In this document: in pieces, positions 1 to 64,000 of the stretch
Layout: each line of letters begins with the position of its first letter
How positions within the stretch are numbered: the stretch's first letter is position 1
DNA from: an uncultured Alphaproteobacteria bacterium
Lineage (GTDB): Bacteria > Pseudomonadota > Alphaproteobacteria > Rs-D84
Assembly (NCBI GenBank): GCA_944390835.1
Contig: CALXQT010000010.1
Location: forward strand, 583-64,582
Length of the DNA stretch: 64,000 bases
Direction of reading: 5' to 3'
Translations under genes and position numbers: made by a program
The notes under the pieces: generated by a model
Told to the model about the DNA's origin: nothing
Database searches by the model: none
Seen by the model: only the letters and a program-made list of their open reading frames with translations

Positions 1-2
1 TA

Positions 3-1232
3 TTGCCGGAGGCCGATGCCGTTGTAAACCCCAAGCGTACAGATGATAATTCAAAACTCGATTATTTGGCTGGTGTTGGTGTGGCTTTTTTAACTTTGGT
101 TGCTTTGCGAAGAGAGTTAAGAGGTCGCAATCTAAGTTCTGATATGGACCAACGTATTAAAGACACTAATTTAATGAATTATTTGGATTTAGTGGCTTTG
201 GGAACTATTTGTGATACTATGCCACTGATAGGACTAAATAGGGCTTTTGTTGCAACAGGTTTAAAAATTTTAGGTCTGCGTAATAATTTGGGGTTACGTA
301 CGTTGATGGATATTGCCGGAATAAAAAAACCTTCTGTATATGCAGCTGGCTTTGCCATAGGACCACGTTTAAATGCAGCGGGGCGTTTAGATTCGGCAGC
401 ACCAGCGTTGGAATTATTACTTACAGATAATCCATTAATTGCAAATGATTTAGCGCAAAAATTACATCAAATGAATCAGGATAGGGTTGATATACAAAAT
501 GCAATAATGGTGTCCGCAGGTGATATAGCTCAGAAATGCTGTGATGCTGGGTGCTGCAGTTTATTTGTGTGTGGTGACAACTGGCATGGCGGGGTTATGG
601 GTATAATAGCGGGTCGTTTAAAAGATAAATACAATTTACCGTCTTGCGTTGCTACCAGATGTGATGGGGTTATAAATGGTTCTGGGCGTTCTATTCCTGG
701 GGTGGACTTGGGAAAAATTATACACGATGCGTTGGCACTGGGTATTCTGTCAGAGGGGGGCGGGCATGCTGCCGCTGCTGGTTTTTCTTTAAGTGCAGAA
801 AACGAACAGCGTTTTTGTAATTTTTTGGAACAGTCAGTAAAAGAGCAATTAAATGGTGAAAAACCAAGTTGTGAAATAGTTGCAGATGCAGAAATAGATG
901 CAGGTAGCGCAACTTTAAAACTGGTAAATAAATTAAATGCATTAGAACCGTTCGGGCAAGGTAACCCAGAGCCATTGTTTATATTAAATGGTGCGTCGTT
1001 ACGGTTTGCTACGACAATGGGGCATGGTTCACACCTAAGAGGAAGTTTCGTAACAAGTAGCGGAACGCAATTGGCCTTCGTTGGTTTTAATTTAGTTGGT
1101 ACACCTGTTGGTGATTTTTTACTGGACGACGCAAACACAAACACTACAATAAAAGTATTGGGTAAATTGAAAGAAAACGAATATAACGGAAGAACTACTG
1201 TTCAACTTGTACTTGAAGATATAGCTGTATAA
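3..1232 (+). CDS. recJ: Single-stranded-DNA-specific exonuclease RecJ (C-terminal ~410 aa; 5' end lies outside the window)
   Basis: ORF is open at the left window edge. It has the DHHA1 motif GGGHAAAAGF, EPFGQGNPEP and a C-terminal region typical of RecJ. Confidence 0.9.
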   Translation: MPEADAVVNPKRTDDNSKLDYLAGVGVAFLTLVALRRELRGRNLSSDMDQRIKDTNLMNYLDLVALGTICDTMPLIGLNRAFVATGLKILGLRNNLGLRTLMDIAGIKKPSVYAAGFAIGPRLNAAGRLDSAAPALELLLTDNPLIANDLAQKLHQMNQDRVDIQNAIMVSAGDIAQKCCDAGCCSLFVCGDNWHGGVMGIIAGRLKDKYNLPSCVATRCDGVINGSGRSIPGVDLGKIIHDALALGILSEGGGHAAAAGFSLSAENEQRFCNFLEQSVKEQLNGEKPSCEIVADAEIDAGSATLKLVNKLNALEPFGQGNPEPLFILNGASLRFATTMGHGSHLRGSFVTSSGTQLAFVGFNLVGTPVGDFLLDDANTNTTIKVLGKLKENEYNGRTTVQLVLEDIAV

Positions 1233-1234
1233 TT

Positions 1235-2191
1235 ATGAATTTAGAAAAACTGAAACTTTTATCTGATAAGATTAGTAAAGCGCGAACTATCGCGATTGCT
1301 GGACATAAAAATCCAGATGGGGACTCCTTGTGTTCGGTTTTGGCTTTGGCGCAGTTGATAAAGTTAAATTTTAATAAAGATGCAGTATGTCTTTATGACG
1401 GTAATATACCAGATATGCTGGATAATGTACCTTTAAGAGATATGATGGTTTATTTTAGCAAAGCCGATTTATCACATCCTTTTGATTTAATGTTTGTACT
1501 GGATTATGGAACTAAAAATCATATCGGTGGCGCAATGCCAGCATTAGAGAAAGCGGGGTTTATAATAGAAATAGATCATCATAAAAACGATGATAATATT
1601 GGTGACTTATGTTTAAATGATGATAAGGCCGCCTCTGTTGGGGAAATACTGTTTAATATTTCAAATAAATTAAAGTGGTTGCGTGATCATGCAGTAAATG
1701 ATCTGTTTGCCATTTCTATTTTAACAGATACGGGTTATTTTAAGTATGCACGTAAAGGAAGTATATTTCGTGTAATGGCATCATTAGTAGATTCTGGTGT
1801 TGATGTAGAGTATATTTCAAATCTTTTAGATAATAAACCACGAAAGACGGTCGTAACAGAGGCTGATGTTGTGGCTAAAACGGAATTTTTATTTCATGGA
1901 AAACTTGCACTAGCGACTATAGATGCCGATGCTTATAAAAATTTAGATGGACGTGGTGAAACAGTATTAAGTTTATTAAGACAGATAAAAGGCATAGAAT
2001 ATATTGTATTATTAAAAAGGCAAAAGGCGAACCAGACGGGGGTATCGTTACGCGGTAAAACGAAACCAGTGGATAAATTTGCCGCAGCGTTGGGTGGGGG
2101 CGGGCATACGTATGCTGCGGGTGCGGTTGTTCAAGATTCTTTGGAAAATGTTCGCTGTAAAATTCTGGAGTTATTTAGGGGGATAAAATGA
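1235..2191 (+). CDS. nrnA: DHH/DHHA1 phosphoesterase, NrnA-like oligoribonuclease/pAp phosphatase
   Basis: Motifs GHKNPDGDSLCS, EIDHHKND and GGGGHTYAAG. The start lies 3 nt after the recJ stop. Confidence 0.8.
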   Translation: MNLEKLKLLSDKISKARTIAIAGHKNPDGDSLCSVLALAQLIKLNFNKDAVCLYDGNIPDMLDNVPLRDMMVYFSKADLSHPFDLMFVLDYGTKNHIGGAMPALEKAGFIIEIDHHKNDDNIGDLCLNDDKAASVGEILFNISNKLKWLRDHAVNDLFAISILTDTGYFKYARKGSIFRVMASLVDSGVDVEYISNLLDNKPRKTVVTEADVVAKTEFLFHGKLALATIDADAYKNLDGRGETVLSLLRQIKGIEYIVLLKRQKANQTGVSLRGKTKPVDKFAAALGGGGHTYAAGAVVQDSLENVRCKILELFRGIK

Positions 2192-2805
2192 AGTGGAAGA
2201 TATTTTCTGTAATTTTTGGATTTGTTTTTTGTACTGTAGCAAACGCGGCTGTAGATACAAATTTGATTAATTCTGCAGAAAAATATCTAAATTCTATAAC
2301 TGGTTTATCTGGAAATTTCGTTCAAACCGCAAGCGGTAAAAAAGAAAAAGGCGAATTTGCTATGTTGCGCCCAGGAAGGGTAAGGTTGGATTATGATAAT
2401 TTACCTGTTCAGCTTATTTCAGATGGTCGGGATTTATATTTCTTTGATAAGTCTTTAGACCAGATTACAACTGTGCCGTTGACCAGCACACCCGCCGGAA
2501 TTTTGATTCGGGAAAACATAGATTTGCAAAATGCAGATATTAGTGTAATTGAAACCGCAGATATGGATGATACGTTTTCTTTAAAGATGAATTTGCGTGG
2601 TCAAGAGGGGCTTGGAAATATGACGGTTGTTTTTGATAAAAAACCAGTAAAATTAAATTCGTGGACTGTTATTGATGCAACTGGGGCCAAAACAGACGTT
2701 GCTTTTAACGGGTTAAAAACAAAAACGAATTTCCCGTCAGACTATTTCCAGATTCAACATCATAGAACAATAAGCACTAGTGGCGGAGACGCTTTTTACG
2801 ACTAA
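2188..2805 (+). CDS. lolA: Outer-membrane lipoprotein carrier protein LolA-like
   Basis: ATGA overlap with nrnA. Signal peptide (..TVANA/AVD). LolA-like core GNFVQT..GEFAMLRPGRVRLDY..LISDGRDLYFFD. About 200 aa. Confidence 0.75.
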   Translation: MKWKIFSVIFGFVFCTVANAAVDTNLINSAEKYLNSITGLSGNFVQTASGKKEKGEFAMLRPGRVRLDYDNLPVQLISDGRDLYFFDKSLDQITTVPLTSTPAGILIRENIDLQNADISVIETADMDDTFSLKMNLRGQEGLGNMTVVFDKKPVKLNSWTVIDATGAKTDVAFNGLKTKTNFPSDYFQIQHHRTISTSGGDAFYD

Positions 2806-2807
2806 AA

Positions 2808-3125
2808 ATGTTTGGAATAAGTTGGTCAGAATTTTTGGTTATCTTGTTGGTTGCCGTATTGGTAATTCCGGCACGTATGTGGCCGGATGTGGCCAGGTTC
2901 TTGGCAAAAGCTGTAACTTTTATCAGAAAATTAATTTGGAAAATAACAGATGCTTCTGAGCAAATAAAACAACAAATAGATTTAGAAAAGCCTATTGACG
3001 ATTTAATTCGTACAACTACGGCAGATATGTTAAATGGTATTTCTGAGCCCCTTAAAAAGGGGAAGTACGATAACAAAACAGTTAAAACAAAAGTAAAAAC
3101 AAAGAAAAAGAGAACAAGCAAATGA
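2808..3125 (+). CDS. tatB: Sec-independent translocase TatA/TatB family protein (size fits TatB)
   Basis: N-terminal MFGISWSEFLVILLVAVLVI TM helix followed by an amphipathic helix and a Lys-rich tail. Immediately upstream of tatC. Confidence 0.75.
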   Translation: MFGISWSEFLVILLVAVLVIPARMWPDVARFLAKAVTFIRKLIWKITDASEQIKQQIDLEKPIDDLIRTTTADMLNGISEPLKKGKYDNKTVKTKVKTKKKRTSK

Positions 3126-3835
3126 TGCGCATGACTTTGGGACAACATTTTGCGGAACTTCGTCGGCGGATATTATTAACGCTTGGGCTATTTGTTATCG
3201 TTTTAATCTTTGGTTGGTATATATCACCGTGGCTGCAGGAGTTCTTAACTACGCCGTTATTGACGGTTTGGCCGGATGGCGCATTGCTATATACAGGAAT
3301 TGCAGATGGATTAATGATTCGTTTTTCTTTGTCTGTTTTATTTAGTTTATTTATTACGACTCCGTTTGCATTGTGGAATTTATGGACTTTTGTTGCACCA
3401 GGATTACATAAGTCCGAAAGAAACGTAATTTGGCCAATTTTAATTAGTTCCCCGATTTTATTTATAACGGGGGCTGCATTCGCATTTTATATATTATTTC
3501 CATTTATATTCGGTTTTTTCATTGAGTTAAATCAATCTGCTCTTGTGCCTGCGGTTGTTCTACCTGCGGCTGCAGAGTATTTATCTTTTGCTATCGGATT
3601 ATTAAAAGTTTTTGGTATCGCTTTTCAGTTGCCTTTGATTTTAGTTTTACTTAATCGTGTGGGAATATTGTCTCGTGAAAGAGCGGTAAAAATGCGTCGA
3701 TATGCAATAGTTTTGATTGTAGTAGTTGCAGCTGTTCTAACGCCTCCTGATGTTGTTTCGCAGATACTATTGGCATTACCTATGTGGGGCTTGTTTGAAA
3801 TTAGTTTATTATTTATGCGCGATGATAGAAAATAG
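3122..3835 (+). CDS. tatC: Sec-independent protein translocase TatC
   Basis: ATGA overlap with tatB. Six hydrophobic segments. N-terminus LGQHFAELRRRIL is typical of TatC. Confidence 0.9.
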   Translation: MMRMTLGQHFAELRRRILLTLGLFVIVLIFGWYISPWLQEFLTTPLLTVWPDGALLYTGIADGLMIRFSLSVLFSLFITTPFALWNLWTFVAPGLHKSERNVIWPILISSPILFITGAAFAFYILFPFIFGFFIELNQSALVPAVVLPAAAEYLSFAIGLLKVFGIAFQLPLILVLLNRVGILSRERAVKMRRYAIVLIVVVAAVLTPPDVVSQILLALPMWGLFEISLLFMRDDRK

Positions 3836-3872
3836 ATAAGATTTATTGTATTTTTTATGGTATAATTAGCGT

Positions 3873-5204
3873 GTGAAAAAATTCTGTGTATATTTTATTG
3901 GCTTGGGCGCATTATGTCTTGCCGCGTGTGATTTGCAGCCAAAAATTGTATCGCTGCCGGATACGGTAGGCGAGTTCATTTCTGCACGTTATCCTGCTTT
4001 GTTGGCAGATCCCGAGACGCAACCAGAAATATATTATTCGGCTGCGACTGACTATGGTGTTTACGCCTCTCCGAATTTATACGGTTCTGTTCAATCGGCA
4101 GATTATGTCGAATATGCAAGTGTGGATGATTATATCGTCCCGCCGGCTAAAGAAGGTGCAGCTATGTATGGTGATGCGCCAGTTTTGGCAAGCGTTGAAT
4201 ATGGCGAGCCTATCGTTACAACAAAAACAGAAATCGCGGATGCAGATAGCGAATACTTATTTGTGCCAATGTATGGTGGAGTAAAAACTATTCAATCAAC
4301 AACAGAGGTTACGGTTAAAACAGGCGATACGTTGTATTCTTTAGCAAAGAAATATAATACATCTGTTGATGAAATTGCAAAGGCAAATGATTTGTCAGAG
4401 CCGTACTCTTTATATGGGGGACAGGTTTTAAAAATACCGACAACTTCGGAAACAACAGTTGCACAAACTATAAAAGTTCCTAATAGTACGATTGAAAAAG
4501 CTAATACTACTACGCGGGTTGCACTGCAAGAAATAACAGTTAAGGCGGGGGATACATTGTATTCATTATCGCGTCAATATTCGGTACCTGTAAACGATTT
4601 GGCAGTTATGAATAATTTAACGACACCGTTTACATTATCTGTGGGGCAGAAATTAAAAGTTCCTAACCTAAGTAATGCTCCTGTTCGTGCCGCTTCTGTT
4701 GCGGATAATAAGACGGCCACTGTGGCGACTTCTGCATCATCTAAAACTACCCAAACAACAGCGAAACCGAAAACAAAGATTTCTTCTGATCCTACGAAAA
4801 AACTACCTACCATCAGCGCAAGGTCTTCTTCTAAATTTACTTGGCCTGTTCAAGGCAAGGTGTTATCTAGTTATGGTTCTAAATCTAATGGATTATTTAA
4901 TGATGGAATAAACATTGGGGCGGCACGTGGAACAACGGTAAAAGCTGCAGAAAATGGTGTAGTGGCATATGCTGGTAATGAAGTAAAAGGTATGGGAAAC
5001 TTAATAATTATTCAACATTCTGATGGGTGGATGACCGTTTATGCACATCTTGATTCAATGTCTGTACGGCGCGGTACAAAGGTTTTAGTAGGACAAAAAA
5101 TAGGTACTGTGGGTGAAACAGGTAAAGTAGACCAACCCCAGTTACATTTTGAAATCAGAAAAGGGACCAAGGCATATAATCCATCTTCATATCTAAAAAA
5201 GTAA
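3873..5204 (+). CDS. nlpD: LysM-domain M23 peptidase lipoprotein (NlpD-like murein hydrolase activator)
   Basis: GTG start. Lipobox LCLAAC. Two LysM repeats (VKTGDTLYSLAKKY.., VKAGDTLYSLSRQY..). C-terminal M23 motifs (GINIGAARGT, HLHFEIRKG). Confidence 0.85.
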   Translation: MKKFCVYFIGLGALCLAACDLQPKIVSLPDTVGEFISARYPALLADPETQPEIYYSAATDYGVYASPNLYGSVQSADYVEYASVDDYIVPPAKEGAAMYGDAPVLASVEYGEPIVTTKTEIADADSEYLFVPMYGGVKTIQSTTEVTVKTGDTLYSLAKKYNTSVDEIAKANDLSEPYSLYGGQVLKIPTTSETTVAQTIKVPNSTIEKANTTTRVALQEITVKAGDTLYSLSRQYSVPVNDLAVMNNLTTPFTLSVGQKLKVPNLSNAPVRAASVADNKTATVATSASSKTTQTTAKPKTKISSDPTKKLPTISARSSSKFTWPVQGKVLSSYGSKSNGLFNDGINIGAARGTTVKAAENGVVAYAGNEVKGMGNLIIIQHSDGWMTVYAHLDSMSVRRGTKVLVGQKIGTVGETGKVDQPQLHFEIRKGTKAYNPSSYLKK

Positions 5205-5206
5205 AA

Positions 5207-5230
5207 AAAACCGCTATGCGGTTTTTATTT
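5207..5230 (+). terminator. Rho-independent terminator after nlpD
   Basis: aaaaccgc-tat-gcggtttt hairpin followed by a T-run. Confidence 0.6.
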
Positions 5231-5306
5231 TGGTGGGCGCGCAGGGACTCGAACCCTGGACCCACTGATTAAGAGTCAGTTGCTCTACCAACTGAGCTAC
5301 GCACCC
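5231..5306 (-). tRNA. tRNA-Lys (anticodon CUU), CCA encoded
   Basis: The reverse complement folds as a 76-nt cloverleaf. Acceptor GGGTGCG/CGCGCCC, D-arm GCTCAGTTGGTAGAGC, anticodon loop CTCTTAA, T-arm GGTTCGAGTCC, 3' ACCA. Confidence 0.95.
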
Positions 5307-5510
5307 GGGTCCGTTTGACTTTATAAAAATATCAGCCTTTTAACCTAGGCGATTATAGTCCTTTTTTTACTAAATGCAAGGGCATTTATATTTTATGTTA
5401 CGCATGTTTTCAGTATAGGCAGCCATACCTATGTAAAGTTGTTTTTGTCTTTGATAACATTACAATGGTGACATGAAAGGTTCTTTTAACAAAAAACAAG
5501 GAGAGAGAAA

Positions 5511-6122
5511 ATGAAAAAAGTAGTTATATCGACACTGGCTGTGTTGATTGCAAGTCCTGCATTAGCAACGGGTTATCAATCACAGGGTAGCAGTTGGCAG
5601 ATGTTTGGCTTGGACCCATATATCGGTATTCGTGGCGGAGCCAGTTACTCTAATTTGAACTATAATTATAACGATCACAAAGAAACATTGTCGGATATGG
5701 TTTTTCAGGGTAGAGCGGCAATGGGATTAGAAATATGTGATACTGTACGTTCTGAAATAGAATGGTCTATATACAGTAAAGCGAAAGATAGCGCGAGATT
5801 TGGTGAAGCAGAAGATATTAAAATTGAAACGAAATTGCAAACGTTATTGTGGAATTCTTACTGGGAAATCGGTGGGTATCACATGGTACGTCCATTCATC
5901 GGTCTAGGTGTTGGTGCCGCGTTTGCAGATGTTAAACGCGAAATTCCTGATGTTGGTCATCATAGTGAAAATAAAACACGTTTTTCTGCAATGGGTACAC
6001 TGGGTGTAACGTTTGATATGAAAAAGTTTGCTGTTGATTTAGCAGCACGTTATAACTATGTTGATATCAATTCAGGTTTGCATAATTTTGGTGGAGATAT
6101 AGGTATAAGATTTATGTTCTAA
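5511..6122 (+). CDS. Outer-membrane beta-barrel protein (Omp25/31-like, small porin-family barrel)
   Basis: Strong RBS (aaggagag). Signal peptide ..SPALA/TG. Alternating hydrophobic beta-strand pattern. C-terminal ..GIRFMF aromatic terminus. Confidence 0.7.
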   Translation: MKKVVISTLAVLIASPALATGYQSQGSSWQMFGLDPYIGIRGGASYSNLNYNYNDHKETLSDMVFQGRAAMGLEICDTVRSEIEWSIYSKAKDSARFGEAEDIKIETKLQTLLWNSYWEIGGYHMVRPFIGLGVGAAFADVKREIPDVGHHSENKTRFSAMGTLGVTFDMKKFAVDLAARYNYVDINSGLHNFGGDIGIRFMF

Positions 6123-6139
6123 TATAAGCCAAACTTTAA

Positions 6140-6169
6140 ACGCCCCATAAAACCGGGGCGTATTTTTTA
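6140..6169. terminator. Bidirectional rho-independent terminator
   Basis: acgcccc-N8-ggggcgt hairpin plus tttttt, between convergent genes. Confidence 0.75.
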
Positions 6170-6196
6170 TATCGCTTATTTTTTATGGGTGTGCGC

Positions 6197-6553
6197 TTAT
6201 AAGAGTTTTGCCAGCGCCATTTTGTTTAAAAAACCTTCTTCTATCGCACTTAATAAGGATCTCATCCCTTCGTTTAATTCGCCATCGTTTTGAAGTTCTT
6301 CTAAATGAGAAATTATAGTTTCACACATTTTTATTAAATCATTTTCTATAAGTTTTGAATTTAATATATTGGCTTTAAATACATTTTTGTTATCCATTGC
6401 CATAAAATATGCCTCAGAGATATTATCAACCCAATCGTCAATTTCTTCTGTTAATCGGTCAAATAAAAGGTGATCGGCATATTTATTAGTTGTCCAATGA
6501 TTAATTTTACAGGCATATTTAAAAGCGATTAAATGTTGTAAAAGTTCATACAT
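6197..6553 (-). CDS. Hypothetical small helical protein, possibly ferritin/Dps-like four-helix bundle
   Basis: 118 aa with RBS aaaggagaaaaaa. The segment INHWTTNKYADHLLFDRLTEEIDDWVDNISEAY resembles the Dps pattern HW..G..F..H..F.E....D.IAE. Weak call. Confidence 0.35.
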   Translation of the reverse strand: MYELLQHLIAFKYACKINHWTTNKYADHLLFDRLTEEIDDWVDNISEAYFMAMDNKNVFKANILNSKLIENDLIKMCETIISHLEELQNDGELNEGMRSLLSAIEEGFLNKMALAKLL

Positions 6554-6739
6554 TTTTTTCTCCTTTGGTTACATAGATAAAACATATCACTTGAATTATT
6601 TTTTTATTATAGGATCAAATTCAAAAAAACGCTCTATGTGCATGATTTCTTGATATTCCTAGGCATTGAAACCTGACGAAAAATAGACTTTTTTAATATA
6701 AAATAACTTTTGTAACCATAAGGAAAAAAGGAGACCTTT

Positions 6740-7285
6740 ATGAAAAAACTAATAAAAAAAATGTTAATATTATCTTCTGTTTTTGCATTAGCTGTTTTGA
6801 TGGCCGGATGTACAAATTGTGGTCAAAAAAAGATGCGGCCACAACCAAAGCAACCTATGCAACAACAAATGACCGAAACGGTTGTTTTTTATCAAACATA
6901 TGAAGATTCAGATATAAACCGTGTAGAAGCAAAAATGTATACGCACAGTAGTCATGGTGGAGAATCTCGTATGGGTAATATCAAATTTGTAGAAACAGAT
7001 GCAGGATTAAAAATGGAGGTAGACGTAACGGATTTGCGACCAGGAAAAGTTTATACCATGAAAATATATCCGTGTAGCAAATGTGATAGCGGCATGTGCT
7101 GCAATAAATCACCGATGCAGATGAATATGCCAACGCTAAGTGTAACTAAACCTGGACGTTTGAAAGAATCCTTTATAATCCAGGGTTTAACGGCGGAACA
7201 GCTGAATAATGCTAAATTATATCTAGAACGTGACGGGGGGTATAAAGCTGCTTGGGGTACGCTGAAAAAAGGTATGATGTTGTAA
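6740..7285 (+). CDS. Lipoprotein with a Cu,Zn-superoxide-dismutase-like core that lacks the metal-ligand histidines
   Basis: RBS aaggagacc. Lipobox LMAGC. MGNIKFVETDAGLKMEVDVTDLRPGKVYTMKIYPCSKC aligns by eye to the SodC pattern IG.V.ItEtd.GL.....L..L.PG.HGFHIH..G.C. The C-terminal ..LERDGGYKAAWGTL resembles SodC ..VH.GGD...ACGV. Confidence 0.5.
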   Translation: MKKLIKKMLILSSVFALAVLMAGCTNCGQKKMRPQPKQPMQQQMTETVVFYQTYEDSDINRVEAKMYTHSSHGGESRMGNIKFVETDAGLKMEVDVTDLRPGKVYTMKIYPCSKCDSGMCCNKSPMQMNMPTLSVTKPGRLKESFIIQGLTAEQLNNAKLYLERDGGYKAAWGTLKKGMML

Positions 7286-7305
7286 AGTGTCCGTAGTCTA
7301 AGACT

Positions 7306-7333
7306 AAAGCCCGAGTTTCCTCGGGCTTTTTTT
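7306..7333 (+). terminator. Rho-independent terminator
   Basis: agcccgag-tttc-ctcgggct hairpin plus T7. Confidence 0.85.
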
Positions 7334-7379
7334 AATAAAACACTTTAAGAAAAAAATCTTATATGCTATACCTATTTTT

Positions 7380-8927
7380 GTGTATGTCAGATGGTGTTTC
7401 TTTATAATTCTGTTTAATACAATATCGACATTCAGTTATGCCGAGACTGTTTACGTGAATGGAAATTTACAAAATATAGAAATACGTAAAAATACAGAAA
7501 TAACGGAAAATTCAACTGTACATAATATAAATATTGCAAAAGCAGTTAACATTAATAACAAGGGCGTAATAACCGGCTTAGTTCAAATATGTCGCGGATG
7601 CGATGTTAATATTGAAAATTCTGGTTTTATAAATGCGGTGTTTGATGTGCCGAATGAGTCTATGGTTAATCAGATAATACATGATGAATCTGATATTAAT
7701 TTATTGGGTATTACTAACAATTTTCAGATAAAAGTAGAAAACGCAGAAAGAATATCCTTAAGTAAATTAAAATCAATTTCTAATTTAGCTGATAAAATCA
7801 TTATTAACGATTCTGGTTTAGATCTTGGCTCAAAACTTGAAGATACTAAAGCATTTCCGCCAAATATGGAGTTGCGTGGAAATATCACTTTATATATTGA
7901 TGATCTTTCTATTTTTGATGATAAGCCAGTTTTATCAAATGTTTCTGGTAATGGTACGATTATTGTGAAGTCAGATGAAGTTAACCCTTTATATAGATTT
8001 TCTTCGTTTGTATCGGATAATAATTTGTATATTTCAATGCTAAGAGATACCGATTATGTAAAAATATTGGATGATAAAATTGGTTCTTTCTTAAATGAAA
8101 TTCGTTTAAAAAATCCGTCAGATAAACTACTAGGGGCTTTGGATAATGCACAGTCTATGAGCGAAATAAAAGATTTAATTTCTAAATCTGTGCGTTTGAA
8201 TCCGATTAGATTAATGGATGCAGTTCGGACTTTTAATACATTTGAAGTAAATAAATTTGCAAGCGATATTAATGGATTGGGTTTTTCGCCTATGTTTATA
8301 TTTTCTAATAGTTTTAATATTTCTGGGGCAACGGCAGATGTGGGTTATAGCTTTACAAAAGATTTACGAATAGGTGTATCGGGTTATGCCGCAAAAATTA
8401 ATTTTGCTGACAACATTGATGAATATGAGGGCTTTTTATATGGAGGTAATATTCGCATATCATATAAAAATGGTTTTATATTATCTCGTATATTAGCGGG
8501 TCTAACACAAGCAAATTTTAAAATAGATTCTATATTTGACGGCGAGACAGCATTAACTAACCCGGAAGGAAAATCGTTTTATTCTTTTGGTGATATTGGT
8601 GTAAATTTTGATGTTTTATCAAATTTGTCTATTTCGCCTTTTATACGAATAGGGTTAAATTCTGCTGAAATTGCCAACGCGACAGATACTGGTGTTTTGA
8701 CGGGCATCGGTACAGATTTATTCTTAATGACCGACACATATGATATAAAATATAAATATGGGATAAATATAAGCGCGTATACCAATGGCATAGTTAATGC
8801 AATGTTTCAAGTTGATATGATGTCCGTTGCTGATGGGGCAGGTGGTAATATTCAATTAGGTATAGTTCGTGATGAATTTGAAAATTTCAGTTATAAAGTT
8901 GGTATAACAGCCGGTTTAAAATTTTAA
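7380..8927 (+). CDS. Autotransporter-type outer-membrane protein (Asn/Ile-rich passenger plus C-terminal beta-barrel)
   Basis: GTG start with a short signal (..TFSYA/ET). Repetitive N/I-rich passenger. The last ~270 aa show an alternating beta-strand pattern ending ..ITAGLKF. Confidence 0.6.
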   Translation: MYVRWCFFIILFNTISTFSYAETVYVNGNLQNIEIRKNTEITENSTVHNINIAKAVNINNKGVITGLVQICRGCDVNIENSGFINAVFDVPNESMVNQIIHDESDINLLGITNNFQIKVENAERISLSKLKSISNLADKIIINDSGLDLGSKLEDTKAFPPNMELRGNITLYIDDLSIFDDKPVLSNVSGNGTIIVKSDEVNPLYRFSSFVSDNNLYISMLRDTDYVKILDDKIGSFLNEIRLKNPSDKLLGALDNAQSMSEIKDLISKSVRLNPIRLMDAVRTFNTFEVNKFASDINGLGFSPMFIFSNSFNISGATADVGYSFTKDLRIGVSGYAAKINFADNIDEYEGFLYGGNIRISYKNGFILSRILAGLTQANFKIDSIFDGETALTNPEGKSFYSFGDIGVNFDVLSNLSISPFIRIGLNSAEIANATDTGVLTGIGTDLFLMTDTYDIKYKYGINISAYTNGIVNAMFQVDMMSVADGAGGNIQLGIVRDEFENFSYKVGITAGLKF

Positions 8928-8928
8928 T

Positions 8929-10230
8929 TTATTTAATAATTTTGCCGCGTAAAGACGCTTTATTTGCATCAGTTATCTCTATTTGTGCAAGATGTGGAAT
9001 TGCTTCGCCAACAGTATCGGTTATACATTGTTGCATATAAGGCGTTCTATAAACTAAATGACGCCCCGTTTTATCTACGCCCTCGTATAGGCAGGGCATA
9101 ATTTTACCAATACAAGAAGTGTTGAATTCTCGCTGAAGGTCGTTTAAATAAGCATCTAATTTTGCAAGTCGTGCGGATTTTATACTTTCTGGAATTTGAT
9201 CTGGCATAAGAGCCGCCGCTGTATGTGGACGTGGAGAATATTTAAAAGAATAAGAGTTTATATATTTTACGCGTTTTGCAATTTCCATTGTTTGTTCAAA
9301 ATCAGAATCTGTTTCTCCCGGAAAGCCCACAATGAAATCACTAGATATTTGAATATCTGGGCGTGCAGATTTGAGTTTGTTTACAATATCTATATATAGA
9401 TCTAGCGAGTAAGGGCGATTCATTCTTGTCAATACATTTTGAGATCCGCTTTGTATAGGCAAATTTAAAAAAGGCAGTAGTTTAGTCTCTGTTCTAAACA
9501 TGTCTATCAAATCATTTGTCATTTCTGTTGGGTAACTAGATGTAAATCGGATGCGTTGTATAGCATTTAATTTTGCAGCCTCTCGAATCAGGTCAGATAG
9601 TCGATAAGTTTTTCCTTCCTGATCCGTATATTTATATCCATTTACATTCTGACCTAGGAAACATATTTCTATTGCACCGGTATTTGCGGCGTGAATAGTA
9701 TCTTTTATTATATCATTAAATGGGCGTGATAGTTCTCTGCCTCGTGTATACGGTACGATGCAATATGTGCAACAATGATTGCAGCCTTCTTGAATAGGTA
9801 TGTACGCAACAGCTGGCGATTTTTCTAGTTGTGGTAACTCATCAAATTTTTCAAGACCACCCAAGTCAATATTTAATAGTTTGATATCTGGGTTTTCTAA
9901 TATTTCTGGTAACTTATGATAACTTTGTGGTCCCAGGACAAAATTTAGTTCTGGAATACGACGAAATGCATCAGCACCAGATTCACGCGCAACGCACCCC
10001 ACTATACCAAATAAAGCGTCAGGCTTCTTTTCGTTGCGAATACGTCCCAATGCACTAAAGACCTTGTCTGTTGCTTTAGCTCGTACTGCACAAGTATTTA
10101 GTATAATTATATCTGCTTCTGATACTTTGTCGGTTTGTTTCATTCCTCGAGACGTCAGCATGCCGGCAATACGTTGACCGTCATAAACATTCATTTGACA
10201 TCCAAAGGTATGAATATAAAAACGCTTCAT
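8929..10230 (-). CDS. miaB: tRNA-i6A37 methylthiotransferase MiaB (radical SAM)
   Basis: N-terminal FGCQMNVYD, radical-SAM CNHCCTYC, TRAM-like C-terminus. 433 aa. Confidence 0.9.
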   Translation of the reverse strand: MKRFYIHTFGCQMNVYDGQRIAGMLTSRGMKQTDKVSEADIIILNTCAVRAKATDKVFSALGRIRNEKKPDALFGIVGCVARESGADAFRRIPELNFVLGPQSYHKLPEILENPDIKLLNIDLGGLEKFDELPQLEKSPAVAYIPIQEGCNHCCTYCIVPYTRGRELSRPFNDIIKDTIHAANTGAIEICFLGQNVNGYKYTDQEGKTYRLSDLIREAAKLNAIQRIRFTSSYPTEMTNDLIDMFRTETKLLPFLNLPIQSGSQNVLTRMNRPYSLDLYIDIVNKLKSARPDIQISSDFIVGFPGETDSDFEQTMEIAKRVKYINSYSFKYSPRPHTAAALMPDQIPESIKSARLAKLDAYLNDLQREFNTSCIGKIMPCLYEGVDKTGRHLVYRTPYMQQCITDTVGEAIPHLAQIEITDANKASLRGKIIK

Positions 10231-10237
10231 TTGTGAC

Positions 10238-10414
10238 TTATTTGTTCTTTGTTTTTTCTGCGCGTATGGTTAGGTTCCTTGCTGCTTGAATACGTTTAAT
10301 TTTTTGTATAGCGCGATAAGCTTTTGATGGTCTTTGAACTTTATCAGGAATGTCCACAATCCCATATTGTATGCCTGTTATAGAATCGTCTCTAATAATT
10401 TTTATTACTTTCAT
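10238..10414 (-). CDS. Small hypothetical protein (58 aa) wedged between gatB and miaB; below the ORF-track cutoff
   Basis: Hand translation: MKVIKIIRDDSITGIQYGIVDIPDKVQRPSKAYRAIQKIKRIQAARNLTIRAEKTKNK. ATG lies 13 nt after the gatB stop, preceded by aaaaagg. Its stop lies 7 nt before the miaB start. Confidence 0.4.
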   Translation of the reverse strand: MKVIKIIRDDSITGIQYGIVDIPDKVQRPSKAYRAIQKIKRIQAARNLTIRAEKTKNK

Positions 10415-10427
10415 ATGTTTTACCTTT

Positions 10428-11948
10428 TTAAGATAGCTTTTTACGTAATAGTTCGTTTACTGCAGCTGGATTCGCTTTACCGCCAGTTGATTTCATAACG
10501 TTGCCGACAAAGAATCCCAATAATCCAACTTTACCAGCCTTATATTGTTCTACTTGTGCCGGATTAGCAGCTATCACTTCATCAACTGCTTTTTCAATTG
10601 CTGCTGTATCTGTAATTTGCTTCATACCGAATCGGTCTGCGATTTCTTTCGGGGTACCAGATTCACCGTCTAACATCTTTATAAATATTTCTTTAGCTTG
10701 TTTGCCATTGATTTCAGATGCAGAAATCATATCAACTAATTCGGCTAAATTTTCTGGTGTGATAATTCGTGCTGTGCCTTGATTTGATGTATCCACAGCG
10801 TTTTTTACATCCCAATTTTCTGGGTGCGCAAACAGTTCGCTGATCATCCAGTTTGCGATTGATTTAGCGCGTTCTGGTTTATTACCAACCGCTGCATCAA
10901 ACCATTTTGATATGTCTGTTGTCTCTGTTAAACGTGCCGCATCGTATTCGTTTAAACCTAAACTGATAAAGCGTGCACGTGTGGCAGCAGGTAATTCTGG
11001 CATAGTGCTGCGAATCCTTTCAATTGTCTCTTCGCTTATTTCCAATGGTAATAAGTCTGGGTCTGGGAAATAACGATAATCTAATGCATCTTCCTTGCTA
11101 CGCGCTACAGAAGTTGTTCCGTCTTCTTGATTATAGTGCATTGTATCCTGTGATACCTTACCACCGTTTTCATATATTTCTATCTGGCGACGTGCTTCGT
11201 ATTCAATGGCTGTACGTATGAACTTAAAGGAAACCATATTCTTTGTTTCCGTTTTTTTACTTATTTCTTTACTGCCAACGGGGCGTACTGATACGTTAAC
11301 GTCAGAACGCATAGAACCTTCTTCCATGTTGGCCTTTGATACCCCAAGTGCACGTGCAATTTCACGAATTTCACGTAAATAGCGTTCCATTTCATCTGGA
11401 GATGATATATAAGATCTGTTATCTGGGTTCTTTGTATCCAGGTAAGTTATAATTTCTAATAATGCAACCCCTGTTCGATTAAAATCTACGAATGATTTTG
11501 TCGGATGAATGTCGTGTTTTAATTTCGCGGCGTCTTGTTCCAAGTGTGCACGTTCAATTAAAATTTTTTTAGGTTTACCGTCATCACCCATAATTTCAAC
11601 CCAACCGCGACCTACAATTGGTGGTTCTTCGACAGGTTGAGAAATCTGGTAACCCTGGGGCAGGTCAGGGTAAAAGTATTGTTTACGGGCAAATTTAATT
11701 TTGCGTGATATTTCTGCGTTCAACCCCAGTCCCATACGAATCGCTTGTTCAACGCAAAATTCATTCAATACTGGTAACATACCAGGCATTGCAACATCGA
11801 CCATAGATACCTGTGTGTTTGGAGATATTGTCGGATTATAATTGGCAGAGGCACCACTAAAGAGTTTACGATTAGAAAGCACTTCTATATGCGTTTCCAA
11901 TCCGATAACTAATTCCCAATCTGTCGTTTTGCCTTTTATCGTAAACAT
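10428..11948 (-). CDS. gatB: Asp/Glu-tRNA(Asn/Gln) amidotransferase subunit B
   Basis: WELVIGLETHIEV.., full-length GatB pattern with a C-terminal YqeY-like tail. 506 aa. Confidence 0.95.
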   Translation of the reverse strand: MFTIKGKTTDWELVIGLETHIEVLSNRKLFSGASANYNPTISPNTQVSMVDVAMPGMLPVLNEFCVEQAIRMGLGLNAEISRKIKFARKQYFYPDLPQGYQISQPVEEPPIVGRGWVEIMGDDGKPKKILIERAHLEQDAAKLKHDIHPTKSFVDFNRTGVALLEIITYLDTKNPDNRSYISSPDEMERYLREIREIARALGVSKANMEEGSMRSDVNVSVRPVGSKEISKKTETKNMVSFKFIRTAIEYEARRQIEIYENGGKVSQDTMHYNQEDGTTSVARSKEDALDYRYFPDPDLLPLEISEETIERIRSTMPELPAATRARFISLGLNEYDAARLTETTDISKWFDAAVGNKPERAKSIANWMISELFAHPENWDVKNAVDTSNQGTARIITPENLAELVDMISASEINGKQAKEIFIKMLDGESGTPKEIADRFGMKQITDTAAIEKAVDEVIAANPAQVEQYKAGKVGLLGFFVGNVMKSTGGKANPAAVNELLRKKLS

Positions 11949-12001
11949 TTTTATTTTTCCTTGCTTTTTTTTATTTGGTATCTTATTATTCGTCTCACGT
12001 T

Positions 12002-12077
12002 GGCTAGATAGCTCAGTTGGTAGAGCAAGGGACTGAAAATCCCTGTGTCAGTGGTTCGATTCCACTTCTAGCCACCA
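12002..12077 (+). tRNA. tRNA-Phe (anticodon GAA), CCA encoded
   Basis: GGCTAGA acceptor, GCTCAGTTGGTAGAGC D-arm, anticodon loop CTGAAAA, GGTTCGATTCC T-arm, TCTAGCC-A-CCA. Confidence 0.95.
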
Positions 12078-12080
12078 TTT

Positions 12081-13547
12081 TTATTTCCCCATTACCTTTG
12101 TTGGACGATTATCTACATCTGCAAACTGCTCAATGTGTTTTGCAAGTTGCAATACTCGCATATCGTCAAAGCGTTTCCCAACCACTTGTATACCAAGCGG
12201 TAACCCATTTGTTGCCAAACCAGCTGGAACGCTGCATGCAGGAATACCAGCCAGATTCATCGCTACTGTAAACAAATCCAAAGCATAGTATTCTAATGGT
12301 GTCAAATCAGAATCTAGCGGCATCGCTGTTCCGGCGCTTGACGGACAGACAATCAAATCACATTCTTTAAAAGCATTGTTAAAACTGTCTGCTATCATGC
12401 GACGAACGCGTGCAGCCTGCATAAAATATACTTCATACGATTCGCTAGATAATACTGCTGTACCAATAATCATACGACGTTGAACTTCTTCCCCGAAACC
12501 AGCAGCACGTGTTTTTTTAAATGTGTCATATATATTTTCACCTTCAACTCGTAAGCCATATCGCATGCCATCGTAGCGGGCCAAGTTAGAAGATGCTTCT
12601 GCAGGAGCGATGATGTAATATGCTGCCAATGCATCCAAAATGTTTGGAATTGATATTTCAATTACTTCTGCACCGATTGATTTTAAATCTGCTATACGAG
12701 ACTCAAACAAACGTTTCATATCAGAAGAAATTTCAACGTTTGCAAATTCTTTTATTACACCAACACGTAATTTTTTACCATCTCCTAAAATTGGTTCAAG
12801 TGGTGTATGTGCATGAAATCCGGCTTTTGCGCTAGTTGAATCTTTTGGATCATGTCCTGCCATTGCAGATAATAATAGTGCAGCATCATCAACTGTACGT
12901 GCAATCGGTCCAGGGGTATCTAAACTTGAAGCAAACGCAACACAACCCCAACGACTGCATAAACCATATGTCGGTTTCATACCTACCAGACCAGTTATTG
13001 CAGATGGAAAACGAATCGAACCACCAGTATCTGTACCTGTGCCACCAATTGCTAATCCTGAAGCAATCGCACTTGTTGCCCCACCAGATGATCCGCCGGC
13101 CGTTAACCTCTTTTCCTTTTGCCACGGATTTACTGGGGCACCGAAATAACTTGTTTTACTGAAAGTGCCCATTGCGAATTCGTCTAAGTTTGTTTTTCCA
13201 AGTAATACCGTTCCTGCATCTATGAATTTCTGAGATACAGTAGACTCATATTCTGGTACGAAATTTTCTAACATACGAGATGCCGCAGTAGTCCTGATTC
13301 CCTTGGTCGCAAATAAATCTTTCATTCCGATAGGCAGACCATCCAGGGGCAGAGTGGATTCAGACGCATACCTAGCATCGGATGCCGCAGCGTCCGCCAA
13401 TGCACGTTCTGGCGTCGTTGTAATATAGCAGTTTAATTCGGTACCATATTTTTCAATACGCTCCAAATAAGCCTTTGTTAACTCTGTTGAGCTGATCTCG
13501 CGTTTTTTCAGTTTTTCTAATGCTTCTGTAATCGTTAGGTCTATCAT
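12081..13547 (-). CDS. gatA: Glutamyl-tRNA(Gln) amidotransferase subunit A
   Basis: Amidase signature GGSSGGATSAIASG..GTDTGGSIRFPSA. 488 aa. Confidence 0.95.
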   Translation of the reverse strand: MIDLTITEALEKLKKREISSTELTKAYLERIEKYGTELNCYITTTPERALADAAASDARYASESTLPLDGLPIGMKDLFATKGIRTTAASRMLENFVPEYESTVSQKFIDAGTVLLGKTNLDEFAMGTFSKTSYFGAPVNPWQKEKRLTAGGSSGGATSAIASGLAIGGTGTDTGGSIRFPSAITGLVGMKPTYGLCSRWGCVAFASSLDTPGPIARTVDDAALLLSAMAGHDPKDSTSAKAGFHAHTPLEPILGDGKKLRVGVIKEFANVEISSDMKRLFESRIADLKSIGAEVIEISIPNILDALAAYYIIAPAEASSNLARYDGMRYGLRVEGENIYDTFKKTRAAGFGEEVQRRMIIGTAVLSSESYEVYFMQAARVRRMIADSFNNAFKECDLIVCPSSAGTAMPLDSDLTPLEYYALDLFTVAMNLAGIPACSVPAGLATNGLPLGIQVVGKRFDDMRVLQLAKHIEQFADVDNRPTKVMGK

Positions 13548-13569
13548 TTCTAATATCCAAATTGTTTAT

Positions 13570-13863
13570 TTATTCATCCATAACTTTTGGTACGGCAAAA
13601 TAACCACGTGAAACACCCGCAGAATCTGGGGCGTTCGCTAAAACTGCGTCTCGAATATTACCATCTGTTACAACATCTGGACTTTCTGGCAGTTTGTGTT
13701 CGGCCGGATTTAACATAGGTTCAACACCTGTTGTGTCTATTTGCTGTAATTTATCTAACCAATTAATTACCGAATCGATATTCATTTTTTCTAATTTTTC
13801 GTCCGGAATATCGATTTTTATCAAATCAGCAAATTTTTTTAATTGTTGCTTGCTAAATGCCAT
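13570..13863 (-). CDS. gatC: Glutamyl-tRNA(Gln) amidotransferase subunit C
   Basis: 97 aa, located upstream of gatA. ..WLDKLQQIDTTGVEPM.. is typical of GatC. Confidence 0.9.
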   Translation of the reverse strand: MAFSKQQLKKFADLIKIDIPDEKLEKMNIDSVINWLDKLQQIDTTGVEPMLNPAEHKLPESPDVVTDGNIRDAVLANAPDSAGVSRGYFAVPKVMDE

Positions 13864-13915
13864 TTTGAATCCTATTCTATTCTATATCTATAAAAACACT
13901 GAGGAAAATTATACA

Positions 13916-14362
13916 ATGATTTTGCCAGATTTCAACGATTTTCCGCGCAAAGGGCGCATTTTAGGTATAGATTGGGGGGCAAGACGTATAGGTCTGGCTG
14001 TTTCTGATGAAAATCACGGTTTTGTATTTGAAAGGCCGGTACTTGTGCAATCAGATATGAAAACTTCTGCAAAACAGATTTATGATTTAATACGAAGTGA
14101 AAAAATTGTGGGGGTTGTCGTGGGCTTGCCTTTGCGGTCGGATGGTTCTGATTCTGATACAACAAGAAATGTTCGAGATTTTGCAAAAGAACTTACGGCT
14201 TATACAGATATACCGGTTGCTTTTATTGATGAAAGTTTAACCAGCATAGAAGCACAAGAAAAACTGGGGCGAATTCGTGTATCTGATATAAAACGTAATT
14301 TGGATTCTGCTGCGGCCCGTGTAATATTGGAAAACGCGATTTCGTTGATGAATAGAATTTAA
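13916..14362 (+). CDS. ruvX: Putative pre-16S rRNA nuclease / Holliday-junction-resolvase-like YqgF (RuvX)
   Basis: GRILGIDWGARRIGLAVSD and VVGLPLRSDGSDS motifs. I prefer the internal ATG at 13916 because the track ORF from 13694 overlaps gatC. Confidence 0.85.
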   Translation: MILPDFNDFPRKGRILGIDWGARRIGLAVSDENHGFVFERPVLVQSDMKTSAKQIYDLIRSEKIVGVVVGLPLRSDGSDSDTTRNVRDFAKELTAYTDIPVAFIDESLTSIEAQEKLGRIRVSDIKRNLDSAAARVILENAISLMNRI

Positions 14363-14373
14363 TAATCAGAAAC

Positions 14374-14402
14374 AAAAAACGGTGCAAATAGCACCGTTCT
14401 TT
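14374..14402. terminator. Bidirectional terminator
   Basis: aacggtgc-aaata-gcaccgtt hairpin flanked by A- and T-runs, between convergent genes. Confidence 0.8.
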
Positions 14403-15450
14403 AATCGTCTTCATTTTTATCAGGAATTTTCCCGTCTGCTGACAACAATATGGCAATCCAACGTGTAGAATCAAATTGTGCTGTTATTATAAATATTGCA
14501 ACTAACAGAGGAACACTGAAAAACATTCCTGCTATTCCCCATATTACCCCCCAGAACACAAGGTTTATTAGAATCGCCAATGTTGAAAGATTCAGAGTTT
14601 TTCCCGTAAGTTTGGGTTCTAATATGTTCCCAAAAATTATTTGTAGTGCAATTAAGCCTAGGGCTGTTAGAATTGGTTGGTGTAAGGATGGTGCGGTTAC
14701 TAATGAATATAATATAGGTAATCCGCAAGCAACAATGGCACCAATTGTTGGAATATAACTTGTAATAAAAACGATAAACGCCCATATCCCAGCAAATTCT
14801 ACGCCGATAAAATGCAACCAGAAATATGATAAAACACCAGTAATACCCGAAAGCAACGTTTTCATAAATAAATATTTTTTCATGTTTTCGTCAATGCTAT
14901 CAATAATATATTTTACTTTTTTATATTTTGTTTTATTCGGGAAAAGCGCAGAGAATTTCTGATTAAAAGTGCTTTGCTCTATGAATAAAAATATCATATA
15001 AACGATAATCATACCCGTAGAAGCTAATAACCCGGCAACAGAAGAACCTATGTTTGCTGCGATGTTAGTTATATTTGGTATCATATTAGCGTCAAAATGA
15101 ATCCCCATAGATTGGGATAGGTACGAACCAAATTGTACGACTTTGTGTTGCAGTTCTGGTAGTGCAGCGACCAGTTCGCGGAACATTGGTTGAATTTGCG
15201 TTATGAAAAAATAAATTAATCCGCACATAGCCAGTACAGATAATACATTAGATAATATATCAAAACCAATAGCACTGATATGATGGCATTTGCGTTTTTC
15301 TATGGAATTAAATGGGAATAATTTTCTGCAGTATGTTGCAATAGCATTTATTAAATACCATAAAAAGGTTGCAACTAATAACGGTATTAGAATTGACCGT
15401 CCAAGCCATAAGACTAAAATTAATCCAAGAAACAAAACAATACCATTCAT
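14401..15450 (-). CDS. AI-2E family transporter (PerM/YhhT-like permease)
   Basis: 349 aa polytopic membrane protein. Its architecture and C-terminal conserved block (..FWGVIWGIAGMFFSVPLL..) are typical of the family. Confidence 0.75.
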   Translation of the reverse strand: MNGIVLFLGLILVLWLGRSILIPLLVATFLWYLINAIATYCRKLFPFNSIEKRKCHHISAIGFDILSNVLSVLAMCGLIYFFITQIQPMFRELVAALPELQHKVVQFGSYLSQSMGIHFDANMIPNITNIAANIGSSVAGLLASTGMIIVYMIFLFIEQSTFNQKFSALFPNKTKYKKVKYIIDSIDENMKKYLFMKTLLSGITGVLSYFWLHFIGVEFAGIWAFIVFITSYIPTIGAIVACGLPILYSLVTAPSLHQPILTALGLIALQIIFGNILEPKLTGKTLNLSTLAILINLVFWGVIWGIAGMFFSVPLLVAIFIITAQFDSTRWIAILLSADGKIPDKNEDD

Positions 15451-15490
15451 AAAAACCTCCTATGCCAGTAAACAATGCATATATCACGTT

Positions 15491-16381
15491 TTAATTTGTT
15501 ATTTGCGCTACTTCTATATCACTAATATTTATTGTTACATTATGGCTAATCTTTTGCGGTATATATATTGCCAAGCTAATAAGCACCAGTATGTTTATAA
15601 TAATTGCTGTATAAGAATAATATTTTGCTTGCTGTTGACGGAAACTAGATAGTTTTGCAAAGCGAAACCATACGGCAAATATTAAAGCAGATGACAAAGT
15701 CAACAATGTCATATTAAATTCATAAAAGAATCCAGCATAAATTGTAGTTAATATAAAAGCTATTGTTGTGTACGTTGTTTTGGATGTAAGCTTGTTTGTA
15801 AGCGAAAGATACCATTTTGTATGAAGCGCAACTGCAGGATTACTTTTGTCTTCGTCTTGTAAAAGGTACCCAGGAATCCATAGTAACGAAAAACCAAATG
15901 GCATAGAACAAATGATTTTCCAAGGTGCTATTTTCATATCACGACAGCGAAGATATTTGGCATATAGATTTGTAATAAAGATACCTAATAAATATAAGAA
16001 TAGTAAAAGCACTGTTACGGATATAAATGTATTGATATAATAGTTTGCCAGCATAAGTTTTGCAATAATTGCTGTTTTATTTGCTTGTATTATATAAATA
16101 GTGGTAATAAAGATTGTGGCCCCAATTATAATTTGGGCATTGTTTAAAGCGATAAAACCACGCCAATCCATATTATCTCGCGGTAATTTGTATAAAACTA
16201 ATCCGGTTGCTACCAAAACAGAAATTGTTGCTGATAAACTCATAGCTGTACCAAACGTAAAAGACGGAATCAAACCAGCAATAGCAACCAATAAAATCAT
16301 CAAGAAAAACGAAATTACGGCAAATTTTATTGGTGTCCATAATAACCAGGACAATAATGATATGGATTTATTATAAGTCAT
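15491..16381 (-). CDS. Hypothetical polytopic membrane protein
   Basis: 296 aa with ~8 hydrophobic segments. No motif recognised. Lies between sufC and the AI-2E permease on the same strand. Confidence 0.5.
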   Translation of the reverse strand: MTYNKSISLLSWLLWTPIKFAVISFFLMILLVAIAGLIPSFTFGTAMSLSATISVLVATGLVLYKLPRDNMDWRGFIALNNAQIIIGATIFITTIYIIQANKTAIIAKLMLANYYINTFISVTVLLLFLYLLGIFITNLYAKYLRCRDMKIAPWKIICSMPFGFSLLWIPGYLLQDEDKSNPAVALHTKWYLSLTNKLTSKTTYTTIAFILTTIYAGFFYEFNMTLLTLSSALIFAVWFRFAKLSSFRQQQAKYYSYTAIIINILVLISLAIYIPQKISHNVTINISDIEVAQITN

Positions 16382-16404
16382 GATGCGTCCTTTTTTGATT
16401 AAAT

Positions 16405-17082
16405 TTATTTTATCATAACTTTCCCTTTATACAAAGTCGTTATGCCCGTAGGATTAACAAGTTCTGTAAAGTTCCTTTGATGACTGATGAATAAAAATGT
16501 TGTGTCTTGCATTTCTTGTATTATATCAATTAATTGTTTTTGTACGCCTGTATCTGCCCCAGAATCCGGTTCATCTAAAATTGCAAATAACGGTTTAGTC
16601 ATAATTAGACGTAATAGCATTAACTTTTTGCGCTCGCCGCCAGAAAAGCCTACATTTATGCTACGATTAAGCCATTCTTTTGGAATGTTTAATTTATTTC
16701 TGGCGTTTTCTAGATTTGTTAGGAATTCACCCATGGATAAATCTTTACCAGTTTGAAAATGTGTGTGTGCTGATAAAGAATGTTTTAGAAAACTTAATAC
16801 TGTTAAACCTGGAATTTCTGGTACAGTTTGCGCCCCAAGAAATAAACCCAATAATGATCTGGTCGTAGAGTTTTCTTTTGTAATGTCTTTTCCATTAAAA
16901 ATTATATTCCCAGAATCAATAGTATACTGTGGGTTTCCCATTATCGTACCAACCAGTGTGGATTTCCCAGAACCATTTTGACCAGATAATAGATGTCGTG
17001 ATCCTTTTGCAACATGCATATTTATATCGGTTAATAATTTTTTCTCGTCTAATGATACAGATAAATTTTTTATGTCTAACAT
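16405..17082 (-). CDS. sufC: Fe-S cluster assembly ATPase SufC
   Basis: Walker A GQNGSGKST, ABC signature FSGGERKK, Walker B ILDEPDSG. Downstream of sufB. Confidence 0.9.
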   Translation of the reverse strand: MLDIKNLSVSLDEKKLLTDINMHVAKGSRHLLSGQNGSGKSTLVGTIMGNPQYTIDSGNIIFNGKDITKENSTTRSLLGLFLGAQTVPEIPGLTVLSFLKHSLSAHTHFQTGKDLSMGEFLTNLENARNKLNIPKEWLNRSINVGFSGGERKKLMLLRLIMTKPLFAILDEPDSGADTGVQKQLIDIIQEMQDTTFLFISHQRNFTELVNPTGITTLYKGKVMIK

Positions 17083-17096
17083 GATTTTTCCGTTTT

Positions 17097-18431
17097 TTAT
17101 TTCTTTTCTAGCGCCATTTGAATCAGTTGTTTTGATTCAACTAAAAATTCCATTGGTAATCTAGATATAACTGGGGCAGCAGTTGCACCAATTATTAAAG
17201 CTGTGGCAACGTCTTCTTCTATGCCGGCCATCATTAAAAAATCTAATTGATTTTGATCTATGGAACCAGTTGATGCTTCATGGCTTTGTTGGTTATCTGC
17301 ATTTGCATGAATTATTGTAGGAATAGTATTGGCAGTCGCGCAGTTACCAATTAATCTAGTATCACATTTTGATGCATTTTTACCGTTATGACCGCTGAAA
17401 CTAACAAGACTACGGAATGTTTGTCGTGATTTATCAAGTGCAACACCATATGAGACGATATTTGAAACGGTTTCGTCTCCAATATGTATCATTTTAGTTC
17501 CTGTGTCAGCCTGTTGTGCACCGCGAGTAATAGATAATGAATAAAAGTCGCTATGTGCATGATTTCCGGCTAAAATTGTAGATGGATATTTCCATGTCAT
17601 AGCAGAACCAATTTCTACTTGAGTCCAATTAAGACATGCGTTTTCGTAACACTTTCCACGTTTCGTTACAAAATTCAATATACCGCCGTCATTTTTTTTA
17701 TTTGGGTTATTAAACTCTCCAGCATACCAATTTTGTACAGTTGCGTATTTTACTAGTGCATCATCATGTACAATAATTTCTACAACGCCACTATGTAACT
17801 GATGGTTGGGACGGCGTGGGGCGCTGCACCCTTCCATGTAACTTAATTCTGATTCGCTGTCGGCGATAATTAATGTACGTTCAAATTGACCAATTTTTGC
17901 AGTTTCTATTCGAAAATAACTAGCAAGATCTATTGGGCATTTTGTGCCCTTGGGAACATAAACAAATGTGCCGTCAGAAAATACTGCAGCATTTAAGGCA
18001 GCAAAAAAGTTATCTGTTGCAGGAACTACTGTACCTAGGTATTTACGTACTAATTTTGGATATTGCTTAACTGCCTCTGAGAAAGGTAAAAATATTATAC
18101 CAAGTTTTTTTAATTCGTCTGTATAAGAAGTATGAACGGATTTACTGTCTATAACCGTATCTGTAGCCATGCCTAATAATGCACGTTGTTCATTTTCTGG
18201 CAACCCCATTTTTTCATAAGTTTCGCGTAAATCAGAATTATCAATAGGATGTGTTTCGTTGTAATAATTTAAAGCATCATAATCTATCGGTGCATAATCA
18301 ATCTCTGCCCAATGGGGCTCATTCATTTTTTCCCATGCATAGAGTGCCTGCAATCGCCAGTCTAACAGCCAGTCCGGTTCCCCGCGTCGGAAGGATATTT
18401 CACGGACAAGATTTTCAGATAATTTTGCCAT
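17097..18431 (-). CDS. sufB: Fe-S cluster assembly scaffold SufB
   Basis: ..TWKYPSTILAGNHAHSDFYS..DTGTKMIHIG..HEASTGSIDQNQLDFLMMAGIEE..LPMEF. 444 aa. Confidence 0.9.
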   Translation of the reverse strand: MAKLSENLVREISFRRGEPDWLLDWRLQALYAWEKMNEPHWAEIDYAPIDYDALNYYNETHPIDNSDLRETYEKMGLPENEQRALLGMATDTVIDSKSVHTSYTDELKKLGIIFLPFSEAVKQYPKLVRKYLGTVVPATDNFFAALNAAVFSDGTFVYVPKGTKCPIDLASYFRIETAKIGQFERTLIIADSESELSYMEGCSAPRRPNHQLHSGVVEIIVHDDALVKYATVQNWYAGEFNNPNKKNDGGILNFVTKRGKCYENACLNWTQVEIGSAMTWKYPSTILAGNHAHSDFYSLSITRGAQQADTGTKMIHIGDETVSNIVSYGVALDKSRQTFRSLVSFSGHNGKNASKCDTRLIGNCATANTIPTIIHANADNQQSHEASTGSIDQNQLDFLMMAGIEEDVATALIIGATAAPVISRLPMEFLVESKQLIQMALEKK

Positions 18432-18433
18432 AT

Positions 18434-18979
18434 TTATTCATTGTTTTGCATGGCTAATTGTTTTGCCTGTGCAAAAAAAGTTAACGATTGTCCCAACAAG
18501 CCATCCGTAAATGTTGTTGCAAGAATTCCATCCGGATCAGTTGTTGTTAGATGGTTAAGAAAACTATCGGCCCTGTTCATGTAGTTATCTATGCTGCGTG
18601 CTACTTCTGGGTCAAGTTTTATGCATCTACGTAATTTTTCTAAAGCGAATGGGTTCTTGGCGTATTCGTCCATTATTCCGCCCAAAGCTCGCCATAGCGG
18701 GTGTTCGTTCGTATTGCGTGGCATTACATCAATTGCAGCCATTATAGGAATCAAATTTTGTAATAAATCTTGATATATCATCTCTGCATTTTCTGCAACA
18801 GCATTTGTTGCAGATTTATTCTTTAATACAGATTGAATTTTGACTATCAAATTATATTGATGGGTAATATTTTTTGATATATCTCGGATACGAGCATTCG
18901 TCGTAAATATCAAATAAAGCATTGCAAGTTGTATTAGTAAGACAATGCTTAAAACCGTAATAATTATTATAGCCTGCAT
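18434..18979 (-). CDS. Hypothetical N-terminally membrane-anchored protein, first gene of the sufBC transcription unit
   Basis: One N-terminal TM helix followed by a helical domain. Its stop lies 2 nt before the sufB start. Confidence 0.5.
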   Translation of the reverse strand: MQAIIIITVLSIVLLIQLAMLYLIFTTNARIRDISKNITHQYNLIVKIQSVLKNKSATNAVAENAEMIYQDLLQNLIPIMAAIDVMPRNTNEHPLWRALGGIMDEYAKNPFALEKLRRCIKLDPEVARSIDNYMNRADSFLNHLTTTDPDGILATTFTDGLLGQSLTFFAQAKQLAMQNNE

Positions 18980-19166
18980 ATGTTATTACCCCCGCATTTT
19001 GTACTTATTTGGTTTAGTATAGCATCTTTTATCGATTCGTGCGATTTTATCTTTATAAAATTTAAAACTTTCCCTATTTAGTATGCGTTTTAGTCTTGCA
19101 CAGATTCGGTCAAATTGTTATAATTATGTAATAAATGGGGTAAAACATTCAGGAAAGGAAGTTTTC

Positions 19167-20075
19167 ATGTTCCGTAAATTTTTTATTTTTGCTATGTTTG
19201 CTACGGCTGCAGGGTATTGCTTTGCGGCAGAAACATTACCACAAATTGTTACATCAGAGGTTTATTATTCTCAACAACCGGTTGTAACAGAAACGCAAAG
19301 CGTTCAATATGATGCCGCCGCGACACAAGCGGAAATACCGGTATGGCCTATTGCTGGGTCTGATGCTGACGTTACCGTTGCGTGCGGAGATAGCGCATGT
19401 TCAGGTTCGCAGAACGATAACATTCGTATAGTTTCGAAAATTGGTGCAGATTTAGTCGTAGAAAATAATTTTAATCTTGGCAGAAATACAGATGGGGACT
19501 TTAACGGTTGGTCCGGTGGTGCAAATATGCTGCATGGTATGCAAGTTCCGGCTGGATTTGACGATCCTTGTAATAGCGGGGCAGAAATGCCTTTGTTAAG
19601 CAGGGAAATGCTAGAAGATGATGGTGGAACTGTTTTGGCTGTTTCTCGTAGTAGTCGCCAAGATTGTAATCAATATCGCGACGGGTACGAAGCTTTCATG
19701 GCAAAAGTTGGTATGACAGATGCTGAAATTGCTGCTGCTAATGAAGCAACGGAATCTTTAGATGCTGAAATTTCAGTTGATGTTTCTGCAGATGCAGAGG
19801 CTCCTGTAACTTTAACGGATCAAGTGCGTTCTTGGGTTGTTGCAAATGGTCAGACATTGCGTGAGGTTCTACAGGATTGGTGTAACAAAGAGGGGTGGGA
19901 TTTAGTTTGGGCCACTTCTCGTGAATATCCGATTGAAGCTAGTGCTGTATTCAAAGGGCGTTTTGTTGATGTTGCGTCTGCGCTGGTTCGTAACTTTGCG
20001 CGAGCTACGCCAATCCCATATGCTAAGTTTTATAAAGGAAATCGGGTTCTTGTAATTTCCACAACTGAAGAATAA
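19167..20075 (+). CDS. Secreted protein with a C-terminal TcpQ/PilL-like domain (type IVb pilus / secretin-associated)
   Basis: RBS aggaaaggaa. Signal peptide ..GYCFA/AE. C-terminal WVVANGQTLREVLQDWCNKEGWDLVW...YPIEASAVFKGRFVDVASALV...FYKGNRVLVIS fits the TcpQ-domain pattern as I recall it. Confidence 0.6.
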   Translation: MFRKFFIFAMFATAAGYCFAAETLPQIVTSEVYYSQQPVVTETQSVQYDAAATQAEIPVWPIAGSDADVTVACGDSACSGSQNDNIRIVSKIGADLVVENNFNLGRNTDGDFNGWSGGANMLHGMQVPAGFDDPCNSGAEMPLLSREMLEDDGGTVLAVSRSSRQDCNQYRDGYEAFMAKVGMTDAEIAAANEATESLDAEISVDVSADAEAPVTLTDQVRSWVVANGQTLREVLQDWCNKEGWDLVWATSREYPIEASAVFKGRFVDVASALVRNFARATPIPYAKFYKGNRVLVISTTEE

Positions 20076-20109
20076 TTGTCAAGTTAGTTTGCCGTAGGAG
20101 AAAATAAAT

Positions 20110-21738
20110 ATGACCAAACCGATAAAATTTTTAATTATGTGCACACTTTTAAGTGCGTTTGTTGCTGGATGCACAACGAAAGAGTCGGCCAAGGTTGCGG
20201 CTTCTGTGGATCAAGACTTTATTAATGCATATGATGCGTTTGAAATGTCTAAAAATCCTCCGGCCAAGGTTGCTAGTGGCGATACTGTTTCTATGTCCGA
20301 AGGTGTTTGGTTGGGGTCTTCTTCTACCTTATTAGAACATCGTAATAATTTACCGTCTAAATTTGAAACAAGTACCGGAATTACAATTTTATTAAACGAA
20401 CCTGTTACTTTAAATGTGTTGGCGAATAATATTACATCTATAACTGGTATCCCAGTAAAAATTGATAGTCAGATAAATGCCGAAAAATTAAAGAAAACAA
20501 TAAATATTGCATATACTGGTAGTCTGTCTGGATTATTGTCTCAGGTTGCAACAGACTTAGATTTATTGTGGTATTATAATAAGTCTGCAATTGTTTTTTA
20601 TGAAACAGAGACAAAAACATTTACTTTGTATGCCTTAGGTACAGATGTTTCTTATCAAACGGCGGTTGAAACAGATGGCGGCAATACCGTATCTTTGGAA
20701 TCTACATTAAAAGAGTGGGATGAAATAGAAAATGCGATAGAAACAATTACTAGTGAAGTAGATAATGCAACGTTTACGGTGTCTCGTAGCTTGGGCACGA
20801 TAACTGTGACAGCTCCTCCGTCGACCCTTGCACGTGTTTCTGATTATATAGATCGCCAAAATAAACGTTTGTCTCAATTAGTAACAATTGATGTAAAAGT
20901 TTTACAAGTATCTATATCTAATGATTCTGCATTTGGTTTAAATTTGGCGGCGGCAATAAATTCTGCTTCTGGTTTAAATATAGTTGCTAACCCTAAAAAT
21001 AATTTAACCAGTACAGAAGCCAGTTCTATGAATATAGCTGTTTTATCTAATGCTGTATCTGGAATGACTGGGGCAACGCATACTGAAGGTAATTCAACTG
21101 TATCCGGTGCATATACCCAAGATCAAATTCAAAACGGTTCTTTATCAGGCTTGGCTGGTACAGATGCATTGATTCAGGCGTTGGCAAAGCAGGGTAAGGT
21201 ATCTTTGGTTACAAACGTAGGTGTTACAACCCGTAGTAATCGTGTGGCACCTGTAAATAACACAAAAACAACGGGTTATATAAAGCGCTTTGAATCACGT
21301 AACTTTACGACAGTTGAATCAAGTACGGTTGATCAGGATGATTTGGAAACAGGATTTTCTATGCAGTTATTACCAAATGTTCTTGAAAACGGAAAAATAT
21401 TGTTGCTATTCAGAATGTCAATTCGTGAATTGTTAAAGATGTCTACGCAAACGATTGGTGAGGTTACTTTACAGCTACCAGAGGTTGAAGAACGTAGCTT
21501 TATGCAAGAAGTTATTATGGAATCTGGACAGATGTTGGTTGTTTCCGGGTTTGAAAAACAAACAAATAATGATACTCGTTATGGGTTAGGAGATCCTGAC
21601 TTTATGGCGTTGTCCGGTTCTAGGGAAACAAGCGCTACGCGAGATGTGTTAGTTGTAATCCTGACCCCGCAAGTATTGGTAAGCCCAATGGATGCCGAAA
21701 GAACGATACAGCAACATTGGGGTGCCCCGTTGAATTAA
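20110..21738 (+). CDS. Lipoprotein secretin (PilN-like type IVb-pilus-type outer-membrane secretin)
   Basis: Lipobox FVAGC. Secretin core LVTIDVKVLQVSISNDSAFGLN.. and C-terminal ..RDVLVVILTPQVL. 542 aa. Confidence 0.7.
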   Translation: MTKPIKFLIMCTLLSAFVAGCTTKESAKVAASVDQDFINAYDAFEMSKNPPAKVASGDTVSMSEGVWLGSSSTLLEHRNNLPSKFETSTGITILLNEPVTLNVLANNITSITGIPVKIDSQINAEKLKKTINIAYTGSLSGLLSQVATDLDLLWYYNKSAIVFYETETKTFTLYALGTDVSYQTAVETDGGNTVSLESTLKEWDEIENAIETITSEVDNATFTVSRSLGTITVTAPPSTLARVSDYIDRQNKRLSQLVTIDVKVLQVSISNDSAFGLNLAAAINSASGLNIVANPKNNLTSTEASSMNIAVLSNAVSGMTGATHTEGNSTVSGAYTQDQIQNGSLSGLAGTDALIQALAKQGKVSLVTNVGVTTRSNRVAPVNNTKTTGYIKRFESRNFTTVESSTVDQDDLETGFSMQLLPNVLENGKILLLFRMSIRELLKMSTQTIGEVTLQLPEVEERSFMQEVIMESGQMLVVSGFEKQTNNDTRYGLGDPDFMALSGSRETSATRDVLVVILTPQVLVSPMDAERTIQQHWGAPLN

Positions 21739-21741
21739 AAT

Positions 21742-21774
21742 AAAGAACCGCCTTTGTTGCGGTTCTTTATTTTA
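21742..21774. terminator. Bidirectional terminator (secretin / rpsT)
   Basis: aaagaaccgc-N7-gcggttcttt 10-bp stem plus T-run. Confidence 0.85.
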
Positions 21775-21835
21775 TATATCAATAAAAAACATCTCATTAA
21801 GGGATATTTTTTTATTTAGAGTTCTAAAAATAGTT

Positions 21836-22096
21836 TTATGCCATTTTGGCAACTTTTTTAGTCAAACGAGAAATTTTACGTGCCGCACGTTTTTTTGGCA
21901 TAACTTTACCAGCAGCTTTCATAATTTTACTTTCTGCTGCGCGTGCCGCGCTGATCGCATTTGCTTTATCACCAGATTCAACGGCGACAAGTACTTTTTT
22001 TGACGCTGTTTTTACAGCACTACGACGAGAGTTATTAACGGCATTCTTTTTTTCCGTTATTAAAATTCTTTTTTTTGATGACTTGTGATTTGCCAC
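21836..22096 (-). CDS. rpsT: 30S ribosomal protein S20
   Basis: MANHKSSKKR.. with a basic helical body. 86 aa. Confidence 0.95.
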   Translation of the reverse strand: MANHKSSKKRILITEKKNAVNNSRRSAVKTASKKVLVAVESGDKANAISAARAAESKIMKAAGKVMPKKRAARKISRLTKKVAKMA

Positions 22097-22169
22097 TTTA
22101 TTTTCCTTTTATTTATTTTTGTTTTCTGATATTTTATAGAAAACAAACATAAAATCAAGGAAAAATAAA

Positions 22170-22763
22170 ATGATGTGGCTTTATATAATTGTATTAATCA
22201 TTTCTTATTTGTTAGGTTCTATTCCTATGGGGCTGATCCTGACAAGAGCAATGGGTAAAGGGGATTTGCGAAAAGTAGGGAGTGGTAATATCGGCGCTAC
22301 CAATGTTATGCGGGTGGGCGGTTTACGTATGGCCGCTGCAACGTGGCTTCTTGATATGGCGAAAGCCGTTATTGCTGTATTAATAGGTACTTATGTTTTG
22401 AACCCAGTTTTTGGGGCTTGGTGCGGTTTCGCAGCAATCGTAGGACATTGTTATCCTGTTTGGTTAAAGTTTAACGGTGGCAAAGGCATTTCTTCTTTAT
22501 TTGGAGTTTTGTTGACTACTAATCCGTTAGCTTTTCTTGTCTGCGGTGTGGAATGGTTAATTGTGGCCCTGTCTTCTGGTTATTCTTCGTTGGGGGCGGT
22601 TGTTGTATTTTGTTTAATACCTATATTAGGCTTTGTTATAAGTTTTCAAATGGGGTGGCCTTTTTTAGCAATTGCTTTATTATGCATGTGGCGACATCGT
22701 GCAAATATAAAGCGTTTGCTTACCGCATCCGAGTCAAAAATAGAGTGGAAATGGAAAAAGTAA
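22170..22763 (+). CDS. plsY: Glycerol-3-phosphate acyltransferase PlsY
   Basis: GSGNIGATNVMR and FKGGKG-like (FNGGKGIS) motifs. 5 TM helices. 197 aa. Confidence 0.9.
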   Translation: MMWLYIIVLIISYLLGSIPMGLILTRAMGKGDLRKVGSGNIGATNVMRVGGLRMAAATWLLDMAKAVIAVLIGTYVLNPVFGAWCGFAAIVGHCYPVWLKFNGGKGISSLFGVLLTTNPLAFLVCGVEWLIVALSSGYSSLGAVVVFCLIPILGFVISFQMGWPFLAIALLCMWRHRANIKRLLTASESKIEWKWKK

Positions 22764-22765
22764 AA

Positions 22766-22791
22766 ACGTGTCGCCAAATGGCGACGTTTTT
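22766..22791 (+). terminator. Rho-independent terminator after plsY
   Basis: gtcgcc-aaat-ggcgac hairpin plus ttttt. Confidence 0.7.
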
Positions 22792-22861
22792 ACATGTATT
22801 TATTCTTTATTTTTAAGCCTTTTTATGATATAATAATACACATATGAAATATGGAAGAGAG

Positions 22862-23737
22862 ATGAAAAAAATAATACCATATATTATTATTTGCTTTATT
22901 GGGATGCCTGCTTTAGCGTCAACATCAGAAAATCAAGTTCGGCGTTCAATGGCAACACAATTTGTACAGGCGGCCCCACGGGCAACGGCTTCAACTAATC
23001 AAATTTCTGCTATGGCAAATGCTAGTGCAGGGGCCGCGGTCGTTGATATGTCTAGCGTTAGGGTACCAGCTGGGACGGTAACGGCCAATGACGATGCTAC
23101 CGATAATGAAGAAAAGCCTTCTGTGCCAAATAATAATAGTGAATATGAAAGGCAAAAAGCAGCCTGTTTGAATAATAATATTGGTATAGGTAATACATTC
23201 GTTTGGGCTTCTCGTTATAGTAATACCAATAATTATTCTTCTATGGTAGAAGACGTTAATAACCCAGAGAATAATGTTTGTTTTGTGCTAGTAGATATAA
23301 AATCTGCAGACCCTAAAATTAATGTATCGGATATTTTGTCAAAATACTTTCAGATGGGGCAGAATATAACTTGTGGAAGTTGGGCAAATGAGGATACATT
23401 GCGGCAACGCATCTTAGACGCTAAAAAAAGTAATCGTACATGGGCGACTGTTGGTGGCGCTGTTGGTGGTGCTGCGTTGGGGGTCGGAGCGATGGAATTG
23501 TTTGGTAATCGATTGATCGGCGGAAGCGTTATGGGGCAAAAGCAGGCAGATATATCTGATGATGATCGGTTGTTAATGCAATTACGGGCATTAAAGAACG
23601 ACAGCCCTTCTGAATTTGAACAATTTATGAGTGCTTTAGAATCTTTACAGAAAGCGTGTGACGAGTGGGAGGGGGAAAATAAGCCATCAGAATGTAATAG
23701 ATATAATTACAAGAAATTAATAAATGCTAAAAATTAA
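22862..23737 (+). CDS. Hypothetical exported protein with a glycine-zipper hydrophobic segment near the C-terminus
   Basis: RBS ggaagagag before ATG 22862. Signal ..MPALA/ST. WATVGGAVGGAALGVGAMELFG segment. No family recognised. Confidence 0.5.
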   Translation: MKKIIPYIIICFIGMPALASTSENQVRRSMATQFVQAAPRATASTNQISAMANASAGAAVVDMSSVRVPAGTVTANDDATDNEEKPSVPNNNSEYERQKAACLNNNIGIGNTFVWASRYSNTNNYSSMVEDVNNPENNVCFVLVDIKSADPKINVSDILSKYFQMGQNITCGSWANEDTLRQRILDAKKSNRTWATVGGAVGGAALGVGAMELFGNRLIGGSVMGQKQADISDDDRLLMQLRALKNDSPSEFEQFMSALESLQKACDEWEGENKPSECNRYNYKKLINAKN

Positions 23738-23740
23738 ATA

Positions 23741-23762
23741 AAAAGCCCATTAGGGCTTTTTA
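23741..23762 (+). terminator. Rho-independent terminator
   Basis: aaaagccc-atta-gggctttt hairpin. Confidence 0.8.
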
Positions 23763-23812
23763 TTATAAAATATACTTTCAATATATAATTTATTTTTCTT
23801 ATAGTATTTATC

Positions 23813-24844
23813 ATGGATAATATAGATTTATTTAATAAATTGCTTATATTGCGCTCTCCTAATGTGGGGCCCGTTCGTTATAATAAATTGATCCATAAGT
23901 ATGATGGAAATTTAGCAATGGTTATAGATGAATTAAAACCAGATGTTTCGATTCGTAATGCTGTTGCACGTGAATTAGATTTAGCAGATAAATTACATAT
24001 ATATTATATATGTGATGATACGGATTTATATCCTGAGGCTTTACGAAATATGTCATCACATCCCCCAGTATTATCTGTGCGTGGGAATATAAACACATTA
24101 TTAAAACAGTGCGTCAGTATTGTCGGAACTCGTCATGCAACAGCCGCAGGTATGAATTTCATTGCTGATATTGCAAAGGAGTTTGCTTCACACAATTATG
24201 CAGTAGTATCTGGTTTGGCCATGGGGACCGATAGTGCTGCACATCGTGGCGCTTTAAGAGCTGCTGGTAGTACACAGACAATAGCTGTAGTTGCTGGTGG
24301 TGCAGATTACATATGGCCTCTTGAAAATGAAAAACTGTATTGGGAAATTGTAGAGCGTGGGGCCGTTATTAGCGAGATGCCTGTCGGCTTTGTTCCAGTC
24401 TCGGCGAACTTCGTTATGCGAAATCGTTGGATTGCTGGATTAGGTCAGAAATTAATATTAGGTGAGGCAGATTTAAACTCTGGCAGTATGAAAACAGTCC
24501 GATTCGCACGTGAAGCGAATCGGGAAATTTGGGCAATACCGTCACATCCCTCTGATTCTAGGTCTTTGGGACCAAATTCATTGATAAAATCTGGTGTTGC
24601 TAATATATGTATGGGAGCTTCAGATTTTTTTAATGTAGAAAACAAAGAACAAATGAACATAAAAAATAATAAAAAAATTGATTCGGAAAATACAATATTA
24701 GATGCGATAGGAATGATTCCTGTATCAGAATCTGTATTGTCAGAAATTGTCAAAAAAACAATTTCGGAAATAAAAAGTGAATTAGTGATTCTAGAAATGC
24801 AAGGTTTAATAAGAAAAGTTGATGGCGGGTATGTTCGTTCGTAA
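23813..24844 (+). CDS. dprA: DNA-processing protein DprA (Smf)
   Basis: Rossmann core VSIVGTRHATAAG..VVSGLAMGTDSAAHRGAL..IAVVAGG. C-terminal winged-helix-like tail. Confidence 0.85.
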   Translation: MDNIDLFNKLLILRSPNVGPVRYNKLIHKYDGNLAMVIDELKPDVSIRNAVARELDLADKLHIYYICDDTDLYPEALRNMSSHPPVLSVRGNINTLLKQCVSIVGTRHATAAGMNFIADIAKEFASHNYAVVSGLAMGTDSAAHRGALRAAGSTQTIAVVAGGADYIWPLENEKLYWEIVERGAVISEMPVGFVPVSANFVMRNRWIAGLGQKLILGEADLNSGSMKTVRFAREANREIWAIPSHPSDSRSLGPNSLIKSGVANICMGASDFFNVENKEQMNIKNNKKIDSENTILDAIGMIPVSESVLSEIVKKTISEIKSELVILEMQGLIRKVDGGYVRS

Positions 24845-25044
24845 GAAAAAAGTTGTCTATACAATGTATATACAAGGTGCAGAAAACTGGTAAAAAAACG
24901 AATCGTTGTCAAAAAATAAATCTTAAAAAATTCTTTAACAAATTGTTGCAAATCCAGTTTTATCTTATAACGTATTTGACGTATCCAAAACGATTGAGAG
25001 TAACCTCAATCAAAACGAAGCGAGAGAGTTAAGAGTAGGGCTAG

Positions 25045-25103
25045 ACATAAACACTAAATTTTTATGATGTCGTAGATATGGCAGTAAAATTTAGTGTTTA
25101 TGT
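25045..25103. repeat. Perfect 18-bp inverted repeat (23-nt spacer) in the dnaA upstream region
   Basis: acataaacactaaatttt (25045-25062) pairs with aaaatttagtgtttatgt (25086-25103). It is nested inside further complementary segments: 25032-37/25118-23 and 25024-31/25138-45. Confidence 0.85.
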
Positions 25104-25168
25104 GCAGGTGATTTTTATACTCTTGCGCTATAACGGGTAACTCTTTTAGGGAAGGAAAGGAGAAACAT

Positions 25169-26446
25169 ATGCAGGTAGTGGCGACAATGAAAACGACTAA
25201 CTTGGATCAAATCAAGGAGGCCATCGCCGCGAAAATGGATTCTGCTAGTTTTACTTCTTGGATTGCCCCATTACAATTTGATATTTGCGATAAAGAATTA
25301 ATTCTGACGGCCCAAAATCAATTCTCGGCAGATTTTATCGGTAGTGTGCATAAAAATGTTTTATCTGAAGTTGCGGCTCAATTTGGTTTAGTGGTTTCAA
25401 TTTGTGTTCGTGGTGCAAGTGTTGCCTCAACGGTTGCAAATGATAATAATGTTCAATTATATACTCCGGCTGTAGCACCTAAAAAAGAAACGACAGACGG
25501 TTTCGATACCTTTGTTTGTTGTGACGAGAATGCCTTTGTCTTATCGGCGTGCAAAAAATTGGCGGCGGGTTCGGTTTCTTTCTCGCCGCTGTTTATTTAT
25601 GGGGCTGCTGGTTGCGGAAAGTCTTTGTTAGTAAATTGTATAGAAAATGCCACAACCGCTCGTGTTGTAAAAATGTCTGGTGGGCAATTTGTTTCTGAAT
25701 TTACCCGCAGTTTGCATGATCGTACTGTTTTCGCATTTAAAGATTTTTGTCGTAATTGTGATACATTTATTTTGGATGATGTTCAAGCCTTAGCTGGTAA
25801 ACGGGCAACATGCGAAGAATTTGCACAATTGATTATGGATTTACGTGCGGCAGGAAAAAATATTGTTTTAACAGCAAATGTTGCACCAAGTAATTTAAAT
25901 GGTTTTGATCGTCGGATGCAATCATTGTTTGCCTCTGGTTTGGTGGCGGACGTTGCGGCGCCTACAACAAATGTAAAGCGCGTTATATTAATGCGTTCTG
26001 GGATTTCTGCGGATGTTGCAGATACAATTTCTTCTCGTATAGCGGGAGATGGGCACCTAGTAAGCGGCGTCGCAATGAAAATAAAAACATATGCAGAATT
26101 AATGGGGCAGACAGTCACAATGGATGTCGCACAGCATTTGTTGGCAGATACTTTGCAGAAGTCAAAAACACCAATAGCTATGGTAAAATCTATGTGTGAA
26201 AAATTAGGCGTTGCCTATGATGCGGTGTGTGGAAAAGGGCGTTGTCGTGCAGTTGTTTTAGCTCGTCAGATGATGATGTCTGTATTAAAAGAGGCGACTA
26301 ATATGTCTTTAACAGAAATCGGACGTGTATGCGGTGATCGTGATCATGCAACAGTCGTATATGCAATTGCACAAATAGAAAAACTAAAGAAATCAGATCT
26401 AGTATTATCAGCGCAAATAAATCAATTGGTTGCAGATTTTAAATAA
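25169..26446 (+). CDS. dnaA: Chromosomal replication initiator DnaA (divergent)
   Basis: Strong RBS ggaaaggag. Domain I ..FTSWIAPL... Walker A GAAGCGKS, Walker B FILDDVQ. Domain IV ..LTEIGRVCGDRDHATVVYAIAQIEKL. 425 aa. Confidence 0.8.
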   Translation: MQVVATMKTTNLDQIKEAIAAKMDSASFTSWIAPLQFDICDKELILTAQNQFSADFIGSVHKNVLSEVAAQFGLVVSICVRGASVASTVANDNNVQLYTPAVAPKKETTDGFDTFVCCDENAFVLSACKKLAAGSVSFSPLFIYGAAGCGKSLLVNCIENATTARVVKMSGGQFVSEFTRSLHDRTVFAFKDFCRNCDTFILDDVQALAGKRATCEEFAQLIMDLRAAGKNIVLTANVAPSNLNGFDRRMQSLFASGLVADVAAPTTNVKRVILMRSGISADVADTISSRIAGDGHLVSGVAMKIKTYAELMGQTVTMDVAQHLLADTLQKSKTPIAMVKSMCEKLGVAYDAVCGKGRCRAVVLARQMMMSVLKEATNMSLTEIGRVCGDRDHATVVYAIAQIEKLKKSDLVLSAQINQLVADFK

Positions 26447-26565
26447 TCATAAATATAATATTTTCTTGTTGAGTGTAATTTCATTATTGGAAAGACCGGC
26501 TTTTTATGATAAAATCATAATGATATTTATATAATACCTATTGAGTGTTATGAATGGAGAGAGTT

Positions 26566-27873
26566 ATGAAAAAACTAGTCTTGTTTGGTCTTTTTTTATT
26601 AGTTAGTTGGTGTCCTAATAACGTTTTTGCTGCATGTAAACCTACTAGCTGTAGCGTTAGTTCTGGGGATGACAGATTAAATGCAGATACTTTGGAAAAC
26701 ACCAGTAAAGCCAGAAAGTCTGCGGCAAGTTGTTACATTTGTGAACCAGATTATTGTGAAGATGGGGATATCGTTTATTTGGGAGATTTTTCAAGATTTA
26801 TGGTTTGCCGACAGTCTCCGGGGTGGATTGGAAATGATCGGTGGGAGACTTATACTCCAGAATACTGTCTTGATGAAACAGATTTAACGGTATCATTTAA
26901 TCGTGGAAACACTGGGTTGGCAAAATATTGGAAAATTGATGGTGTTAAATATGGTGAAACACAGGCGACTAAAAACGCTGCCACTACAACTCAGTCAGGG
27001 CAAAACGTTTGTTTTTATTATGGATGTCCCGATAATTATAAATTCGATGTAGAGGTAAATAAATGTGTTTCTAGTCAGAGCTCTATACCACCAGTAAAGG
27101 AGGAAGATGCCCCAGAAAAACTAAAGACTCCAGCAGCACAAGAAGGCGGAGGTCAGTCGGTATCTACAACTCAATCTTGTGTGGAATCACGCTGTGGCGG
27201 ATTAAGTGGAACGGCTAAAAGTCAATGTATTACGTGTTGTTATGTTTCGTCATCAATTGCTGTATGGAATTCTGCAACAAAAATATGTGAGTGTGCTGAT
27301 AAAAGCCTAACATTTGATCCTGTGAATTTGAGTTGTGAAGCGGCGGTTGTTGAAGAAGAAGTTCAAAATCAAGAACCTTATGAATGTGACCCTGTTAAAA
27401 TAGAACAATTGTCAAGTTGGGTTATAACTTATGCATCAAATAACCAGATTGTTGCTCAAATCAATCAGGTTTTTTCATACTGTGCGGATAATCCAAATTC
27501 CAGAGTTTTTGATACCCAATTTTTGCAAATTAAAAATATAGTAGATCGGGTAATTAGTGATGAAGATGCCAAAGAATTAAATCAGAAACAGATTGCTTGG
27601 CGAGACAGTATATCAAAAGCTGCAGCAGAAATGGATGATATAAAATCTGGTTTAAAACTTACTGTGTGGAAAGACGAAGAGGGAAACTTTAATACTTCAA
27701 GACTGTTATCTGATTCTATCGCGGGTGTTGTGCTGGGTACCGCTGGGGGATTAATAACGAGTAATGTTGTAAAGAAAAACCAAGTTGAAAATGGTTTTGA
27801 AGATATCCAATGCTCTATCGGTGGACAGGTTGTAGCCGGTTGGGGAGACGAGTTCCGCGTCGGTATCCAATAA
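26566..27873 (+). CDS. Cys-rich exported protein with a C-terminal glycine-zipper hydrophobic segment
   Basis: RBS ggagagag. Signal ..NNVFA/AC. More than 25 Cys. SIAGVVLGTAGGLITSNVV segment near the C-terminus. No family recognised. Confidence 0.5.
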   Translation: MKKLVLFGLFLLVSWCPNNVFAACKPTSCSVSSGDDRLNADTLENTSKARKSAASCYICEPDYCEDGDIVYLGDFSRFMVCRQSPGWIGNDRWETYTPEYCLDETDLTVSFNRGNTGLAKYWKIDGVKYGETQATKNAATTTQSGQNVCFYYGCPDNYKFDVEVNKCVSSQSSIPPVKEEDAPEKLKTPAAQEGGGQSVSTTQSCVESRCGGLSGTAKSQCITCCYVSSSIAVWNSATKICECADKSLTFDPVNLSCEAAVVEEEVQNQEPYECDPVKIEQLSSWVITYASNNQIVAQINQVFSYCADNPNSRVFDTQFLQIKNIVDRVISDEDAKELNQKQIAWRDSISKAAAEMDDIKSGLKLTVWKDEEGNFNTSRLLSDSIAGVVLGTAGGLITSNVVKKNQVENGFEDIQCSIGGQVVAGWGDEFRVGIQ

Positions 27874-27891
27874 AACAGATGGGGAAAACGT

Positions 27892-27920
27892 AAAACGCCA
27901 GATGAAAATCTGGCGTTTTT
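27892..27920. terminator. Bidirectional terminator abutting the parE stop
   Basis: aaaacgccaga-tgaaaa-tctggcgtttt hairpin. Confidence 0.85.
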
Positions 27921-29899
27921 TATACAAAAAGGTCTTTAACAAATTGTGCGTGTTCTGTGATGAATTTAAAACGAAATTCTGGTTTCTTTCCCATCAATTC
28001 AGAAACAATTGTGCGTGTTTTTTCTGTGTCTTCTGCACCCTCATCGGTACGTGGGGGCAGGTCAACTCTTATCAATCTTCTAGTCTTGGGTGACATGGTT
28101 GTTTCTTTTAACTGGTTCGGCATCATTTCACCTAGACCCTTAAATCGAGATATTTCTACTTTTTTATTTTTATACTTTGTATTTTTTAGTTCTTCTAATT
28201 CTTCGTCTGTATCAACATATATCGATTCGGTTCCGCAAGTTAATTTATAAAGAGGCGGACAAGATAAATATAGGTGCCCACCATAAATTAATTGCGGCAT
28301 AACCTGATAAAAGAAAGCCATTAATAATGATGCAATATGACTTCCATCAACGTCCGCATCTGTCATGACAATTATTTTTTCATAACGTAATTTACTTTCA
28401 TCCCAATCTTTGGCGGTTCCTGCCCCGATAATATCAATTAACTCATTTAATTCTTTATTCGCACTGAAACGTTCATCAGAATTTGATATAACATTTAGTA
28501 CCTTACCGCGTAATGGCATAATTGCTTGTGTTGCCCGATCTCTCGCTTGTTTTGCGGTACCACCCGCAGATTCCCCCTCAACTATAAATAATTCTGTACC
28601 TTCAACGCCATGTTTAGAGCAATCCGCCAATTTCGCCGGCATTCGAATACGTTTTGTCGGGGTCTTTCGTGCAATTTCTTTTACCTGCTTCGTTTTGATA
28701 CGTGCGTTTGCAAGGTTAATTACAAATTCTAGTATTGCATTCGCTGTCTTTGGATCTGATGCTAAAAATATTTCCCATGGATCGCGCAGTGCATTTTCTG
28801 TAAACCTTGCTATTTCAGGATTAGACAATTTTTCCTTTGTCTGACCTAAAAATTGCGGTGTTTTATAAAATACAGAAACTATCGCAGCAACAGAATCAAA
28901 TACGTCATCGCTTATAATTGAAGAGGCTGCTTTATTGTTTGTCTTTTCACCGTACGCTTTTATCCCGCGGGTAATTGCAGATTTAAAACCTGTTTCATGT
29001 GTTCCACCGTCAATTGTTGCGATTGTATTACAATAGGATGAGAAGAACCCGTCATCTGATGCCGCACCGTTTTCATCGGTTAAAAATGTTAAAGCCCATT
29101 CTACGCGACCAGATTCGTCTGGAAATTCAACTGTGCCGCTAAAAATTTTGGGTAATATACGCGGTTTGTCACGTGTTTTTTCGTCCAGAAAATCTGCAAC
29201 ACCATTAGGATAATAAAATTCCGTTTGAGTCGGTATATTCATATCCTCTGTTAATAATTCTGGGTTACAAATCCAATTAACGTGTACCCCACGTGATAAG
29301 AAAGATTTTGCGCGCGCCATACGATAAATCTTAACAGGTTTAAATATCGCATTTTGTCCGAATATTTCCTCATCAAGGGTAAATCGAACTTTTGTTCCGT
29401 GATTTTTTGTGGGTGCACCTTGGATCATTTTACTTGTTGGTTTCCCACGGGAAAAACTTTGCTGCCATTCATAACCGTCTCGAGATATTGTGACAATCAT
29501 TTCTGATGATAAAGCATTTACAACAGAACTTCCTACACCATGTAGACCACCACTAGTTTTGTAAACATTATTATTAAATTTACCACCAGAATGTAGAGTT
29601 GTTAAAATAACCTCTAGAGCAGATTTTCCAGGAAATTTTGGGTGTTCGTCAACAGGTATTCCACGACCATCGTCGGTTATCTCGATGGTTTTGGCGTCTA
29701 TTAAATTTACTGTTATTTTTTTTGCAAATCCGGCAACTGCTTCGTCAATGGCGTTGTCCAAAATTTCTACAGGCAGGTGATGCCACGCCTTTTCGTCTGT
29801 ACCCCCAATATACATTCCAGGGCGTAGACGTACAGGTTCTAGGCCTTCTAATACCTGAATATCTGATGCGTCATAAGTATGTGTATTTTGTTCTGTCAT
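27920..29899 (-). CDS. parE: Type IIA topoisomerase B subunit, most likely topoisomerase IV ParE
   Basis: GHKL ATPase (LEGLEPVRLRPGMYIGG, DNAIDEA, DDGRGIP, GGLHGVG) and Toprim (EGESAGG, DADVDGSHI). At 659 aa it lacks the insertion that makes Gram-negative GyrB ~800 aa. Confidence 0.75.
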   Translation of the reverse strand: MTEQNTHTYDASDIQVLEGLEPVRLRPGMYIGGTDEKAWHHLPVEILDNAIDEAVAGFAKKITVNLIDAKTIEITDDGRGIPVDEHPKFPGKSALEVILTTLHSGGKFNNNVYKTSGGLHGVGSSVVNALSSEMIVTISRDGYEWQQSFSRGKPTSKMIQGAPTKNHGTKVRFTLDEEIFGQNAIFKPVKIYRMARAKSFLSRGVHVNWICNPELLTEDMNIPTQTEFYYPNGVADFLDEKTRDKPRILPKIFSGTVEFPDESGRVEWALTFLTDENGAASDDGFFSSYCNTIATIDGGTHETGFKSAITRGIKAYGEKTNNKAASSIISDDVFDSVAAIVSVFYKTPQFLGQTKEKLSNPEIARFTENALRDPWEIFLASDPKTANAILEFVINLANARIKTKQVKEIARKTPTKRIRMPAKLADCSKHGVEGTELFIVEGESAGGTAKQARDRATQAIMPLRGKVLNVISNSDERFSANKELNELIDIIGAGTAKDWDESKLRYEKIIVMTDADVDGSHIASLLMAFFYQVMPQLIYGGHLYLSCPPLYKLTCGTESIYVDTDEELEELKNTKYKNKKVEISRFKGLGEMMPNQLKETTMSPKTRRLIRVDLPPRTDEGAEDTEKTRTIVSELMGKKPEFRFKFITEHAQFVKDLFV

Positions 29900-30061
29900 A
29901 GCATAATATTATTAGTACATTTCCAAATATCTTTCAAGTGAAAGAATTCTATCGGCTATACTGTATTAACCAGAAATTATATATTGTTATTTTTATAATC
30001 TTGATTTTTATTACTATAGTAACTATATATTTTGAAGCAAGTTAAGTTATGGGATAAAAAA

Positions 30062-31198
30062 ATGAATAAAAATCCTTATGAAGTTTTAGGTGTTGCTCGG
30101 AATGCCTCGGATGATGATATCAAAAAAGCTTATCATAAATTAGTTATGAAATATCATCCTGATAGAAATCCTGGGAATAAAGATGCCGAAGAAAAGTTTA
30201 AGGAAGTCAATAATGCGTTTGATATTCTAAAAGATCCACAAAAGCGGGCTGCATATGATAGATTTGGAGATGCTGCTTTTGCTGGTGGAAACGCATCTGG
30301 TGCGAACCCTTTCGGCGCAGGTGGTAATCCTTTTGGTAACGGTGCGTTTCATTTTGATATGGGTGGCGGCGCCGGTATGGAAGATATTTTACGTGAGGCA
30401 ATGAGAGGCTTTGGCTTTGATATGGGGGGGGCTACAGGCTCTCGTGGTGCCAAAGCACAGCGAAGAGGGCGTGATTTACTGGACGAGGTAGTTATAGATT
30501 TACGAGATGCTTATTTCGGTAAAGACCATACAGTAAAATTTACAACTAACGTTGAGTGTGAAAAATGTCATGGATTTGGTACCGCGGATGGAAAAGAGGC
30601 CCCAATTTGTTCTAGATGTGGCGGAAGTGGCTATGTTCGTTCTGCTCGTGGTTTTTTTGCTATGGAAACGCCTTGCCCAGATTGTAATGGGCTTGGGCAT
30701 AAAATTGATAAAAAATGTACCGAATGCGATGGTGATGGAACTGTACGCAAGACCAGAACAGTGGATGTAAAAATTCCTGCTGGCATAGAAGATGGTACCC
30801 GTTTGCGTTTGGCTGGCCAAGGAGAAGCAGGACAAAACGGTGCTCCTGCTGGTGATTTTTATTTGGATGTTCATATTAGGCCAGATAAACGTTTTGAGAG
30901 AGACGGATCAGATCTAATAACAAAAGTTGACGTTCCGTTTACTACTTTGGCACTGGGTGGTGAGATAGAAGTAGAAACAATTGATGATAAAAAACTATCT
31001 GTAAAAGTTCCTGCTGGAACACAGGTGGGTGAAAAATTACGCGTGCGTGGTCATGGTATGCCGGGACGGCGCGCAGGTAGTTTTGGAGATTTGTATATAG
31101 ACATTAATATGCCAGTCCCAACAAAATTGACCGAAAAACAAAAAAAGATTTTGACTGAATTTTCAGAAACGAAAAATGCAAAAAAAGGATGGTTTTAA
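30062..31198 (+). CDS. dnaJ: Chaperone DnaJ
   Basis: J-domain with HPD. G/F region. Four CxxCxGxG zinc-finger repeats ([32 protein letters not shown]). Confidence 0.95.
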
Positions 31199-31247
31199 AA
31201 TGTGCTATATGCATAAAATCTAGCATAAAGCAGCGTTCTAGAGGTAT

Positions 31248-31278
31248 AAAAAATCCCGATTTTAATCGGGATTTTTTA
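31248..31278. terminator. Bidirectional terminator (dnaJ / pgsA)
   Basis: aaaatcccgat-ttta-atcgggatttt hairpin. Confidence 0.85.
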
Positions 31279-31280
31279 TT

Positions 31281-31916
31281 TTATTTTTTTATCTTTTTTA
31301 ACTTATCAATAAATGTAAATGTATATTGGGTTGCAGACCAAAGAGATGCCACCAATGCCAACCACAAAACGATTATTCCTGCGTATGCCATTATAAAGAA
31401 TGTATATGAAGCAAAGACCGCATAGCTAGGATACATTGCTAATCTTGGCATGCACATCATAAATAATAAAGCGCAGATAGCAATCATTTGAAGAGTGGTT
31501 TTAATTTTTCCCATAGAAAAACGGGCTTTTGGTACAGGCATTTCTATTTTTTGTGTACCAAGAAATTCGCGCAGCCCACTTATATATAGTTCACGCGCAA
31601 TCATTATGATGACAGGTATTATAATCAGCCATACAGGGAAGCCCGGTATAAATGCAGGTAATATTAATGTTAATACGATAGATAACATAATCAATGTATT
31701 AACCACAAGTAACTTGTCCCCAATGTGATCCATTACACCGCCAAGTTTTGTGCATACATTATATTTACGTGCAAGATACCCGTCAAACCAGTCAGATATA
31801 GAACCAAGAACGAATAATATAAAGCTTGTCCAATACCAACCAAACATTAATGTTGGTATAATCGCAAATGCTGCTGCAATGCGAAAAGCAGATAAAAAGT
31901 TAACAAAAAATTTCAT
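31281..31916 (-). CDS. pgsA: CDP-alcohol phosphatidyltransferase (phosphatidylglycerophosphate synthase-like)
   Basis: Signature DWFDGYLARKYNVCTKLGGVMDHIGDKL. Polytopic. 211 aa. Confidence 0.8.
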   Translation of the reverse strand: MKFFVNFLSAFRIAAAFAIIPTLMFGWYWTSFILFVLGSISDWFDGYLARKYNVCTKLGGVMDHIGDKLLVVNTLIMLSIVLTLILPAFIPGFPVWLIIIPVIIMIARELYISGLREFLGTQKIEMPVPKARFSMGKIKTTLQMIAICALLFMMCMPRLAMYPSYAVFASYTFFIMAYAGIIVLWLALVASLWSATQYTFTFIDKLKKIKK

Positions 31917-31953
31917 AATGTTTTCTCCTTAATTATAGTGGCCAATGTTATTA

Positions 31954-33378
31954 TTATATCACTTCAGAATGAAAATGGGCATATATTTTTTTTGCAGCTG
32001 CTTTACCTAAGCCTGGTACGTGGAGCAGTGCATCTAAATTTGCTTCTGTTATGGCTCTAACAGCTCCAAAATGCGTTAGAAGAGCCTTTTTTCTTGTTGG
32101 TCCGATACCTTCTATTTCATCTAATACGGATGTCGTCATACTTTTTGCTCGAATTGTTCTGTGAAAGGTTATTACAAATCTATGCGCCTCGTCGCGAACT
32201 GCCCGTAATAATAAAAATAATCTGGAATCTTTTTTTAAATCCTTGCAGACACTGCCGTCTGGCATAATGAAGTGTTCATCACCGTCTCGAACTTCTCCTT
32301 TTGTAACACCAAGAACAGGAATATCAGGAGCCGTTTTATGTGCTATATTCCATTGCGCAGGTCCCCCATCTACAATTATTAAATCTAACTTAGGACCGTG
32401 ACTGATGGCACGCTTAACAAATTCTTCCATCATGGCGATATCATTTCCTGCCCGTGACGCATCACGTAGTTTAAAATGCCTATACCCAGTTTTTATAAAA
32501 CCTTCTTTTCCAAATGTTATCATGGCACCAACAGGATTTTTTCCGAATAAATGTGAATTATCAAATACGCCAACACAATTTATATTTATACCTAACCAAT
32601 TTTGTAAATCTGTAACGCTGTCTGACCAATTAAAATTTGCGCTATGTGCACGATTCTGGCACATACCGCGATTTGATGTTTGGGTTAAAGCAGCGATTTT
32701 ATCTCGACATTGGGCGGCAGATTCAAAGTCCATTGATTCTGAAAATTTTTTCATTTGTTTTGTTAGATCTGCGATTATTGGTTCGCTGTCGCCAGTCAGA
32801 ATTTTACGAGCAAGTTGAACGCTTTCTGAATATGAAGTTTGCGGTATTGTACAAGGGGCACTACATCTTCCAATTTGATATAATAAGCACGGCCGTGTTC
32901 TGTTTCGCATAAATGTGTCTGTGCATGTTCTCAGTTTACAAACTTTTTGAATCGTTTTTATTGTTTCGTTTAATGCTGACACTGATGGATAAGGACCATA
33001 AACATCTCGCCTTTGTGATATTTTTCCACGAAATTTTAATAATCTTGGGTATTCTGATGTTGTTAAAGCTATCATCGGGTACATTTTCCCGTCGGTTAGC
33101 ATTATATTATATTTAGGCTTAAGCGTTTTTATCAGCTTTTGCTCTAATAGTAAAGCGTCTGACTCTGTAGCTGTTATATCCCAATCAACACGGGCAACCA
33201 ATGTTCGCATAACTTGTTTGTGTGGTTCCAGCTTTGATATGTCTTGATATTGTTTTAAGCGGTTAGATAAATTTTTAGCTTTCCCGACATATAATAGCAT
33301 GCCGTCTGCGTCATACATTTTATATACGCCGGGGGCATTGGGACTATTTTCAATTAAATCAGAAAATTGAATATTCAT
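31954..33378 (-). CDS. uvrC: Excinuclease ABC subunit C (compact, 474 aa)
   Basis: GIY-YIG (PGVYKMY..LYVGKAKNL), UVR motif (..MDFESAAQCRDKIAAL), endonuclease domain and C-terminal (HhH)2 (IEGIGPTRKKALL..VPGLGKAAAKKI). I prefer ATG 33378 over the track start. Confidence 0.85.
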   Translation of the reverse strand: MNIQFSDLIENSPNAPGVYKMYDADGMLLYVGKAKNLSNRLKQYQDISKLEPHKQVMRTLVARVDWDITATESDALLLEQKLIKTLKPKYNIMLTDGKMYPMIALTTSEYPRLLKFRGKISQRRDVYGPYPSVSALNETIKTIQKVCKLRTCTDTFMRNRTRPCLLYQIGRCSAPCTIPQTSYSESVQLARKILTGDSEPIIADLTKQMKKFSESMDFESAAQCRDKIAALTQTSNRGMCQNRAHSANFNWSDSVTDLQNWLGININCVGVFDNSHLFGKNPVGAMITFGKEGFIKTGYRHFKLRDASRAGNDIAMMEEFVKRAISHGPKLDLIIVDGGPAQWNIAHKTAPDIPVLGVTKGEVRDGDEHFIMPDGSVCKDLKKDSRLFLLLRAVRDEAHRFVITFHRTIRAKSMTTSVLDEIEGIGPTRKKALLTHFGAVRAITEANLDALLHVPGLGKAAAKKIYAHFHSEVI

Positions 33379-33429
33379 GCCTTTTATGATAGAATATAAA
33401 AAAATAAATAGCAAATAGAGGTTACAAAT

Positions 33430-33894
33430 ATGAAACAAGAATCAGGACGTTCTATGATAGAAATGATGGGTGTACTGGCAATTATGGGTGTAATTACTGT
33501 TGGTGCAATCGCGGCCATATCCAGTGCGATGAGTATGCAAAAACACAATACGGTTAATGACGAAGTGTTACAAATGGTTACGCAAGTGCGTCAGATGTTT
33601 ACCGAATACGATGATTATTCAAATATAAATAATTCTACAATATTTGGTGCAATTGGTATGTCAAATAAAAACCCATATGGTGGAACTTATGAAATTTCGG
33701 TGAACCCATCAGATACTAGACAATTTGTAATTTCAATTACAGGCTTATCTAAGTCAGATTGTGAATATTTTGTTACAAAAGGATGGGATGGTTCGGTAGG
33801 TTATGAATTGTCTGGGCGTACACAAAGCGGAGCGACAGGTTCTTGTAACAACGCAAACGGTGAAAACGTTGTTCAAATAACATATAGTGAATAA
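33430..33894 (+). CDS. Type IV pilin / pseudopilin-like protein with an atypical cleavage site
   Basis: Short leader MKQESG followed by RSMIEMMGVLAIMGVITVGAIAAI. Gly at -1 and Glu at +5 fit a prepilin peptidase site, but +1 is Arg. Two Cys in the C-terminal region. Confidence 0.65.
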   Translation: MKQESGRSMIEMMGVLAIMGVITVGAIAAISSAMSMQKHNTVNDEVLQMVTQVRQMFTEYDDYSNINNSTIFGAIGMSNKNPYGGTYEISVNPSDTRQFVISITGLSKSDCEYFVTKGWDGSVGYELSGRTQSGATGSCNNANGENVVQITYSE

Positions 33895-33920
33895 ATGACG
33901 CTTTTGTGGGGGTTGATATA

Positions 33921-34889
33921 ATGGCGGAAATGGTAACTGTTTCCAAAACCGAAGAGGGTACGCGATTATTGCGCTGGTTTTTGCGTCGGTATCCGGCTAT
34001 GCCCCAACGTGAATTTTATAAATTATGTAGAGGCGGTCAAATTCGTGTAAATTCTTCAAGAGCACGAGGGCAAGAAATATTGCGTTCTGGTGACGTGGTT
34101 CGCGTTCCTCCCACTTTAAATAGTTATGCAACGCTTCCAACCAAGAAGACAGAAAGTGGAAATCTTTTTTCCTTGTCGGATTTGGAGGCCTTACGTCAAT
34201 GTATAATTCATAATGATGAAGATATTGTTGTTTTTAATAAACCGGCTGGTTTGGCTGTACAGGGGGGGACGGGCATTCGAAAATCTGTGGATAAAATGGC
34301 TGCTGCTCTTTTCCCTTACGATAAAATTTCGCTTGTTCATCGCTTAGATAGAGAAACTAGTGGGGTTTTAGTAGTCGCGAAAAATCAAATTGCGGCGCAA
34401 GAATTATCTGCAGAGTTTCAGTCTAAAACGGCGCATAAAGAATATCTCGCCTTGTTAAATGGTGATGTTAGTCCGCAGCAAGGTGTCATAGATAACTATA
34501 TGGTAAAAGGTCAGGTTTTTAATGACGCTTCTAGGTTAAATAATGGTACTGGTCAGCGACCACAACGTGCGGTAACTCAATATAAAGTGTTGTCGCAAGC
34601 TGGTCATTTGTCTTGGGTTCTTTTTTCTCCGAAAACAGGACGTACGCATCAATTGCGAGTTCATAGTGCATTATGCTTGCACGCGCCTATTGTCGGGGAT
34701 ATTTTGTACGGAACAGATAAAAAGTTGGATGGGGCTATGCGTTCTATGTTAGAAACAAATAACTTGTTTTTATTAGCATATAAATTAACGTTTAGACATC
34801 CGTCTACGGGCAAGATACTTACTTTTCAAGCACCGGTACCGGAGTTTATGCAACCTGTTATAAAATTTTTGGAATTTAAATTACCATAA
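33921..34889 (+). CDS. rluC: RluA-family 23S rRNA pseudouridine synthase (RluC/RluD type) with an S4-like N-terminus
   Basis: HRLDRETSGVLVVAKN catalytic motif and ..GRTHQLRVH... Start is ambiguous (33906 GTG or 33921 ATG). Confidence 0.8.
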   Translation: MAEMVTVSKTEEGTRLLRWFLRRYPAMPQREFYKLCRGGQIRVNSSRARGQEILRSGDVVRVPPTLNSYATLPTKKTESGNLFSLSDLEALRQCIIHNDEDIVVFNKPAGLAVQGGTGIRKSVDKMAAALFPYDKISLVHRLDRETSGVLVVAKNQIAAQELSAEFQSKTAHKEYLALLNGDVSPQQGVIDNYMVKGQVFNDASRLNNGTGQRPQRAVTQYKVLSQAGHLSWVLFSPKTGRTHQLRVHSALCLHAPIVGDILYGTDKKLDGAMRSMLETNNLFLLAYKLTFRHPSTGKILTFQAPVPEFMQPVIKFLEFKLP

Positions 34890-34907
34890 ACAATTACGGT
34901 ATAAAAA

Positions 34908-36989
34908 ATGGTAAAGAAAAAGAAAAAAGAAAAAATTTTTTTCAAAATTATGCGGGTTTTAACCCTGTTCTTTATGGGGTTGATTGTGGCGATTATTGTC
35001 GCGTTGTCTCAGATTAATCTTGAGACTTTACGAGGCGATGTTTTAGCAATTCTACAGGATTCAACTGGGTTGCCCGTAGAAATAGATGGTGCTGTATCAT
35101 GGAAATTATCTTTACGGCCACAGATTGAGTTAAATCAAGTTCGCGTTCCTAATGCGACATGGGCAAAACATAAAAATGCTTTTAGCGCAAAAAAAATAGA
35201 CGTTACATTAGATTTAATTTCTTTGTTTAGATCACGCCCAACAATACAAAATGTAAAAATTTATGATGCTACAATTTGTTTAGAGCAAAATGAAGATGGT
35301 GAGTTTTCCGTTATTTCTAAATTGTATGAAGATACCACAGAAGACCAAAATAAAGATACAGGCAGCAAATCAGATTTTCCGTTTGTTGACCCTGGTTTAG
35401 GGGGGCTAGAAGTTCAAAACCTGGATGTAGATGTGTTGGGGGTTATGTATTCGCTTAATGGTTTTCAGATTAGATACATTCCAAGAAGTGATACCAGAGA
35501 GTATAGTGGTTGGGTAAAATCAAAATCAGATGTATTTCCTTTTATTTTGTCTTTCTCTAAATATAACGAAGAGCGTAAGGTGTACCCCGTACGTATAGCT
35601 TTTGCGACAGGTGGAGACGCATTGATCGCAAATATTGCGCTTGAGGGTACCAGTAAGGCGCCAATAGACTTTATTATTAAAGGAGATATACCAGATGTTG
35701 CAGAAATAGGTAAGGTTTTTGATTTGAATTTAGTAAAAATGCCAACGATGAGTGTAAATATTTCTGGCGGATACGATTGGCAAAAATTAACGCTTCGCAA
35801 TTCATCTATTACTGTCCATAATAATAAACTTGCTTTTTCTGGTGTAATAGATTGGTCTAAAGATTTACCCAACATAACAGCTAAGTTAGAATCAAAGTCT
35901 ATAAATTTGGTGGAGATCTTTCCAGAAGCCTATGATAAAAAATGGGTTCGCCCTGATCGTGAATTAAATGTTTTTCACAATATACCACTATTCGGAGAAT
36001 TTTTTGCAAAGTGCAACTTAGACGTAAAAATTTTATTAAATAATTTTATAGTTTATCGAGAGTTTAATTTACAGGATGTAGATGCGGTAATAAAATTAAA
36101 AAACGGTGATGGCCGAATCGATTTATCTACAGTTATCGCCGGTGGTAAGGTTACAACTGCTGCAGATGTTGTTGTAAATCCAGATGGGCATATGTATATG
36201 AAATTTGGGGGAATAGGACGAGATGTCGTCATAGGAAAAATGCTAAACGAACTACACATAGATAACTTGATTTCTGATTTACCAGTAAATCTTGATATGT
36301 ATGTTGAAGCAGATGGATCAAACTTATCGGAATTAATGCAGACAATGACAGGACCGGTCCAGGTTTATTCTTCTGCTTCTGGTTACGCGCATTCGGCATT
36401 GGTTGCGAATATGTATGGAACAGATTTTCTGACTACTTTACGACACAGCATTCAAGACTTATTCAGATCAGAAAAGAAATATAATCAAATGAAAATTTCT
36501 TGCGCGTCTGTGAATACAAAGATACGAAATGGTTTAATTGAAACCCAACATGGAGTTGCTGTGGAAACGAACGCAATAAATGTACGTTTGGCGGGCAGTT
36601 TAGATTTGGGTAAAGAAAATATAAAATTGTCTTTAATAACGGTGCCTGTGCGAGGGCTAAAACTTTCCTTGACTGGTAATGTTGTTAATTCTATTGAGAT
36701 TACAGGTAATTTAGCAGAACCATCTATTCAAATTAGTGGGGTGGCAATGGCTGGAAAGGTTGCATCAGCAACAGGGCTGGGGCTATTGTTGGCACCGTTT
36801 ACAGGCGGAATAGGCTTGGTCGCAGGTGCAGGTGTTGGTTTGTTGGCAGGAGATTTATTAGAAAATTGGTTGGCAGACGATACTCCTTGTAAAACCGCAA
36901 TAGAACGTGGCGCACCGATACGGCGTGATGATCCAGAATGGATGAGTATACCTGCATTGGATCTGGCAAATAATATATTAAAAAAATAG
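34908..36989 (+). CDS. AsmA-family outer-membrane-biogenesis protein
   Basis: 693 aa. N-terminal TM anchor followed by a long beta-rich periplasmic region and a Gly-rich C-terminus. The architecture is AsmA-like. Confidence 0.65.
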   Translation: MVKKKKKEKIFFKIMRVLTLFFMGLIVAIIVALSQINLETLRGDVLAILQDSTGLPVEIDGAVSWKLSLRPQIELNQVRVPNATWAKHKNAFSAKKIDVTLDLISLFRSRPTIQNVKIYDATICLEQNEDGEFSVISKLYEDTTEDQNKDTGSKSDFPFVDPGLGGLEVQNLDVDVLGVMYSLNGFQIRYIPRSDTREYSGWVKSKSDVFPFILSFSKYNEERKVYPVRIAFATGGDALIANIALEGTSKAPIDFIIKGDIPDVAEIGKVFDLNLVKMPTMSVNISGGYDWQKLTLRNSSITVHNNKLAFSGVIDWSKDLPNITAKLESKSINLVEIFPEAYDKKWVRPDRELNVFHNIPLFGEFFAKCNLDVKILLNNFIVYREFNLQDVDAVIKLKNGDGRIDLSTVIAGGKVTTAADVVVNPDGHMYMKFGGIGRDVVIGKMLNELHIDNLISDLPVNLDMYVEADGSNLSELMQTMTGPVQVYSSASGYAHSALVANMYGTDFLTTLRHSIQDLFRSEKKYNQMKISCASVNTKIRNGLIETQHGVAVETNAINVRLAGSLDLGKENIKLSLITVPVRGLKLSLTGNVVNSIEITGNLAEPSIQISGVAMAGKVASATGLGLLLAPFTGGIGLVAGAGVGLLAGDLLENWLADDTPCKTAIERGAPIRRDDPEWMSIPALDLANNILKK

Positions 36990-37001
36990 GAGGATAGCGT
37001 T

Positions 37002-37760
37002 TTGTTTAGTTGGGTTAATTTGGTACAAATCCTAGTAATTGTTATTTTATTATGGGTGTTTTATAGAACCTTTATAAAAAATACTTCTTCAGAACGCTTG
37101 GTGCGCGGTTTGTTTGGGTTGGCGTTACTGTGGGGGGTTAGTTTTGTCTTGTCTTGGGCTCATTTGGATTTGTTAGGTACTTTTTTGCGCTGGGTTGCTT
37201 TATTCTTGTCTATAAGTTTAATTGTGGTATTTCAACCAGAATTAAGAAAATTTATGGCGCTTATGGGAAATATAGAAGAATGGCGGCGTATATTTAAATA
37301 TAATCATAATATTACCCGAGATACCAAAGCTTTAGATGCAATTTTATCGGCCGTGGAGTTTATGTCCGCAAAACATACTGGAGCCTTGATAGTTTTTACA
37401 AATCTTTTGGATGAAAGCGCAATTGAAAAATTAGGTGTACCAATCAATGCAGATATTTCTAGCGAATTATTATTAACTATATTTTTTAATAAAACCCCGT
37501 TACATGATGGCGCGGTAATAATAGAAAAAAATCGTATCGCATACGCAGGGGGCATTTTACCTTTGTCTAAAAATAATTTGAACTGGAAATATGGAACAAG
37601 ACATAGAGCCGCCTTGGGATTGACAGAAGTTTCTGGTGCAATTGTGTTAATTGTTTCTGAAGAAAGCGGTGAGATTTCTGTCGCAGAAAAAGGTAAATTT
37701 ACCAAATATGATGATTTGAAAAAACTACGTGCGAAATTAGAAAAAGTTATGTATAAATAA
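37002..37760 (+). CDS. cdaA: Membrane-bound diadenylate cyclase CdaA (DisA_N domain)
   Basis: AGGAGG RBS plus TTG start. Three N-terminal TM helices. TGALIVF, DGAVII and RHRAALGLTEVSGAIVLIVSEESGEISVAEKG motifs. Confidence 0.85.
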   Translation: MFSWVNLVQILVIVILLWVFYRTFIKNTSSERLVRGLFGLALLWGVSFVLSWAHLDLLGTFLRWVALFLSISLIVVFQPELRKFMALMGNIEEWRRIFKYNHNITRDTKALDAILSAVEFMSAKHTGALIVFTNLLDESAIEKLGVPINADISSELLLTIFFNKTPLHDGAVIIEKNRIAYAGGILPLSKNNLNWKYGTRHRAALGLTEVSGAIVLIVSEESGEISVAEKGKFTKYDDLKKLRAKLEKVMYK

Positions 37761-37910
37761 AGCTTGGTTAAACATATTTATATAAATTGACTGCTTGTTG
37801 ATTTGTCTATTGGGTTTTATGTTTGAATAACCCTTGCACCGAATCGGGCTTTTTTGATAAACTTATTTGAAAGGAATGTAGGGCGAAGATAGATTTAACA
37901 GGAGCAAGTT

Positions 37911-39029
37911 ATGGAATTTTCAGTATTTCGTCAGGTTTTAATACGTGCGTTGGGGCATATGCAATCGATTGTGGAAAAGCGTGCAACCTTGCCGATATTG
38001 GTTAATGTTAAGATAGAGGTTGCTGATGATTTGATTTTGTCCGCAACTAATGTTGATTTGGAATTGGTTGAACACGTAGCCGCTGATATAACGTTGGGTG
38101 GGACAACAACTGTTCCTGTTCAAATGTTGTATGACATCGTTCGTAAATTACCAGATGATGCAGAAATATCTTTTAAACAATCTGGTGATCAATTGGTTGT
38201 GTCTAGTGGACGTGCGGTGTTTCGTTTGCCAACGTTGCCAGCAGAAAACTTCCCAGTAATGGCTGGTAGTAATTTGACCACAAAGTTTCAGATGACTACT
38301 GGCGATTTAGCGCATTTGATAAACCAAACAAAATTTGCGATTCCAACAGATGATGTTCGTTATCATTTGGGTGGTATTTATTTCCACATTTCAGATGAAG
38401 GAAAGGAAAAAATGCTAACGGCCGTTGCAACAGATGCGCAACGTATGGCTTTGTGTGCAATGCCTGCACCAGTTGGTAGTGCCGAAATGCCTGCGGTCAT
38501 TTTACCACGCCGAGTAATTGGTGAGTTGTCTAAATTATTAGAAGATGCAACCGTTGATGATGTAACGGTTGAATTATCTGATACAAAGGCACGTTTTACT
38601 GTTGGAGCTGCAACTTTGACCAGTAAATTGGTTGATGCACAATATCCAAATTATCGTGTTGTGATACCAAAAGGTAACGATAAAATTGCGATTTTGGATA
38701 GAAAGTCTTTCTTGAATGCGGTTGATTTGGTTTCTGTTGCTAGTGTGGACAAAACAAAATCTGTTCAGTTGACATTTTCTATGAATAAATTAGTAGTAAA
38801 TGCTTCTAGTCCAGACGCAGGAACAGCAACTCAGGAATTAGACGTAGAATATAACGGTGATAGCGCATTTACGGTTATGTTTAATGTAAAGTTTTTGATG
38901 GATGTCGCCGGACAGGTAGAAGGAGAAAAATTCCAGATGGAAATGCAAGACCCGCTATCTCCAACTGTGATTAAGTCTACAGATAAAAAGACAGACGCTT
39001 TATTTGTTTTAATGCCGATGCGTATGTAA
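37911..39029 (+). CDS. dnaN: DNA polymerase III beta sliding clamp
   Basis: 372 aa with the three-domain clamp pattern. C-terminal ..LFVLMPMRM. Confidence 0.95.
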   Translation: MEFSVFRQVLIRALGHMQSIVEKRATLPILVNVKIEVADDLILSATNVDLELVEHVAADITLGGTTTVPVQMLYDIVRKLPDDAEISFKQSGDQLVVSSGRAVFRLPTLPAENFPVMAGSNLTTKFQMTTGDLAHLINQTKFAIPTDDVRYHLGGIYFHISDEGKEKMLTAVATDAQRMALCAMPAPVGSAEMPAVILPRRVIGELSKLLEDATVDDVTVELSDTKARFTVGAATLTSKLVDAQYPNYRVVIPKGNDKIAILDRKSFLNAVDLVSVASVDKTKSVQLTFSMNKLVVNASSPDAGTATQELDVEYNGDSAFTVMFNVKFLMDVAGQVEGEKFQMEMQDPLSPTVIKSTDKKTDALFVLMPMRM

Positions 39030-39050
39030 GAAAATTTGTAAAGACTCTAT

Positions 39051-39075
39051 TCCCCCCCCGGTTGGGGGATTTTTA
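39051..39075 (+). terminator. Rho-independent terminator after dnaN
   Basis: C8 tract pairing with ggggg (loop ggtt), followed by ttttt. Confidence 0.7.
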
Positions 39076-39142
39076 TTGTTGATAAAAAATTGCAAATCAT
39101 AATTTTTATGATAAAATCTGCCGAAAATAAAGGATTTAACGT

Positions 39143-39685
39143 ATGACATTAGAAGAACTTGTTCCAGGTAAGGAACCTCCTAAAAAAATGAACGCTATAA
39201 TAGAAGTTCCAGAAAACGGGCATGTAAAATATGAAATTAACAAGGCAACGGGTTTGTTGCGTGTGGATAGAATTTTACATACGCCTATGGCGTATCCAGC
39301 AAATTACGGTTATTTCCCAGGAACTTTAGGTGACGATGGGGATCCATTAGATTGTGTGGTTGTGTGTAATGCGCCATTACGACCAGGTGTGTTAATAGAA
39401 GTTCGTCCAATCGGTGCTTTGTTAATGGAAGATCAAGCCGGAGGAGACGAGAAAATTATATGTGTCCCGCGCGATAATATTGACCCTTTTTATACTACAA
39501 CGGAATATATTGAACAGTTACCTGCAATTTTGCGTTCTAAAATAGAATACTTTTTTCAACATTACAAAGATTTGCAACCAAACTCATGGTCAAAGGTAAA
39601 AGGTTGGGCCGATCGTGAAACTGCGGATAGACTGATTATGGAAAGTATAGATAGATATTGGGAGCATAAACGTGCGGCGCAATAA
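39143..39685 (+). CDS. ppa: Inorganic pyrophosphatase (family I)
   Basis: IIEVPENGHVKYE.., YPANYGYFPGTLGDDGDPLD, DEKIICVP motifs. Confidence 0.95.
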   Translation: MTLEELVPGKEPPKKMNAIIEVPENGHVKYEINKATGLLRVDRILHTPMAYPANYGYFPGTLGDDGDPLDCVVVCNAPLRPGVLIEVRPIGALLMEDQAGGDEKIICVPRDNIDPFYTTTEYIEQLPAILRSKIEYFFQHYKDLQPNSWSKVKGWADRETADRLIMESIDRYWEHKRAAQ

Positions 39686-39745
39686 GTGCTTGCGCGCAAT
39701 ATAATCGAATTTTATAATAACACAGAAAAATTAAGAGGTATAAAT

Positions 39746-40315
39746 ATGGCATCATATATTGCAAATGATATGCGCGTTGGTTGGGTTATTTCTCATAATG
39801 GTAAACGTTATTCTGTTATGTCTATAACAAAAGTAAAACCAGGTAAGGGTGGTGCATTTGTTCAGGCAGACTTGCGTGATATTGATTCTGGTAATAAGGG
39901 TAATGATCGTTGGCGCGCAGAAGATAAAGTTGAAAAATTGTTGGTTGAAGATTTTGACTGTCAATTTTTATATTCTGATGGGACAGACGCTTATTTTATG
40001 AACTTATCTAATTACGAACAATTCACGATGCCTGTTGAGGCAATGGGCGATCAAATGAAATTTTTGGCCCCAGAAATGATGGTAAAAGCTAACTTTGTTG
40101 AAGGTAATCCTGTTTCTATTTCTTTGCCAAAAACAGTTGTTGCTATCGTAGAAGAGACGGAACCCGCACTAAAAGGGCAAACTGTTTCCAGCAGTGGTGG
40201 TAAACCAGCAATTTTGGATAACGGCGTTCGCGTTCAAGTTCCGCTTTTTATTGAACAGGGTGAAAAAATTGTTGTTAATACTGAAACATTAGAATACGTA
40301 GAACGCGCAAAATAA
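39746..40315 (+). CDS. efp: Elongation factor P
   Basis: ..VKPGKGGAFVQADLRDI.. loop. 189 aa from ATG 39746. The track ORF starts upstream at a GTG immediately after the ppa stop (39685). Confidence 0.95.
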   Translation: MASYIANDMRVGWVISHNGKRYSVMSITKVKPGKGGAFVQADLRDIDSGNKGNDRWRAEDKVEKLLVEDFDCQFLYSDGTDAYFMNLSNYEQFTMPVEAMGDQMKFLAPEMMVKANFVEGNPVSISLPKTVVAIVEETEPALKGQTVSSSGGKPAILDNGVRVQVPLFIEQGEKIVVNTETLEYVERAK

Positions 40316-40347
40316 AAAATCGGCGATTATTATCGCCGATTTTTTTA
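40315..40347. terminator. Bidirectional terminator (efp / fba)
   Basis: aaaatcggcgat-tatt-atcgccgatttt hairpin. Confidence 0.85.
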
Positions 40348-41289
40348 TATTTTATTTGCAGAACCCATAATATTTTTTATTTCATCGATACAATTTTCGT
40401 ATATGTTTTTCTTCCCAGCACCAAGGTAGTCACGAGGATTAAAATTATCTGGTTGTTTTGTCATTGTTTCTCGTATTCCTGCGGTAAACGCAAGACGAGA
40501 ATCACTGTCTACGTTGATTTTGCAGATGTTTTTTTTAACTGCTCGCTTTAGTTGTGATACAGCAATACCGCGTGCGTTAGATATTTTGCCCCCGTATTCG
40601 TTTATGGTTTTTACAAAGTGTTGAGGTATGCTGGATGCGCCATGCAATACAAGTGGAAAGTCAGGAAGTTGTTTTGCAATATCGTCAAGAATATCAAAAC
40701 GTAATTCTTCGTCATCGCTTTTTCGCTTATATGCGCCATGACTGGTGCCAATTGCAATTGCTAAAGAGTCTATATTCGTCGCGTTTACAAAGTTGACAAC
40801 GTCATCTGGATTGGTATAGCTAGAAAAGTCTGACTTTGTGCGTTCGTCTTCTATGCCAGATAAAACCCCGAGTTCTGCCTCTACTGATACGTCATATTGG
40901 TGGGCATATTCGACCACTTGTTTTGCCAAAGCGACATTAGATTCAAACGGTAATTTTGATCCGTCAATCATAACACTTGAAAAACCAAGTTTTATCGCAT
41001 TAACGCAAGATTCAAAAGAAGAACCATGATCCAAGTGCAGTGCGACACGGTTGCTGTCTTTTAAATTAAGTCCCCATATCATACCACGTAATAAATCTGA
41101 GCCCATGTATTTTAAAGCAGACTCTGATACAGCAAGAATAACGGGGCTGTTTGTGTCGTGTGCGGCCTCGATTATTGCTGCAAGTGTTTCCATATTATAG
41201 AAGTTAAATGCTGGTATCGCGTAATGATGTCTCAGCGCGTCCGCAAACATTTGTTTCGTATTTACCAAGCCAAAATCTTTATAGTCCAT
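40345..41289 (-). CDS. fba: Class II fructose-bisphosphate aldolase
   Basis: YAIPAFNF, LHLDHGSS, VMIDGS, HGAYK and LVLHGASS motifs. 314 aa. Confidence 0.9.
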   Translation of the reverse strand: MDYKDFGLVNTKQMFADALRHHYAIPAFNFYNMETLAAIIEAAHDTNSPVILAVSESALKYMGSDLLRGMIWGLNLKDSNRVALHLDHGSSFESCVNAIKLGFSSVMIDGSKLPFESNVALAKQVVEYAHQYDVSVEAELGVLSGIEDERTKSDFSSYTNPDDVVNFVNATNIDSLAIAIGTSHGAYKRKSDDEELRFDILDDIAKQLPDFPLVLHGASSIPQHFVKTINEYGGKISNARGIAVSQLKRAVKKNICKINVDSDSRLAFTAGIRETMTKQPDNFNPRDYLGAGKKNIYENCIDEIKNIMGSANKI

Positions 41290-41391
41290 TTGCTTATCCC
41301 TTTGTACATTTTGTATAAAAATTATAACACAATATATATGTTGGTGCCCTAAATTTTTATTAGGAAAAATCGCCTATATACAAAGCAATAC

Positions 41392-41420
41392 TTGACAAAG
41401 TTTATTTTTTCGTCTATATT
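41392..41420 (+). promoter_or_regulatory. Sigma70-type promoter (TTGACA-N17-TATATT)
   Basis: ttgaca at 41392-41397, a 17-nt spacer, then tatatt at 41415-41420. Confidence 0.55.
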
Positions 41421-41466
41421 TATATACGAATAAAATAAACAACGCAAAAGCGAGAAAGTAACGTAG

Positions 41467-41622
41467 ATGGTTCAGAAAAAGTATGTTTTTTATGTTTTGT
41501 CTGGTAATGCGCCAGATTGGCCGCCATGTGACGTTGGTGTCATTATCGGCGGGGGGGACAGTAATGTTTTTTTGCCTGAAACGTTGATTGTAAAAGATGC
41601 TTTTGTGTTAAAAGATCAATAA
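41467..41622 (+). CDS. Small stand-alone transcription unit: a 51-aa ORF, or alternatively a ~220-nt sRNA
   Basis: Hand translation: MVQKKYVFYVLSGNAPDWPPCDVGVIIGGGDSNVFLPETLIVKDAFVLKDQ. It has its own promoter (41392-41420) and terminator (41623-41650). The RBS is weak. It contains a G7 tract at 41551-41557. Confidence 0.3.
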   Translation: MVQKKYVFYVLSGNAPDWPPCDVGVIIGGGDSNVFLPETLIVKDAFVLKDQ

Positions 41623-41650
41623 AAAGCTCGGTTTTTTTCCGGGCTTTTTC
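41623..41650 (+). terminator. Rho-independent terminator
   Basis: agctcgg-ttttttt-ccgggct hairpin (one G-U pair) followed by tttt. Confidence 0.65.
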
Positions 41651-41702
41651 GCTTTTGTCAGGAAAAAATCTTGATAGGACGCATAACAAATAGAGGACAA
41701 AA

Positions 41703-42176
41703 ATGAAATTTAAAAACGTTGTATCTTTTAATATAAAAAGGGTTGTTCCTATATTAGGATTGGCTGGTGCCACCATGTTTATGGGGGGGTGCGAGAAAGA
41801 TGATAATGGTCCAACACGAGATGTTGAGATAAGATTTACACAGAAGGAAACAGACGATTTATTTTATGACGACGAAAATGATGTGCGTCATCCAAGTATC
41901 CTTGCGCAAGAGTACGTAAAAGATCCGACAATAAGGACAATATATTTAGTACCAGAAGGTACTTGGGCCAATATGGATCGAAATGGAATAAAAGGAATGC
42001 GCACAGCAACGTTAGACCTAATTATGAACTATTCTCCGAAATTTCGTGGTAAGGGCGATTTTAACTTCATGGTAGGAGAAGCTTCAAAAATCCCCGAAGA
42101 TAGTTTGTGGTATGTATCTAAAGGCTGGACGATAAATAAAAGATTATTGGAACAAGCTCAACAAAATCAGCGATAA
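41703..42176 (+). CDS. Tandem-paralog lipoprotein 1 of 3 (unknown family)
   Basis: Lipobox-like FMGGC. Conserved blocks DDLFYDDEN.VR.PS..AQEY, TIYLVPEG.W, SPKFRGKGDF, PEDSLW.VS.GWTINK. 157 aa. Confidence 0.75.
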   Translation: MKFKNVVSFNIKRVVPILGLAGATMFMGGCEKDDNGPTRDVEIRFTQKETDDLFYDDENDVRHPSILAQEYVKDPTIRTIYLVPEGTWANMDRNGIKGMRTATLDLIMNYSPKFRGKGDFNFMVGEASKIPEDSLWYVSKGWTINKRLLEQAQQNQR

Positions 42177-42188
42177 AAGGAATAAATA

Positions 42189-42662
42189 ATGAAACTAAAA
42201 CAAATAGTGCCATACAATATAAAAAAAATTATTCCTATGTTGGGGTTGGCTGGTGCCACCATGTTTATGGGCGGCTGTGAAAAGACGGAAGAGCCCCAGC
42301 AACGAGATGTAGAGATAACCTTTGCATATAAAAGTTATGACGATTTGTTTTATGATGATGAAAACGGGGTTCGTTATCCAAGTCTTAAAGCCCAAGAATA
42401 TGTAAATGACCCAACAGTAAGAACAATATACTTGGTACCACAGGGAAGTTGGGAAATTTATAACCGTTTTTCTATAACTGGAATGCGCGAAAAAACTCTT
42501 GAAAAAATTTTGGATTATTCACCTAAATTTCGCGGCAAGGGGGATTTTGATTTTAAAGTTGGTGAGGCCTCAAAAGTACCAGAAGACAGTTTATGGTTTG
42601 TATCCAATGGTTGGACAATAAATAAAAGACTATTAGAACAAAGTCAGCAAAATCAACGATAA
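42189..42662 (+). CDS. Tandem-paralog lipoprotein 2 of 3
   Basis: About 65-70% aa identity by eye to paralogs 1 and 3. Same length and lipobox. Confidence 0.75.
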   Translation: MKLKQIVPYNIKKIIPMLGLAGATMFMGGCEKTEEPQQRDVEITFAYKSYDDLFYDDENGVRYPSLKAQEYVNDPTVRTIYLVPQGSWEIYNRFSITGMREKTLEKILDYSPKFRGKGDFDFKVGEASKVPEDSLWFVSNGWTINKRLLEQSQQNQR

Positions 42663-42679
42663 ATTAACGGAGTACAAAA

Positions 42680-43147
42680 ATGAAATTTAAAAACGTTGTA
42701 TCTTATAATATAAAAAAGCTTGTTCCTATATTAGGATTGGCTGGTGCCACCATGTTTATGGGGGGCTGTGAAAAAACAGACGAAACCCCAAAAAGGGAAG
42801 TGGAATTAACTTTTGAACAAAATAGGTTTGATGATTTGTTTTATGATGATGAAAATGGTGTGCGTCGTCCAAGTCAAAAGGCTCAAGAATACATAGATGA
42901 TCCAACTGTTGGTACAATATATTTAGTGCCAGAAGGAAGTTGGCTTAACTTTGGTGAAATTGGTATTCACGCTTTACGTGAGCATGGTCTTGAACCTGTT
43001 ATGAAATATTCACCGAAGTTTCGTGGTAAAGGAGATTTTCGTTTTTCTTTAGGGGTCGCATCAACCATACCAGAAGACAGTTTATGGTTTGTATCCAATG
43101 GTTGGACAATAAATAAGTATGTGTCATCACAAACTAATCATAGATAA
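42680..43147 (+). CDS. Tandem-paralog lipoprotein 3 of 3 (mosaic: 5' end like paralog 1, 3' block identical to paralog 2)
   Basis: The first ~87 nt are nearly identical to 41703-41790. The 47-nt block 43080-43126 is identical to 42579-42625. Confidence 0.75.
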   Translation: MKFKNVVSYNIKKLVPILGLAGATMFMGGCEKTDETPKREVELTFEQNRFDDLFYDDENGVRRPSQKAQEYIDDPTVGTIYLVPEGSWLNFGEIGIHALREHGLEPVMKYSPKFRGKGDFRFSLGVASTIPEDSLWFVSNGWTINKYVSSQTNHR

Positions 43148-43148
43148 T

Positions 43149-43174
43149 AAATCCGGCATAATGCCGGATTTTTA
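43149..43174 (+). terminator. Rho-independent terminator after the paralog array
   Basis: aaatccggc-ataat-gccggattt hairpin plus T-run. Confidence 0.85.
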
Positions 43175-43238
43175 ATAAATTGACACTTTTGTTAAAAACG
43201 TGTAAAAATATAATTGATTAGTGGGAGATTTTTTCCAA

Positions 43239-44516
43239 ATGAAAAAAGTTATTATTTTCGCAGTAAGTATATGTATGGTTTTTATAACTAATGGTTTCGC
43301 TGATGATAACTCGCAAGTAACAGCTTGTGGTGCGCCAGATGATATAAATATGTGCGGAATGGGGTGTGAGTATGTATCTTTTAGTAAATCTTGTCAGCTG
43401 TGTCTTGAGGGTACATATAACAGTCAGGATTTAGCGTCTGAGTGTATCAATTGTTCCATCCCGGCAGGGGGGACGCCTTTAATTGGTGATGAGTATATGG
43501 GATTTATTGAAGATTCTTGCCCGTGGAAGGCAACTTGCACAAAATACCAATATTGGCAGCCTAAAGATACGAATTTGGTTCAGTGGGGCTGTCTAGATTG
43601 TGGAAAAGGATACGAATCTTCTTTAAAGGACGGATATGATGTTTATGGAAGAGGACCAGAGGCGGAAGATGCTAGTGGTCATAGTTTTGATGAGGTTTGT
43701 GATGGCATGATATATACATTAAACTTATTGGCAAACGATGGTGGCTTTGATGATCCAACTTTAGAGGGTGTCAGAGAGGAAAAGAACCTATATTATAAGT
43801 ACGATAATTATTTTTCTGCAGATGAGGCGCCTGAAGAATGGTCAACAGGGGCATTGCCAGATGGGTTCCTTCAGCCCTCCAGTATTCTTAAGACCTTCCT
43901 TGGTTATGGTTTATCTGAGGAGAACTGTAGTAACGGACATTTAGCCTTTGACTCGGAAGGTATTTTTTCGTTTTATGGAAAAGAAAACATATTGGAGTAT
44001 GTAGATGAACTTACCGGTAGTACTATTTCTTTACAAGCTTGTTGGTACAATAATTCAATTACTATTAATTATAATTATGGAGGTGCAGCGGGTAACACAA
44101 GGGAAACATGTGGTTTTAAATATAATAATGATGAATTTTTTGAATGTAAGGTAAATGATGAAATAGTAAGTGTAGATGGATTGGTTTTTGAAGGATACGA
44201 ATGTACTTATATCAAGGATGGAAATACCGTCAATTGTTATGAAGACGGCAAATTGCTGACGTATGATGAACAAATTCCTATTTTGGCACAAGAAATGTCT
44301 TTAACGGCAATATTTTCAGATTGTCCTGCTGGCTATTATTGTGGTGAAAGCGGTATAACAAAGTGCCCGATCGGAACAACAAGTAACCCTGGAAGTACCA
44401 GTATAGAGAAGTGTTTCATGAAGGCCGGAACGGATGGGACTAGGTTTTGCGACAATAACGGTTGCTTCTTTTTACCGGGTAGTTTTACAATTCCTTATAT
44501 GTCTAATAATCAATAA
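43239..44516 (+). CDS. Cys-rich secreted protein with terminal eukaryote-type Cys repeats (GCC2/GCC3- or TNFR-like) and central Listeria-Bacteroides-type repeats
   Basis: Signal ..NGFA/DD. CQLCLEGTYNSQDLASECINC and CPAGYYCGESGITKCPIGTTSNPGSTSIEKC. Central ..YTLNLLANDGG.. and ..ITINYNYGGAAG..FEGY.. repeats. Confidence 0.5.
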   Translation: MKKVIIFAVSICMVFITNGFADDNSQVTACGAPDDINMCGMGCEYVSFSKSCQLCLEGTYNSQDLASECINCSIPAGGTPLIGDEYMGFIEDSCPWKATCTKYQYWQPKDTNLVQWGCLDCGKGYESSLKDGYDVYGRGPEAEDASGHSFDEVCDGMIYTLNLLANDGGFDDPTLEGVREEKNLYYKYDNYFSADEAPEEWSTGALPDGFLQPSSILKTFLGYGLSEENCSNGHLAFDSEGIFSFYGKENILEYVDELTGSTISLQACWYNNSITINYNYGGAAGNTRETCGFKYNNDEFFECKVNDEIVSVDGLVFEGYECTYIKDGNTVNCYEDGKLLTYDEQIPILAQEMSLTAIFSDCPAGYYCGESGITKCPIGTTSNPGSTSIEKCFMKAGTDGTRFCDNNGCFFLPGSFTIPYMSNNQ

Positions 44517-44628
44517 TAATTATTAATAAGAACTAAAACTTGACAACTGATACTTTTGTGCAACAATTAGAGTACGAATCGGGGAGATGGTCAGAGGATA
44601 CAGATTTTTTAGCTGGGGGTACTGAAAT

Positions 44629-45015
44629 ATGAAAAAAGTTTTAGTTTCTGTAATCGCATTGACATCTTTGGCTGGTTGTGGTGCATATTATGATTATTAT
44701 AAGGGTGGTGTAAGATATACCCAAGACGGTCAAGATTGTATTTATTATGCTGGTGAATATGGCCGTAATTTCTCCCGTGATATTAGAGGGTTGAATAACG
44801 GTAAAAAAATAGTTTACCGTAATACACGCTGTGAAGATTTGTATGCGATGGATAATTTTGGTCAGGAACCTCGTCATGATCGTCAGATTTTAGTTCCTGC
44901 TGCACAAGAAGTTTCATGTAATTCATGTTCACGTGTAGAAAAAGTTTCTTGTGATTCTTGCAGCAAGGTACAACCAGTTTTGAAACGCAGATATGTTATC
45001 GTTCCTGCTATGTAA
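44629..45015 (+). CDS. Small lipoprotein with a Cys-repeat C-terminus
   Basis: Lipobox SLAGC. CNSCSRVEKVSCDSCSKV. 128 aa. Confidence 0.55.
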   Translation: MKKVLVSVIALTSLAGCGAYYDYYKGGVRYTQDGQDCIYYAGEYGRNFSRDIRGLNNGKKIVYRNTRCEDLYAMDNFGQEPRHDRQILVPAAQEVSCNSCSRVEKVSCDSCSKVQPVLKRRYVIVPAM

Positions 45016-45030
45016 TTTATAGTGATATAA

Positions 45031-45064
45031 AAAAAACGGCGTCTTGAATAGATGCCGTTTTTTA
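45031..45064 (+). terminator. Rho-independent terminator
   Basis: aacggcgtc-N7-gatgccgtt hairpin plus tttttt. Confidence 0.8.
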
Positions 45065-45128
45065 TTTATGCTGCTTGAATCTGCACTTTTTTTATGATAA
45101 AATTATAAAAAAAGAAAAGGGGATATAC

Positions 45129-45515
45129 ATGAAAAATTTACTGAAAAAATTAGGTTTTGCAGGATTTACAGTTTTATCTGGTGTATCTGTCGCTTTGGCT
45201 GCAGGACCTGTTGTTGGTGGTGTTGGGGTTGATGAATCCGGATTGTGTGCCTTGATATCACAAATGTATGGCGTGTTTCAAATTCTGCGTACATTAGCTT
45301 TCGTTGGCGCTGCATTTGTTATAGCCAATTGGGCGTGGGGTTATATTAAAGATGGTGGCCCTAAGGACGGTATTTTAGAAGACCTGAAGAAAAAAGGTAC
45401 GGCTTTGTTAGTTGGATTCGTCTTGCTGTTCGGTATTGGGGTTATATTATCTTTCTTCCTATCTTCGACCGGTCTTGGAATGATTGGCTGTGAAGGGGTT
45501 ATTAAAAGTTGGTAA
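45129..45515 (+). CDS. Small exported two-helix membrane protein with TrbC/VirB2-pilin-like topology
   Basis: RBS aaagggga. Signal ..SVALA/AG. Two hydrophobic helices are separated by the charged loop KDGGPKDGILEDLKKKG. 128 aa. Confidence 0.3.
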   Translation: MKNLLKKLGFAGFTVLSGVSVALAAGPVVGGVGVDESGLCALISQMYGVFQILRTLAFVGAAFVIANWAWGYIKDGGPKDGILEDLKKKGTALLVGFVLLFGIGVILSFFLSSTGLGMIGCEGVIKSW

Positions 45516-45518
45516 TCT

Positions 45519-45547
45519 AAAAAAGCGACCTAAAAGGTCGCTTTTTT
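45519..45547. terminator. Bidirectional terminator
   Basis: aaaagcgacc-taaaa-ggtcgctttt hairpin. Confidence 0.85.
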
Positions 45548-46511
45548 ATCTTAGTTTTTGATACGCAAACTTCTTTGCAAATTCTCGTTCTTTTTTCTTT
45601 AACTCTGTTGCTACTTGCGAAACTGGTATACGTGATAAGTCTGATGCTGGAGTTTTGGGCATAGATTTTCGTGCAATATCTATTTCTTTGGATAAAATGC
45701 AGATAAACTCATCAAATGATATTTTTGGACCTGTTTTATGTGTCGGAATTGCATCGTAGGCACTAATTGTTTTGTTTAGGGCGTTATAACGACCTATTAA
45801 AGATAGTGTCCCCATATAATCAAATATTGTTCCTTTTACACCGTAAGTAGTTTTTAGGGCGTTTACATCATAGTCGCAGAAAAATTTATTATGCATGAAA
45901 GCATTAAAAGCCTGCATATCTGTTTTGGGGTATTGGTTTGCAATACCGTTAATAACTTTTTCTGCCTGAGCTAAATTATTGCGATGGTATATGCGTGAAA
46001 AATGCCAAGCTGCACGATTAATTTCTTCAAAAGTTGCATCTAGCATCATAAAATATAACTGGGAAAAAATCATGTTTGGAGATAGTTTTGTTAGTGCCCA
46101 GCATGCATAGCGACTTAATTTTGCGTCATAGTCTTTCTTTTTGAATATTACGTTACCATTAGGATCTTGAATATTATAGTTATTAATGATGGGTAAGACA
46201 TGATTAAAACGGAAAGTGTTTAAATCACATGCCTTAGGAAGCTTTTCTAGATTTTTCTTGGGCAATTTTTCAAAATTTGACGATTTTATGGCGGTGCTCA
46301 TTGTGTATTGAATATGTTTATGTTCGCCTACATAAGCAGAACCAAATAAATTATATAAATCAGAAAACAACCAATATTCTGCATCGTTATTATATAACTC
46401 AACATCATGAAATAGTGGTAACTCATCAACATGGCTTTCGTTTACGTGATGCACGTGTTTGGATAGAGTGTTAAATACTTTTTCCGGCAAAGGCAAAGGT
46501 ACGTTGTTCAT
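45546..46511 (-). CDS. DinD / Bro-N-like (DNA-damage-inducible protein D-like) protein
   Basis: N-terminal ..AEYWLFSDLYNLFG.. and central ..DYDAKLSRYACWALTKLSP..SQLYFMM.. resemble the DinD pattern (W.ARELM..LGY ... LSRYACYLI.QN.DP...Q.YF). 321 aa. Confidence 0.45.
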   Translation of the reverse strand: MNNVPLPLPEKVFNTLSKHVHHVNESHVDELPLFHDVELYNNDAEYWLFSDLYNLFGSAYVGEHKHIQYTMSTAIKSSNFEKLPKKNLEKLPKACDLNTFRFNHVLPIINNYNIQDPNGNVIFKKKDYDAKLSRYACWALTKLSPNMIFSQLYFMMLDATFEEINRAAWHFSRIYHRNNLAQAEKVINGIANQYPKTDMQAFNAFMHNKFFCDYDVNALKTTYGVKGTIFDYMGTLSLIGRYNALNKTISAYDAIPTHKTGPKISFDEFICILSKEIDIARKSMPKTPASDLSRIPVSQVATELKKKEREFAKKFAYQKLR

Positions 46512-46523
46512 ATGCTTTTCCTT

Positions 46524-46751
46524 TTATTGTTGTCCTTCTTCGGCGCTGACCAATGAAAACAGAACAGAAGAAATTAATAACTGATAGGGCACGTGCTGCT
46601 TTTCTGCCATTTTTTTTATGCGTTCCAAGATTTGATGAGGAATACGCATATTTATAACGCTGTCTGATTTGTTAAAAGCACGATATGCGGCGTATTCTTT
46701 TAACAACGCCTCTATATTCATTATAAATAATTGTTGCATTACGTTTGGCAT
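46524..46751 (-). CDS. Ribbon-helix-helix (CopG/BrnA-like) DNA-binding protein
   Basis: Strong RBS aggagg. ..VINMRIPHQILERIKKMAEKQHVPYQLLISSVLFSLV matches the RHH antitoxin/regulator pattern. 75 aa. Located 12 nt upstream of the DinD-like gene. Confidence 0.6.
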   Translation of the reverse strand: MPNVMQQLFIMNIEALLKEYAAYRAFNKSDSVINMRIPHQILERIKKMAEKQHVPYQLLISSVLFSLVSAEEGQQ

Positions 46752-46818
46752 ATACTACCTCCTATACCAAAGACAATACTACAGTACTTACAAGTGACTA
46801 TATCATTGTATTGGCATT

Positions 46819-46860
46819 TGTCAATACATTTGTAATTATGTGTGTCAATATTCTTGTAAT
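46819..46860 (-). promoter_or_regulatory. Two 18-bp direct repeats (24-bp period) upstream of the RHH gene; candidate operator
   Basis: tgtcaatacatttgtaat (46819-36) and tgtcaatattcttgtaat (46843-60) are 15/18 identical. Confidence 0.4.
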
Positions 46861-47024
46861 GGCTTTTGTGGGGGCGTTTGTCTGACGGTTTTTGTCGGTT
46901 GGAAAAGTATTGAGACGCTTGGAGTTTGAGTTGTTTTTAGGCCGTTTTTCTTTGCGGGTTTTCTTGCTTTTTAAATTATAACTGTATAAAATTACATACA
47001 TTAATAATTGGAAAGGAAATATAA

Positions 47025-48344
47025 ATGATTAAAAAGTTTTTTTCTGCTTGTTTGTTATGTTTTGCTTTTATTATTCCAGCTAGCGCAGAGTTAAAGGTTG
47101 ATATTATTGCAGGTGCGCTGGATCCTATCTCTGTTGCGGTACAAAAAATAGAAACCGTTGGAAATGTATCTACAAATGATGCGAAAATGATACGTGATGT
47201 TGTTGATGCAGATTTAAAATCGACAGGTTTATTTAGAATTGTCTCGCGTGATGCGTTACCAGAATTTGTAGAGATGGGAGAATTGCCAGATTTTCAACTT
47301 TGGGCGGCAGTCAAGGCACAAGTTTTGGTCCAAGCGAAATTGTCTGCTGAGTCAGGAGATAGGTATAACTTAGAGTTTTATGTTTGGGACGTTAATGCAA
47401 AAGAGCAGATAGAAGCACAAAGTTTGGTAGCATCTAAAAAATCTGCCAGGCGTTTGGCACATATTATGGCAGACGCAATATATGAACGTTTAACGGGAGA
47501 GGTTGGATATTTTGATACTCAAATAGTTTTTATTGCAGAAACTGGTCCTGTACATGACAGAACGAAGCGCATGGCAATCATGGATCAGGATGGCTATGGT
47601 TTGCGGTATTTGTCGGATAAGAAAACATTTGTTATGTCGCCGCATTTTTCACCGAATATGCAGACTATAGTTTTCTTATCGTACCGTGATAACGATCCTA
47701 TGGTTTGGACTTTGGATTTGGAAACCGGCGAGCAAAGGCGATTAGGGCAATTTGGTGGTATGAATTTTGCACCGCGTTTTTCACCAGATGGAACAAAAAT
47801 TGCCTTGTCTTTGGTTAAAAACGGAATTACTCATATATATGAATATGATATAGAAACGAAATCTTTAAAACAGTTGACGTTCGGAAATTCATTGAATACC
47901 AGTCCTTCGTATTCACCAGATGGTAAAAAAATGGCATTTAATTCCGATCGAAGTGGGAAACAACAGATTTATGTATTAGACTTGGAAACTGGCGGGGTTG
48001 AACGCATAACTTACGGGGCAGGGCGTTATGCAACACCGGCATGGTCTCCAGATGGAAAGTTTATTGCTTTTACTAAAATGGCCGATGATACTTTTTATAT
48101 TGGTATTATGGATCCTCGTGGACGTAACGAGAAAATTTTAGCAGGTGGCTGGTATATGGAGGCACCATCTTGGGCCCCAGGCTCTCGTCGATTGGTATAT
48201 TATGAAACAGAAAAAGCTTTAGATGGTATAGAACGTATAAGCCATATTCGTAGCGTCGATATAACAGGGCAAAATATTTATGAAATAGACTTGCCGGACG
48301 ACGTTAATGGAGTAGAACCAACTTGGTCGCCAAAATTACCATAA
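47025..48344 (+). CDS. tolB: Tol-Pal system beta-propeller protein TolB
   Basis: Signal peptide. Repeated ..P.WSPDGK.IAF.. blades (FSPDGTKIAL, YSPDGKKMAF, WSPDGKFIAF). 439 aa. Confidence 0.9.
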   Translation: MIKKFFSACLLCFAFIIPASAELKVDIIAGALDPISVAVQKIETVGNVSTNDAKMIRDVVDADLKSTGLFRIVSRDALPEFVEMGELPDFQLWAAVKAQVLVQAKLSAESGDRYNLEFYVWDVNAKEQIEAQSLVASKKSARRLAHIMADAIYERLTGEVGYFDTQIVFIAETGPVHDRTKRMAIMDQDGYGLRYLSDKKTFVMSPHFSPNMQTIVFLSYRDNDPMVWTLDLETGEQRRLGQFGGMNFAPRFSPDGTKIALSLVKNGITHIYEYDIETKSLKQLTFGNSLNTSPSYSPDGKKMAFNSDRSGKQQIYVLDLETGGVERITYGAGRYATPAWSPDGKFIAFTKMADDTFYIGIMDPRGRNEKILAGGWYMEAPSWAPGSRRLVYYETEKALDGIERISHIRSVDITGQNIYEIDLPDDVNGVEPTWSPKLP

Positions 48345-48757
48345 TGAGAAGAAGCGTTATTACTGTTTTAATTTTGTCTTTGATGGCGGGCAGAGTTTAT
48401 GCTTTACCCGCCATTGTTGATAGAGTTCTAGACGGAGATACTTTTGCGGCACGCGTTAATTTGGCAGACGATACCGAAGTTACTGTTAAAGTACGTCTGT
48501 TAGATGTAGATACACCAGAAATAAATGGTTTATGTCAAAGTGAAATAGACAAAGCTTATAAAGCGAAAAACAGGACTGCTCAACTTTTACCCGTTGGATC
48601 TGCTGTTGAGTTATCGGATATAAAAGATGATAAATATTTAGGTCGTATAGATGCTCGCGTTCGTATATCAGATGGTCGTGATTTATCAGATATTTTAGTA
48701 AAGGAAAAACTTGGCAGAAAGTATGATGGAAAAAAGCGTCAAAGCTGGTGTAAATGA
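48344..48757 (+). CDS. Secreted thermonuclease (staphylococcal-nuclease-like)
   Basis: TAATG overlap with the tolB stop. Signal peptide. VLDGDTF..VRLLDVDTPE..DKYLGR motifs. Confidence 0.8.
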   Translation: MRRSVITVLILSLMAGRVYALPAIVDRVLDGDTFAARVNLADDTEVTVKVRLLDVDTPEINGLCQSEIDKAYKAKNRTAQLLPVGSAVELSDIKDDKYLGRIDARVRISDGRDLSDILVKEKLGRKYDGKKRQSWCK

Positions 48758-48787
48758 AAAATCTCGCAAAAAAATGCGAGATTTTTT
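48757..48787. terminator. Bidirectional terminator
   Basis: aaaatctcgca-aaaaaa-tgcgagatttt hairpin. Confidence 0.85.
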
Positions 48788-49493
48788 ATGCGCTGTGTCG
48801 ATTAATAGCTTCACTTATTTCTTCTAGAGATGCGTTACATGGCAACATTGGTTCAAACCATACATTTGCTGTTCCACTATGCATTCTGCCGTGCTTTGGC
48901 CAATATTTTCCAGCATCTGTACCAACTGGTAAGATAGGTAATTTTAATTCATGTGCTAGGAATAATAATCCCCGTTTTAATTGAATTTTTTGACCAGGTT
49001 TAGCACGCGTTCCTTCTGGAAATATGATCAGAACTTGGCCGTTCATGATTTTTTTAGCAACTTTATGGCTTAATTTTTTCATATTTGTTGCACCCCTGGC
49101 ACGATTAACTGGTTGTAACCCCATACGCCAGAAAGCCCAACCATAAATAGGAATCCATAATAATTCGCGTTTTATAATAAAGAAAGAATGTGGCACGTAG
49201 TTTGATAAAATAGCAATTTCTAGAATAGACATATGCTTCGCAGCTATAATTGCTTTGCCGTCTAGTCTAATATTTCCATTAGGTGCCACAGGTACTCCGT
49301 TTTCTTCAATCGGTGGATAGTGAATCTTGTACTTAATTCCAGCAACTACTCGTGCAAGCATCAATACCCCACCAGCACATGTTAGAACCAAGAAATCGTT
49401 TAGGCGTTTTGAGATTAAACCTATTAATAGTATTGGTGACCATAAGATAAAATATAACGCCAAAAGAACTTTGAATATAATTGTTCTGAACAT
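48786..49493 (-). CDS. plsC: 1-acyl-sn-glycerol-3-phosphate acyltransferase
   Basis: AAKHMSILE (HX4D/E-type block) and FPEGTRAKPG motifs. 235 aa. Confidence 0.8.
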   Translation of the reverse strand: MFRTIIFKVLLALYFILWSPILLIGLISKRLNDFLVLTCAGGVLMLARVVAGIKYKIHYPPIEENGVPVAPNGNIRLDGKAIIAAKHMSILEIAILSNYVPHSFFIIKRELLWIPIYGWAFWRMGLQPVNRARGATNMKKLSHKVAKKIMNGQVLIIFPEGTRAKPGQKIQLKRGLLFLAHELKLPILPVGTDAGKYWPKHGRMHSGTANVWFEPMLPCNASLEEISEAINRHSA

Positions 49494-49514
49494 TTTTTTC
49501 CCTTTGTTGTTTTT

Positions 49515-50024
49515 TTAGCCTTCTTTAATTCCTAGTAGTGTAACAATATATTTTATATATTCTATTACCCAGCGTTCAAGTCTTTTTGTTACTGGCATAT
49601 CTGTTAGAGTTACAGGACAGGCAATAATTTCAGTATCTGGTAGTTCTTTGCTTATTAAATATTTTGCGCGGTTCATATGGTCTTCTGTTGTTATAATGAC
49701 CAGTCTTTGTAAGTTTTTTTCTTGGGCAATTTCTTTTATTGCCAGTGCATTTTGATAGGTCGATTTCGAATCGGTTTCTATTGTGACCCGTTGCGCCAGA
49801 TCAAAAGAACCGTTTGTTCCTGCACCTATTATATATAAATCTGCATTGGGGTGTTTATGTAGTTGACGCATTGCGAAAGGAATCCTTCTAATATCGCCAG
49901 TAAGAACGAATATCGTATCATTAGACAATATTTTCTCGCACTTTCTTGGCGCTAATGATTTAAATCCCATTCCGCCGATAACAAAGCACGTTATTAATAA
50001 TAAAGATGGTGTCAGAAGTTTCAT
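49515..50024 (-). CDS. DUF218/YdcF(ElyC)-like envelope protein
   Basis: N-terminal anchor. ..IFVLTGD..YIIGAG..ETDSKSTYQNA..VIITTEDHMNRA pattern. Confidence 0.65.
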   Translation of the reverse strand: MKLLTPSLLLITCFVIGGMGFKSLAPRKCEKILSNDTIFVLTGDIRRIPFAMRQLHKHPNADLYIIGAGTNGSFDLAQRVTIETDSKSTYQNALAIKEIAQEKNLQRLVIITTEDHMNRAKYLISKELPDTEIIACPVTLTDMPVTKRLERWVIEYIKYIVTLLGIKEG

Positions 50025-50863
50025 TAATTATTTTTCAAAATATTTATAGTCGTACGTTTAGTAATCCAGATTGCAAAAATAACAATTGCGATTGGTAATA
50101 AAATAAGTGCAAACCATCCCCAACCAGAAATTGATAGCATTGCCATTAATCCAACGCGGGCACTATGTGCAGCCCCTAGAATTAGTAATAAAATTGGGGC
50201 GGCAACAACGAAGCCAGCCGTACCAGAAACAATACAAATTTTAGCGATAATTATTTGCATTTGGTACGCAACGTACGAGTCTGTAGCACCGATTTGATTT
50301 AGAATTTCTAACTCTCGTCTATGTAACAAAGCAGTATTTCGCGCAATGTATGAAATGCATATAGCTATTGCACCAAGTGTTAACAATAATACAAATGATG
50401 AAATTAAAATCATTTTCCATCCAGCAGATGTAGAACTTTTTAGTGCCTGAGCATGAGTTAAAAATCTTGCGTATTCAGAGATTTCTTTTTTTACAGATTC
50501 TAAATCTTTTGTTGTATTGAATTGCAATTCATACATTTTTGGTAAATAGTTTTCAAGTGCACCGCCCCCAGATATCCACGGCCCCAACAAGTCACGCATT
50601 TGATCTGTTGTAATTTCGTTTACTACGGTTATTTTTTCGGAATTATCATCAATGATTTTTTTTACTTTTTGCGTATTGTCTGAATCCATTATTTGAACTG
50701 TTGCGTATAGATCCCATTGAGAATTCCAGCGTATTACCCCTGTGCCTATTGCAAGCGCAATACCAAATGCCAAAACAGCCAAAAATGTCAATAAAGACAT
50801 AATCGCAGTCATAAAAATTGACTGATCTTTGACTAATGAAAAAACGATTGGTTTTTTTGTCAT
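50024..50863 (-). CDS. ftsX: FtsX-like permease
   Basis: 4-TM topology with a large first periplasmic loop. Directly downstream of ftsE and adjacent with no gap. Confidence 0.75.
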   Translation of the reverse strand: MTKKPIVFSLVKDQSIFMTAIMSLLTFLAVLAFGIALAIGTGVIRWNSQWDLYATVQIMDSDNTQKVKKIIDDNSEKITVVNEITTDQMRDLLGPWISGGGALENYLPKMYELQFNTTKDLESVKKEISEYARFLTHAQALKSSTSAGWKMILISSFVLLLTLGAIAICISYIARNTALLHRRELEILNQIGATDSYVAYQMQIIIAKICIVSGTAGFVVAAPILLLILGAAHSARVGLMAMLSISGWGWFALILLPIAIVIFAIWITKRTTINILKNN

Positions 50864-51655
50864 TTATGCGTTCCCAATATCATCAAATTGTTTTGATAAT
50901 TCTGTGAAGTAGTTTTGCGGTTTTGGCCCTTTCCATATTTTTTTCGTTGCAGGTGTTTCAACTGTTTTCGAATTTTTTGAAGTAATAAAGTTTACATGAT
51001 GATTTTCAACGTGAATTACTGGAAATTTATAGGTTTCCATTAATTTTGTACTGTGAGTAGCCAAAATGATTGTGGTTCCGAATGTTTTATTCATTTGTAC
51101 GAATAATTCCATAAGTCGAGACGCGTTTTCATCGTCTAAATTACCTGTTGGTTCGTCAGCTAGTAATATGGCTGGTTGTATGATGATGGCGCGAGCTACA
51201 GATACACGTTGTTGCTGTCCGCCAGAAAGGGTTTTAGGATTTACATCTGCGTATTTCGCCAAACCTACCCATTCAAGTACCTTTAGAACTAATTTTTTTA
51301 TTTTTGATTCAGATATTCCGCGTACACGTAAAGGCAGGGCCACATTATCAAATACAGACATGTGTGATAATAAAGAATATTCTTGAAAAACTATGGCCAT
51401 TTTATGCCGTAATAGTGCGATTTCATCGCGAGTCATTTCATTGGTAACCCGACCAAATAACTTAATTTGTCCACGAGAAGGTTTATGTAATTGATAAATT
51501 AATCTTAATAAAGTTGTTTTACCAGCACCAGATGCACCAGATAAAAAATAAAAAGAACCAGCACTTATATTGAAAGAAACATCAGACAGAACTTCTCGAG
51601 CGTTATCATACCGAGCACCAACATTTGCAAAAGAGACAGCTGTGTTATCTTCCAT
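50864..51655 (-). CDS. ftsE: Cell-division ABC ATPase FtsE
   Basis: GASGAGKTTLLRLI, LSGGQQQRVSVARA, LLADEPTGNLD motifs. Confidence 0.85.
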   Translation of the reverse strand: MEDNTAVSFANVGARYDNAREVLSDVSFNISAGSFYFLSGASGAGKTTLLRLIYQLHKPSRGQIKLFGRVTNEMTRDEIALLRHKMAIVFQEYSLLSHMSVFDNVALPLRVRGISESKIKKLVLKVLEWVGLAKYADVNPKTLSGGQQQRVSVARAIIIQPAILLADEPTGNLDDENASRLMELFVQMNKTFGTTIILATHSTKLMETYKFPVIHVENHHVNFITSKNSKTVETPATKKIWKGPKPQNYFTELSKQFDDIGNA

Positions 51656-51704
51656 GCAAAAAATAGTAGTAAAAAAAGACTATATGGTCAAGTACCCAAA
51701 ACAT

Positions 51705-51731
51705 AAAAAATGCGCCATAGGCGCATTTTTT
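51705..51731. terminator. Terminator after pal
   Basis: aaaaaatgcgc-catag-gcgcatttttt hairpin. Confidence 0.8.
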
Positions 51732-52134
51732 ATTCTGCATCAACAACTTTAGTTGTTGCATTTCTATTTTTTGCCCAAACTTCTTCGCCTGTACCAGGGT
51801 ATTGTGGGTTTTCCTTTCCGTATGAAATAGTTTTAATTCTTGATGGTTCAATACCTTCTGCTATCAAAACATGCGCTGCGTTTCCTGCACGTAAAGCACC
51901 TAGTGCTAAATTATATTCTGTGGAACCACGCTCATCGCAATGTCCCTCTAATATAACATCTTTATTTGGATGTTTTTTCATATACAGAGCTTGAGATTCC
52001 AAATCTGCACGAGCCGTGTCAGATATTGCCGCAGAATCAAATGCAAAGAATACTTTATCATCATTTATGTTACTAGGTACACCACTGCAGGCAGCCAATC
52101 CTAATAAAATAAAGGCTAATAGAATGTTTTTCAT
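51730..52134 (-). CDS. pal: Peptidoglycan-associated lipoprotein Pal (OmpA C-terminal domain)
   Basis: RBS gagagga before ATG 52134. Lipobox GLAAC. ..VILEGHCDERGSTEYNLALGALRA.. motif. Confidence 0.85.
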   Translation of the reverse strand: MKNILLAFILLGLAACSGVPSNINDDKVFFAFDSAAISDTARADLESQALYMKKHPNKDVILEGHCDERGSTEYNLALGALRAGNAAHVLIAEGIEPSRIKTISYGKENPQYPGTGEEVWAKNRNATTKVVDAE

Positions 52135-52221
52135 ATTTTTTCCTCTCACTTTTATTTAATAAGTTCTTTATAAGAATCTAGCAGATTTTATAAAAAGTTG
52201 TCAATATATGTTTTTTATGCT

Positions 52222-52250
52222 TTGTCTGGGGGGGGGATTTGTGATATACT
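52222..52250 (+). promoter_or_regulatory. Candidate phase-variable promoter: TTGTCT - 17-nt spacer containing G9 - (TG-n-)TATACT
   Basis: ttgtct at 52222-27. G9 at 52228-36. Spacer ends with tga at 52242-44. tatact at 52245-50. ATG of the OMP gene lies at 52277 with RBS aaggaagga. Confidence 0.5.
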
Positions 52251-52276
52251 TTTTTAAAAGTAAAAGGAAGGACAAT

Positions 52277-53002
52277 ATGAAAAAATTAATATCTTTGGTT
52301 GCTTTATTAGGGGTAACAACTACTGGGGCTATTGCGGCGCCAAGTTATTTAACGCGTGATAATAGTGGTGGTTATCGTGTAACATATGATTATACAGATA
52401 AAGCGAAAACTGGTTGGTATGTTGGTGCCCGTGCGGATTTTAATTTTCTAAACTGGGAAAATAAGTATAGCCTTGATGATGGTCTAAAAGGTCCTGAGGA
52501 CTTTGAAAACGATAAATATTCTTTTGAACCTGTTTTTGGTGGCAGTGCTTTCGCTGGTCGTCGTTTTGCATACTTCTGGCGTGCAGAATTAGAAGCAGGT
52601 TATATGGGATACTTTGAAGATAAGGATGCATCTTCTGAATTTTCGTTGCAAATCCCTTACGTTATGCTGAACGGTTATTATGATTTCGTAAATGGCATCT
52701 ATTTGGGGGTTGGTGTCGGTGCAGCAGTGCCTATTACAACAATTGATACGGTATATTCTAGTGGTGGTGAACGTAAAGAGTATGGGGTTTCTCCAATGGC
52801 TGGTGTGATGCTAGGGTATTCTTATGAATTAGATAACAATTTAGTACTAGATTTACGTTATCGTCTGTCTGGAATGACTGGTTTAGATCAACGCATAAAT
52901 GATATTGAAGTTAAATATATGCCAGGTGAACATTGGTTCCAAAATGATATAGATTTTATTTTAGATAATTCTTTATCAATTGGTATTAGATATGAATTTT
53001 AA
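52277..53002 (+). CDS. Outer-membrane beta-barrel protein (Omp25/31-like)
   Basis: Signal ..GAIA/AP. Beta-strand periodicity. C-terminal ..IGIRYEF. Related in pattern to the 5511-6122 protein. Confidence 0.7.
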   Translation: MKKLISLVALLGVTTTGAIAAPSYLTRDNSGGYRVTYDYTDKAKTGWYVGARADFNFLNWENKYSLDDGLKGPEDFENDKYSFEPVFGGSAFAGRRFAYFWRAELEAGYMGYFEDKDASSEFSLQIPYVMLNGYYDFVNGIYLGVGVGAAVPITTIDTVYSSGGERKEYGVSPMAGVMLGYSYELDNNLVLDLRYRLSGMTGLDQRINDIEVKYMPGEHWFQNDIDFILDNSLSIGIRYEF

Positions 53003-53023
53003 CCAAAATAGGTATTGACCCGA

Positions 53024-53053
53024 TTCGTTGAAATATGATATTATTATGTAGGT
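53024..53053 (+). promoter_or_regulatory. Candidate promoter of the fibre-gene array (TTGACC-N18-TATTAT with an upstream TG)
   Basis: ttgacc at 53024-29. tg at 53045-46. tattat at 53048-53. Confidence 0.45.
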
Positions 53054-53064
53054 AGAGAGAATAG

Positions 53065-55278
53065 ATGAAAAACGATTTGAAAATTTCGAAATTAGCAATT
53101 GTTTGCGTCTTGTGTACTGCTGTATCTGGTGCATATGCTGCTTCATCTGTAAGGTCGTTGGGTGGTAGTGGTACTTATACCAGTGCGTCTAGTGCGGCAG
53201 AAGCGAATGCTTCTTCTTCTGTACGTGGCGGTTCTGTTCGTGTAACGCCTTCGTCTGGTGTTTCAGGTACAAGTACGACTGTAAACGCCGGAACAACTAC
53301 CAGCGGTCGTGTTGCAACAACGCCTCGTTTATCAATAGGACAATATCTAGGTGGAACTACTTCTGTTAGTGGGGGCAGTTCTTTACGTCCGCAGACTCCG
53401 AGTGGTGGTTCGTCTTCTTCTGGTGGGTCTGGTTCTATAGATGAAGAATTTGTTGAAATTTTGCGTAGTGATGTAGATGAGTTGCAAGGAACGGTTGAGA
53501 CCTTACGTCAAAGTGATGAACGGTTAGAGGACCAACTTCTTGATAAGCAAGATGCACTTGTCCCTGGTCAAGATGGTTATATTTTTATAGATACAAATAC
53601 GAATGAAATATTTGTAGAAGTAGATGCTTTAGAAGAAGCATTGAAAGATAGCTTGCAATTATCTGATGGTAAGGACGGCCGTGAAGTAGAATTGGGTTAT
53701 AACGAAACAGAATTGTTGTGGCGTTATAATGACGGCAGTCCGTGGGAACATTTGATATACAAATCTGAAATTACTGGTCCGCAGGGACCTCAAGGTGAAA
53801 AGGGTGAAAAGGGTGATAAGGGTGACAAAGGTGATCCAGGTGATGCGGCGGATTTGAGTAATTATCCTACATTAGCGCAAATGGACTCAAAAATTGCGAC
53901 CGCAATTGCCAGCATTGCCACTACTTATGCAACCAAAGATGAATTGGCTCTAAAGGCTGATAAAACAGAGCTAGCAGCTTATGCTACGACAGAGCAATTA
54001 AATGCGAAAGCGGATGCAACTGATGTAGAAGCACTAGATATGGTAATAAATGCGGCCGGTACAGGTTTGACTGCCCAAGTAAATAATGCTTTGCAGGTTG
54101 CGGGTGGCGCGCAAGATATGGCAGAAGCGGCCCAGAGTACAGCAGAAGCAGCTCAGGGTACTGCAGAAGCGGCTCAAGCTGCGGCAAATGAAGCCAAGGC
54201 TGGTCTAGCGACAAAAGCAAATGCTGCGGATGTATATACCAAAAGCGAAGTTTATAATAAGCAAGAAATAGAAGATAAGGTTGCAGAAATCGTTGCTGGT
54301 GATGGTGTTGTATTAGAGGGATATGTAAAGAAAGAAGATTTTAATAGTGCGATTAATCTTAAGGCTGATACAACTTATGTAGATCAAGAGTTAGATAAAA
54401 AGGCAGATGTAGTATCTGTTTCTGCACTTGAAACAGAAGTCGGTGACATAAATGATCTTGCTATTAGTGCTGCAGAAGCAGCCACGCAGGCAATCAATGA
54501 ATTGGATTTAAAAGCCAGTAAAACAGAATTAGATAGTTATTTGAAATCTGATACAGCGGCTTCTACATATGCTACTAAGGAAGAATTGGGGACCAAGGCG
54601 AATGCATCAGACGTACAAACAATTACTGAAAGTGTTACGAATATAACACAACAGGTTAATCAGATAACAAATCCGGAAACGGGTTTAGCTGCTCAGGTTG
54701 ATGATGCGGTTTCTGCAGCTGAAGGGGCTCAGCAGGCGGTTACAGAAATGCAGGGGGACGTAAATGCATTAAAGACAACTGTTGGCAACGAGAGTTCTGG
54801 TTTGGTCAAAGATGTTGCAGATGCTGTGTCTGCGGCTGGGGCTGCCGTAAGTGCTGCAGAAGAAGCAAATACTCTTGCTGGTAAGGCGGAATCTGATGCT
54901 GCAGCGGCACAAGCAAAGGCTAATCAGGTAGAAGAAAATTTAAATTTGAAAGAAAATTTAAGTAATAAAGTCTCAAGTATCACAGAAGGTAATCAGAATT
55001 CTCAAGATGCATATCCGTCTGTTGGTGCAATTGTTAAATGGACTGATACTAAGATTGAAAGTTTATCGGATTCAGGTTTACCTGTAAATCCTGATAACTT
55101 TAATGACAATTCTATTAGTGGAACCAAGTTAGAAAACGATACGGTAACTCAAGGGAAATTGTCGCCTGATGTTCAGCAGGTATTAAATAATGCTGTGACG
55201 GTTGACGATAATGTCGGCGCAAACAAAGTGCTGGGTACTGATGATACAGGTGCCAAAGTATGGTATGATATAATTTAA
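53065..55278 (+). CDS. Fibre protein 1: exported, S/G/T-rich N-terminal region, coiled-coil segments, collagen-like GXY run, A/T/E-rich stalk
   Basis: Signal ..SGAYA/AS. GPQGPQGEKGEKGDKGDKGDPGD. Repeated Y(A/V)TK.EL..KAD boxes. YPSVGAIVKW and LPVNPDNFNDNSISGTKL boxes. 737 aa. Confidence 0.8.
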   Translation: MKNDLKISKLAIVCVLCTAVSGAYAASSVRSLGGSGTYTSASSAAEANASSSVRGGSVRVTPSSGVSGTSTTVNAGTTTSGRVATTPRLSIGQYLGGTTSVSGGSSLRPQTPSGGSSSSGGSGSIDEEFVEILRSDVDELQGTVETLRQSDERLEDQLLDKQDALVPGQDGYIFIDTNTNEIFVEVDALEEALKDSLQLSDGKDGREVELGYNETELLWRYNDGSPWEHLIYKSEITGPQGPQGEKGEKGDKGDKGDPGDAADLSNYPTLAQMDSKIATAIASIATTYATKDELALKADKTELAAYATTEQLNAKADATDVEALDMVINAAGTGLTAQVNNALQVAGGAQDMAEAAQSTAEAAQGTAEAAQAAANEAKAGLATKANAADVYTKSEVYNKQEIEDKVAEIVAGDGVVLEGYVKKEDFNSAINLKADTTYVDQELDKKADVVSVSALETEVGDINDLAISAAEAATQAINELDLKASKTELDSYLKSDTAASTYATKEELGTKANASDVQTITESVTNITQQVNQITNPETGLAAQVDDAVSAAEGAQQAVTEMQGDVNALKTTVGNESSGLVKDVADAVSAAGAAVSAAEEANTLAGKAESDAAAAQAKANQVEENLNLKENLSNKVSSITEGNQNSQDAYPSVGAIVKWTDTKIESLSDSGLPVNPDNFNDNSISGTKLENDTVTQGKLSPDVQQVLNNAVTVDDNVGANKVLGTDDTGAKVWYDII
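53776..53847 (+). repeat. Collagen-like (Gly-X-Y)x8 coding tract built from imperfect 9-bp tandem units
   Basis: ggtccgcag ggacctcaa ggtgaaaag ggtgaaaag ggtgataag ggtgacaaa ggtgatcca ggtgatgcg. Confidence 0.9.
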
Positions 55279-55295
55279 GGAAAGGGATATAGAAA

Positions 55296-56813
55296 ATGAA
55301 AAAGGTAAATATCGTATTTTCTGGTTTTATGGCGGCAATATTATTAAGTGCCGGCGCAGCTGATGCAGCAACGACAATAGCCAGCCAGGCGTATGTAGAT
55401 AGTCAGAAAGCAAATGTCTTGCAAACTGTTGATGATACATATGCGACAAAAGAATCTGTTACTGGCTTTTCCGATCAAGTAACGCAGTTAGAAACAACGG
55501 TTGGGGATGAAGCATCGGGTTTGGTAAAAGATGTTGCAGATTTGCAAACTGAAGTTGCAGGTAAGTTGGATTCTGTAACAGCGGGAACTACATACCAGAC
55601 ATTGGGGAACAAAACTGATAATTTGACGGCGGATGCAGAAAGTACAGAGAAATATCCATCGGCCAAAGCCGTTACTGATGCCATTAAAACGGCCACCGAA
55701 GGTGTTGCGTCTAGTGGGGCAATTACGGATTTACAAGATAAAGTTGGTGACGGGGTGTTAAATACAACCGCACAGGATTTGACGGGTGCCGTGAATGAAT
55801 TAGACGGGGCGTTGGACGACAAAGCAGATAAAACGGATTTGGATGCTTATGCAACCACGGTTCAATTGGATACAAAGCAAAATAAAAATATTCCAAGCGC
55901 AATAAATCATGTCGTTATTACAGATGCTTCTGGTAACATTACAACAGCGGCACAACTTGCTGCGGATAAGGTCAGCGGGTTAGCAGGTGTAGCGACAAGC
56001 GGGCAATATTCTGATTTGTCTGGAACGCCGACGATTCCGACAGCGGTGTCAGACCTTGAAAACGACAGTGGGTTTATTACAAATACTGCTTTAACCGGTC
56101 TGCAGGAAAAGAACGTTGGTGCTGATAAAAGTGGTAATATATTAACTGTTGGTGCCGATGGGAATATCACACCAAGTGCTGCAATTGAACAAGATAAAGT
56201 TAATGGTTTGACAGATGCGTTGGCGGGTAAAGCGTCTATAGATGATGTTCCAACAACGGTCGCTGAATTATCAGATTCAGCCAATTATGTAACAACAACG
56301 AAACTGACAGAAGATTTAGCAACAAAACAGGATCGTTTGGGCTTTACACCGGAAAATTCTGCTAATAAAGCAAAGACAATAGATTCTCTTAATGAAGCGT
56401 CAGATACTGCGTTCCCGACAGTTGGTGCTATAACCTCATGGGTTTCTTCAGAAATTTCTGATTTAAGTGAGCTGCCGGTTAATCCAGGTTTGATTGAAGA
56501 TAATACTTTAGACGGTTCAAAGCTAAAGAACGGTGCGGTTACAACAGAAAAAATTTATGATGGTGCAGTTACCACAGATAAAATTGCAACTGGTGCTGTA
56601 ACAGAAGCAAAATTAAGCACAGAACTGCAACAAACAATTAACAATAAAGCAAATTCTGATGATGTTTATACAAAGGTTCAAACAGACGCCAAGATTCTTG
56701 AATTGGCTGTCGGGAAACCAACACAAAAATGTTTGGCGTCGTCTTTGTGTGTATTAAGTGTAACGAAAGACGGAACTTACGAATGGACAAGTGTTACAGA
56801 GCCAACCGAATAA
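55296..56813 (+). CDS. Fibre protein 2 (exported, tail-fibre-like boxes)
   Basis: Signal ..GAADA/AT followed by TIASQAYVDS. Boxes KYPSAKAVTDAI, LTGAVNELDGAL, GQYSDLSGTPTIPTAVSDLENDSGFIT, FPTVGAITSWV, LPVNPGLIEDNTLDGSKL. 505 aa. Confidence 0.8.
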   Translation: MKKVNIVFSGFMAAILLSAGAADAATTIASQAYVDSQKANVLQTVDDTYATKESVTGFSDQVTQLETTVGDEASGLVKDVADLQTEVAGKLDSVTAGTTYQTLGNKTDNLTADAESTEKYPSAKAVTDAIKTATEGVASSGAITDLQDKVGDGVLNTTAQDLTGAVNELDGALDDKADKTDLDAYATTVQLDTKQNKNIPSAINHVVITDASGNITTAAQLAADKVSGLAGVATSGQYSDLSGTPTIPTAVSDLENDSGFITNTALTGLQEKNVGADKSGNILTVGADGNITPSAAIEQDKVNGLTDALAGKASIDDVPTTVAELSDSANYVTTTKLTEDLATKQDRLGFTPENSANKAKTIDSLNEASDTAFPTVGAITSWVSSEISDLSELPVNPGLIEDNTLDGSKLKNGAVTTEKIYDGAVTTDKIATGAVTEAKLSTELQQTINNKANSDDVYTKVQTDAKILELAVGKPTQKCLASSLCVLSVTKDGTYEWTSVTEPTE

Positions 56814-56864
56814 AAGATAAACGGCAATATAGGAATTTAACATAAAAAAAGAAAGGAAAGGAAA

Positions 56865-58061
56865 ATGAAAAAACTAACCGCAAGTATATTTGCAACATTA
56901 TTGACGGTTGTAACTGTCGGCGCCGCTAACGCGGATATCGCATCCAGTGGGTATGTAGATACAAAAGTTGGTGAAGTAAGTGCTAAAGTTGCGACAAAAG
57001 CTGAACAATCAGATCTTACAGATTTGGAAGGGACTGTAACAACTTTGTCTGGAACGGTTTCTGGACACACAACTTCTATCGCTAATTTGGAAACAAATAA
57101 AGCTGATAAAACAGCATTATCTGCTTACGCGACAACGGAAAGTGTAACATCTGGTTTGGCGGGGAAGCAAGATAAAGCCCTGATTACATCTACACAATAT
57201 GGAACAAATAAAACGAGTGATACATCGTATCCATCTGTAAAGGCGGTCGCGGATGCAATTACAGCTGCAACAGAAAATATTGCAAGCAGCGATACTGTTT
57301 CCGCATTGGGTACTCGTGTAACAACGGCAGAAGGTGATATCACAGCCTTAAAGGCTCGTATGGATACAGCAGAGTCTGATATTGCAACAGTAGAAGGTAC
57401 AGTAGGCACAGCAAGTGCGAATGCTACTCAGGCGTTGAATAATATTGGTACGTTAAGTCAATTGACGACAACCAAGAAAGATAATACAGTTAATGCGATC
57501 AATGAAGTTAAGACTGCGGCTGATAATGCAGCATCTGCAGCATCGACAGCACAAGGCGCAGTTACAACTTTGACTGGTCGGGTTGGTAAGAATGAAACAA
57601 ATATTTCGGCGTTGCAAAGTGGCAAGTTAGATGTTGGTGGTACTGCAGCAAAAGCAACAGCGGATGCCGCCGGTAATAACATTGTTGATACATATGCAAC
57701 AAAAGCTCAAATAGCAAATATGGCAACAGAGGAAAATCTGAATTTGAAGCAGGATAAAACAGATAATTCTCTGGCCACAACGGCTAAGACGATTGTTGGT
57801 GCTATCGGCGAAGTAAAAACAACGGCTGATGATGCTTTAGCCGATGCGGCGACAGCACAGGCAGATGCTACACAGGCAATCTCTGATGCAGCGACAGCGA
57901 AGGGTGTGGCAGATGCAGCACAGAGCACAGCTAATCAGGCCAAGACAACTGCTGATGCGGCTATCCCAAAACCAAGTGCGGACCAGATCAACTCTAATGG
58001 CGTATATGTTTTGACCTTTAATGGTACAAATGGTTATGCGTGGGAAACAATTACTCGTTAA
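56865..58061 (+). CDS. Fibre protein 3 (exported, tail-fibre-like boxes)
   Basis: Signal ..GAANA/DIASSGYVDTKV. Boxes SYPSVKAVADAI, NTVNAINEVKTAAD, TIVGAIGEVKTTAD. Ala/Thr-rich coiled-coil-like stalk. 398 aa. Confidence 0.8.
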   Translation: MKKLTASIFATLLTVVTVGAANADIASSGYVDTKVGEVSAKVATKAEQSDLTDLEGTVTTLSGTVSGHTTSIANLETNKADKTALSAYATTESVTSGLAGKQDKALITSTQYGTNKTSDTSYPSVKAVADAITAATENIASSDTVSALGTRVTTAEGDITALKARMDTAESDIATVEGTVGTASANATQALNNIGTLSQLTTTKKDNTVNAINEVKTAADNAASAASTAQGAVTTLTGRVGKNETNISALQSGKLDVGGTAAKATADAAGNNIVDTYATKAQIANMATEENLNLKQDKTDNSLATTAKTIVGAIGEVKTTADDALADAATAQADATQAISDAATAKGVADAAQSTANQAKTTADAAIPKPSADQINSNGVYVLTFNGTNGYAWETITR

Positions 58062-58068
58062 TAAAACA

Positions 58069-58098
58069 TATGTGCGGTGCCTAACCGCACCGCACATA
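58069..58098 (+). other. GC-rich intercistronic hairpin without a U-tract, between fibre genes 3 and 4
   Basis: tatgtgcggtgc-ctaacc-gcaccgcacata, a 12-bp stem. Confidence 0.7.
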
Positions 58099-58157
58099 GG
58101 ATGTAGGGTATAAATGTGTTAATGTAAACAGTAAAACGATTGGATAGAAATAGGGCT

Positions 58158-59795
58158 ATGATAAAGTTAAAAGAAATTTTTTCAGTTTCATTTATAGCAC
58201 TGTCAATTTGCAGTGTGGCACATGCAGATATCGCATCTACTGGTTATGTTAACCAGCAATTGAGTGGGCGTCTGTCTTCAATTTCTGCTTCTAGTAGTGG
58301 GACGGGTAACGTTGTTACTTCCATTTCTGCCAGTGGCGGGACTGTTACTGCAACTAAAGGGATAAATGCGGAAGTTACTTCCAATAAGACAACGTCTATC
58401 GCAGCATCAACCAGCGCCAGTGATACAAAGTATCCATCTGAAAAGGCGGTCAGGACCGAATTAGATAAGAAAGCAGATATTGATGATGTGCCAGCGGCAA
58501 TTACTGTTGATTCTGCTTTAAACTCAACAAGTACAAATCCTGTCCAAAACAAAGTTATAAATACTGCTTTGGCGGCTAAACAAAACGCAAGTACTGCGGT
58601 TGAAGTCGCTTCAGCTGGTACTGCCGTTGGTAGCGCAAGTCAGCCTGTTTATGTCGATAATACCGGGGTAGTGCGTGCGGCAAATTCAATTCCAACTGTA
58701 AATAATGCAACGTTAACTATTCAAAAAAATGGTTCTGATGTCGGAACGTTTACTGCAAATGCTTCTTCGCCGGCAACAATTAATATAACGGTACCTACAA
58801 CAACATCTCAATTGACTAATAACAGTGGGTTCATTACAGCTGATGATTTACCAGAAGATTATGTTTTAACTGCTGCTACTGCAACTGCGTTGGGTGGTGT
58901 TAAAAGTGGAGGCGATATAGAGGTTGGAACTGACGGTACAGTAACTGTTAATAGTGCGAATAGCGCAGATAGTGCAACTAAAGCGACTCAAGATGGGAAT
59001 GGGAATACTATTTCATCTACGTATACAAAAATTGCACAAGGTTCTACTAATGCTAACAAGGCTGTTATAACAAATGCATCTGGTAATATTACAACAGGTA
59101 CTATAACAAGTGCTATGATTACAGATGGTACCATAACAAATGCTGATATATCTTCGTCTGCAGAAATTGATCAATCAAAGATTTCAGGATTATCAACCGC
59201 ATTGGCGGCAAAGGTAGATTCTACAGATTTAGCGGAAGTTGCAAAAACAGGTTCATATAATGATCTGACCAATAAACCAACGATTCCAACCGCGATTACA
59301 GTTGATGCTGCCTTGAGTTCAACAAGTACAAATCCTGTTCAAAATAAAGTTATTAATACTGCATTGGCGGCAAAACAAAATGCAAGTACTGCCGTTGAAG
59401 TTGCCTCAGCTGGGACTGCTGTGGGTAGTGCAACTCAACCTGTTTATGTCGATAATACTGGTGTAGTGCGTGCGGCAAATTCAATTCCAACTGTAAATAA
59501 TGCGACTTTGACCATTCAGAAAAATGGCTCGTCTGTTGGTACGTTTACCGCAAATGCCGCAAATGCCGCAACGGTAAATATTACTGTGCCGACTAAAACT
59601 TCTGAATTAAGTAACGATAGTGGTTTTGTTACTTCGGCGCAACTTAATGCGTTGGATAGTACGTCTTCTGGGAGTGGTGCCGTTGTTACAGAGGTTGCAC
59701 AGGTAAATGGTAAGGTTACTGTTACAAAAGGTAATGTTCAAATACCTGTTGGTAGTGCTACTGCCACTACATATGCTACTATTTGGGTAGAATAA
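58158..59795 (+). CDS. Fibre protein 4 (exported; contains a ~114-aa internal duplication)
   Basis: Signal ..SVAHA/DIASTGYVNQQL. Boxes KYPSEKAVRTEL, STNPVQNKVINTALAAK (x2), GSYNDLTNKPTIPT, (T/S)N(N/D)SGF(I/V)T. Start is 58158 ATG or 58140 TTG. Confidence 0.8.
   Translation: MIKLKEIFSVSFIALSICSVAHADIASTGYVNQQLSGRLSSISASSSGTGNVVTSISASGGTVTATKGINAEVTSNKTTSIAASTSASDTKYPSEKAVRTELDKKADIDDVPAAITVDSALNSTSTNPVQNKVINTALAAKQNASTAVEVASAGTAVGSASQPVYVDNTGVVRAANSIPTVNNATLTIQKNGSDVGTFTANASSPATINITVPTTTSQLTNNSGFITADDLPEDYVLTAATATALGGVKSGGDIEVGTDGTVTVNSANSADSATKATQDGNGNTISSTYTKIAQGSTNANKAVITNASGNITTGTITSAMITDGTITNADISSSAEIDQSKISGLSTALAAKVDSTDLAEVAKTGSYNDLTNKPTIPTAITVDAALSSTSTNPVQNKVINTALAAKQNASTAVEVASAGTAVGSATQPVYVDNTGVVRAANSIPTVNNATLTIQKNGSSVGTFTANAANAATVNITVPTKTSELSNDSGFVTSAQLNALDSTSSGSGAVVTEVAQVNGKVTVTKGNVQIPVGSATATTYATIWVE
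58497..58838 (+). repeat. Internal direct repeat, copy A (pairs with 59292-59633)
   Basis: Encodes AITVDSALNSTSTNPVQNKVINTALAAKQNASTAVEVASAGTAVGSASQPVYVDNTGVVRAANSIPTVNNATLTIQKNG... Confidence 0.9.
59292..59633 (+). repeat. Internal direct repeat, copy B (795 nt downstream of copy A)
   Basis: Near-identical protein sequence to copy A. The DNA differs mostly at third-codon positions. An identical 41-bp core gtagtgcgtgcggcaaattcaattccaactgtaaataatgc is present in both copies. Confidence 0.9.
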
Positions 59796-59804
59796 GAACT
59801 AAAC

Positions 59805-59838
59805 AAAATCCCCGTTCTGGGGATTTTAATTTTTTGTT
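59805..59838 (+). terminator. Rho-independent terminator after the fibre array
   Basis: aaaatcccc-gttct-ggggatttt hairpin plus T-run. Confidence 0.85.
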
Positions 59839-59847
59839 TTATAAAAC

Positions 59848-59877
59848 TTGATTTGACTTATTTCAGTATAATATAAT
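59848..59877 (+). promoter_or_regulatory. Candidate promoter TTGATT-N18-TATAAT for the structured leader/PAP2 gene
   Basis: ttgatt at 59848-53. tataat at 59872-77. Confidence 0.45.
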
Positions 59878-59884
59878 TCAATTG

Positions 59885-60086
59885 CTTTTAAGGGTTCTTA
59901 AAAGTGGACCATGTTAGTAGACGGGTTTAGTCACCCGAATATAACAGTTTTAACTAACTTGTTCTCCCGATGTCTTAGTCGGGAAGTCGTTGTTATACAA
60001 AAACTGCTTCGCGGTAAAGGCAACGAATTCATCGTTATATTTGAATGACTAACTTCCCGACACCTACTTTCATAGGTGTCTTTTTT
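59885..60086 (+). promoter_or_regulatory. Structured ~200-nt leader ending in an intrinsic terminator, upstream of the PAP2 phosphatase gene (candidate riboswitch or attenuator; class not recognised)
   Basis: Hairpin 59885-59904. 18-position long-range stem 59928-45/60034-51. Segment 59978-87 is perfectly complementary to 60052-61 (pseudoknot/antiterminator) and alternatively pairs with 59965-70. Terminator 60059-60086. Confidence 0.45.
60059..60086 (+). terminator. Intrinsic terminator inside the PAP2 leader
   Basis: gacaccta-ctttca-taggtgtc hairpin plus tttttt, 29 nt before the ATG at 60115. Confidence 0.8.
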
Positions 60087-60114
60087 CTTGTTTTTTTCAC
60101 ATAAGGATAAAAAT

Positions 60115-60669
60115 ATGAAAGTTTTTTTGTCGGGATTATTACTTTTTTGTTGGGTTTTGTTTCCTAGTAATCTTTTTGCTGGTAACTTCATCGCAGATGC
60201 AGGTGATTTCATTTCTTTTAAAATCTTACCAGTGTATTCTTTCGCAGCAACTGTTTATAACTCTGATTGGGATACTTGGTATGATTATGATTGGAACGGG
60301 TTAAAGCAACTGATTGTGGTTAATTTAATTAAATCCACTGTAACTGATACGATCAAAGAAAATGTTTCTGAGCAAAGGCCTAATAAAATGGGATTCGACA
60401 GTTTCCCGTCTGGGCATACTGCAAACGCTTTTGCAAACGCTGCTTTCATTCATAGACGTTACGGTATTAAACAGGCAATCGTTCCGTATGTATTAGCTTC
60501 GTTCGTTGGATATTCCAGAGTTCAATCAAGGTGGCATTATACTCATGACGTATTGGCTGGTGCCGCTATCGGTTTTTTATCTGCTTGGATATTCGCGGAA
60601 AGAAAGCAGAATGTTTTTATCGCTGCTGATACAGAAAGCGTTGCCCTGCGATTCAGTACTGTATTTTAA
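60115..60669 (+). CDS. PAP2-superfamily acid/lipid phosphatase (exported)
   Basis: RBS taaggat. Signal peptide. Motifs KENVSEQRPN (KX6RP), PSGH and SRVQSRWHYTHD (SRX5HX3D). Confidence 0.8.
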   Translation: MKVFLSGLLLFCWVLFPSNLFAGNFIADAGDFISFKILPVYSFAATVYNSDWDTWYDYDWNGLKQLIVVNLIKSTVTDTIKENVSEQRPNKMGFDSFPSGHTANAFANAAFIHRRYGIKQAIVPYVLASFVGYSRVQSRWHYTHDVLAGAAIGFLSAWIFAERKQNVFIAADTESVALRFSTVF

Positions 60670-61241
60670 AATAATGATATCAGAAATATCCCAAGAGCTG
60701 CTGCCACTATCGCACCGATAGTTAAAGGCCAGAAATATTTTTTTACTATCGCGTTCGCGCGTTCTTGGAAAAAGTATAATAATGTCGCAACTATTATAAA
60801 ACGACCTGTGCGGAATATCGCGGATATACCCAAAAATATCCATATTGGATAACCAATAAAACCAAGCCATAAGGCTAATAATTTATATGGTATAGGGGTT
60901 ACCGCAGTCAGCACAATAATCAGTATTCCATACTTGCTGAACATTGGTTTAATCGCTGTTTCTATTAATTCGGGATTAGAAAATGTATTTATTAGCCAAA
61001 TGCCCAATGAATCCCATAACCATGCACCTATCATATATGCGATTGCACCACCAACTATTGAACCCAACGCCACCGCTATTGTGATTGGTACTGCACGTTT
61101 TTTATTCGCAATTATGGGCGGTGTCATAAATACTTCTGGTGGAATAAATAAAAATATTGATTCGAATACCGTCAGAATAAAAACAACCCATGAATATGCG
61201 CGACTTTCCGATTTGCTTAATATATATTCTGCAAATTTCAT
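60666..61241 (-). CDS. YqaA/DedA-type (VTT-domain-like) inner-membrane protein
   Basis: 191 aa. ..FESIFLFIPPEVFM.. and ..GSIVGGAIAYMIG.. pattern. Convergent with the PAP2 gene, with a 4-nt overlap. Confidence 0.6.
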   Translation of the reverse strand: MKFAEYILSKSESRAYSWVVFILTVFESIFLFIPPEVFMTPPIIANKKRAVPITIAVALGSIVGGAIAYMIGAWLWDSLGIWLINTFSNPELIETAIKPMFSKYGILIIVLTAVTPIPYKLLALWLGFIGYPIWIFLGISAIFRTGRFIIVATLLYFFQERANAIVKKYFWPLTIGAIVAAALGIFLISLF

Positions 61242-61331
61242 AAAATGTTCTCTCTAGTTAATTAGTAAAATTTACTTGATTGTAATTTAATCTTTTATAT
61301 TTTACAATCATATATATCAGGAATATTTAAT

Positions 61332-61688
61332 ATGGTTAAAAAGCAAAATAATAATTCAAATCGGGCTCAACGGGTCGCAAGTAAAGTTCAAACGTTGGTC
61401 GCAGAAATTCTGCGCGATGATTATAGTGATGATGGTCTTGTCGCAGGCGTGTCGCTGGTTGGTGCGGTTGCACATGGGGGGCTGCAATTCGTACGTCTTT
61501 TTTATTATTCTAGAAATACTGATATTGATGCCGTCCAACGTCGCTTAGACGAAATTACAAAAACTGTTCGTTATGAATTAGCATCTCGTATGGATCAGAA
61601 ATATGTCCCTGATATTAGATTTGAATATGATGATACCTTGGATAGGGCGGAACGCATAGACGCCTTATTAGAAAATATAGACAAATAA
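61332..61688 (+). CDS. rbfA: Ribosome-binding factor A
   Basis: RAQRVASKVQTLVAEILR.. and ..VPDIRFEYDDTLDRAERIDALL. 118 aa. Confidence 0.9.
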   Translation: MVKKQNNNSNRAQRVASKVQTLVAEILRDDYSDDGLVAGVSLVGAVAHGGLQFVRLFYYSRNTDIDAVQRRLDEITKTVRYELASRMDQKYVPDIRFEYDDTLDRAERIDALLENIDK

Positions 61689-61774
61689 CATAAGTTTTTT
61701 GAAATTTTATAGTTGCGACTTCCTTTATACTGGTGTATCATTGCCGCGTATACTACTTTCGGTACGGGTTTTTT

Positions 61775-63574
61775 ATGAGTCAACAAAATATCAGAAATTT
61801 TGCAATCGTTGCACATATTGATCATGGAAAGTCAACTTTGTCTGACAGGTTGATTGAGTATACTGGTGGGCTGCAATCGCGAGAAATGAAAGCGCAAGTA
61901 CTGGATTCTATGGATATCGAACGTGAACGTGGTATTACAATTAAAGCACAGACGGTGCGCTTAAATTATAAAGCAAAAAATGGTCAAACTTATCAGCTGA
62001 ATTTAATGGATACCCCTGGACACGTTGATTTTTCTTATGAGGTATCTCGTAGTTTGGCGGCTTGTGAAGGGGCGTTGATTTTAGTAGACGCAACACAAGG
62101 TGTGCAAGCTCAGACGTTAGCAAATGCATATCTTGCGCTGGATAACGATTTAGAGATGTTACCTGTATTGAATAAAATTGATTTACCGTCCAGTGACGTT
62201 GCAGGTACACGTGAACAGATTGCGGACGTTATCGGACTGGATGCGGCGGGGGCTTTATGTGTATCTGGTAAAACAGGAGAAGGTGTTCCAGAATTGTTGG
62301 AAGAAATCGTAAATAAACTGCCGTCTCCTCGTGGTGATGAAAATGCACCGTCAAGAGCATTATTGGTGGATTCTTGGTACGATTCGTATTTAGGCGTTGT
62401 CATTTTAGTACGCGTTGTTGACGGCAGATTGGTGCGCGGTCAGAAAATAAAATTTATGGCAACAGGTGCTGAATATGTAATTGAAAAAATTGGTTATTTT
62501 ACCCCAAAAATGGTTGATGCCGATTCGTTAGAAACAGGTGAAATAGGTTTTATTATCACAGGAATGAAAACAATACATGACTGTAAGGTTGGTGATACTA
62601 TAACTGATGCTAAGACCGCCGAAAATAGTGAACCTTTGCCGGGGTTTAAACCGTCTATTCCCGTTGTGTTTTCTTCGTTTTTCCCAGTTGAGGCTGATGA
62701 TTATCCCACTTTGCGGGATAGCGCTGAAAAACTGGCTTTAAATGATGCATCCTTCATGTTTACAACAGAAAAGTCCTCTGCGCTGGGATTTGGATTGCGC
62801 TGTGGTTTTTTAGGTTTGTTACACATGGAAATAATAAGTGAACGCTTGCGTCGAGAGTTTAATTTAACACTAATAAATACTGTCCCAAGTGTGTTGTATA
62901 AAGTTCATTTGCGTGATGGCAGTATTATCGACTTAGAAAATCCTGCAGATATGCCAGACCCAACAAAAATTGCTTCTATCGAAGAACCATGGGTTAGGGC
63001 GACAATCATGATGCCAGATAAGTATATGGGTGGCATTATGTCTCTATGTTCAGAGCGACGCGGGGTACAAGAAAACATTTCTTATGTCGGTAATAGGGCG
63101 GTATTGGTTTATCAATTGCCTTTGGCGGAAATTGTTTTTGATTTTTATGATAGAGTAAAGTCTATTTCTTCTGGTTATGCATCATTTGACTACGTTGTGC
63201 AGGGTTATCAGGCGTCTGATTTAGTCAAGGTTTCTATATTGGTCAATGATGAAAATGTGGAACCGTTATCGTTTATGTGCCATCGAAGTTTCGCCGAAAA
63301 GCGCGGACGACAGATTGTTGAAAGATTAAAAGATTTAATTCCGCGTCATCAATTTAAAATACCTTTGCAGGCGGCAATCGGTGGAAAAATTATAGCGCGT
63401 GAGACAATCGCTGCGTATCGTAAAGATGTTACGGCTAAGTGTTATGGTGGTGATATCACACGAAAAAGAAAATTATTGGAGAAGCAGAAAGAGGGTAAAA
63501 AACGTATGCGGACGTTCGGTAATGTTGAAATCCCACAGTCGGCATTCATTAACGCATTAAAGGTATCTAATTAA
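61775..63574 (+). CDS. lepA: Translation elongation factor 4 (LepA)
   Basis: [30 protein letters not shown]-motifs. LepA-specific C-terminus ..[22 protein letters not shown]... I prefer ATG 61775. Confidence 0.95.
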
Positions 63575-63591
63575 ATAAAGGATTTATAGTT

Positions 63592-63999
63592 ATGTTAAAT
63601 ATTTTTAAATATGTTTTGAATAATACTATTACAGATATTCGTTCAGATATTGCAGAGTATGGCACATTAAGCCGAACAGTTAGTTCGTTGAAAAAAGATA
63701 AGACTGATAAGTATAAAGCGTTGCGTGTGGAGAATGGTTGTATCTCTGTACGTACAGAGATTGACGCTATTGGGTTTTCTTCTATAACGGATGAGAAAGG
63801 ATCGAGAAATATAGATTTGGTTGAATATGAAAAGGAAACGTATTTTCCGTGCAGTAATTTATCAGAAAGTTTGTGTATAAATACTAAGTGTCCGCATTTT
63901 CAAAAAAATCAAAAATATATGGAATCAAACAGCGCATATGAAAAAGCTTTACAAATGAAACGAGCGTTTTGGGATAAAAAAATTGCTCGTGAGAAATAA
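63592..63999 (+). CDS. Hypothetical protein (135 aa)
   Basis: ORF with RBS aaaggat. No motif recognised. Its stop codon lies at the last full codon of the window. Confidence 0.45.
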   Translation: MLNIFKYVLNNTITDIRSDIAEYGTLSRTVSSLKKDKTDKYKALRVENGCISVRTEIDAIGFSSITDEKGSRNIDLVEYEKETYFPCSNLSESLCINTKCPHFQKNQKYMESNSAYEKALQMKRAFWDKKIAREK

Positions 64000-64000
64000 G

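Follow-up and report, generated by a model that had tools for sequence, protein, structure and literature searches.

A tandem array of mosaic, predicted lipoprotein genes of a previously undescribed family, and its cysteine-rich neighbour, in an uncultured gut Candidatus Enterousia

The closest described systems to the locus analysed here are the variable lipoprotein families Vlp of Mycoplasma hyorhinis, Vsp of M. bovis and Vsa of M. pulmonis. As at the present locus, the lipoprotein genes stand in tandem in the reduced genome of a host-associated bacterium. The part of the gene that codes for the signal peptide, at the 5' end, hardly differs from copy to copy, chimeras arise by recombination among the copies, and homopolymers occur in or near the 5' end. 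The babA/babB/babC genes of Helicobacter pylori and the opa genes of Neisseria similarly display short conversion tracts between paralogs and chimeric 5'/3' combinations that differ by strain, and have frameshift-prone repeats in the signal-peptide codons (CT in babB, CTCTT in opa). A third parallel lies in the acquired interbacterial defence clusters of gut Bacteroidales, which also encode small, envelope-targeted proteins with no recognised fold, are patchy in occurrence and have been transferred between gut taxa.

The DNA examined is a stretch of 64,000 nt (the window) from an uncultured gut Candidatus Enterousia (order Rs-D84) with a very small genome. Enterousia is a widespread, uncultured gut lineage with genomes of about 0.8-1 Mb, and is thought to live off partner cells. 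The array consists of three genes followed by a hairpin:

41703..42176, plus strand: paralog 1, signal segment s1 with body b1, 157 aa (ORF; family HMM E = 3.8e-70)
42189..42662, plus strand: paralog 2, s2 with b2, 157 aa (ORF; AlphaFold model, mature domain pLDDT >90)
42680..43147, plus strand: paralog 3, s3 with b3, 155 aa (ORF; family HMM E = 1.4e-66)
43149..43171, strand unassigned: hairpin terminator after the third gene, a 10-bp stem running into a T-run (terminator scan)

The ORFs agree with the preliminary description, made from the sequence by eye, of three back-to-back genes of 155-157 aa with spacers of 12 nt (AAGGAATAAATA, between paralogs 1 and 2) and 17 nt (ATTAACGGAGTACAAAA, between paralogs 2 and 3), and the terminator it placed after the third gene corresponds to the hairpin at 43149-43171. 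The scan scored this hairpin on the minus strand because the T-run lies partly inside the stem, and it reads as a bidirectional terminator. Pairwise identity among the paralogs is 65-70% (aa) and 70.5-71.3% (nt), and the conserved blocks quoted earlier are all found in the three proteins. The same is true of the reported common signal peptide and lipobox: the N-terminus is MK(F/L)K...IKK followed by PILGLAGATMFMGG-C, residues 16-32 are common to the three copies as P(I/M)LGLAGATMFMGGCEK, and there is a basic n-region, a hydrophobic h-region and a lipobox ending in Cys, as is characteristic of lipoprotein signal peptides. The lipobox Cys is invariant in the alignment (82/82 homologs), and F-M-G-G-C agrees with the PROSITE-type lipobox rule. 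LspA (118.6 bits), Lgt (227 bits) and LolA (92.7 bits) are all present in the genome with scores over the Pfam cut-offs. Judged from these sequences, the three genes are predicted to encode lipoproteins of the Lgt/LspA type, and the products would be lipidated. A tblastn search for the signal peptide elsewhere in the genome returned only the three copies, and its use by other lipoproteins of this genome was rejected on that ground.

The family had been described as unrecognised, and database searching did not change this. The lipoproteins had no match in Pfam or NCBIfam (E up to 1), nor in PHROGs or PADLOC (E up to 0.1), and phmmer and profile searches of the PDB gave none at E <= 10. In the AlphaFold model of paralog 2, residues 41-140 have pLDDT values of 93-98, and the mature lipoprotein is a single compact domain (pLDDT >90) with no internal repeat in alignments. 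Foldseek searches with this model gave no significant match (best E 0.075 in the PDB and 0.061 in the viral library, BFVD), and no TM-score in the PDB list exceeded 0.42. A characterised housekeeping family, which would have spoken against novelty, was looked for by both sequence and Foldseek and not found. On the evidence of the model, the lipoproteins are a previously undescribed single-domain alpha/beta family, and a clean case of a confidently folded domain with neither sequence nor structural relatives. A phage origin has no support, since the viral fold library gave no match.

Apart from one clade in an Alistipes genome (HAN006) and a further, provisional match in a Prevotellaceae-labelled genome (L098), the family is confined to Candidatus Enterousia. 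It is present in 19 of 37 species, and copy number ranges from 0 to 4 among species, a variation that the earlier picture of a recombining array had implied; it is absent from 24/24 sampled genomes of other genera of the order Rs-D84. The Alistipes clade, the only one examined closely, has a GC content of about 0.56 and a signal of Bacteroidota type and looks genuine. Most of the Bacteroidales-labelled matches were rejected as true Bacteroidales because they match Enterousia contigs exactly or almost exactly and carry an Enterousia-type signal, which points to misbinning. In one homolog, P0240, the family domain comes directly after the predicted lipidated Cys and is followed by Big-like/Big_2 domains, suggesting that the family domain can act as a membrane-proximal base for extracellular modules. 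The C-terminal domain of P0240 gave only a weak match to Lcl_C (E = 0.019, below cut-off) and none in the PDB.

Conservation is strongest in a near-invariant C-terminal face, SPKxRGKGDFxFxxGEASKVPEDSLWxVxNGWTINK, where nine invariant residues (S111, K113, D119, S128, D133, S134, W136, W142 and N145) form one contiguous block that is kept in Alistipes. Such an invariant Ser/Lys/Asp/Trp cluster might belong to a small envelope protein with a housekeeping-like role, an enzyme or a ligand binder with, for example, peptidoglycan, lipid or a glycan as its target, in which case the duplication would be ordinary paralogy and the linkage to the Cys-rich gene described below incidental. The weak top Foldseek matches, chains of the Ser/Lys signal-peptide peptidase SppA, lean the same way, but they are not significant (E of at least 0.075, TM 0.2-0.28) and the link to Cys-rich genes recurs too regularly to be incidental. 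The family is, moreover, missing from 18 of 37 Enterousia species and from the 24 genomes of other genera, and is therefore not housekeeping. We regard this reading as very improbable.

The central stretch reported to be hypervariable among the three copies corresponds to residues 89-109, where only 14% of positions are identical in all three. This helix ranks among the most variable parts throughout the whole family, with a mean column entropy of 2.55 bits; over the conserved residues 110-146 the mean is 0.81. The suggestion that a surface patch is undergoing diversification found no support: variability extends across the family, and dN/dS in the helix is about 0.5-0.7 against saturated dS. 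With a ratio below 1 and synonymous sites saturated, diversifying selection is not supported, and the values fit relaxed constraint as well as they fit positive selection. For the mature lipoprotein omega is 0.11-0.22, indicating purifying selection.

At the DNA level, two short conserved segments connect the copies:

41760..41785, plus strand: 26-nt box TTGGCTGGTGCCACCATGTTTATGGG at the signal/body boundary, a putative crossover site (exact matches)
42577..42625, plus strand: 49-nt tract of paralog 2 identical to 43068-43116 of paralog 3, covering the PEDSLWFVSNGWTINK codons

The 26-nt box recurs at 42246-42271 and 42737-42762, and exact matches occur at these three positions only. Paralogs 1 and 3 are identical at 83 of their first 87 nt. 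Across the 49-nt tract, paralog 1 differs from paralogs 2 and 3 at 9 informative sites, and the tract (42577-42625/43068-43116) is a gene-conversion tract. The longest concordant run comprises 9 informative sites both for agreement of paralogs 1 and 3 and for agreement of paralogs 2 and 3, with site-order permutation giving p = 0.0008 and 0.0011, respectively, and p < 0.00005 and 0.00095 when only third codon positions are used. The clustering of informative sites beats chance, and the mosaicism of the array is real. The chimeric make-up first noted for paralog 3 stands in its essentials, a paralog 1-like 5' end and a block identical to paralog 2, but the block is 49 nt rather than 47, and the coordinates given for it (43080-43126) were about 10 nt off, the true ones being 43068-43116.

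Rearrangement can be traced between natural strains. In a lineage with about 95% identical flanks the bodies are ordered s3-b2, s3-b1, s2-b3, versus s1-b1, s2-b2, s3-b3 in the window, and the junctions of this alternative order were found again in 3-4 independent assemblies. The switch from signal to body in the strain contigs falls at the 26-nt box. Two array configurations are robust, as read from short, low-coverage metagenome contigs. Paralog 2 also has an A8 run in its signal-peptide codons (s2), and this homopolymer is A7, causing a frameshift, in two assemblies (L111 and L112). The observations that bear on any switching of order or of on-off state within a population are the two array orders and the A8/A7 difference, seen between assemblies in short metagenome contigs. 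Recombination had been called ongoing; the tracts are significant and the strains reordered, but 'ongoing' is an overstatement, as overall dS is >1, so that the copies are old, and only two configurations are robust. In at least 8 lineages the tandem copies of one genome group together, and the copies appear from the sequences to have been amplified or homogenised repeatedly. The bab and opa genes differ from the array in encoding beta-barrel/adhesin outer-membrane proteins at dispersed loci, as opposed to small lipoproteins in one tandem array, where a single homopolymer variant (A8/A7) was seen.

Upstream of the array lies a compact leader region:

41392..41420, plus strand: promoter-like site TTGACA-17-TATATT, the putative start of the leader and array transcription unit (scan, 11/12 match)
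41467..41622, plus strand: leader ORF, 51 aa, core SG(G/N)xP(D/E)WPPC, preceding the array in at least 8 species-level genomes
41621..41649, plus strand: hairpin and T-run abutting the leader stop codon, a candidate attenuator/terminator ahead of the array (scan)

The -35 element and surrounding bases of the promoter-like site are invariant in alignments with three other genomes. The leader core varies mostly at third codon positions, which points to a coding leader; on this ground a riboswitch or sRNA was rejected, and an Rfam scan of 41250-43300 gave only sub-threshold, terminator-like matches. Pairing in the leader hairpin is preserved in L006 through a compensatory change, and the hairpin is lost in strains L044 and L045 by a 51-bp deletion between GCTTTTGT repeats.

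These features raise the possibility, one of the two hypotheses of the preliminary description, that the proteins are themselves variable surface lipoproteins comparable to Mycoplasma Vlp/Vsp, either exposed antigens or facing phages or partners, with the Cys-rich gene a mere neighbour. Recombination at the 5' box, slippage in homopolymers and removal of the leader terminator would then alter which variant is made and how much of it. The signal-peptide segment is conserved as in the Mycoplasma families (the 26-nt box; 83/87 nt between paralogs 1 and 3) while the bodies diverge, strains differ in body order and signal segments, and the out-of-frame A7 and the hairpin deletion are each seen in two assemblies. 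The residues after the Cys also fit, being EK and a short Asp/Glu-rich stretch (CSKEEP in the Alistipes copies), which we take to resemble the acidic surface-export signal of Bacteroidota lipoproteins. The mature protein, however, is one conserved globular alpha/beta domain under purifying selection, where the Mycoplasma proteins are built of short variable repeats; no tandem repeat was found in it, and some 40 residues hardly change between two phyla. The Mycoplasma families are unrelated to it in sequence and in fold, no recombinase or invertible element was seen beside the array, a promoter poly-A switch as in Mycoplasma is not demonstrated, only the two robust configurations are available, and the G7 tract of paralog 1 is constant. 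The near-universal Cys-rich neighbour, to which the Mycoplasma families have no known counterpart, is left unaccounted for. The idea is viable if amended to include that tie in Enterousia, which the preliminary description had not made, and as an explanation of the whole locus we consider it unlikely.

The neighbour in question begins shortly after the terminator:

43180-43209: promoter-like site of the Cys-rich gene (scan)
43239..44516, plus strand: Cys-rich secreted protein (ATG 43239 agrees with where homolog P0319 begins; reading frame open from GTG 43221)

In 19 of 23 loci the array is followed immediately, on the same strand, by a gene for a Cys-rich protein with a signal peptide, and in a wider survey such a gene was present in 39/58 (18-61 Cys). 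Where any ORF follows the array (44 loci), the gap is mostly between 0 and about 150 nt. Loci lacking the gene include Alistipes, other Bacteroidales-labelled genomes, L103, and contigs that end just past the array. In the window, the hairpin and the separate promoter-like site between paralog 3 and the Cys-rich gene mean that co-transcription is not assured. Between species the partner falls to about 33% identity, versus 45-70% for the lipoprotein, and over its last ~60 aa a consensus persists in 39 species, CPAGYYC...CPxGTTS...GTKFCDxxGCFxLP. Of the 11 homologs in the alignment, nine have a match to Ephrin_rec_like with E up to 0.1 (best 6.1e-06); the protein of the window scores below the Pfam cut-off for this domain and had no match in NCBIfam, PHROGs or PADLOC. 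Its model is of low confidence (pLDDT 48, from an 11-sequence alignment). From these sequence data, the lipoprotein and the Cys-rich protein probably form a cell-surface module.

The linkage also bears on an immunity role, the other hypothesis originally offered, under which the array, orphan or cognate, would be periplasmic immunity-type proteins directed against a toxin of gut neighbours or against the Cys-rich protein, its copies covering toxin variants. The genes are small, tandem, variable in copy number and patchy (19/37 species), the family has crossed phyla into gut Alistipes, and there is a resemblance to the acquired immunity-gene clusters of gut Bacteroidales. The arrangement nevertheless speaks against this role: the lipoproteins lie 5' and not 3' of the large protein, and the partner is conserved at its C-terminus, where polymorphic toxins vary. 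The lipoprotein is also far more conserved than its neighbour, whereas an immunity protein that determines specificity would be expected to co-vary, and fusion to Ig-like extracellular domains is a poor fit. Neighbouring genes carry no recognised toxin domain (the Cys-rich neighbour matches only Ephrin_rec_like, below the Pfam cut-off) and have no PADLOC match, and, in contrast to the Bacteroidales orphan immunity clusters, neither recombinase nor mobile-element genes flank the array and no recognisable effector is linked to it. The immunity hypothesis found no support, and we judge it improbable.

The reading we favour, tentatively and with confidence a little short of even, is that of a lipoprotein docking or presenting the Cys-rich exoprotein, with an array reshuffled by homologous recombination. 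The lipoprotein would reside in the outer membrane, and its near-invariant C-terminal face would dock, hold or present the protein encoded directly downstream, probably via the conserved C-terminal module of the latter, with the more variable N-terminal strand and long helix differing between copies. Tandem amplification has, on this reading, occurred repeatedly, in different species. Homologous recombination and gene conversion at the 26-nt signal-peptide box and the 3' box exchange signal segments and bodies, and they change the order of the bodies from strain to strain. Transcription would start from one strong promoter and proceed through the leader ORF and hairpin, the latter probably gating read-through. 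Against docking, the Alistipes copies stand alone with no Cys-rich neighbour, so the conserved face may instead bind something common to both phyla, and the need for three anchors with one adjacent partner is not obvious.

Enterousia is missing most biosynthetic capacity, and dependence on partner cells has been suggested (PMC12306168). That a conserved lipoprotein with a new fold is paired, across the genus, with an exoprotein that is Cys-rich, eukaryote-like and fast-evolving makes the cassette a concrete candidate for the machinery of contact between Enterousia and its partners. A fuller version of the docking reading, speculative and in our estimate doubtful, is an undescribed surface system in two parts, belonging to gut bacteria that have minimal genomes and depend on partners. 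Here a conserved, lipid-anchored dock with a new fold would bind an otherwise hypervariable adhesin by its conserved, disulfide-rich C-terminal tail, the recombining copies would provide alternative presentation geometries or specificities, a leader-peptide attenuator would gate expression, and the dock domain would have been transferred between Alphaproteobacteria and Bacteroidota.

Phase variation at G tracts was dropped as a main point, since the G7 tract of paralog 1 does not vary in length among the three assemblies that contain it. Across the genome, G/C runs of at least 7 nt number 25, against about 11 expected.

The three tandem lipoprotein paralogs, p1 to p3, lie between a leader unit and the gene for a cysteine-rich (Cys-rich) signal-peptide protein, and the features of the locus are as follows.

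41392–41420, forward strand: predicted strong promoter, upstream of the leader ORF and the array
41392–41650: leader unit upstream of the array, comprising the promoter, an ORF of 51 aa and a hairpin adjoining its stop codon
41703–42176, forward strand: p1, ORF of 157 aa
42189–42662, forward strand: p2, ORF of 157 aa
42680–43147, forward strand: p3, ORF of 155 aa
43149–43171: hairpin directly downstream of p3, with a 10-bp stem running into a T-run
43239–44516, forward strand: Cys-rich partner, 426 aa

The ORFs and hairpin bear out the preliminary description of three tandem genes, with spacers of 12 nt (p1/p2) and 17 nt (p2/p3) and a terminator after the third. The proteins share 65–70% pairwise identity, all of the conserved blocks quoted in that description are present in each, and P(I/M)LGLAGATMFMGGCEK is common to the three. 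Their N-terminus is a predicted lipoprotein signal, which within this genome is confined to these three genes; the lipobox Cys is invariant in 82 homologs, and LspA, Lgt and LolA are encoded in the same genome. The lipoprotein had no family match in Pfam, NCBIfam, PHROGs or PADLOC, and a sequence search of the PDB returned none with either the single sequence or the 82-sequence profile. An AlphaFold2 model built from the 82-sequence alignment was confident (pLDDT 93–98 over residues 41–140) and predicts a compact alpha/beta domain, for which Foldseek found nothing significant in the PDB (best E = 0.075, top TM-score in the list 0.42) or a viral library (best E = 0.061). The claim that the family is unrecognised therefore stands, as does a modelled fold without a solved relative; that the protein is a small envelope enzyme or binder is very doubtful. 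Among its relatives, P0240 carries the domain directly after the lipidated Cys, fused to Ig-like domains (Big-like, E = 9.5e-10), others (including P0249, P0285 and P0172) have two or three tandem copies in one polypeptide, and at locus L089 two genes of 290 aa, each with a double domain, lie in tandem, indicating that amplification takes place inside genes too and not just from gene to gene.

At the nucleotide level, p3 starts nearly as p1 does (83 of the first 87 nt agree), as previously noticed, and the reported block of identity between p2 and p3 is real but spans 49 nt rather than 47, with p3 coordinates shifted by about 10 nt (42577–42625 = 43068–43116). Informative sites split 53/50/53, so that the three genes are equidistant overall, and are strongly clustered, p1 matching p3 at the 5' end, p2 matching p3 over the PEDSLWFVSNGWTINK codons and p1 matching p2 in the 3' tail. 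The suggestion of recombination within the array survived permutation of site order, the two longest concordant runs having p = 0.0008 and 0.0011, and the clustering also holds on third codon positions alone. At synonymous sites, p1 and p3 have diverged by about 0.11 over the signal segment, against >1 elsewhere; the mosaic consists of conversion tracts overlying old duplicates. Tandem arrays of lipoprotein genes that share a conserved 5' segment and undergo gene conversion are already known; the lipoprotein domain, its fold, the near-constant Cys-rich neighbor and the leader unit are new and so far undescribed.

The proposed diversification of one surface patch was not upheld. Residues 89–109, a long helix, vary across the entire family (mean column entropy 2.55 bits, versus 0.81 for residues 110–146), and between paralogs their dN/dS is ~0.5–0.7, on saturated dS, a value for which relaxed constraint accounts as well as diversifying selection; whole-gene omega is 0.11–0.22. 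Residues 51–65 are variable family-wide, yet 87% identical among p1, p2 and p3, which suggests lineage-specific constraint or homogenisation.

In at least eight lineages, tandem copies from one genome group together in trees, indicating repeated amplification or homogenisation, and the window triplet forms a clade (support 98/93) whose sisters are single-copy relatives. Older duplicates persist too, some tandem pairs being orthologous position by position. With s and b denoting signal-peptide segments and gene bodies, and sp12 and sp17 the spacers, the arrangement s1b1-sp12-s2b2-sp17-s3b3 is identical in three assemblies (the window's genome, L047 and L048), whereas a second lineage with flanks ~95% identical has leader-s3b2-sp17-s3b1-sp12-s2b3 ahead of the Cys-rich gene. 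Two modules, [b1-sp12-s2] and [b2-sp17-s3], have thus swapped positions, with the switch point at a 26-nt box that all copies share without a mismatch. These orders rest on short, partly low-coverage metagenome contigs, the junction leader-s3-b2 being found in three samples and b1-sp12-s2-b3 in four; the leader-s3-b1 order of L045 may reflect a path running across the s3 repeat. Between the two lineages the bodies are still 94–98% identical, and the b2 tail of the second has been converted to the p1 type. An A8 run in the p2 signal-peptide codons (42220–42227) is A7 in two independent assemblies of a related strain from this second lineage (L111, L112), where it frameshifts the gene carrying s2, making it a candidate slip-strand on/off site.

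At least eight Enterousia species have the leader unit conserved ahead of the array, with promoter, ORF and hairpin. The core of the leader ORF, SGGxP(D/E)WPPC, differs among them mainly at third positions, a coding-type variation, and the hairpin pairing is preserved by one compensatory change. In two samples of the second lineage (L044, L045) the hairpin is lost through a 51-bp deletion between GCTTTTGT repeats. The unit looks like a leader-peptide attenuator.

The window's genome is 816 kb, with 38% GC and 91% completeness. Enterousia (order Rs-D84) are without most biosynthesis, and dependence on partner cells has been proposed (PMC12306168). The family profile matched 265 clusters in a search of 1.84 billion representatives, one homolog being annotated Candidatus Enterousia intestinigallinarum. 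Copy number varies among relatives, as anticipated: the family occurs in 19 of 37 same-genus species genomes, at 0–4 copies each, and is absent from all 24 genomes that represent the order outside this genus. Scanning species genomes with a sequence pattern gave further matches in MAGs labelled Bacteroidales and one labelled Prevotellaceae (L098). Most of the Bacteroidales-labelled matches differ little or not at all from Enterousia contigs and carry an Enterousia-type signal, indicating misbinning, likely as binning contamination in public MAGs. Such identity or near-identity of lipoprotein genes was seen for L064 and L065, L100 and L101, and L084/L088 and L086. Alistipes sp. HAN006 (L091–L097, L104, L108, L110) has at least five full copies of the domain, dispersed at unrelated loci with differing neighbor genes, with a Bacteroidota-type signal (CSKEEP) and GC of ~56%; these copies group as a single clade within the Enterousia sequences, which looks like genuine cross-phylum transfer. 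At contig ends their 3' halves match over 83–127 nt with identity as high as 100%, which points to homogenisation or recent spread within Alistipes. Additional 3' fragments also occur at contig ends, the identical halves breaking the contigs.

In Enterousia, a Cys-rich signal-peptide gene nearly always lies directly downstream of the lipoprotein gene or array, on the same strand: such a gene was seen at 19 of 23 loci of a first survey, and at 39 of 58 loci of a second (18–61 Cys). The gap is 0 to ~150 nt in most of the 44 loci that have a downstream ORF of any kind. Compared with its counterpart in the nearest strain the partner is 85% identical, and identity falls to ~33% for the next species, where the lipoprotein retains 45–70%; the partner evolves much faster. 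Its C-terminal module, CPAGYYC-x-CPxGTTS-x-DCY-x-GTKFCDxxGCFxLP-x-I-Y, is kept in 39 species, across which the remainder of the protein drops to ~30% identity. Of 11 aligned partner homologs, 9 matched Ephrin_rec_like (E ≤ 0.1, best 6.1e-06); the window's own protein scored under the Pfam cut-off. No toxin domain was found in the partner, and an array of immunity proteins, as first hypothesised, is improbable. Our tentative preference is for a lipoprotein of the outer membrane that would use its invariant C-terminal face to dock or present the Cys-rich exoprotein, with homologous recombination remodelling the array. This model is weakened mainly by the Alistipes copies, which have no partner, and by the terminator that separates p3 from the partner gene; loci without the Cys-rich gene also include other Bacteroidales-labelled ones, L103 and contigs ending just past the array. 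That the copies are variable surface lipoproteins standing alone is considered unlikely. By eye, the middle region of the partner has Listeria-Bacteroides-repeat-like motifs (KYDxGF...LKTFLGY...ACWE), unconfirmed by any Pfam match. Downstream of the Cys-rich gene are a 128-aa Cys-containing lipoprotein (44629–45015) and a small two-helix membrane protein (45129–45515), neither with a family match and both syntenic in L006 and L046.

Follow-up and report, generated by a model that had tools for sequence, protein, structure and literature searches.

Four putatively Sec-exported fibre proteins with phage-type shafts are encoded in a conserved chromosomal operon of Candidatus Enterousia

The window analysed here, a 64 kb stretch of DNA taken as a whole, carries housekeeping genes and lies near oriC in the genome of a gut alphaproteobacterium, Candidatus Enterousia / Rs-D84. 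Its LepA is 96 % identical to that of Ca. Enterousia avicola, the window is close to dnaA, dnaN and gyrB, and the content recovered by Pfam scans is housekeeping. As the open reading frames (ORFs) bear out, four consecutive plus-strand genes, F1 to F4, stand behind a gene for an outer-membrane barrel (Table 1). The flanks run tolB, SNase, plsC, DUF218, ftsX, ftsE and pal on one side and PAP2, dedA, rbfA and lepA on the other; the pal/ftsEX and PAP2/rbfA/lepA surroundings described in the initial annotation are upheld by the ORF list and by homologous loci. In Pfam, 35 further ORFs gave housekeeping and envelope families or no match, and apart from the fibre-type genes no phage gene was found by Pfam in the whole 64 kb. 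The statement that the genes lack a prophage context thus holds for the entire window.

Table 1. Features of the fibre operon and the adjoining barrel gene (positions in the window; residues in the encoded protein)
Feature	Position	Strand	Residues	Description
Barrel gene	52277-53002	+	1-241	241 aa; signal peptide 1-20; predicted outer-membrane 8-stranded beta-barrel
Promoter	53015-53044	+		-35 TTGACC (53015-53020), 18-nt spacer, extended -10 TG-TATTAT (ends 53044)
F1	53065-55278	+	1-737	737 aa; first fibre gene
F1 signal peptide			1-25	
F1 N-terminal module	53140-53400		26-112	Conserved, Arg/Ser/Gly/Thr-rich; unique to F1
F1 linker				Gly/Ser linker, then coiled coil, downstream of N-terminal module
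F1 small module			202-231	GKDGREVELG..LLWRY.G..W
F1 collagen run	53776-53841		238-259	GPQGPQGEKGEKGDKGDKGDPG; seven full G-X-Y triplets
F1 nonads	53926-54033		288-323	Four nonads
F1 stalk motif			384-406	NadA-like
F1 C-terminus				..VLGTDDTGAKVWYDII
F2	55296-56813	+	1-505	505 aa
F2 signal peptide			1-24	
F2 mature N-terminus			25-35	ATTIASQAYVD, holding IASxxYVD motif
F2 middle				Interrupted helices and two internal beta-hairpins
F2 repeats			407-440	GAVTTxKI
F2 C-terminal hairpin	56718-56804		475-503	P-x-P ... C ... CVLSV ... W
F3	56865-58061	+	1-398	398 aa
F3 signal peptide			1-23	Mature N-terminus DIASSGYVD
F3 C-terminal hairpin	57963-58058			IPKP...YVLTF...GYAWETITR, after Ala/Thr-rich coiled coil
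F4	58158-59795	+	1-545	545 aa; last fibre gene
F4 signal peptide			1-23	Mature N-terminus DIASTGYVN
F4 shaft				Beta-rich, built from phage-fibre modules
F4 duplication	58491-58790 and 59286-59585			Internal, 300 nt, 83 % identical
F4 C-terminus	59667-59792			Conserved ..GAVVTxVxQxxGKVTVTKGNVQIPVGSATATTYATIWVE
Terminator	59805-59827	+		Intrinsic; 10-bp stem, 4 G-C pairs, 3-nt loop, T-rich tail

The promoter-like site proposed ahead of F1 is real, although the coordinates first given for it (53024-53053) were slightly off. It agrees with the promoter consensus at 10 of 12 positions, a scan that by itself is not above chance (22 sites vs 23 expected). The pattern TTGACCCGATTCG...TGnTATnAT...GTAGAGAGA is kept at the same position of the barrel-F1 spacer in ~37 related genomes, a phylogenetic footprint that includes the conserved ribosome-binding stretch GTAGAGAGA between the promoter and the F1 ATG. 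The terminator noted after F4 is likewise present as a hairpin stem followed by a T run.

All four proteins begin with a predicted Sec signal peptide, as had been proposed, each with a positively charged n-region, a hydrophobic core and a canonical AXA cleavage site (AYA/A in F1, ADA/A in F2, ANA/D in F3 and AHA/D in F4). Neither a lipobox Cys nor a twin-arginine motif is present at the N-termini, F2-F4 have no beta-signal or anchor domain, and Pfam (E <= 0.1) gave no match in F1-F4 to the YadA anchor, an autotransporter barrel or Peptidase_S74; the view that the proteins have no recognisable anchor therefore stands. They are rich in Ala (12-19 %) and Thr (9-17 %), and a motif search located the shared boxes of the initial annotation: [YF]P[ST]xxA[VI] in all four, DL[ST]xxPT[IL]P and [ND][ND]SGF[IV]T in F2 and F4, and STNPVQNKVI twice in F4. 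No curated family was matched above threshold except a marginal Alanine_zipper of the Lpp/OprI type in F3 (23.7 bits vs a cutoff of 23.1). Orthologues score above the Pfam cutoffs of Fibritin_C, Phage_head_fibr and YadA_head, the last as a repeat in an F4 orthologue. The recognisable parts are a nonad alpha/beta coiled coil, a short collagen run, a NadA-like stalk motif and phage-type shaft modules.

The module map of F1 was drawn from the ORF translation and an alignment of 37 orthologues. Its N-terminal module matched 321 cluster representatives, and in most among the 150 matches listed it starts at residues 25-29, just past the signal peptide. The collagen-like run is present as claimed, but with seven full triplets rather than eight, and its Pfam Collagen score of 19.4 bits is under the 27.2 cutoff. 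Similarly, the description of the shafts as heptad-like was only partly right, as residues 288-323 of F1 are perfect 9-residue nonads and not heptads. In a PDB search F1 matched NadA (4cjd, E 0.0046), at the stalk motif, and the Tcar0761 construct (5apz, E 0.79); it also matched a PHROG tail fibre (E 1.1e-6).

F2 has 487 homologues, none of them named, and F4 has 3355. AlphaFold models the F2 monomer with low overall confidence (mean pLDDT 54); the C-terminal hairpin of F2 is predicted at pLDDT 77-83 over residues 471-500, with strands at 484-489 and 495-500. The C-terminal Cys pair covaries: either both positions are Cys or the second is replaced by Tyr or Leu. Homology to the foldon was considered and was not supported by either of two profile-based sequence tests.

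The suspected phage-tail-fibre character of the shafts is supported by a BLASTP match of F4 to a PHROG-confirmed tail fibre (E 3e-22, 77 % identity over 47 aa) and by two PDB profile matches, of the F4 family to the cyanophage P-SCSP1u fibre gp28 (E 2.3e-6) and of the F2 family to chain H (orf16) of the Legionella phage LME-1 capsid model (9eg4, E 2e-5). F4 has at least 150 matching loci in IMG/VR; coiled-coil segments of F3 are common to 17 IMG/VR viral loci, and F3 matched the P22 tail-needle gp26 (E 9.6e-4). A tblastn search of F2 and F4 against GenBank phages gave no match, and the phage link is visible only via metagenomic viral contigs and profile searches. At the level of modules, these sequence matches show that the shafts are homologous to phage tail and head fibres. 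A motif akin to IASxGYVD, DAANK(A/Q)YVD, lies ~70 residues into several phage fibres; YVD-type motifs occur at 71-88 residues in six sampled phage proteins, with 12 matches in 328 kaa of sampled phage protein vs, by a rough estimate, roughly 1 expected. The N-terminal motif of F2-F4 resembles a generic phage-fibre motif, so its role may be a structural one and not attachment.

Comparison across related genomes identifies the locus as a conserved core feature of the whole lineage. The order Pal, barrel, F1-F4(-F5), DedA/RbfA/LepA is repeated in ~37 species-level metagenome-assembled genomes (MAGs) of human, chicken, horse and ruminant gut origin, and the synteny is kept in 430-500 kb contigs and ~37 GTDB species. 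The number of fibre genes varies, with 3, 5 or 6+ in several genomes, and three loci (L033, L043 and L047) are among those with a deviating count or without an IWVE-type fibre. In one divergent, rearranged locus (L034) the genes are reordered and the barrel still adjoins the fibre genes.

To compare conservation by region we used mean pairwise identity, with the barrel as control. Fibre signal peptides are 46-68 % identical (barrel, 49 %), the first 12 mature residues 55-86 % (57 %), the shaft, or mature middle, 16-28 % (62 %) and the last 45 residues 31-42 % (50 %). Conservation is thus found at the ends, in the signal peptide, the 12 residues after it and the C-terminal hairpin, and the shaft is hypervariable. 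Measured against the window, the fibres have a median identity of 28-37 %, the barrel of 63 % and the flanking genes of 73-92 %, and between species F1 ranges from 295 to 1073 aa and F4 from 233 to 992 aa. Even in a conspecific contig whose identity is 98.9 % in the flanks and 95 % in F2-F3, the shafts of F1 and F4 are unalignable or carry large indels; dS is 0.05-0.11 for F2 and F3 vs 0-0.02 for the flanks, and dN/dS is 0.32-0.69. Such rapid evolution, as read from these sequences, is typical of the type expected of exposed proteins.

The barrel is predicted with high confidence to be an 8-stranded barrel of the OmpA/NspA/Ail type and not a pore. Its AlphaFold model (pLDDT 85.5, pTM 0.76) has eight long strands, the best Foldseek matches are the OmpA transmembrane domain, NspA, OprG, Ail and OmpX (E 3.5e-10 to 3e-5), orthologues carry PF13505 and PF01389, and the C-terminus has a beta-signal, ...GIRYEF. 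Although it shares fold and size with the OmpA/NspA/Ail/OmpX/Opa class, it differs in the 25-residue, almost unvarying N-terminal extension that precedes strand 1 (APSYLTRDxxGGYxVTYDYTDKAK) and in its fixed place beside the fibre operon in ~37 genomes. The idea that this barrel exports the fibres is ruled out by its predicted fold, which is too small; being 8-stranded and without a channel, it would be a docking partner at most. Several barrels of the OmpA/Ail class bind external ligands via a protruding beta-sheet. The adjacency itself could be a mere by-product of the strong general synteny of the region. Nor was any link found between the fibres and the orphan secretin once suggested as their exporter: it is the only secretin in the window, 32 kb from the operon, and the adjoining TcpQ-domain gene points to the type IVb-pilus type.

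Several known systems resemble these proteins in part. In Legionella pneumophila, Lcl is a Sec-exported, collagen-like trimeric adhesin that is type II secreted and has no autotransporter domain; it is the product of one gene, its collagen repeats are long and its C-terminal domain is a distinct one. The likeness lies in a Gram-negative, Sec-exported, collagen-containing protein that reaches the surface, here putatively, without an autotransporter domain, whereas in the Enterousia fibres collagen amounts to an insert of seven triplets in one protein out of four, and no type II secretion genes were seen near the locus. With the phage fibres compared (T4 fibritin, T4 gp34-37, P-SCSP1u gp28, P22 gp26 and the phi29 head fibre) they share the shaft modules SYNDLTNKPTIP, IPTVNNATLTIQKNG..TFTANA..NITVPTKTS.L.NDS and ITS..I.DGTI.NADI.ASAAI..SK, an RxTTAEGDI coiled coil, a C-terminal hairpin of foldon-like layout and tandem fibre genes. 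They differ in having a signal peptide in place of the virion-attachment domain, and in being chromosomal, among housekeeping genes, and vertically conserved across the order. The type Vc adhesins YadA and NadA likewise have a signal peptide and a coiled-coil stalk with beta-layers, to which F1 aligns (NadA, residues 384-406); the F1 nonads are of the type described in PMC4786415, some fibre orthologues carry head-type repeats, and an adhesin role is putative here. However, F1-F4 lack the C-terminal 4-strand anchor and hence the defining export and anchoring device of trimeric autotransporter adhesins (TAAs), and the polarity is probably opposite, TAAs being anchored C-terminally whereas here the N-terminal end is the candidate attachment. 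There are close parallels with the MAT (mosaic adhesive trimer) fibres of Bdellovibrio bacteriovorus, which are Sec-exported, phage-like trimers seen on the cell surface, with an anchor that is likewise obscure (Caulton et al. 2024, PMC10769870). In both systems the genes are cellular and outside prophages, with a Sec signal and phage-tail-fibre-like sequence (the MAT proteins being trimers, the present ones likely so); one end is conserved, here putatively, for retention and the remainder mosaic or variable; there are several paralogues per genome; and the bacterium that uses the fibres depends, in Enterousia as proposed, on contact with other cells. In contrast, F2-F4 go straight from the YVD motif into coiled coil, and in F1 a low-complexity module of 87 residues takes that place; a Peptidase_S74 chaperone or a lectin-like tip forms the end of many MAT fibres (PMC10769870), whereas no S74 domain occurs in F1-F4 and the small hairpin is the conserved C-terminus. 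Profiles of F1-F4 and their families against the PDB did not match the solved MAT tips. The 21 MAT genes were identified across the genome and are not reported as one operon (PMC10769870); F1-F4 form a single operon beside a barrel gene.

We propose, at roughly even confidence, that the locus is a chromosomal, lineage-wide operon for four separate Sec-exported fibres, likely homotrimers and probably surface adhesins that bind a partner cell or a host cell. Each protein would most likely be a homotrimer, because collagen runs, nonad coiled coils and modules of the fibritin, head-fibre and YadA types are obligate trimers. The genes would be phage-fibre shafts whose virion-attachment domain was exchanged for a signal peptide, the mature chains of F2-F4 beginning at the IASxGYVD counterpart of an internal phage-fibre motif. 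The C-terminal Pro-x-Pro and Trp beta-hairpin, often clamped by the covarying Cys pair, would register the trimer in a foldon-like manner. The fibres would end up beyond the outer membrane, on the cell surface, with the unique N-terminal module of F1 as the best candidate for cell-proximal attachment and the protruding sheet of the conserved barrel as a possible docking partner.

Among the alternatives, we think it unlikely, though less so than the others, that the four proteins assemble head to tail as a single long segmented fibre comparable to T4 gp34-35-36-37, with the F1 N-terminus at the cell, each C-terminal hairpin docking the next IASxGYVD and the IWVE end as distal tip. The layout fits: F1 combines a unique N-terminus with a hairpin C-terminus, F2 and F3 a YVD-type N-terminus with a hairpin, and the last gene (F4, or F5 if there are five) bears the unique ...IPVGS..AT.YA.IWVE end, an order of F1-type first and IWVE-type last that persists even in L034. 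The F1-F2 intergenic gap, with a median of only ~17 nt across genomes, suggests coupled synthesis, and phage ancestry of the modules suits segmented assembly. However, the N-terminal motifs of F2, F3 and F4 are near-identical, as are the hairpins, which leaves the order unspecified; the variable gene number and the missing IWVE type in some genomes do not suit it, and the needs of folding and registration explain conserved termini equally well. Somewhat less probable still are fibres shed into the medium or on vesicles as lectin-like agglutinins, phage or antibody decoys or matrix components. F2-F4 do lack an anchor domain, lipobox and beta-signal, and hypervariability suits selection from outside, but the conserved signal peptide, first 12 residues and F1 N-terminal module point to a specific cell-bound interaction, and a ~0.9 Mb genome is unlikely to give ~0.8 % of its DNA to shed protein.

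A periplasmic role, as a periskeleton or a spacer between outer membrane and peptidoglycan with the barrel extension as partner, seems improbable. It would agree with the location between pal/ftsEX and housekeeping genes, the Alanine_zipper match of F3, a barrel extension that would face the periplasm by the usual OmpA topology, and the lack of an evident export route; yet a two- to four-fold length variation does not suit a spacer of fixed dimension, nor do strain-level shaft replacement and indels, and it is not obvious what modules of phage receptor-binding type or collagen runs would do in the periplasm. We give very little weight to TAA-like passengers anchored in trans by another barrel: the NadA-type motif and nonads of F1, the YadA_head repeat and the ever-adjoining barrel gene recall such a system, but the predicted 8-stranded barrel has no lumen for three helices, YadA_anchor is not matched and the fibre C-termini are soluble hairpins. 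Moreover, we know of no trans-anchored TAA. Finally, a remnant of a prophage, tailocin or gene-transfer-agent tail fibre without cellular function would account for shaft modules common to phage tail fibres, but is close to refuted: neither the 64 kb nor the +/-10 kb around the ~37 syntenic loci has any further phage gene, and the four genes are intact, with signal peptides and a promoter conserved across the order. To our knowledge, Sec export is also not normal for virion proteins.

Surface adhesins would fit what is known of the group. Rs-D84 genomes, at under 1 Mb, encode no TCA cycle, respiration or standard transporters, and a partner-dependent lifestyle has been proposed (PMC12306168). 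On the preferred reading the fibres are phage-derived, trimeric adhesins of such a partner-dependent bacterium, analogous to the Bdellovibrio MAT fibres while belonging to a different family; F1-F4 are probably attachment fibres of the Enterousia cell surface.

The four open reading frames that the initial annotation had placed in tandem behind an outer-membrane β-barrel gene are confirmed, and are here called F1 to F4; the positions of these and of the other features discussed are collected in the table. Each encoded protein begins, as had been proposed, with a Sec signal peptide that ends in an AXA cleavage site, and neither a lipobox nor a twin-arginine motif is present in any of the four. 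Ala, Thr and Ser abound in their sequences, which contain all of the short boxes first listed for them. For the promoter-like site before F1, a consensus scan by itself carries little meaning; however, the spacer between the barrel gene and F1 contains a block, TTGACCCGATTCG...TGnTATnAT...GTAGAGAGA-ATG, that is common to ~37 related genomes, and because of this recurrence we consider the conserved promoter and ribosome-binding region to be real. A 13-nt block, TTGAC(C)CCGATTCG, outreaches the −35 hexamer and is kept in ~37 genomes (window 53003-53064; the same spacer in comparison loci L009-L049), and the additional CCGATTCG beside the −35 may be a binding site for a regulator. The inverted repeat in the F3-F4 gap lacks a T tract on the + (coding) strand; instead of terminating transcription, it may serve to stabilize or process the mRNA.

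Features of the fibre operon and of other genes discussed in the text
Feature	Position	Strand	Size or description
Barrel	52277-53002	+	241 aa
F1	53065-55278	+	737 aa
F2	55296-56813	+	505 aa
F3	56865-58061	+	398 aa
F4	58158-59795	+	545 aa
Promoter before F1	−35 at 53015, −10 ending 53044	+	consensus scan and block kept across genomes
Inverted repeat, F3-F4 gap	58069-58098		12-bp stem, 7 G-C pairs
Terminator	59805-59827	+	after F4
Candidate autotransporter	7380-8927		515 aa
TcpQ-domain protein and secretin	19083-21738		330 aa and 542 aa
Cys-rich secreted protein	26554-27873		439 aa
Class II fructose-bisphosphate aldolase	40345-41289	−
Three tandem paralogous lipoproteins	41703-43147		~156 aa
Cys-rich secreted protein	43221-44516		431 aa
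Secreted SNase-like nuclease	48323-48757		overlaps tolB end

Alignments of F1-F4 reveal a common pattern in which the ends are conserved and the middles are variable. Measured as mean pairwise identity, with the barrel as control, the signal peptides reach 46-68 % in the fibres (barrel 49 %), the first 12 mature residues 55-86 % (barrel 57 %) and the last 45 residues 31-42 % (barrel 50 %); the shafts fall to 16-28 %, whereas the mature middle of the barrel stands at 62 %. In F2 and F3 a motif of the form IAS(K/Q)(Q/G)YVD lies 0-4 residues from the start of the mature chain, and the same N-terminal motif (the YVD motif) is present in F4, or in F5 where a locus has five genes. Within the window, the pattern I[AT]S..YV[DN] occurs solely at these three mature N-termini. 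F2 and F3 also share a C-terminus, IP-x-P ... C ... CVL ... G ... W..V, in which the two Cys covary: when the first is missing, the second position is Tyr or Leu. The last gene (F4/F5) has a distinct C-terminus, ..GAVVTxVSQTDGKVxVTKGNVxIPVGS..AT.YA.IWVE.

F1 differs in its organization. Its signal peptide is followed by a unique Ser/Gly/Thr/Arg-rich module of 87 residues (ASSVRSLGGsGTY ... SVRGGSvRV ... GRVATTPRLSIGqYLGGgTSVSGGSSlRPQTP), then by a Gly/Ser linker, a coiled coil and a small GKDGREVELG..LLWRY.G..W module, a unit that elsewhere occurs as a tandem repeat beside collagen or ‘phage tail repeat’ regions. A collagen run, a long α/β coiled coil and the C-terminus ..VLGTD..G..VWY.I complete the protein. 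The collagen run comprises seven uninterrupted G-X-Y triplets (residues 238-259; Pfam Collagen 19.4 bits, cutoff 27.2), which by itself is short for a stable triple helix. Residues 288-323 form four exact nonads (YATKDELAL KADKTELAA YATTEQLNA KADATDVEA), a repeat known to give trimeric α/β coiled coils (PMC4786415). We also considered whether the N-terminal module might anchor the protein as the barrel of an ‘inverse’ trimeric autotransporter adhesin (TAA), and rejected this on reading the sequence, which is Gly/Ser/Thr/Arg-rich and has only ~12 hydrophobic residues in ~100.

F2 modelled as a monomer by AlphaFold scores poorly (overall pLDDT 54), as is expected of an obligate oligomer, and the model is too weak for a fold search. 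It is helical from residue 27, with low confidence there, with breaks each 15-25 residues and three β-hairpins. The last hairpin (strands 484-489 and 495-500, pLDDT 77-83) is preceded by a Pro segment and contains the conserved Trp; in this model its layout is foldon-like, recalling the T4 foldon. Homology to the foldon was not detected: a PDB search with a profile of 22 C-termini gave no foldon match, and hhalign of the C-termini against the foldon sequence returned a probability of 0.2. As for T4 fibritin, the window proteins do not reach the Fibritin_C threshold (PF07921; F2 14.1 bits, cutoff 21); P0029, an orthologue, scores 28.6 bits through the coiled-coil part of the model alone (positions 2-62 of 93), and the Pfam thresholds of Fibritin_C, Phage_head_fibr and YadA_head are all passed by orthologues in other strains.

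Searches of curated libraries (Pfam, NCBIfam, PHROGs) with F1-F4 gave sub-threshold or marginal matches and nothing better, and PDB searches with the single sequences gave weak motif matches and nothing better. These include weak PHROG tail-fibre matches (F1, E 1e-6; F3, E 6e-4) and a weak match of F3 to P22 gp26 (E 1e-3). F2 and F4 had no tblastn match among 50,697 GenBank phages, and scanning IMG/VR with the F2 sequence or the profile of its family gave none either; the IMG/VR matches of F1 are essentially to the collagen run alone and are little informative. F4, in contrast, is matched by at least 150 IMG/VR viral contigs. One of these matches bears out the phage-fibre-like modules claimed in the initial annotation: F4 aligns at E 3e-22 with a 1080-aa protein of contig L051 that is a bona fide tail fibre by its tail-fibre PHROGs (E 3.6e-44). 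The alignment includes a stretch of 77 % identity, IPTVNNATLTIQKNG..V.TFTANA....NITVPTKTS.L.NDS, and the box SGSYNDL.NKPTIP. For F4, a family profile extends this shaft homology to gp28, a fibre of cyanophage P-SCSP1u with a solved structure (E 2.3e-6, via ITS..I.DGTI.NADI.ASAAI..SK). The F2 family profile matches orf16, which is chain H in the capsid model of Legionella phage LME-1 (E 2e-5, via GAVTT.KI repeats).

The start of the mature chain can be compared in the same way. A phage fibre cluster, L201, has the motif ...PTASGDAANKAYVDAEV ~70 residues from the N-terminus, and sampled phage proteins contain 12 matches of the YVD class in 328 kaa against ~1 expected by a rough estimate; half of the 12 lie 71-88 residues in, often at residue 71 exactly. 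In F2-F4, by contrast, the signal peptide directly precedes the motif and stands where phage fibres have the virion or baseplate attachment domain, and F1-F4 are not inside a phage structural gene module. From these sequence comparisons, F2-F4 look like phage-fibre shafts that start at a phage-fibre-like motif, with a signal peptide replacing the virion-attachment domain; given such a start, the motif need not be an anchor. A 340-aa phage protein (7896-8918 of the IMG/VR viral contig L053) ends in ..NIPGGSIWIE, resembling the F4 end ..IPVGS..AT.YA.IWVE, so the terminal element of F4 may likewise come from phage fibres.

Fibres of this general kind are known from cells, and the comparison is informative. 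Stalk motifs here resemble those of TAAs (type Vc), but the anchor that defines that class is absent: the YadA-type anchor (PF03895, four β-strands per chain) has no match in F1-F4 at E <= 0.1, in agreement with the first reading of the sequence, and the C-termini (..VWYDII, ..YEWTSVTEPTE, ..YAWETITR and ..ATIWVE, in order) lack a terminal aromatic β-signal. Similarity of F1 to the NadA stalk (residues 372-409, E 0.0046) and to GCN4 β-layer constructs (E 0.17-0.86) is at the motif level only. F3 slightly exceeds the Pfam cutoff for Alanine_zipper at residues 313-366 (23.7 bits, cutoff 23.1) and falls well below that of NCBIfam (16.5, cutoff 43); unlike the Lpp/OprI alanine-zipper lipoproteins it has no lipobox and is 398 aa long, and we do not place it among them. 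The closest system in function and concept is the mosaic adhesive trimer (MAT) fibres of Bdellovibrio bacteriovorus (PMC10769870), which also carry a Sec signal peptide, of AXA type in F1-F4. In MAT fibres, however, a conserved β-rich domain of ~130 aa comes right after the signal peptide; from its description, this domain appears distinct from both the 87-residue low-complexity module of F1 and the YVD start of F2-F4, which the low-confidence F2 model shows as helical. Many MAT fibres also end in a β-prism topped by a globular adhesive tip, or in a Peptidase_S74 chaperone, and F1-F4 matched neither S74 nor another tip domain, nor the solved MAT tips in the PDB. On sequence grounds, F1-F4 would thus belong to cellular, Sec-exported, phage-like trimeric fibres, already known as a kind and here peculiar to an uncultured gut lineage; their operon organization and terminal motifs are not yet described.

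A pattern scan over GTDB, taking one genome for each species, gave 41 loci, every one from gut metagenome-assembled genomes (MAGs). They include Candidatus Enterousia avicola (LepA 96 % identical to that of the window), intestinigallinarum and excrementavium, ‘uncultured Rickettsiales UMGS’, and Alphaproteobacteria of Hadza and Brazilian cohorts, horse, sheep and roe deer. Comparison of synteny, as the initial annotation had suggested, shows that ~37 of the 41 keep the order TolB-SNase-PlsC-DUF218-FtsX-FtsE-Pal(−), barrel(+) F1 F2 F3 F4, DedA/RbfA/LepA, which is also found in contigs of 430-500 kb; some loci have a fifth fibre gene and, rarely, more. The barrel gene of the divergent locus L034 is downstream of the fibre genes, still adjoining, and in the unrelated context of L044 small fibre-like genes again lie among barrel genes. 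L038, filed as Bacteroides fragilis, shows the full Rs-D84 gene order between tolB and the fibre genes and is most likely a contig mis-binned into a Bacteroides MAG. Fibre length varies widely across loci (F1 295-1073 aa, F2 285-699 aa, F3 204-595 aa, F4 233-992 aa). Homologues number 487 for F2, 3355 for F4 and 347 for the barrel. The N-terminal module of F1 has matches in 321 cluster representatives; in most of the best 150 of these it aligns from residues 25-29 onward, right behind the signal peptide. Almost none of all these homologues bears a name or a Pfam domain.

The fibre genes diverge far more than their neighbours. Across the comparison loci, the median global identity to the window is 28-37 % for F1-F4, 63 % for the barrel, 73 % for Pal, 82 % for TolB and 92 % for LepA. 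A conspecific contig, L217, is 98.9 % identical to the window in the flanks and 95 % in F2-F3, and in F1 and F4 the shafts have been exchanged or show large indels (F4 is 307 aa in L217 versus 545 aa). The window F4 contains an internal 300-nt duplication with copies 83 % identical. Between the same two contigs, dS is 0.05-0.11 in F2 and F3 versus 0-0.02 in the flanks, with dN/dS of 0.32-0.69. This points to imported or shuffled segments and to relaxed or diversifying selection, typical of exposed surface proteins.

The initial annotation had suggested export through the adjacent barrel protein, and this fails. The AlphaFold model (pLDDT 85.5, pTM 0.76) has eight long strands, and in Foldseek its matches are the transmembrane domain of OmpA, NspA, OprG, Ail and OmpX. 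PF13505 and PF01389 are found in orthologues; the protein of the window falls slightly below threshold (Opacity 19.7 bits, cutoff 21). We therefore rule it out as a fibre translocon: an eight-stranded membrane barrel of the OmpA/Ail class has no pore and cannot export F1-F4. It could still offer a putative docking site, either at its long strands, which in the model would protrude above the membrane, or at its near-invariant 25-residue N-terminal extension; the adjacency of barrel and fibre genes may also be plain synteny.

The rest of the window contains housekeeping genes, envelope genes and family-less ORFs, among them recJ, lolA, tatC, gatAB, suf genes, plsY, dprA, dnaA, gyrB, dnaJ, uvrC, an asmA-like gene, dnaN, ppa, efp, fba and tolB; this content, with dnaA, gyrB and dnaN, places it near oriC. 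The sole outer-membrane channel seen is a secretin (Pfam E 3e-13) directly after a TcpQ-domain protein (E 5e-18). The pair has neither a pilus ATPase gene nor a pilin gene next to it, dprA is 2 kb downstream, and the two genes may be what remains, in this reduced genome, of a channel for DNA uptake or for a type IVb pilus. The 515-aa protein has a sub-threshold Autotransporter β-domain match (E 3.9e-5) and a C-terminal ...GLKF that resembles a β-signal; it is probably a classical autotransporter, and type V secretion thus seems to exist in this genome. The three lipoproteins share the lipobox ..FMGGC and have no Pfam family. Two Cys-rich secreted proteins without a family, the shorter with a weak ephrin-receptor-like Cys-repeat match and nothing else, may be further surface or host-interaction proteins. 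The position of the SNase-like nuclease gene is kept in related genomes, and its product would fit nucleotide scavenging. The class II fructose-bisphosphate aldolase is clear (Pfam E 4e-95); the published metabolic reconstruction describes Rs-D84 genomes as lacking this enzyme (PMC12306168). According to the same study, Enterousia belongs to the GTDB order Rs-D84 and has genomes of 0.75-1.0 Mb, and Rs-D84 genomes lack the TCA cycle, respiration and standard transporters, for which a partner-dependent life was proposed; it makes no mention of adhesins or secretion systems and is silent on pili (PMC12306168).

We give about an even chance to the reading in which F1-F4 are putative surface adhesins of a partner-dependent bacterium, built as four separate Sec-exported homotrimers. 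Each protein would form a homotrimeric fibre on the cell surface; the phage-derived shafts would be exposed and hypervariable, the conserved ends would serve export, trimer registration and attachment, and the fibres would act as adhesins. The same proteins might instead join head to tail into a single composite fibre. Such an assembly fits the way the termini are distributed and the conservation of gene order, but the termini show no order specificity, and we regard it as unlikely. Slightly less likely again is the release of unanchored fibres, with which the lack of an anchor domain in F2-F4 is consistent.

Other explanations fare worse. Structural fibres confined to the periplasm are improbable, being contradicted by the variability in length and between strains, and TAA-like passengers with an anchor supplied in trans are more improbable still, as the adjacent barrel lacks a lumen. 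A prophage or tailocin remnant is rejected on genomic context and conservation, and we assign it next to no probability: Pfam finds no phage-related genes elsewhere in the 64-kb window, the neighbours are exclusively housekeeping genes both there and in ~37 syntenic loci, and the operon is conserved across the order. A more elaborate proposal is a long shot, less probable than release and a little more probable than a periplasmic role: F1-F4 joined head to tail could form an extracellular, segmented attachment organelle of phage parts, rooted on the barrel through the F1 module, exported by a route other than the known fibre and adhesin pathways and used by Rs-D84 to hold its host cell. If true, this organelle would be for cells what the long tail fibre is for phage T4, and the grip of obligately partner-dependent Rs-D84 bacteria on the host cell.

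Rs-D84 and Enterousia are uncultured bacteria with genomes of <1 Mb, found among the MAGs recovered from guts of humans, chickens, horses, sheep and roe deer. The operon occupies ~0.8 % of a genome of this size. Its own promoter is strongly conserved, all related genomes examined contain it, and its genes evolve faster than any others nearby, a profile expected of the main contact structure. Its conserved termini are targets for antibodies or probes with which to find the partner and enrich the cells, and its variable shafts are targets for strain typing. Returning to the separate homotrimeric adhesins that we favour, these would be a second independent case, after Bdellovibrio, of phage fibre parts re-used by cells as Sec-exported surface fibres.

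Follow-up and report, generated by a model that had tools for sequence, protein, structure and literature searches.

The stretch of DNA analysed here (the window, 64,000 nucleotides) derives from Candidatus Enterousia (Alphaproteobacteria, order Rs-D84), an uncultured gut bacterium with an assembly of 816 kb and 37.8% GC. Members of this genus are gut metagenome-assembled genomes of <1 Mb, and all members of the uncultured order Rs-D84 have reduced genomes (PMC12306168). In the window, a pal-like gene on the minus strand (51730..52134), which encodes a 134 amino acid lipoprotein of the OmpA family (Pfam OmpA PF00691, E = 5e-21), is divergent from a plus-strand gene for a 241 amino acid outer-membrane β-barrel protein (OMP; 52277..53002), and four fibre-like genes lie downstream of the latter. 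The pal-like gene was also called with 134 residues in other assemblies and is positioned upstream of the OMP gene in 76 of 79 related loci, with the gene order pal, OMP, fibre-1 kept in 67–76 of these. The related loci are from species-representative genomes of chicken, ruminant, mouse, human (Hadza) and wild-animal guts, with record titles of either Candidatus Enterousia or uncultured Alphaproteobacteria. This documents a conserved pal/OMP/fibre arrangement, in which each part has a separate conserved promoter.

The OMP has a classical signal peptide at its N-terminus (MKKLISLVALLGVTTTGAIA) and ends in RYEF at its C-terminus. An AlphaFold2 model (pLDDT 76) displayed an all-β barrel with a strand-only core, and the matches from a Foldseek search with it include the OmpA transmembrane domain, NspA, Ail, OmpX, OprG and OpcA, with E values of 1e-9 to 3e-5 and a probability of 1.0. 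On the basis of the signal peptide, the RYEF end, the modelled barrel and these structural matches, the 241-residue protein is predicted to be a small surface-exposed β-barrel OMP, and its signal peptide, barrel and C-terminal aromatic residue are those of the 8–10-stranded class that includes the OmpA transmembrane domain, OmpX, Ail, NspA, Opa and OmpW. It scored just below the gathering cut-off of the Pfam Opacity family (PF02462; 20.1 bits versus 21, E = 7e-4) and this near-match is a resemblance at the level of fold only, with no family membership. Identity across the genus ranged from 38 to 77% in an alignment of 11 sequences, and up to 82% in a wider comparison, with the variable stretches positioned between predicted strands. 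The 90% protein cluster of the OMP contains two members only and provided no further strain variants. In one assembly that is otherwise identical to the window (L025:2535, ERZ28613547) and one similar contig, a 26-bp deletion at window positions 52811-52836 splits the OMP gene into ORFs of 199 and 42 residues, reflecting either a naturally occurring null allele or a mistake in scaffolding.

The intergenic region between the pal-like and OMP genes is 143 bp and holds two back-to-back promoters. On the plus strand a −35 hexamer, TTGTCT (52222..52227; genus consensus TTGGAA), is followed by a 17-nt spacer, the upstream half of which is a run of nine guanines (G9; 52228..52236) and the remainder ATTTGTGA (52237-52244), and then by the −10 hexamer TATACT (52245-52250). 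The dinucleotide TG (52242-52243), placed one base ahead of this hexamer, makes an extended −10 element, TGTGA-TATACT (52240..52250). A ribosome-binding site, AAGGAAGGA (52264..52272, plus strand), with blocks of the GGAGG or AAGGA type at the same place in relatives, precedes the OMP start codon at 52277, which lies 27 nt past the last base of the −10. From this promoter, transcription would be expected to begin near 52257. This layout had been described in the original prediction and its coordinates were confirmed to the base. On the minus strand, the divergent pal promoter (52175..52204) has a −35 of TTGACA (52204-52199), an 18-nt spacer and a −10 of the TG-n-TAGATT form (TGcTAGATT; hexamer 52180-52175), which matched the consensus at 10 of 12 positions with the TG present, and its TTGTCAA and TAGCA blocks were conserved in an alignment of 12 species. 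Between the two −35 boxes is a T-rich segment (52205..52221, plus strand), with a T frequency of 0.65–0.95 at index −34 to −29 across 78 species, which may function in the manner of an UP element.

Scanning for consensus promoters gave 9 of 12 matches at the OMP promoter, with a spacer of 17 nt and the TG present. However, across 2 kb the same scan detected seven promoter-like sites against 6.6 expected from shuffled sequences, which is not above chance, and a hexamer match alone proves no promoter. We therefore relied on conservation, and comparison of 78 orthologous Ca. Enterousia loci, anchored on the −10, revealed a nearly invariant extended −10 of TRTGaTATAmT. Here the hexamer frequencies were T(1.00) A(1.00) T(0.81) A(0.94) M T(1.00) and those of the preceding bases T(0.99) R T(1.00) G(0.96) A(0.74), with T−5, T−3, G−2, T0, A1, A3 and T5 being 94–100% conserved. 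The −35 consensus was TTTGGAA, with TTG at index −23 to −21, which corresponds to a 17-nt spacer, and with a run of T further upstream. In 47 species a TTG-type −35 was spaced by 17 nt, and five species had 18 nt and three had 16 nt, while in about 22 of the 78 the −35 was absent and a T-run took its place. The end of the hexamer lies 22–31 nt before the ATG in 68 of the 78 species, and an alignment of 12 congeners contained no indels between −35 and −10, with the T-TG-TATA-T columns invariant. With TG one base upstream, a TATAAT-like hexamer and a suitable distance to the ATG, the OMP promoter shares the features of extended −10 (TGn) sigma-70 promoters and displays no difference in kind from these. 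Because it is conserved across 78 species, and not because it matches a consensus, the element is indicated to be a real sigma-70-type extended −10 promoter that drives the barrel-protein gene, as had been proposed. The accompanying claim that G9 provides the optimal spacing of 17 nt is also supported, and this spacing, found in 47 of 78 species, is the ancestral one for the genus.

An upstream in-frame ATG at 52208 raised another reading of the tract, in which G9 falls within an N-terminally extended OMP coding sequence and slippage would act as a translational frameshift switch. The frame is indeed open from 52208 through the tract to 53002 (an ORF of 264 residues, with the N-terminus MFFMLCLGGGF...), but the extension has no ribosome-binding site, the signal peptide begins at the methionine encoded at 52277 behind the conserved ribosome-binding site, and the region upstream is a conserved promoter rather than coding sequence. 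Furthermore, open frames in relatives are only 7–14 codons longer than the 241-residue protein, and other assemblies call the 241-residue gene. The upstream start was rejected on conservation, ribosome-binding site and signal-peptide position, and we give this reading practically no credence.

The extended −10 motif was also found to be widespread. TRTGnTATAMT occurs 59 times in the genome and 61% of the copies fall within the 11% of DNA outside ORFs, compared with 8% for a permuted control motif, representing a 5.6-fold enrichment in non-ORF DNA. In the 43 copies upstream of ORFs the −35 is weak (T 0.67, T 0.63, G 0.26), and from these copies and the enrichment we infer that promoters in this organism are predominantly of the extended −10 type with a weak −35, which defines a promoter grammar for Candidatus Enterousia. 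In E. coli, it is established that an extended −10 makes a promoter less reliant on its −35 and thereby on spacer length, an effect reportedly seen in several studies. For Enterousia such tolerance would be expected by analogy. The −35 of the OMP promoter is nonetheless better conserved (about 55 of 78 species) than that of the average promoter of the genome, and spacing may for that reason matter more here than elsewhere.

We then assessed how unusual the G run is. The 816-kb genome contains two G/C runs of at least nine, the one in the OMP promoter and one in coding sequence, against 0.5 (order-2 Markov) to 1.3 (order-5 model) expected genome-wide, and roughly 0.05–0.15 expected in the ~9–11% of DNA that is non-coding. 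The coding run (G000 C32:2624-2632) is a C9, or G9 on the coding strand, and lies in a UvrA-like gene where it encodes DLGPGGGAGGGR. Runs of at least eight, among them a coding run of eight at window position 30424, were in slight excess (nine observed versus about 3–6 expected), while runs of at least seven were not (25 observed versus 14–25 expected) and are mostly in open frames. A genome-wide signature of contingency loci was rejected, with no clear excess of long G/C runs, and no homopolymer of this kind was found in any other extended −10 promoter of the genome. The original prediction had called G9 conspicuous in intergenic, AT-rich DNA, and although it is mildly unusual when set against the 0.05–0.15 expected, it is not striking given that relatives already carry G4–G6 at the same place.

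G-richness in the upstream half of the spacer is a property of this promoter in the genus, with a G frequency of 0.32–0.59 at index −16 to −11 across the 78 species, and a spacer G run of at least four in 18 of these, versus 2.5% of random 14-mers from the same loci. Relatives have G3–G6 in the columns of the G9, and G6 is the longest run outside this species, while 50 of the 78 species have spacer runs of 0–2. We rejected G-richness as a general promoter feature, since none of the 42 further extended −10 promoters in the genome has such a patch. Such locus-specific enrichment could be explained if the G patch were all or part of a binding site for a regulator of the OMP and/or pal promoter, with G9 being the form that the site takes in this species and its length mattering only through that site, and its location 24–32 nt from the pal −35 is consistent with this. 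However, neither the sequence nor the exact position of the patch is conserved, as the 50 species with runs of 0–2 illustrate, it lacks both dyad symmetry and a second half-site, the analysis yielded no candidate for the regulator, and the closest relative (G008) has no G patch. A regulator site is consequently improbable.

In a gap-free register, the window sequence GGGGGGGGG aligns with GCAGGGGTG in L031, GGTTGGGTG in L039 and TGGGGGGTG in G021, and among the nearest relatives (L026, L027 and G008/L030) the run is G5, G6 or missing altogether, making G9 specific to this species. As G9 fills columns that are occupied in relatives by GCAGGGGTG or TGGGGGGTG at the same length, it probably arose by substitution at constant spacing. 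We envisage that two or three base substitutions filled an ancestral xxGGGGTG patch with the spacing unchanged, and that selection to keep the ancestral spacing of 17 nt would then hold the length at nine. Nothing indicates selection of the G tract for a role as a contingency locus.

The original prediction proposed the G tract to be a phase-variation switch, giving stochastic control of the barrel protein, and had itself named an invariant tract length across strains as a finding that would count against this. Exact-protein look-ups yielded six further contigs with the locus, drawn from five accessions (L021–L025), these being the ENA assemblies ERZ17292900, ERZ16268290 and ERZ24773521, Logan ERR4096601 (L024), and ERZ28613547 with a second similar contig. 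All six contain G9 and an unchanged 143-bp intergenic region, so that at consensus level the tract is invariant between strains, albeit in a small sample in which the locus may be a single haplotype. Two of the contigs represent a lineage that is 1% diverged, with 48 SNPs and no indels in 4.8 kb, and this also retains G9. No lineage SNP falls within 51809-53168, and for this reason both lineages may share one recent haplotype at the OMP locus. The SNPs are instead clustered, with 19 within 187 bp (53169-53355, the N-terminal part of fibre gene 1) and 20 in 49809-50291, in a pattern that looks like recombination patches.

It had also to be considered whether the run could have arisen artificially during sequencing or assembly, for example as the poly-G that two-colour chemistry produces. 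Beyond the general tendency of such platforms towards poly-G nothing points to this, whereas the run is internal with unique flanks and is identical in the six other contigs, which stem from separate studies and were built by different assemblers (MEGAHIT-type k87, SPAdes NODE, scaffolds and Logan). We regard an artefact as exceedingly unlikely.

As a control for length change we used a terminator hairpin at 39052-39072 after a dnaN-like gene, which holds the one further long G/C tract that the window has between genes. This is C8..G5 in the window and four other assemblies but C9 (plus a T)..G7 in L109 and L110, with both arms longer in the diverged lineage, amid three SNPs in 1.4 kb. Since the control tract differs between the same lineages, G/C tract length changes on this time scale and the change is visible in consensus assemblies. 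With G9 found in every assembly while the control tract changed, the proposed switch is unsupported at consensus level. Consensus assemblies do hide minority alleles, and the assemblies here are few, with some at 2.6x coverage and some perhaps sharing samples. Two pattern scans of JGI metagenome contigs, using exact flanks with tracts of 5–16 nt, gave no match, and the species is apparently absent from that collection. A clonal isolate of T. pallidum had G9 in about 80% of its tprL poly-G tracts and minorities of G8 and G10 (PMC7864442), and an invariant consensus does not therefore exclude slippage.

Slippage also depends on the repair background of the cell. mutS is present in this genome and in all 25 congeners searched, while mutL was found in 25 of 25 congeners and is missing only here (G000). 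The position of mutL in the closest relative maps exactly between two contig ends (C48:1 and C4:5342), with a gap of about 2 kb, and its absence thus appears to be an assembly gap and not a deletion. Loss of mismatch repair was rejected as a source of hypermutability, and the organism is probably proficient in this pathway. Nine guanines would nonetheless be at the threshold for slippage, and rare G8 or G10 cells probably arise. The original prediction further held that such variants would weaken the promoter, and while some dimming is to be expected, a large effect is doubtful. RNA polymerase would rely mainly on the extended −10 here, and because of this element, the weak −35 boxes genome-wide, and the orthologues that have 16- or 18-nt spacers or no −35, a change to G8 or G10 should alter expression modestly, acting as a dimmer at most rather than switching the gene off.

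Comparison with known systems frames how these observations may be read. Expression of N. meningitidis porA is reportedly governed by a G tract in its promoter spacer, with promoter strength set by the spacing. The likeness to this gene, in which a G homopolymer between −35 and −10 sets the promoter strength of an OMP gene (PMC7864442), is direct, and the poly-C tracts of opc and fetA in the same species belong beside it. However, porA tracts differ among strains (about 9–11 G or more) and give graded expression, whereas the Enterousia tract is invariant in available assemblies. Likewise, meningococci possess dozens of such loci (PMC5084427), whereas this genome has no clear excess. A further likeness is to T. 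pallidum tp0126, which encodes an OmpW homologue and has a poly-G separating −35 from −10, with transcription being optimal at 17 nt (PMC7864442). Both genes encode small β-barrel OMPs, have a poly-G in a promoter spacer with an optimum of 17 nt, and belong to host-associated bacteria whose genomes are reduced (~1 Mb). For tp0126, though, measurements revealed tract lengths that differ among isolates as well as inside them and reporter activity that depends on the length, and the T. pallidum genome has many other poly-G loci. The Enterousia tract, by contrast, showed no length variant, has no counterpart elsewhere in its genome and belongs to a promoter of the extended −10 type.

A spacer switch or dimmer of the porA/tp0126 type, in which G9 would slip to G8 or G10 at high frequency, change the spacing to 16 or 18 nt and lower OMP expression, so that OMP-high and OMP-low cells would coexist in the gut with G9 (ON) dominant in sampled populations through selection, is a tentative possibility and the main rival reading. 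In the form of a low-frequency dimmer it would escape notice in consensus assemblies. In its favour, the spacer that holds the tract belongs to a verified promoter for a barrel protein exposed at the cell surface, the spacing reaches its optimum of 17 nt with G9, and nine exceeds the length of about eight from which G/C runs count as hypermutable (threshold from PMC5084427). In N. meningitidis deep sequencing, homopolymers of at least eight were predominantly variable (PMC5084427), the tp0126 and porA precedents show strong effects, tprL is likewise dominated by G9 with minor variants (PMC7864442), and the 26-bp deletion allele, seen in one data set, hints that loss or non-expression of the OMP is sometimes favoured. 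Also as in that class, G9 lies within an OMP promoter, here one defined by conservation in 78 species. Against this reading, no length variant appeared in the six further contigs from five accessions while the control G/C tract did change, and G9 is unique to the species, with relatives at G6 or below, so that evolution has left no mark of a contingency locus being maintained. A small effect is predicted by the extended −10 and by the orthologues with altered spacing or no −35, mismatch repair is apparently intact, and the genome has no other promoter homopolymers.

On balance we favour, with moderate confidence, G9 being a fixed-length, G-rich segment of the spacer of a genuine constitutive-type extended −10 OMP promoter. 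A surface-exposed OMP beside fibre genes is typical cargo of a contingency locus and counts against this fixed-length reading. We also considered that G9 might be a nascent contingency locus, with a genus-wide G-rich spacer having crossed the slippage threshold in one species to give OMP-high and OMP-low subpopulations in the gut, and judge this to be rather unlikely. Should the tract slip, Neisseria- or Treponema-like stochastic control of a surface protein would occur in a non-pathogenic, uncultured gut symbiont with a sub-1-Mb genome. It would be the first phase variation by simple sequence repeats in Rs-D84 and would show how substitutions within a G patch that was already there can give birth to a switch. 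Switches of this kind are well known, and this would at most be a new member in a new clade. Under the fixed-length reading, the locus is a counter-example, a textbook-looking spacer poly-G that is length-invariant in all available assemblies, and it cautions against calling phase variation from tract position and length alone.

We finally considered the fibre genes, as the original prediction had also raised the possibility of read-through from the OMP promoter into the fibre array. No terminator-like hairpin was found after the OMP stop codon, and a degree of read-through may occur. However, a separate promoter for fibre gene 1 lies directly after this stop codon (53015..53044, plus strand), with a −35 of TTGACC, an 18-nt spacer and a −10 of TG-a-TATTAT, and transcription from it would start at about 53051. 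It was detected by consensus scan and is strongly conserved, as at least 54 of 78 species have TTGACCCGATTCGC...TRTGATATTAT behind the OMP gene. For this reason the G tract is unlikely to control the fibre array, and read-through is improbable as its main control. The 14-mer TTGACCCGATTCGC is near-invariant in more than 50 species, and conservation that extends beyond the −35 hexamer suggests a candidate operator.

A separate G tract was observed within the fibre-1 coding sequence. In three other Enterousia species, a G8 run lies about 100 nt into the fibre-1 orthologue (L049:2375, L062:2390 and L077:767), where it encodes LGGAG just past the signal peptide, while the corresponding sequence is interrupted in L048 (GGGTGGGT) and the window has no run there. 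This G8 run is a candidate site for translational phase variation in these three species.
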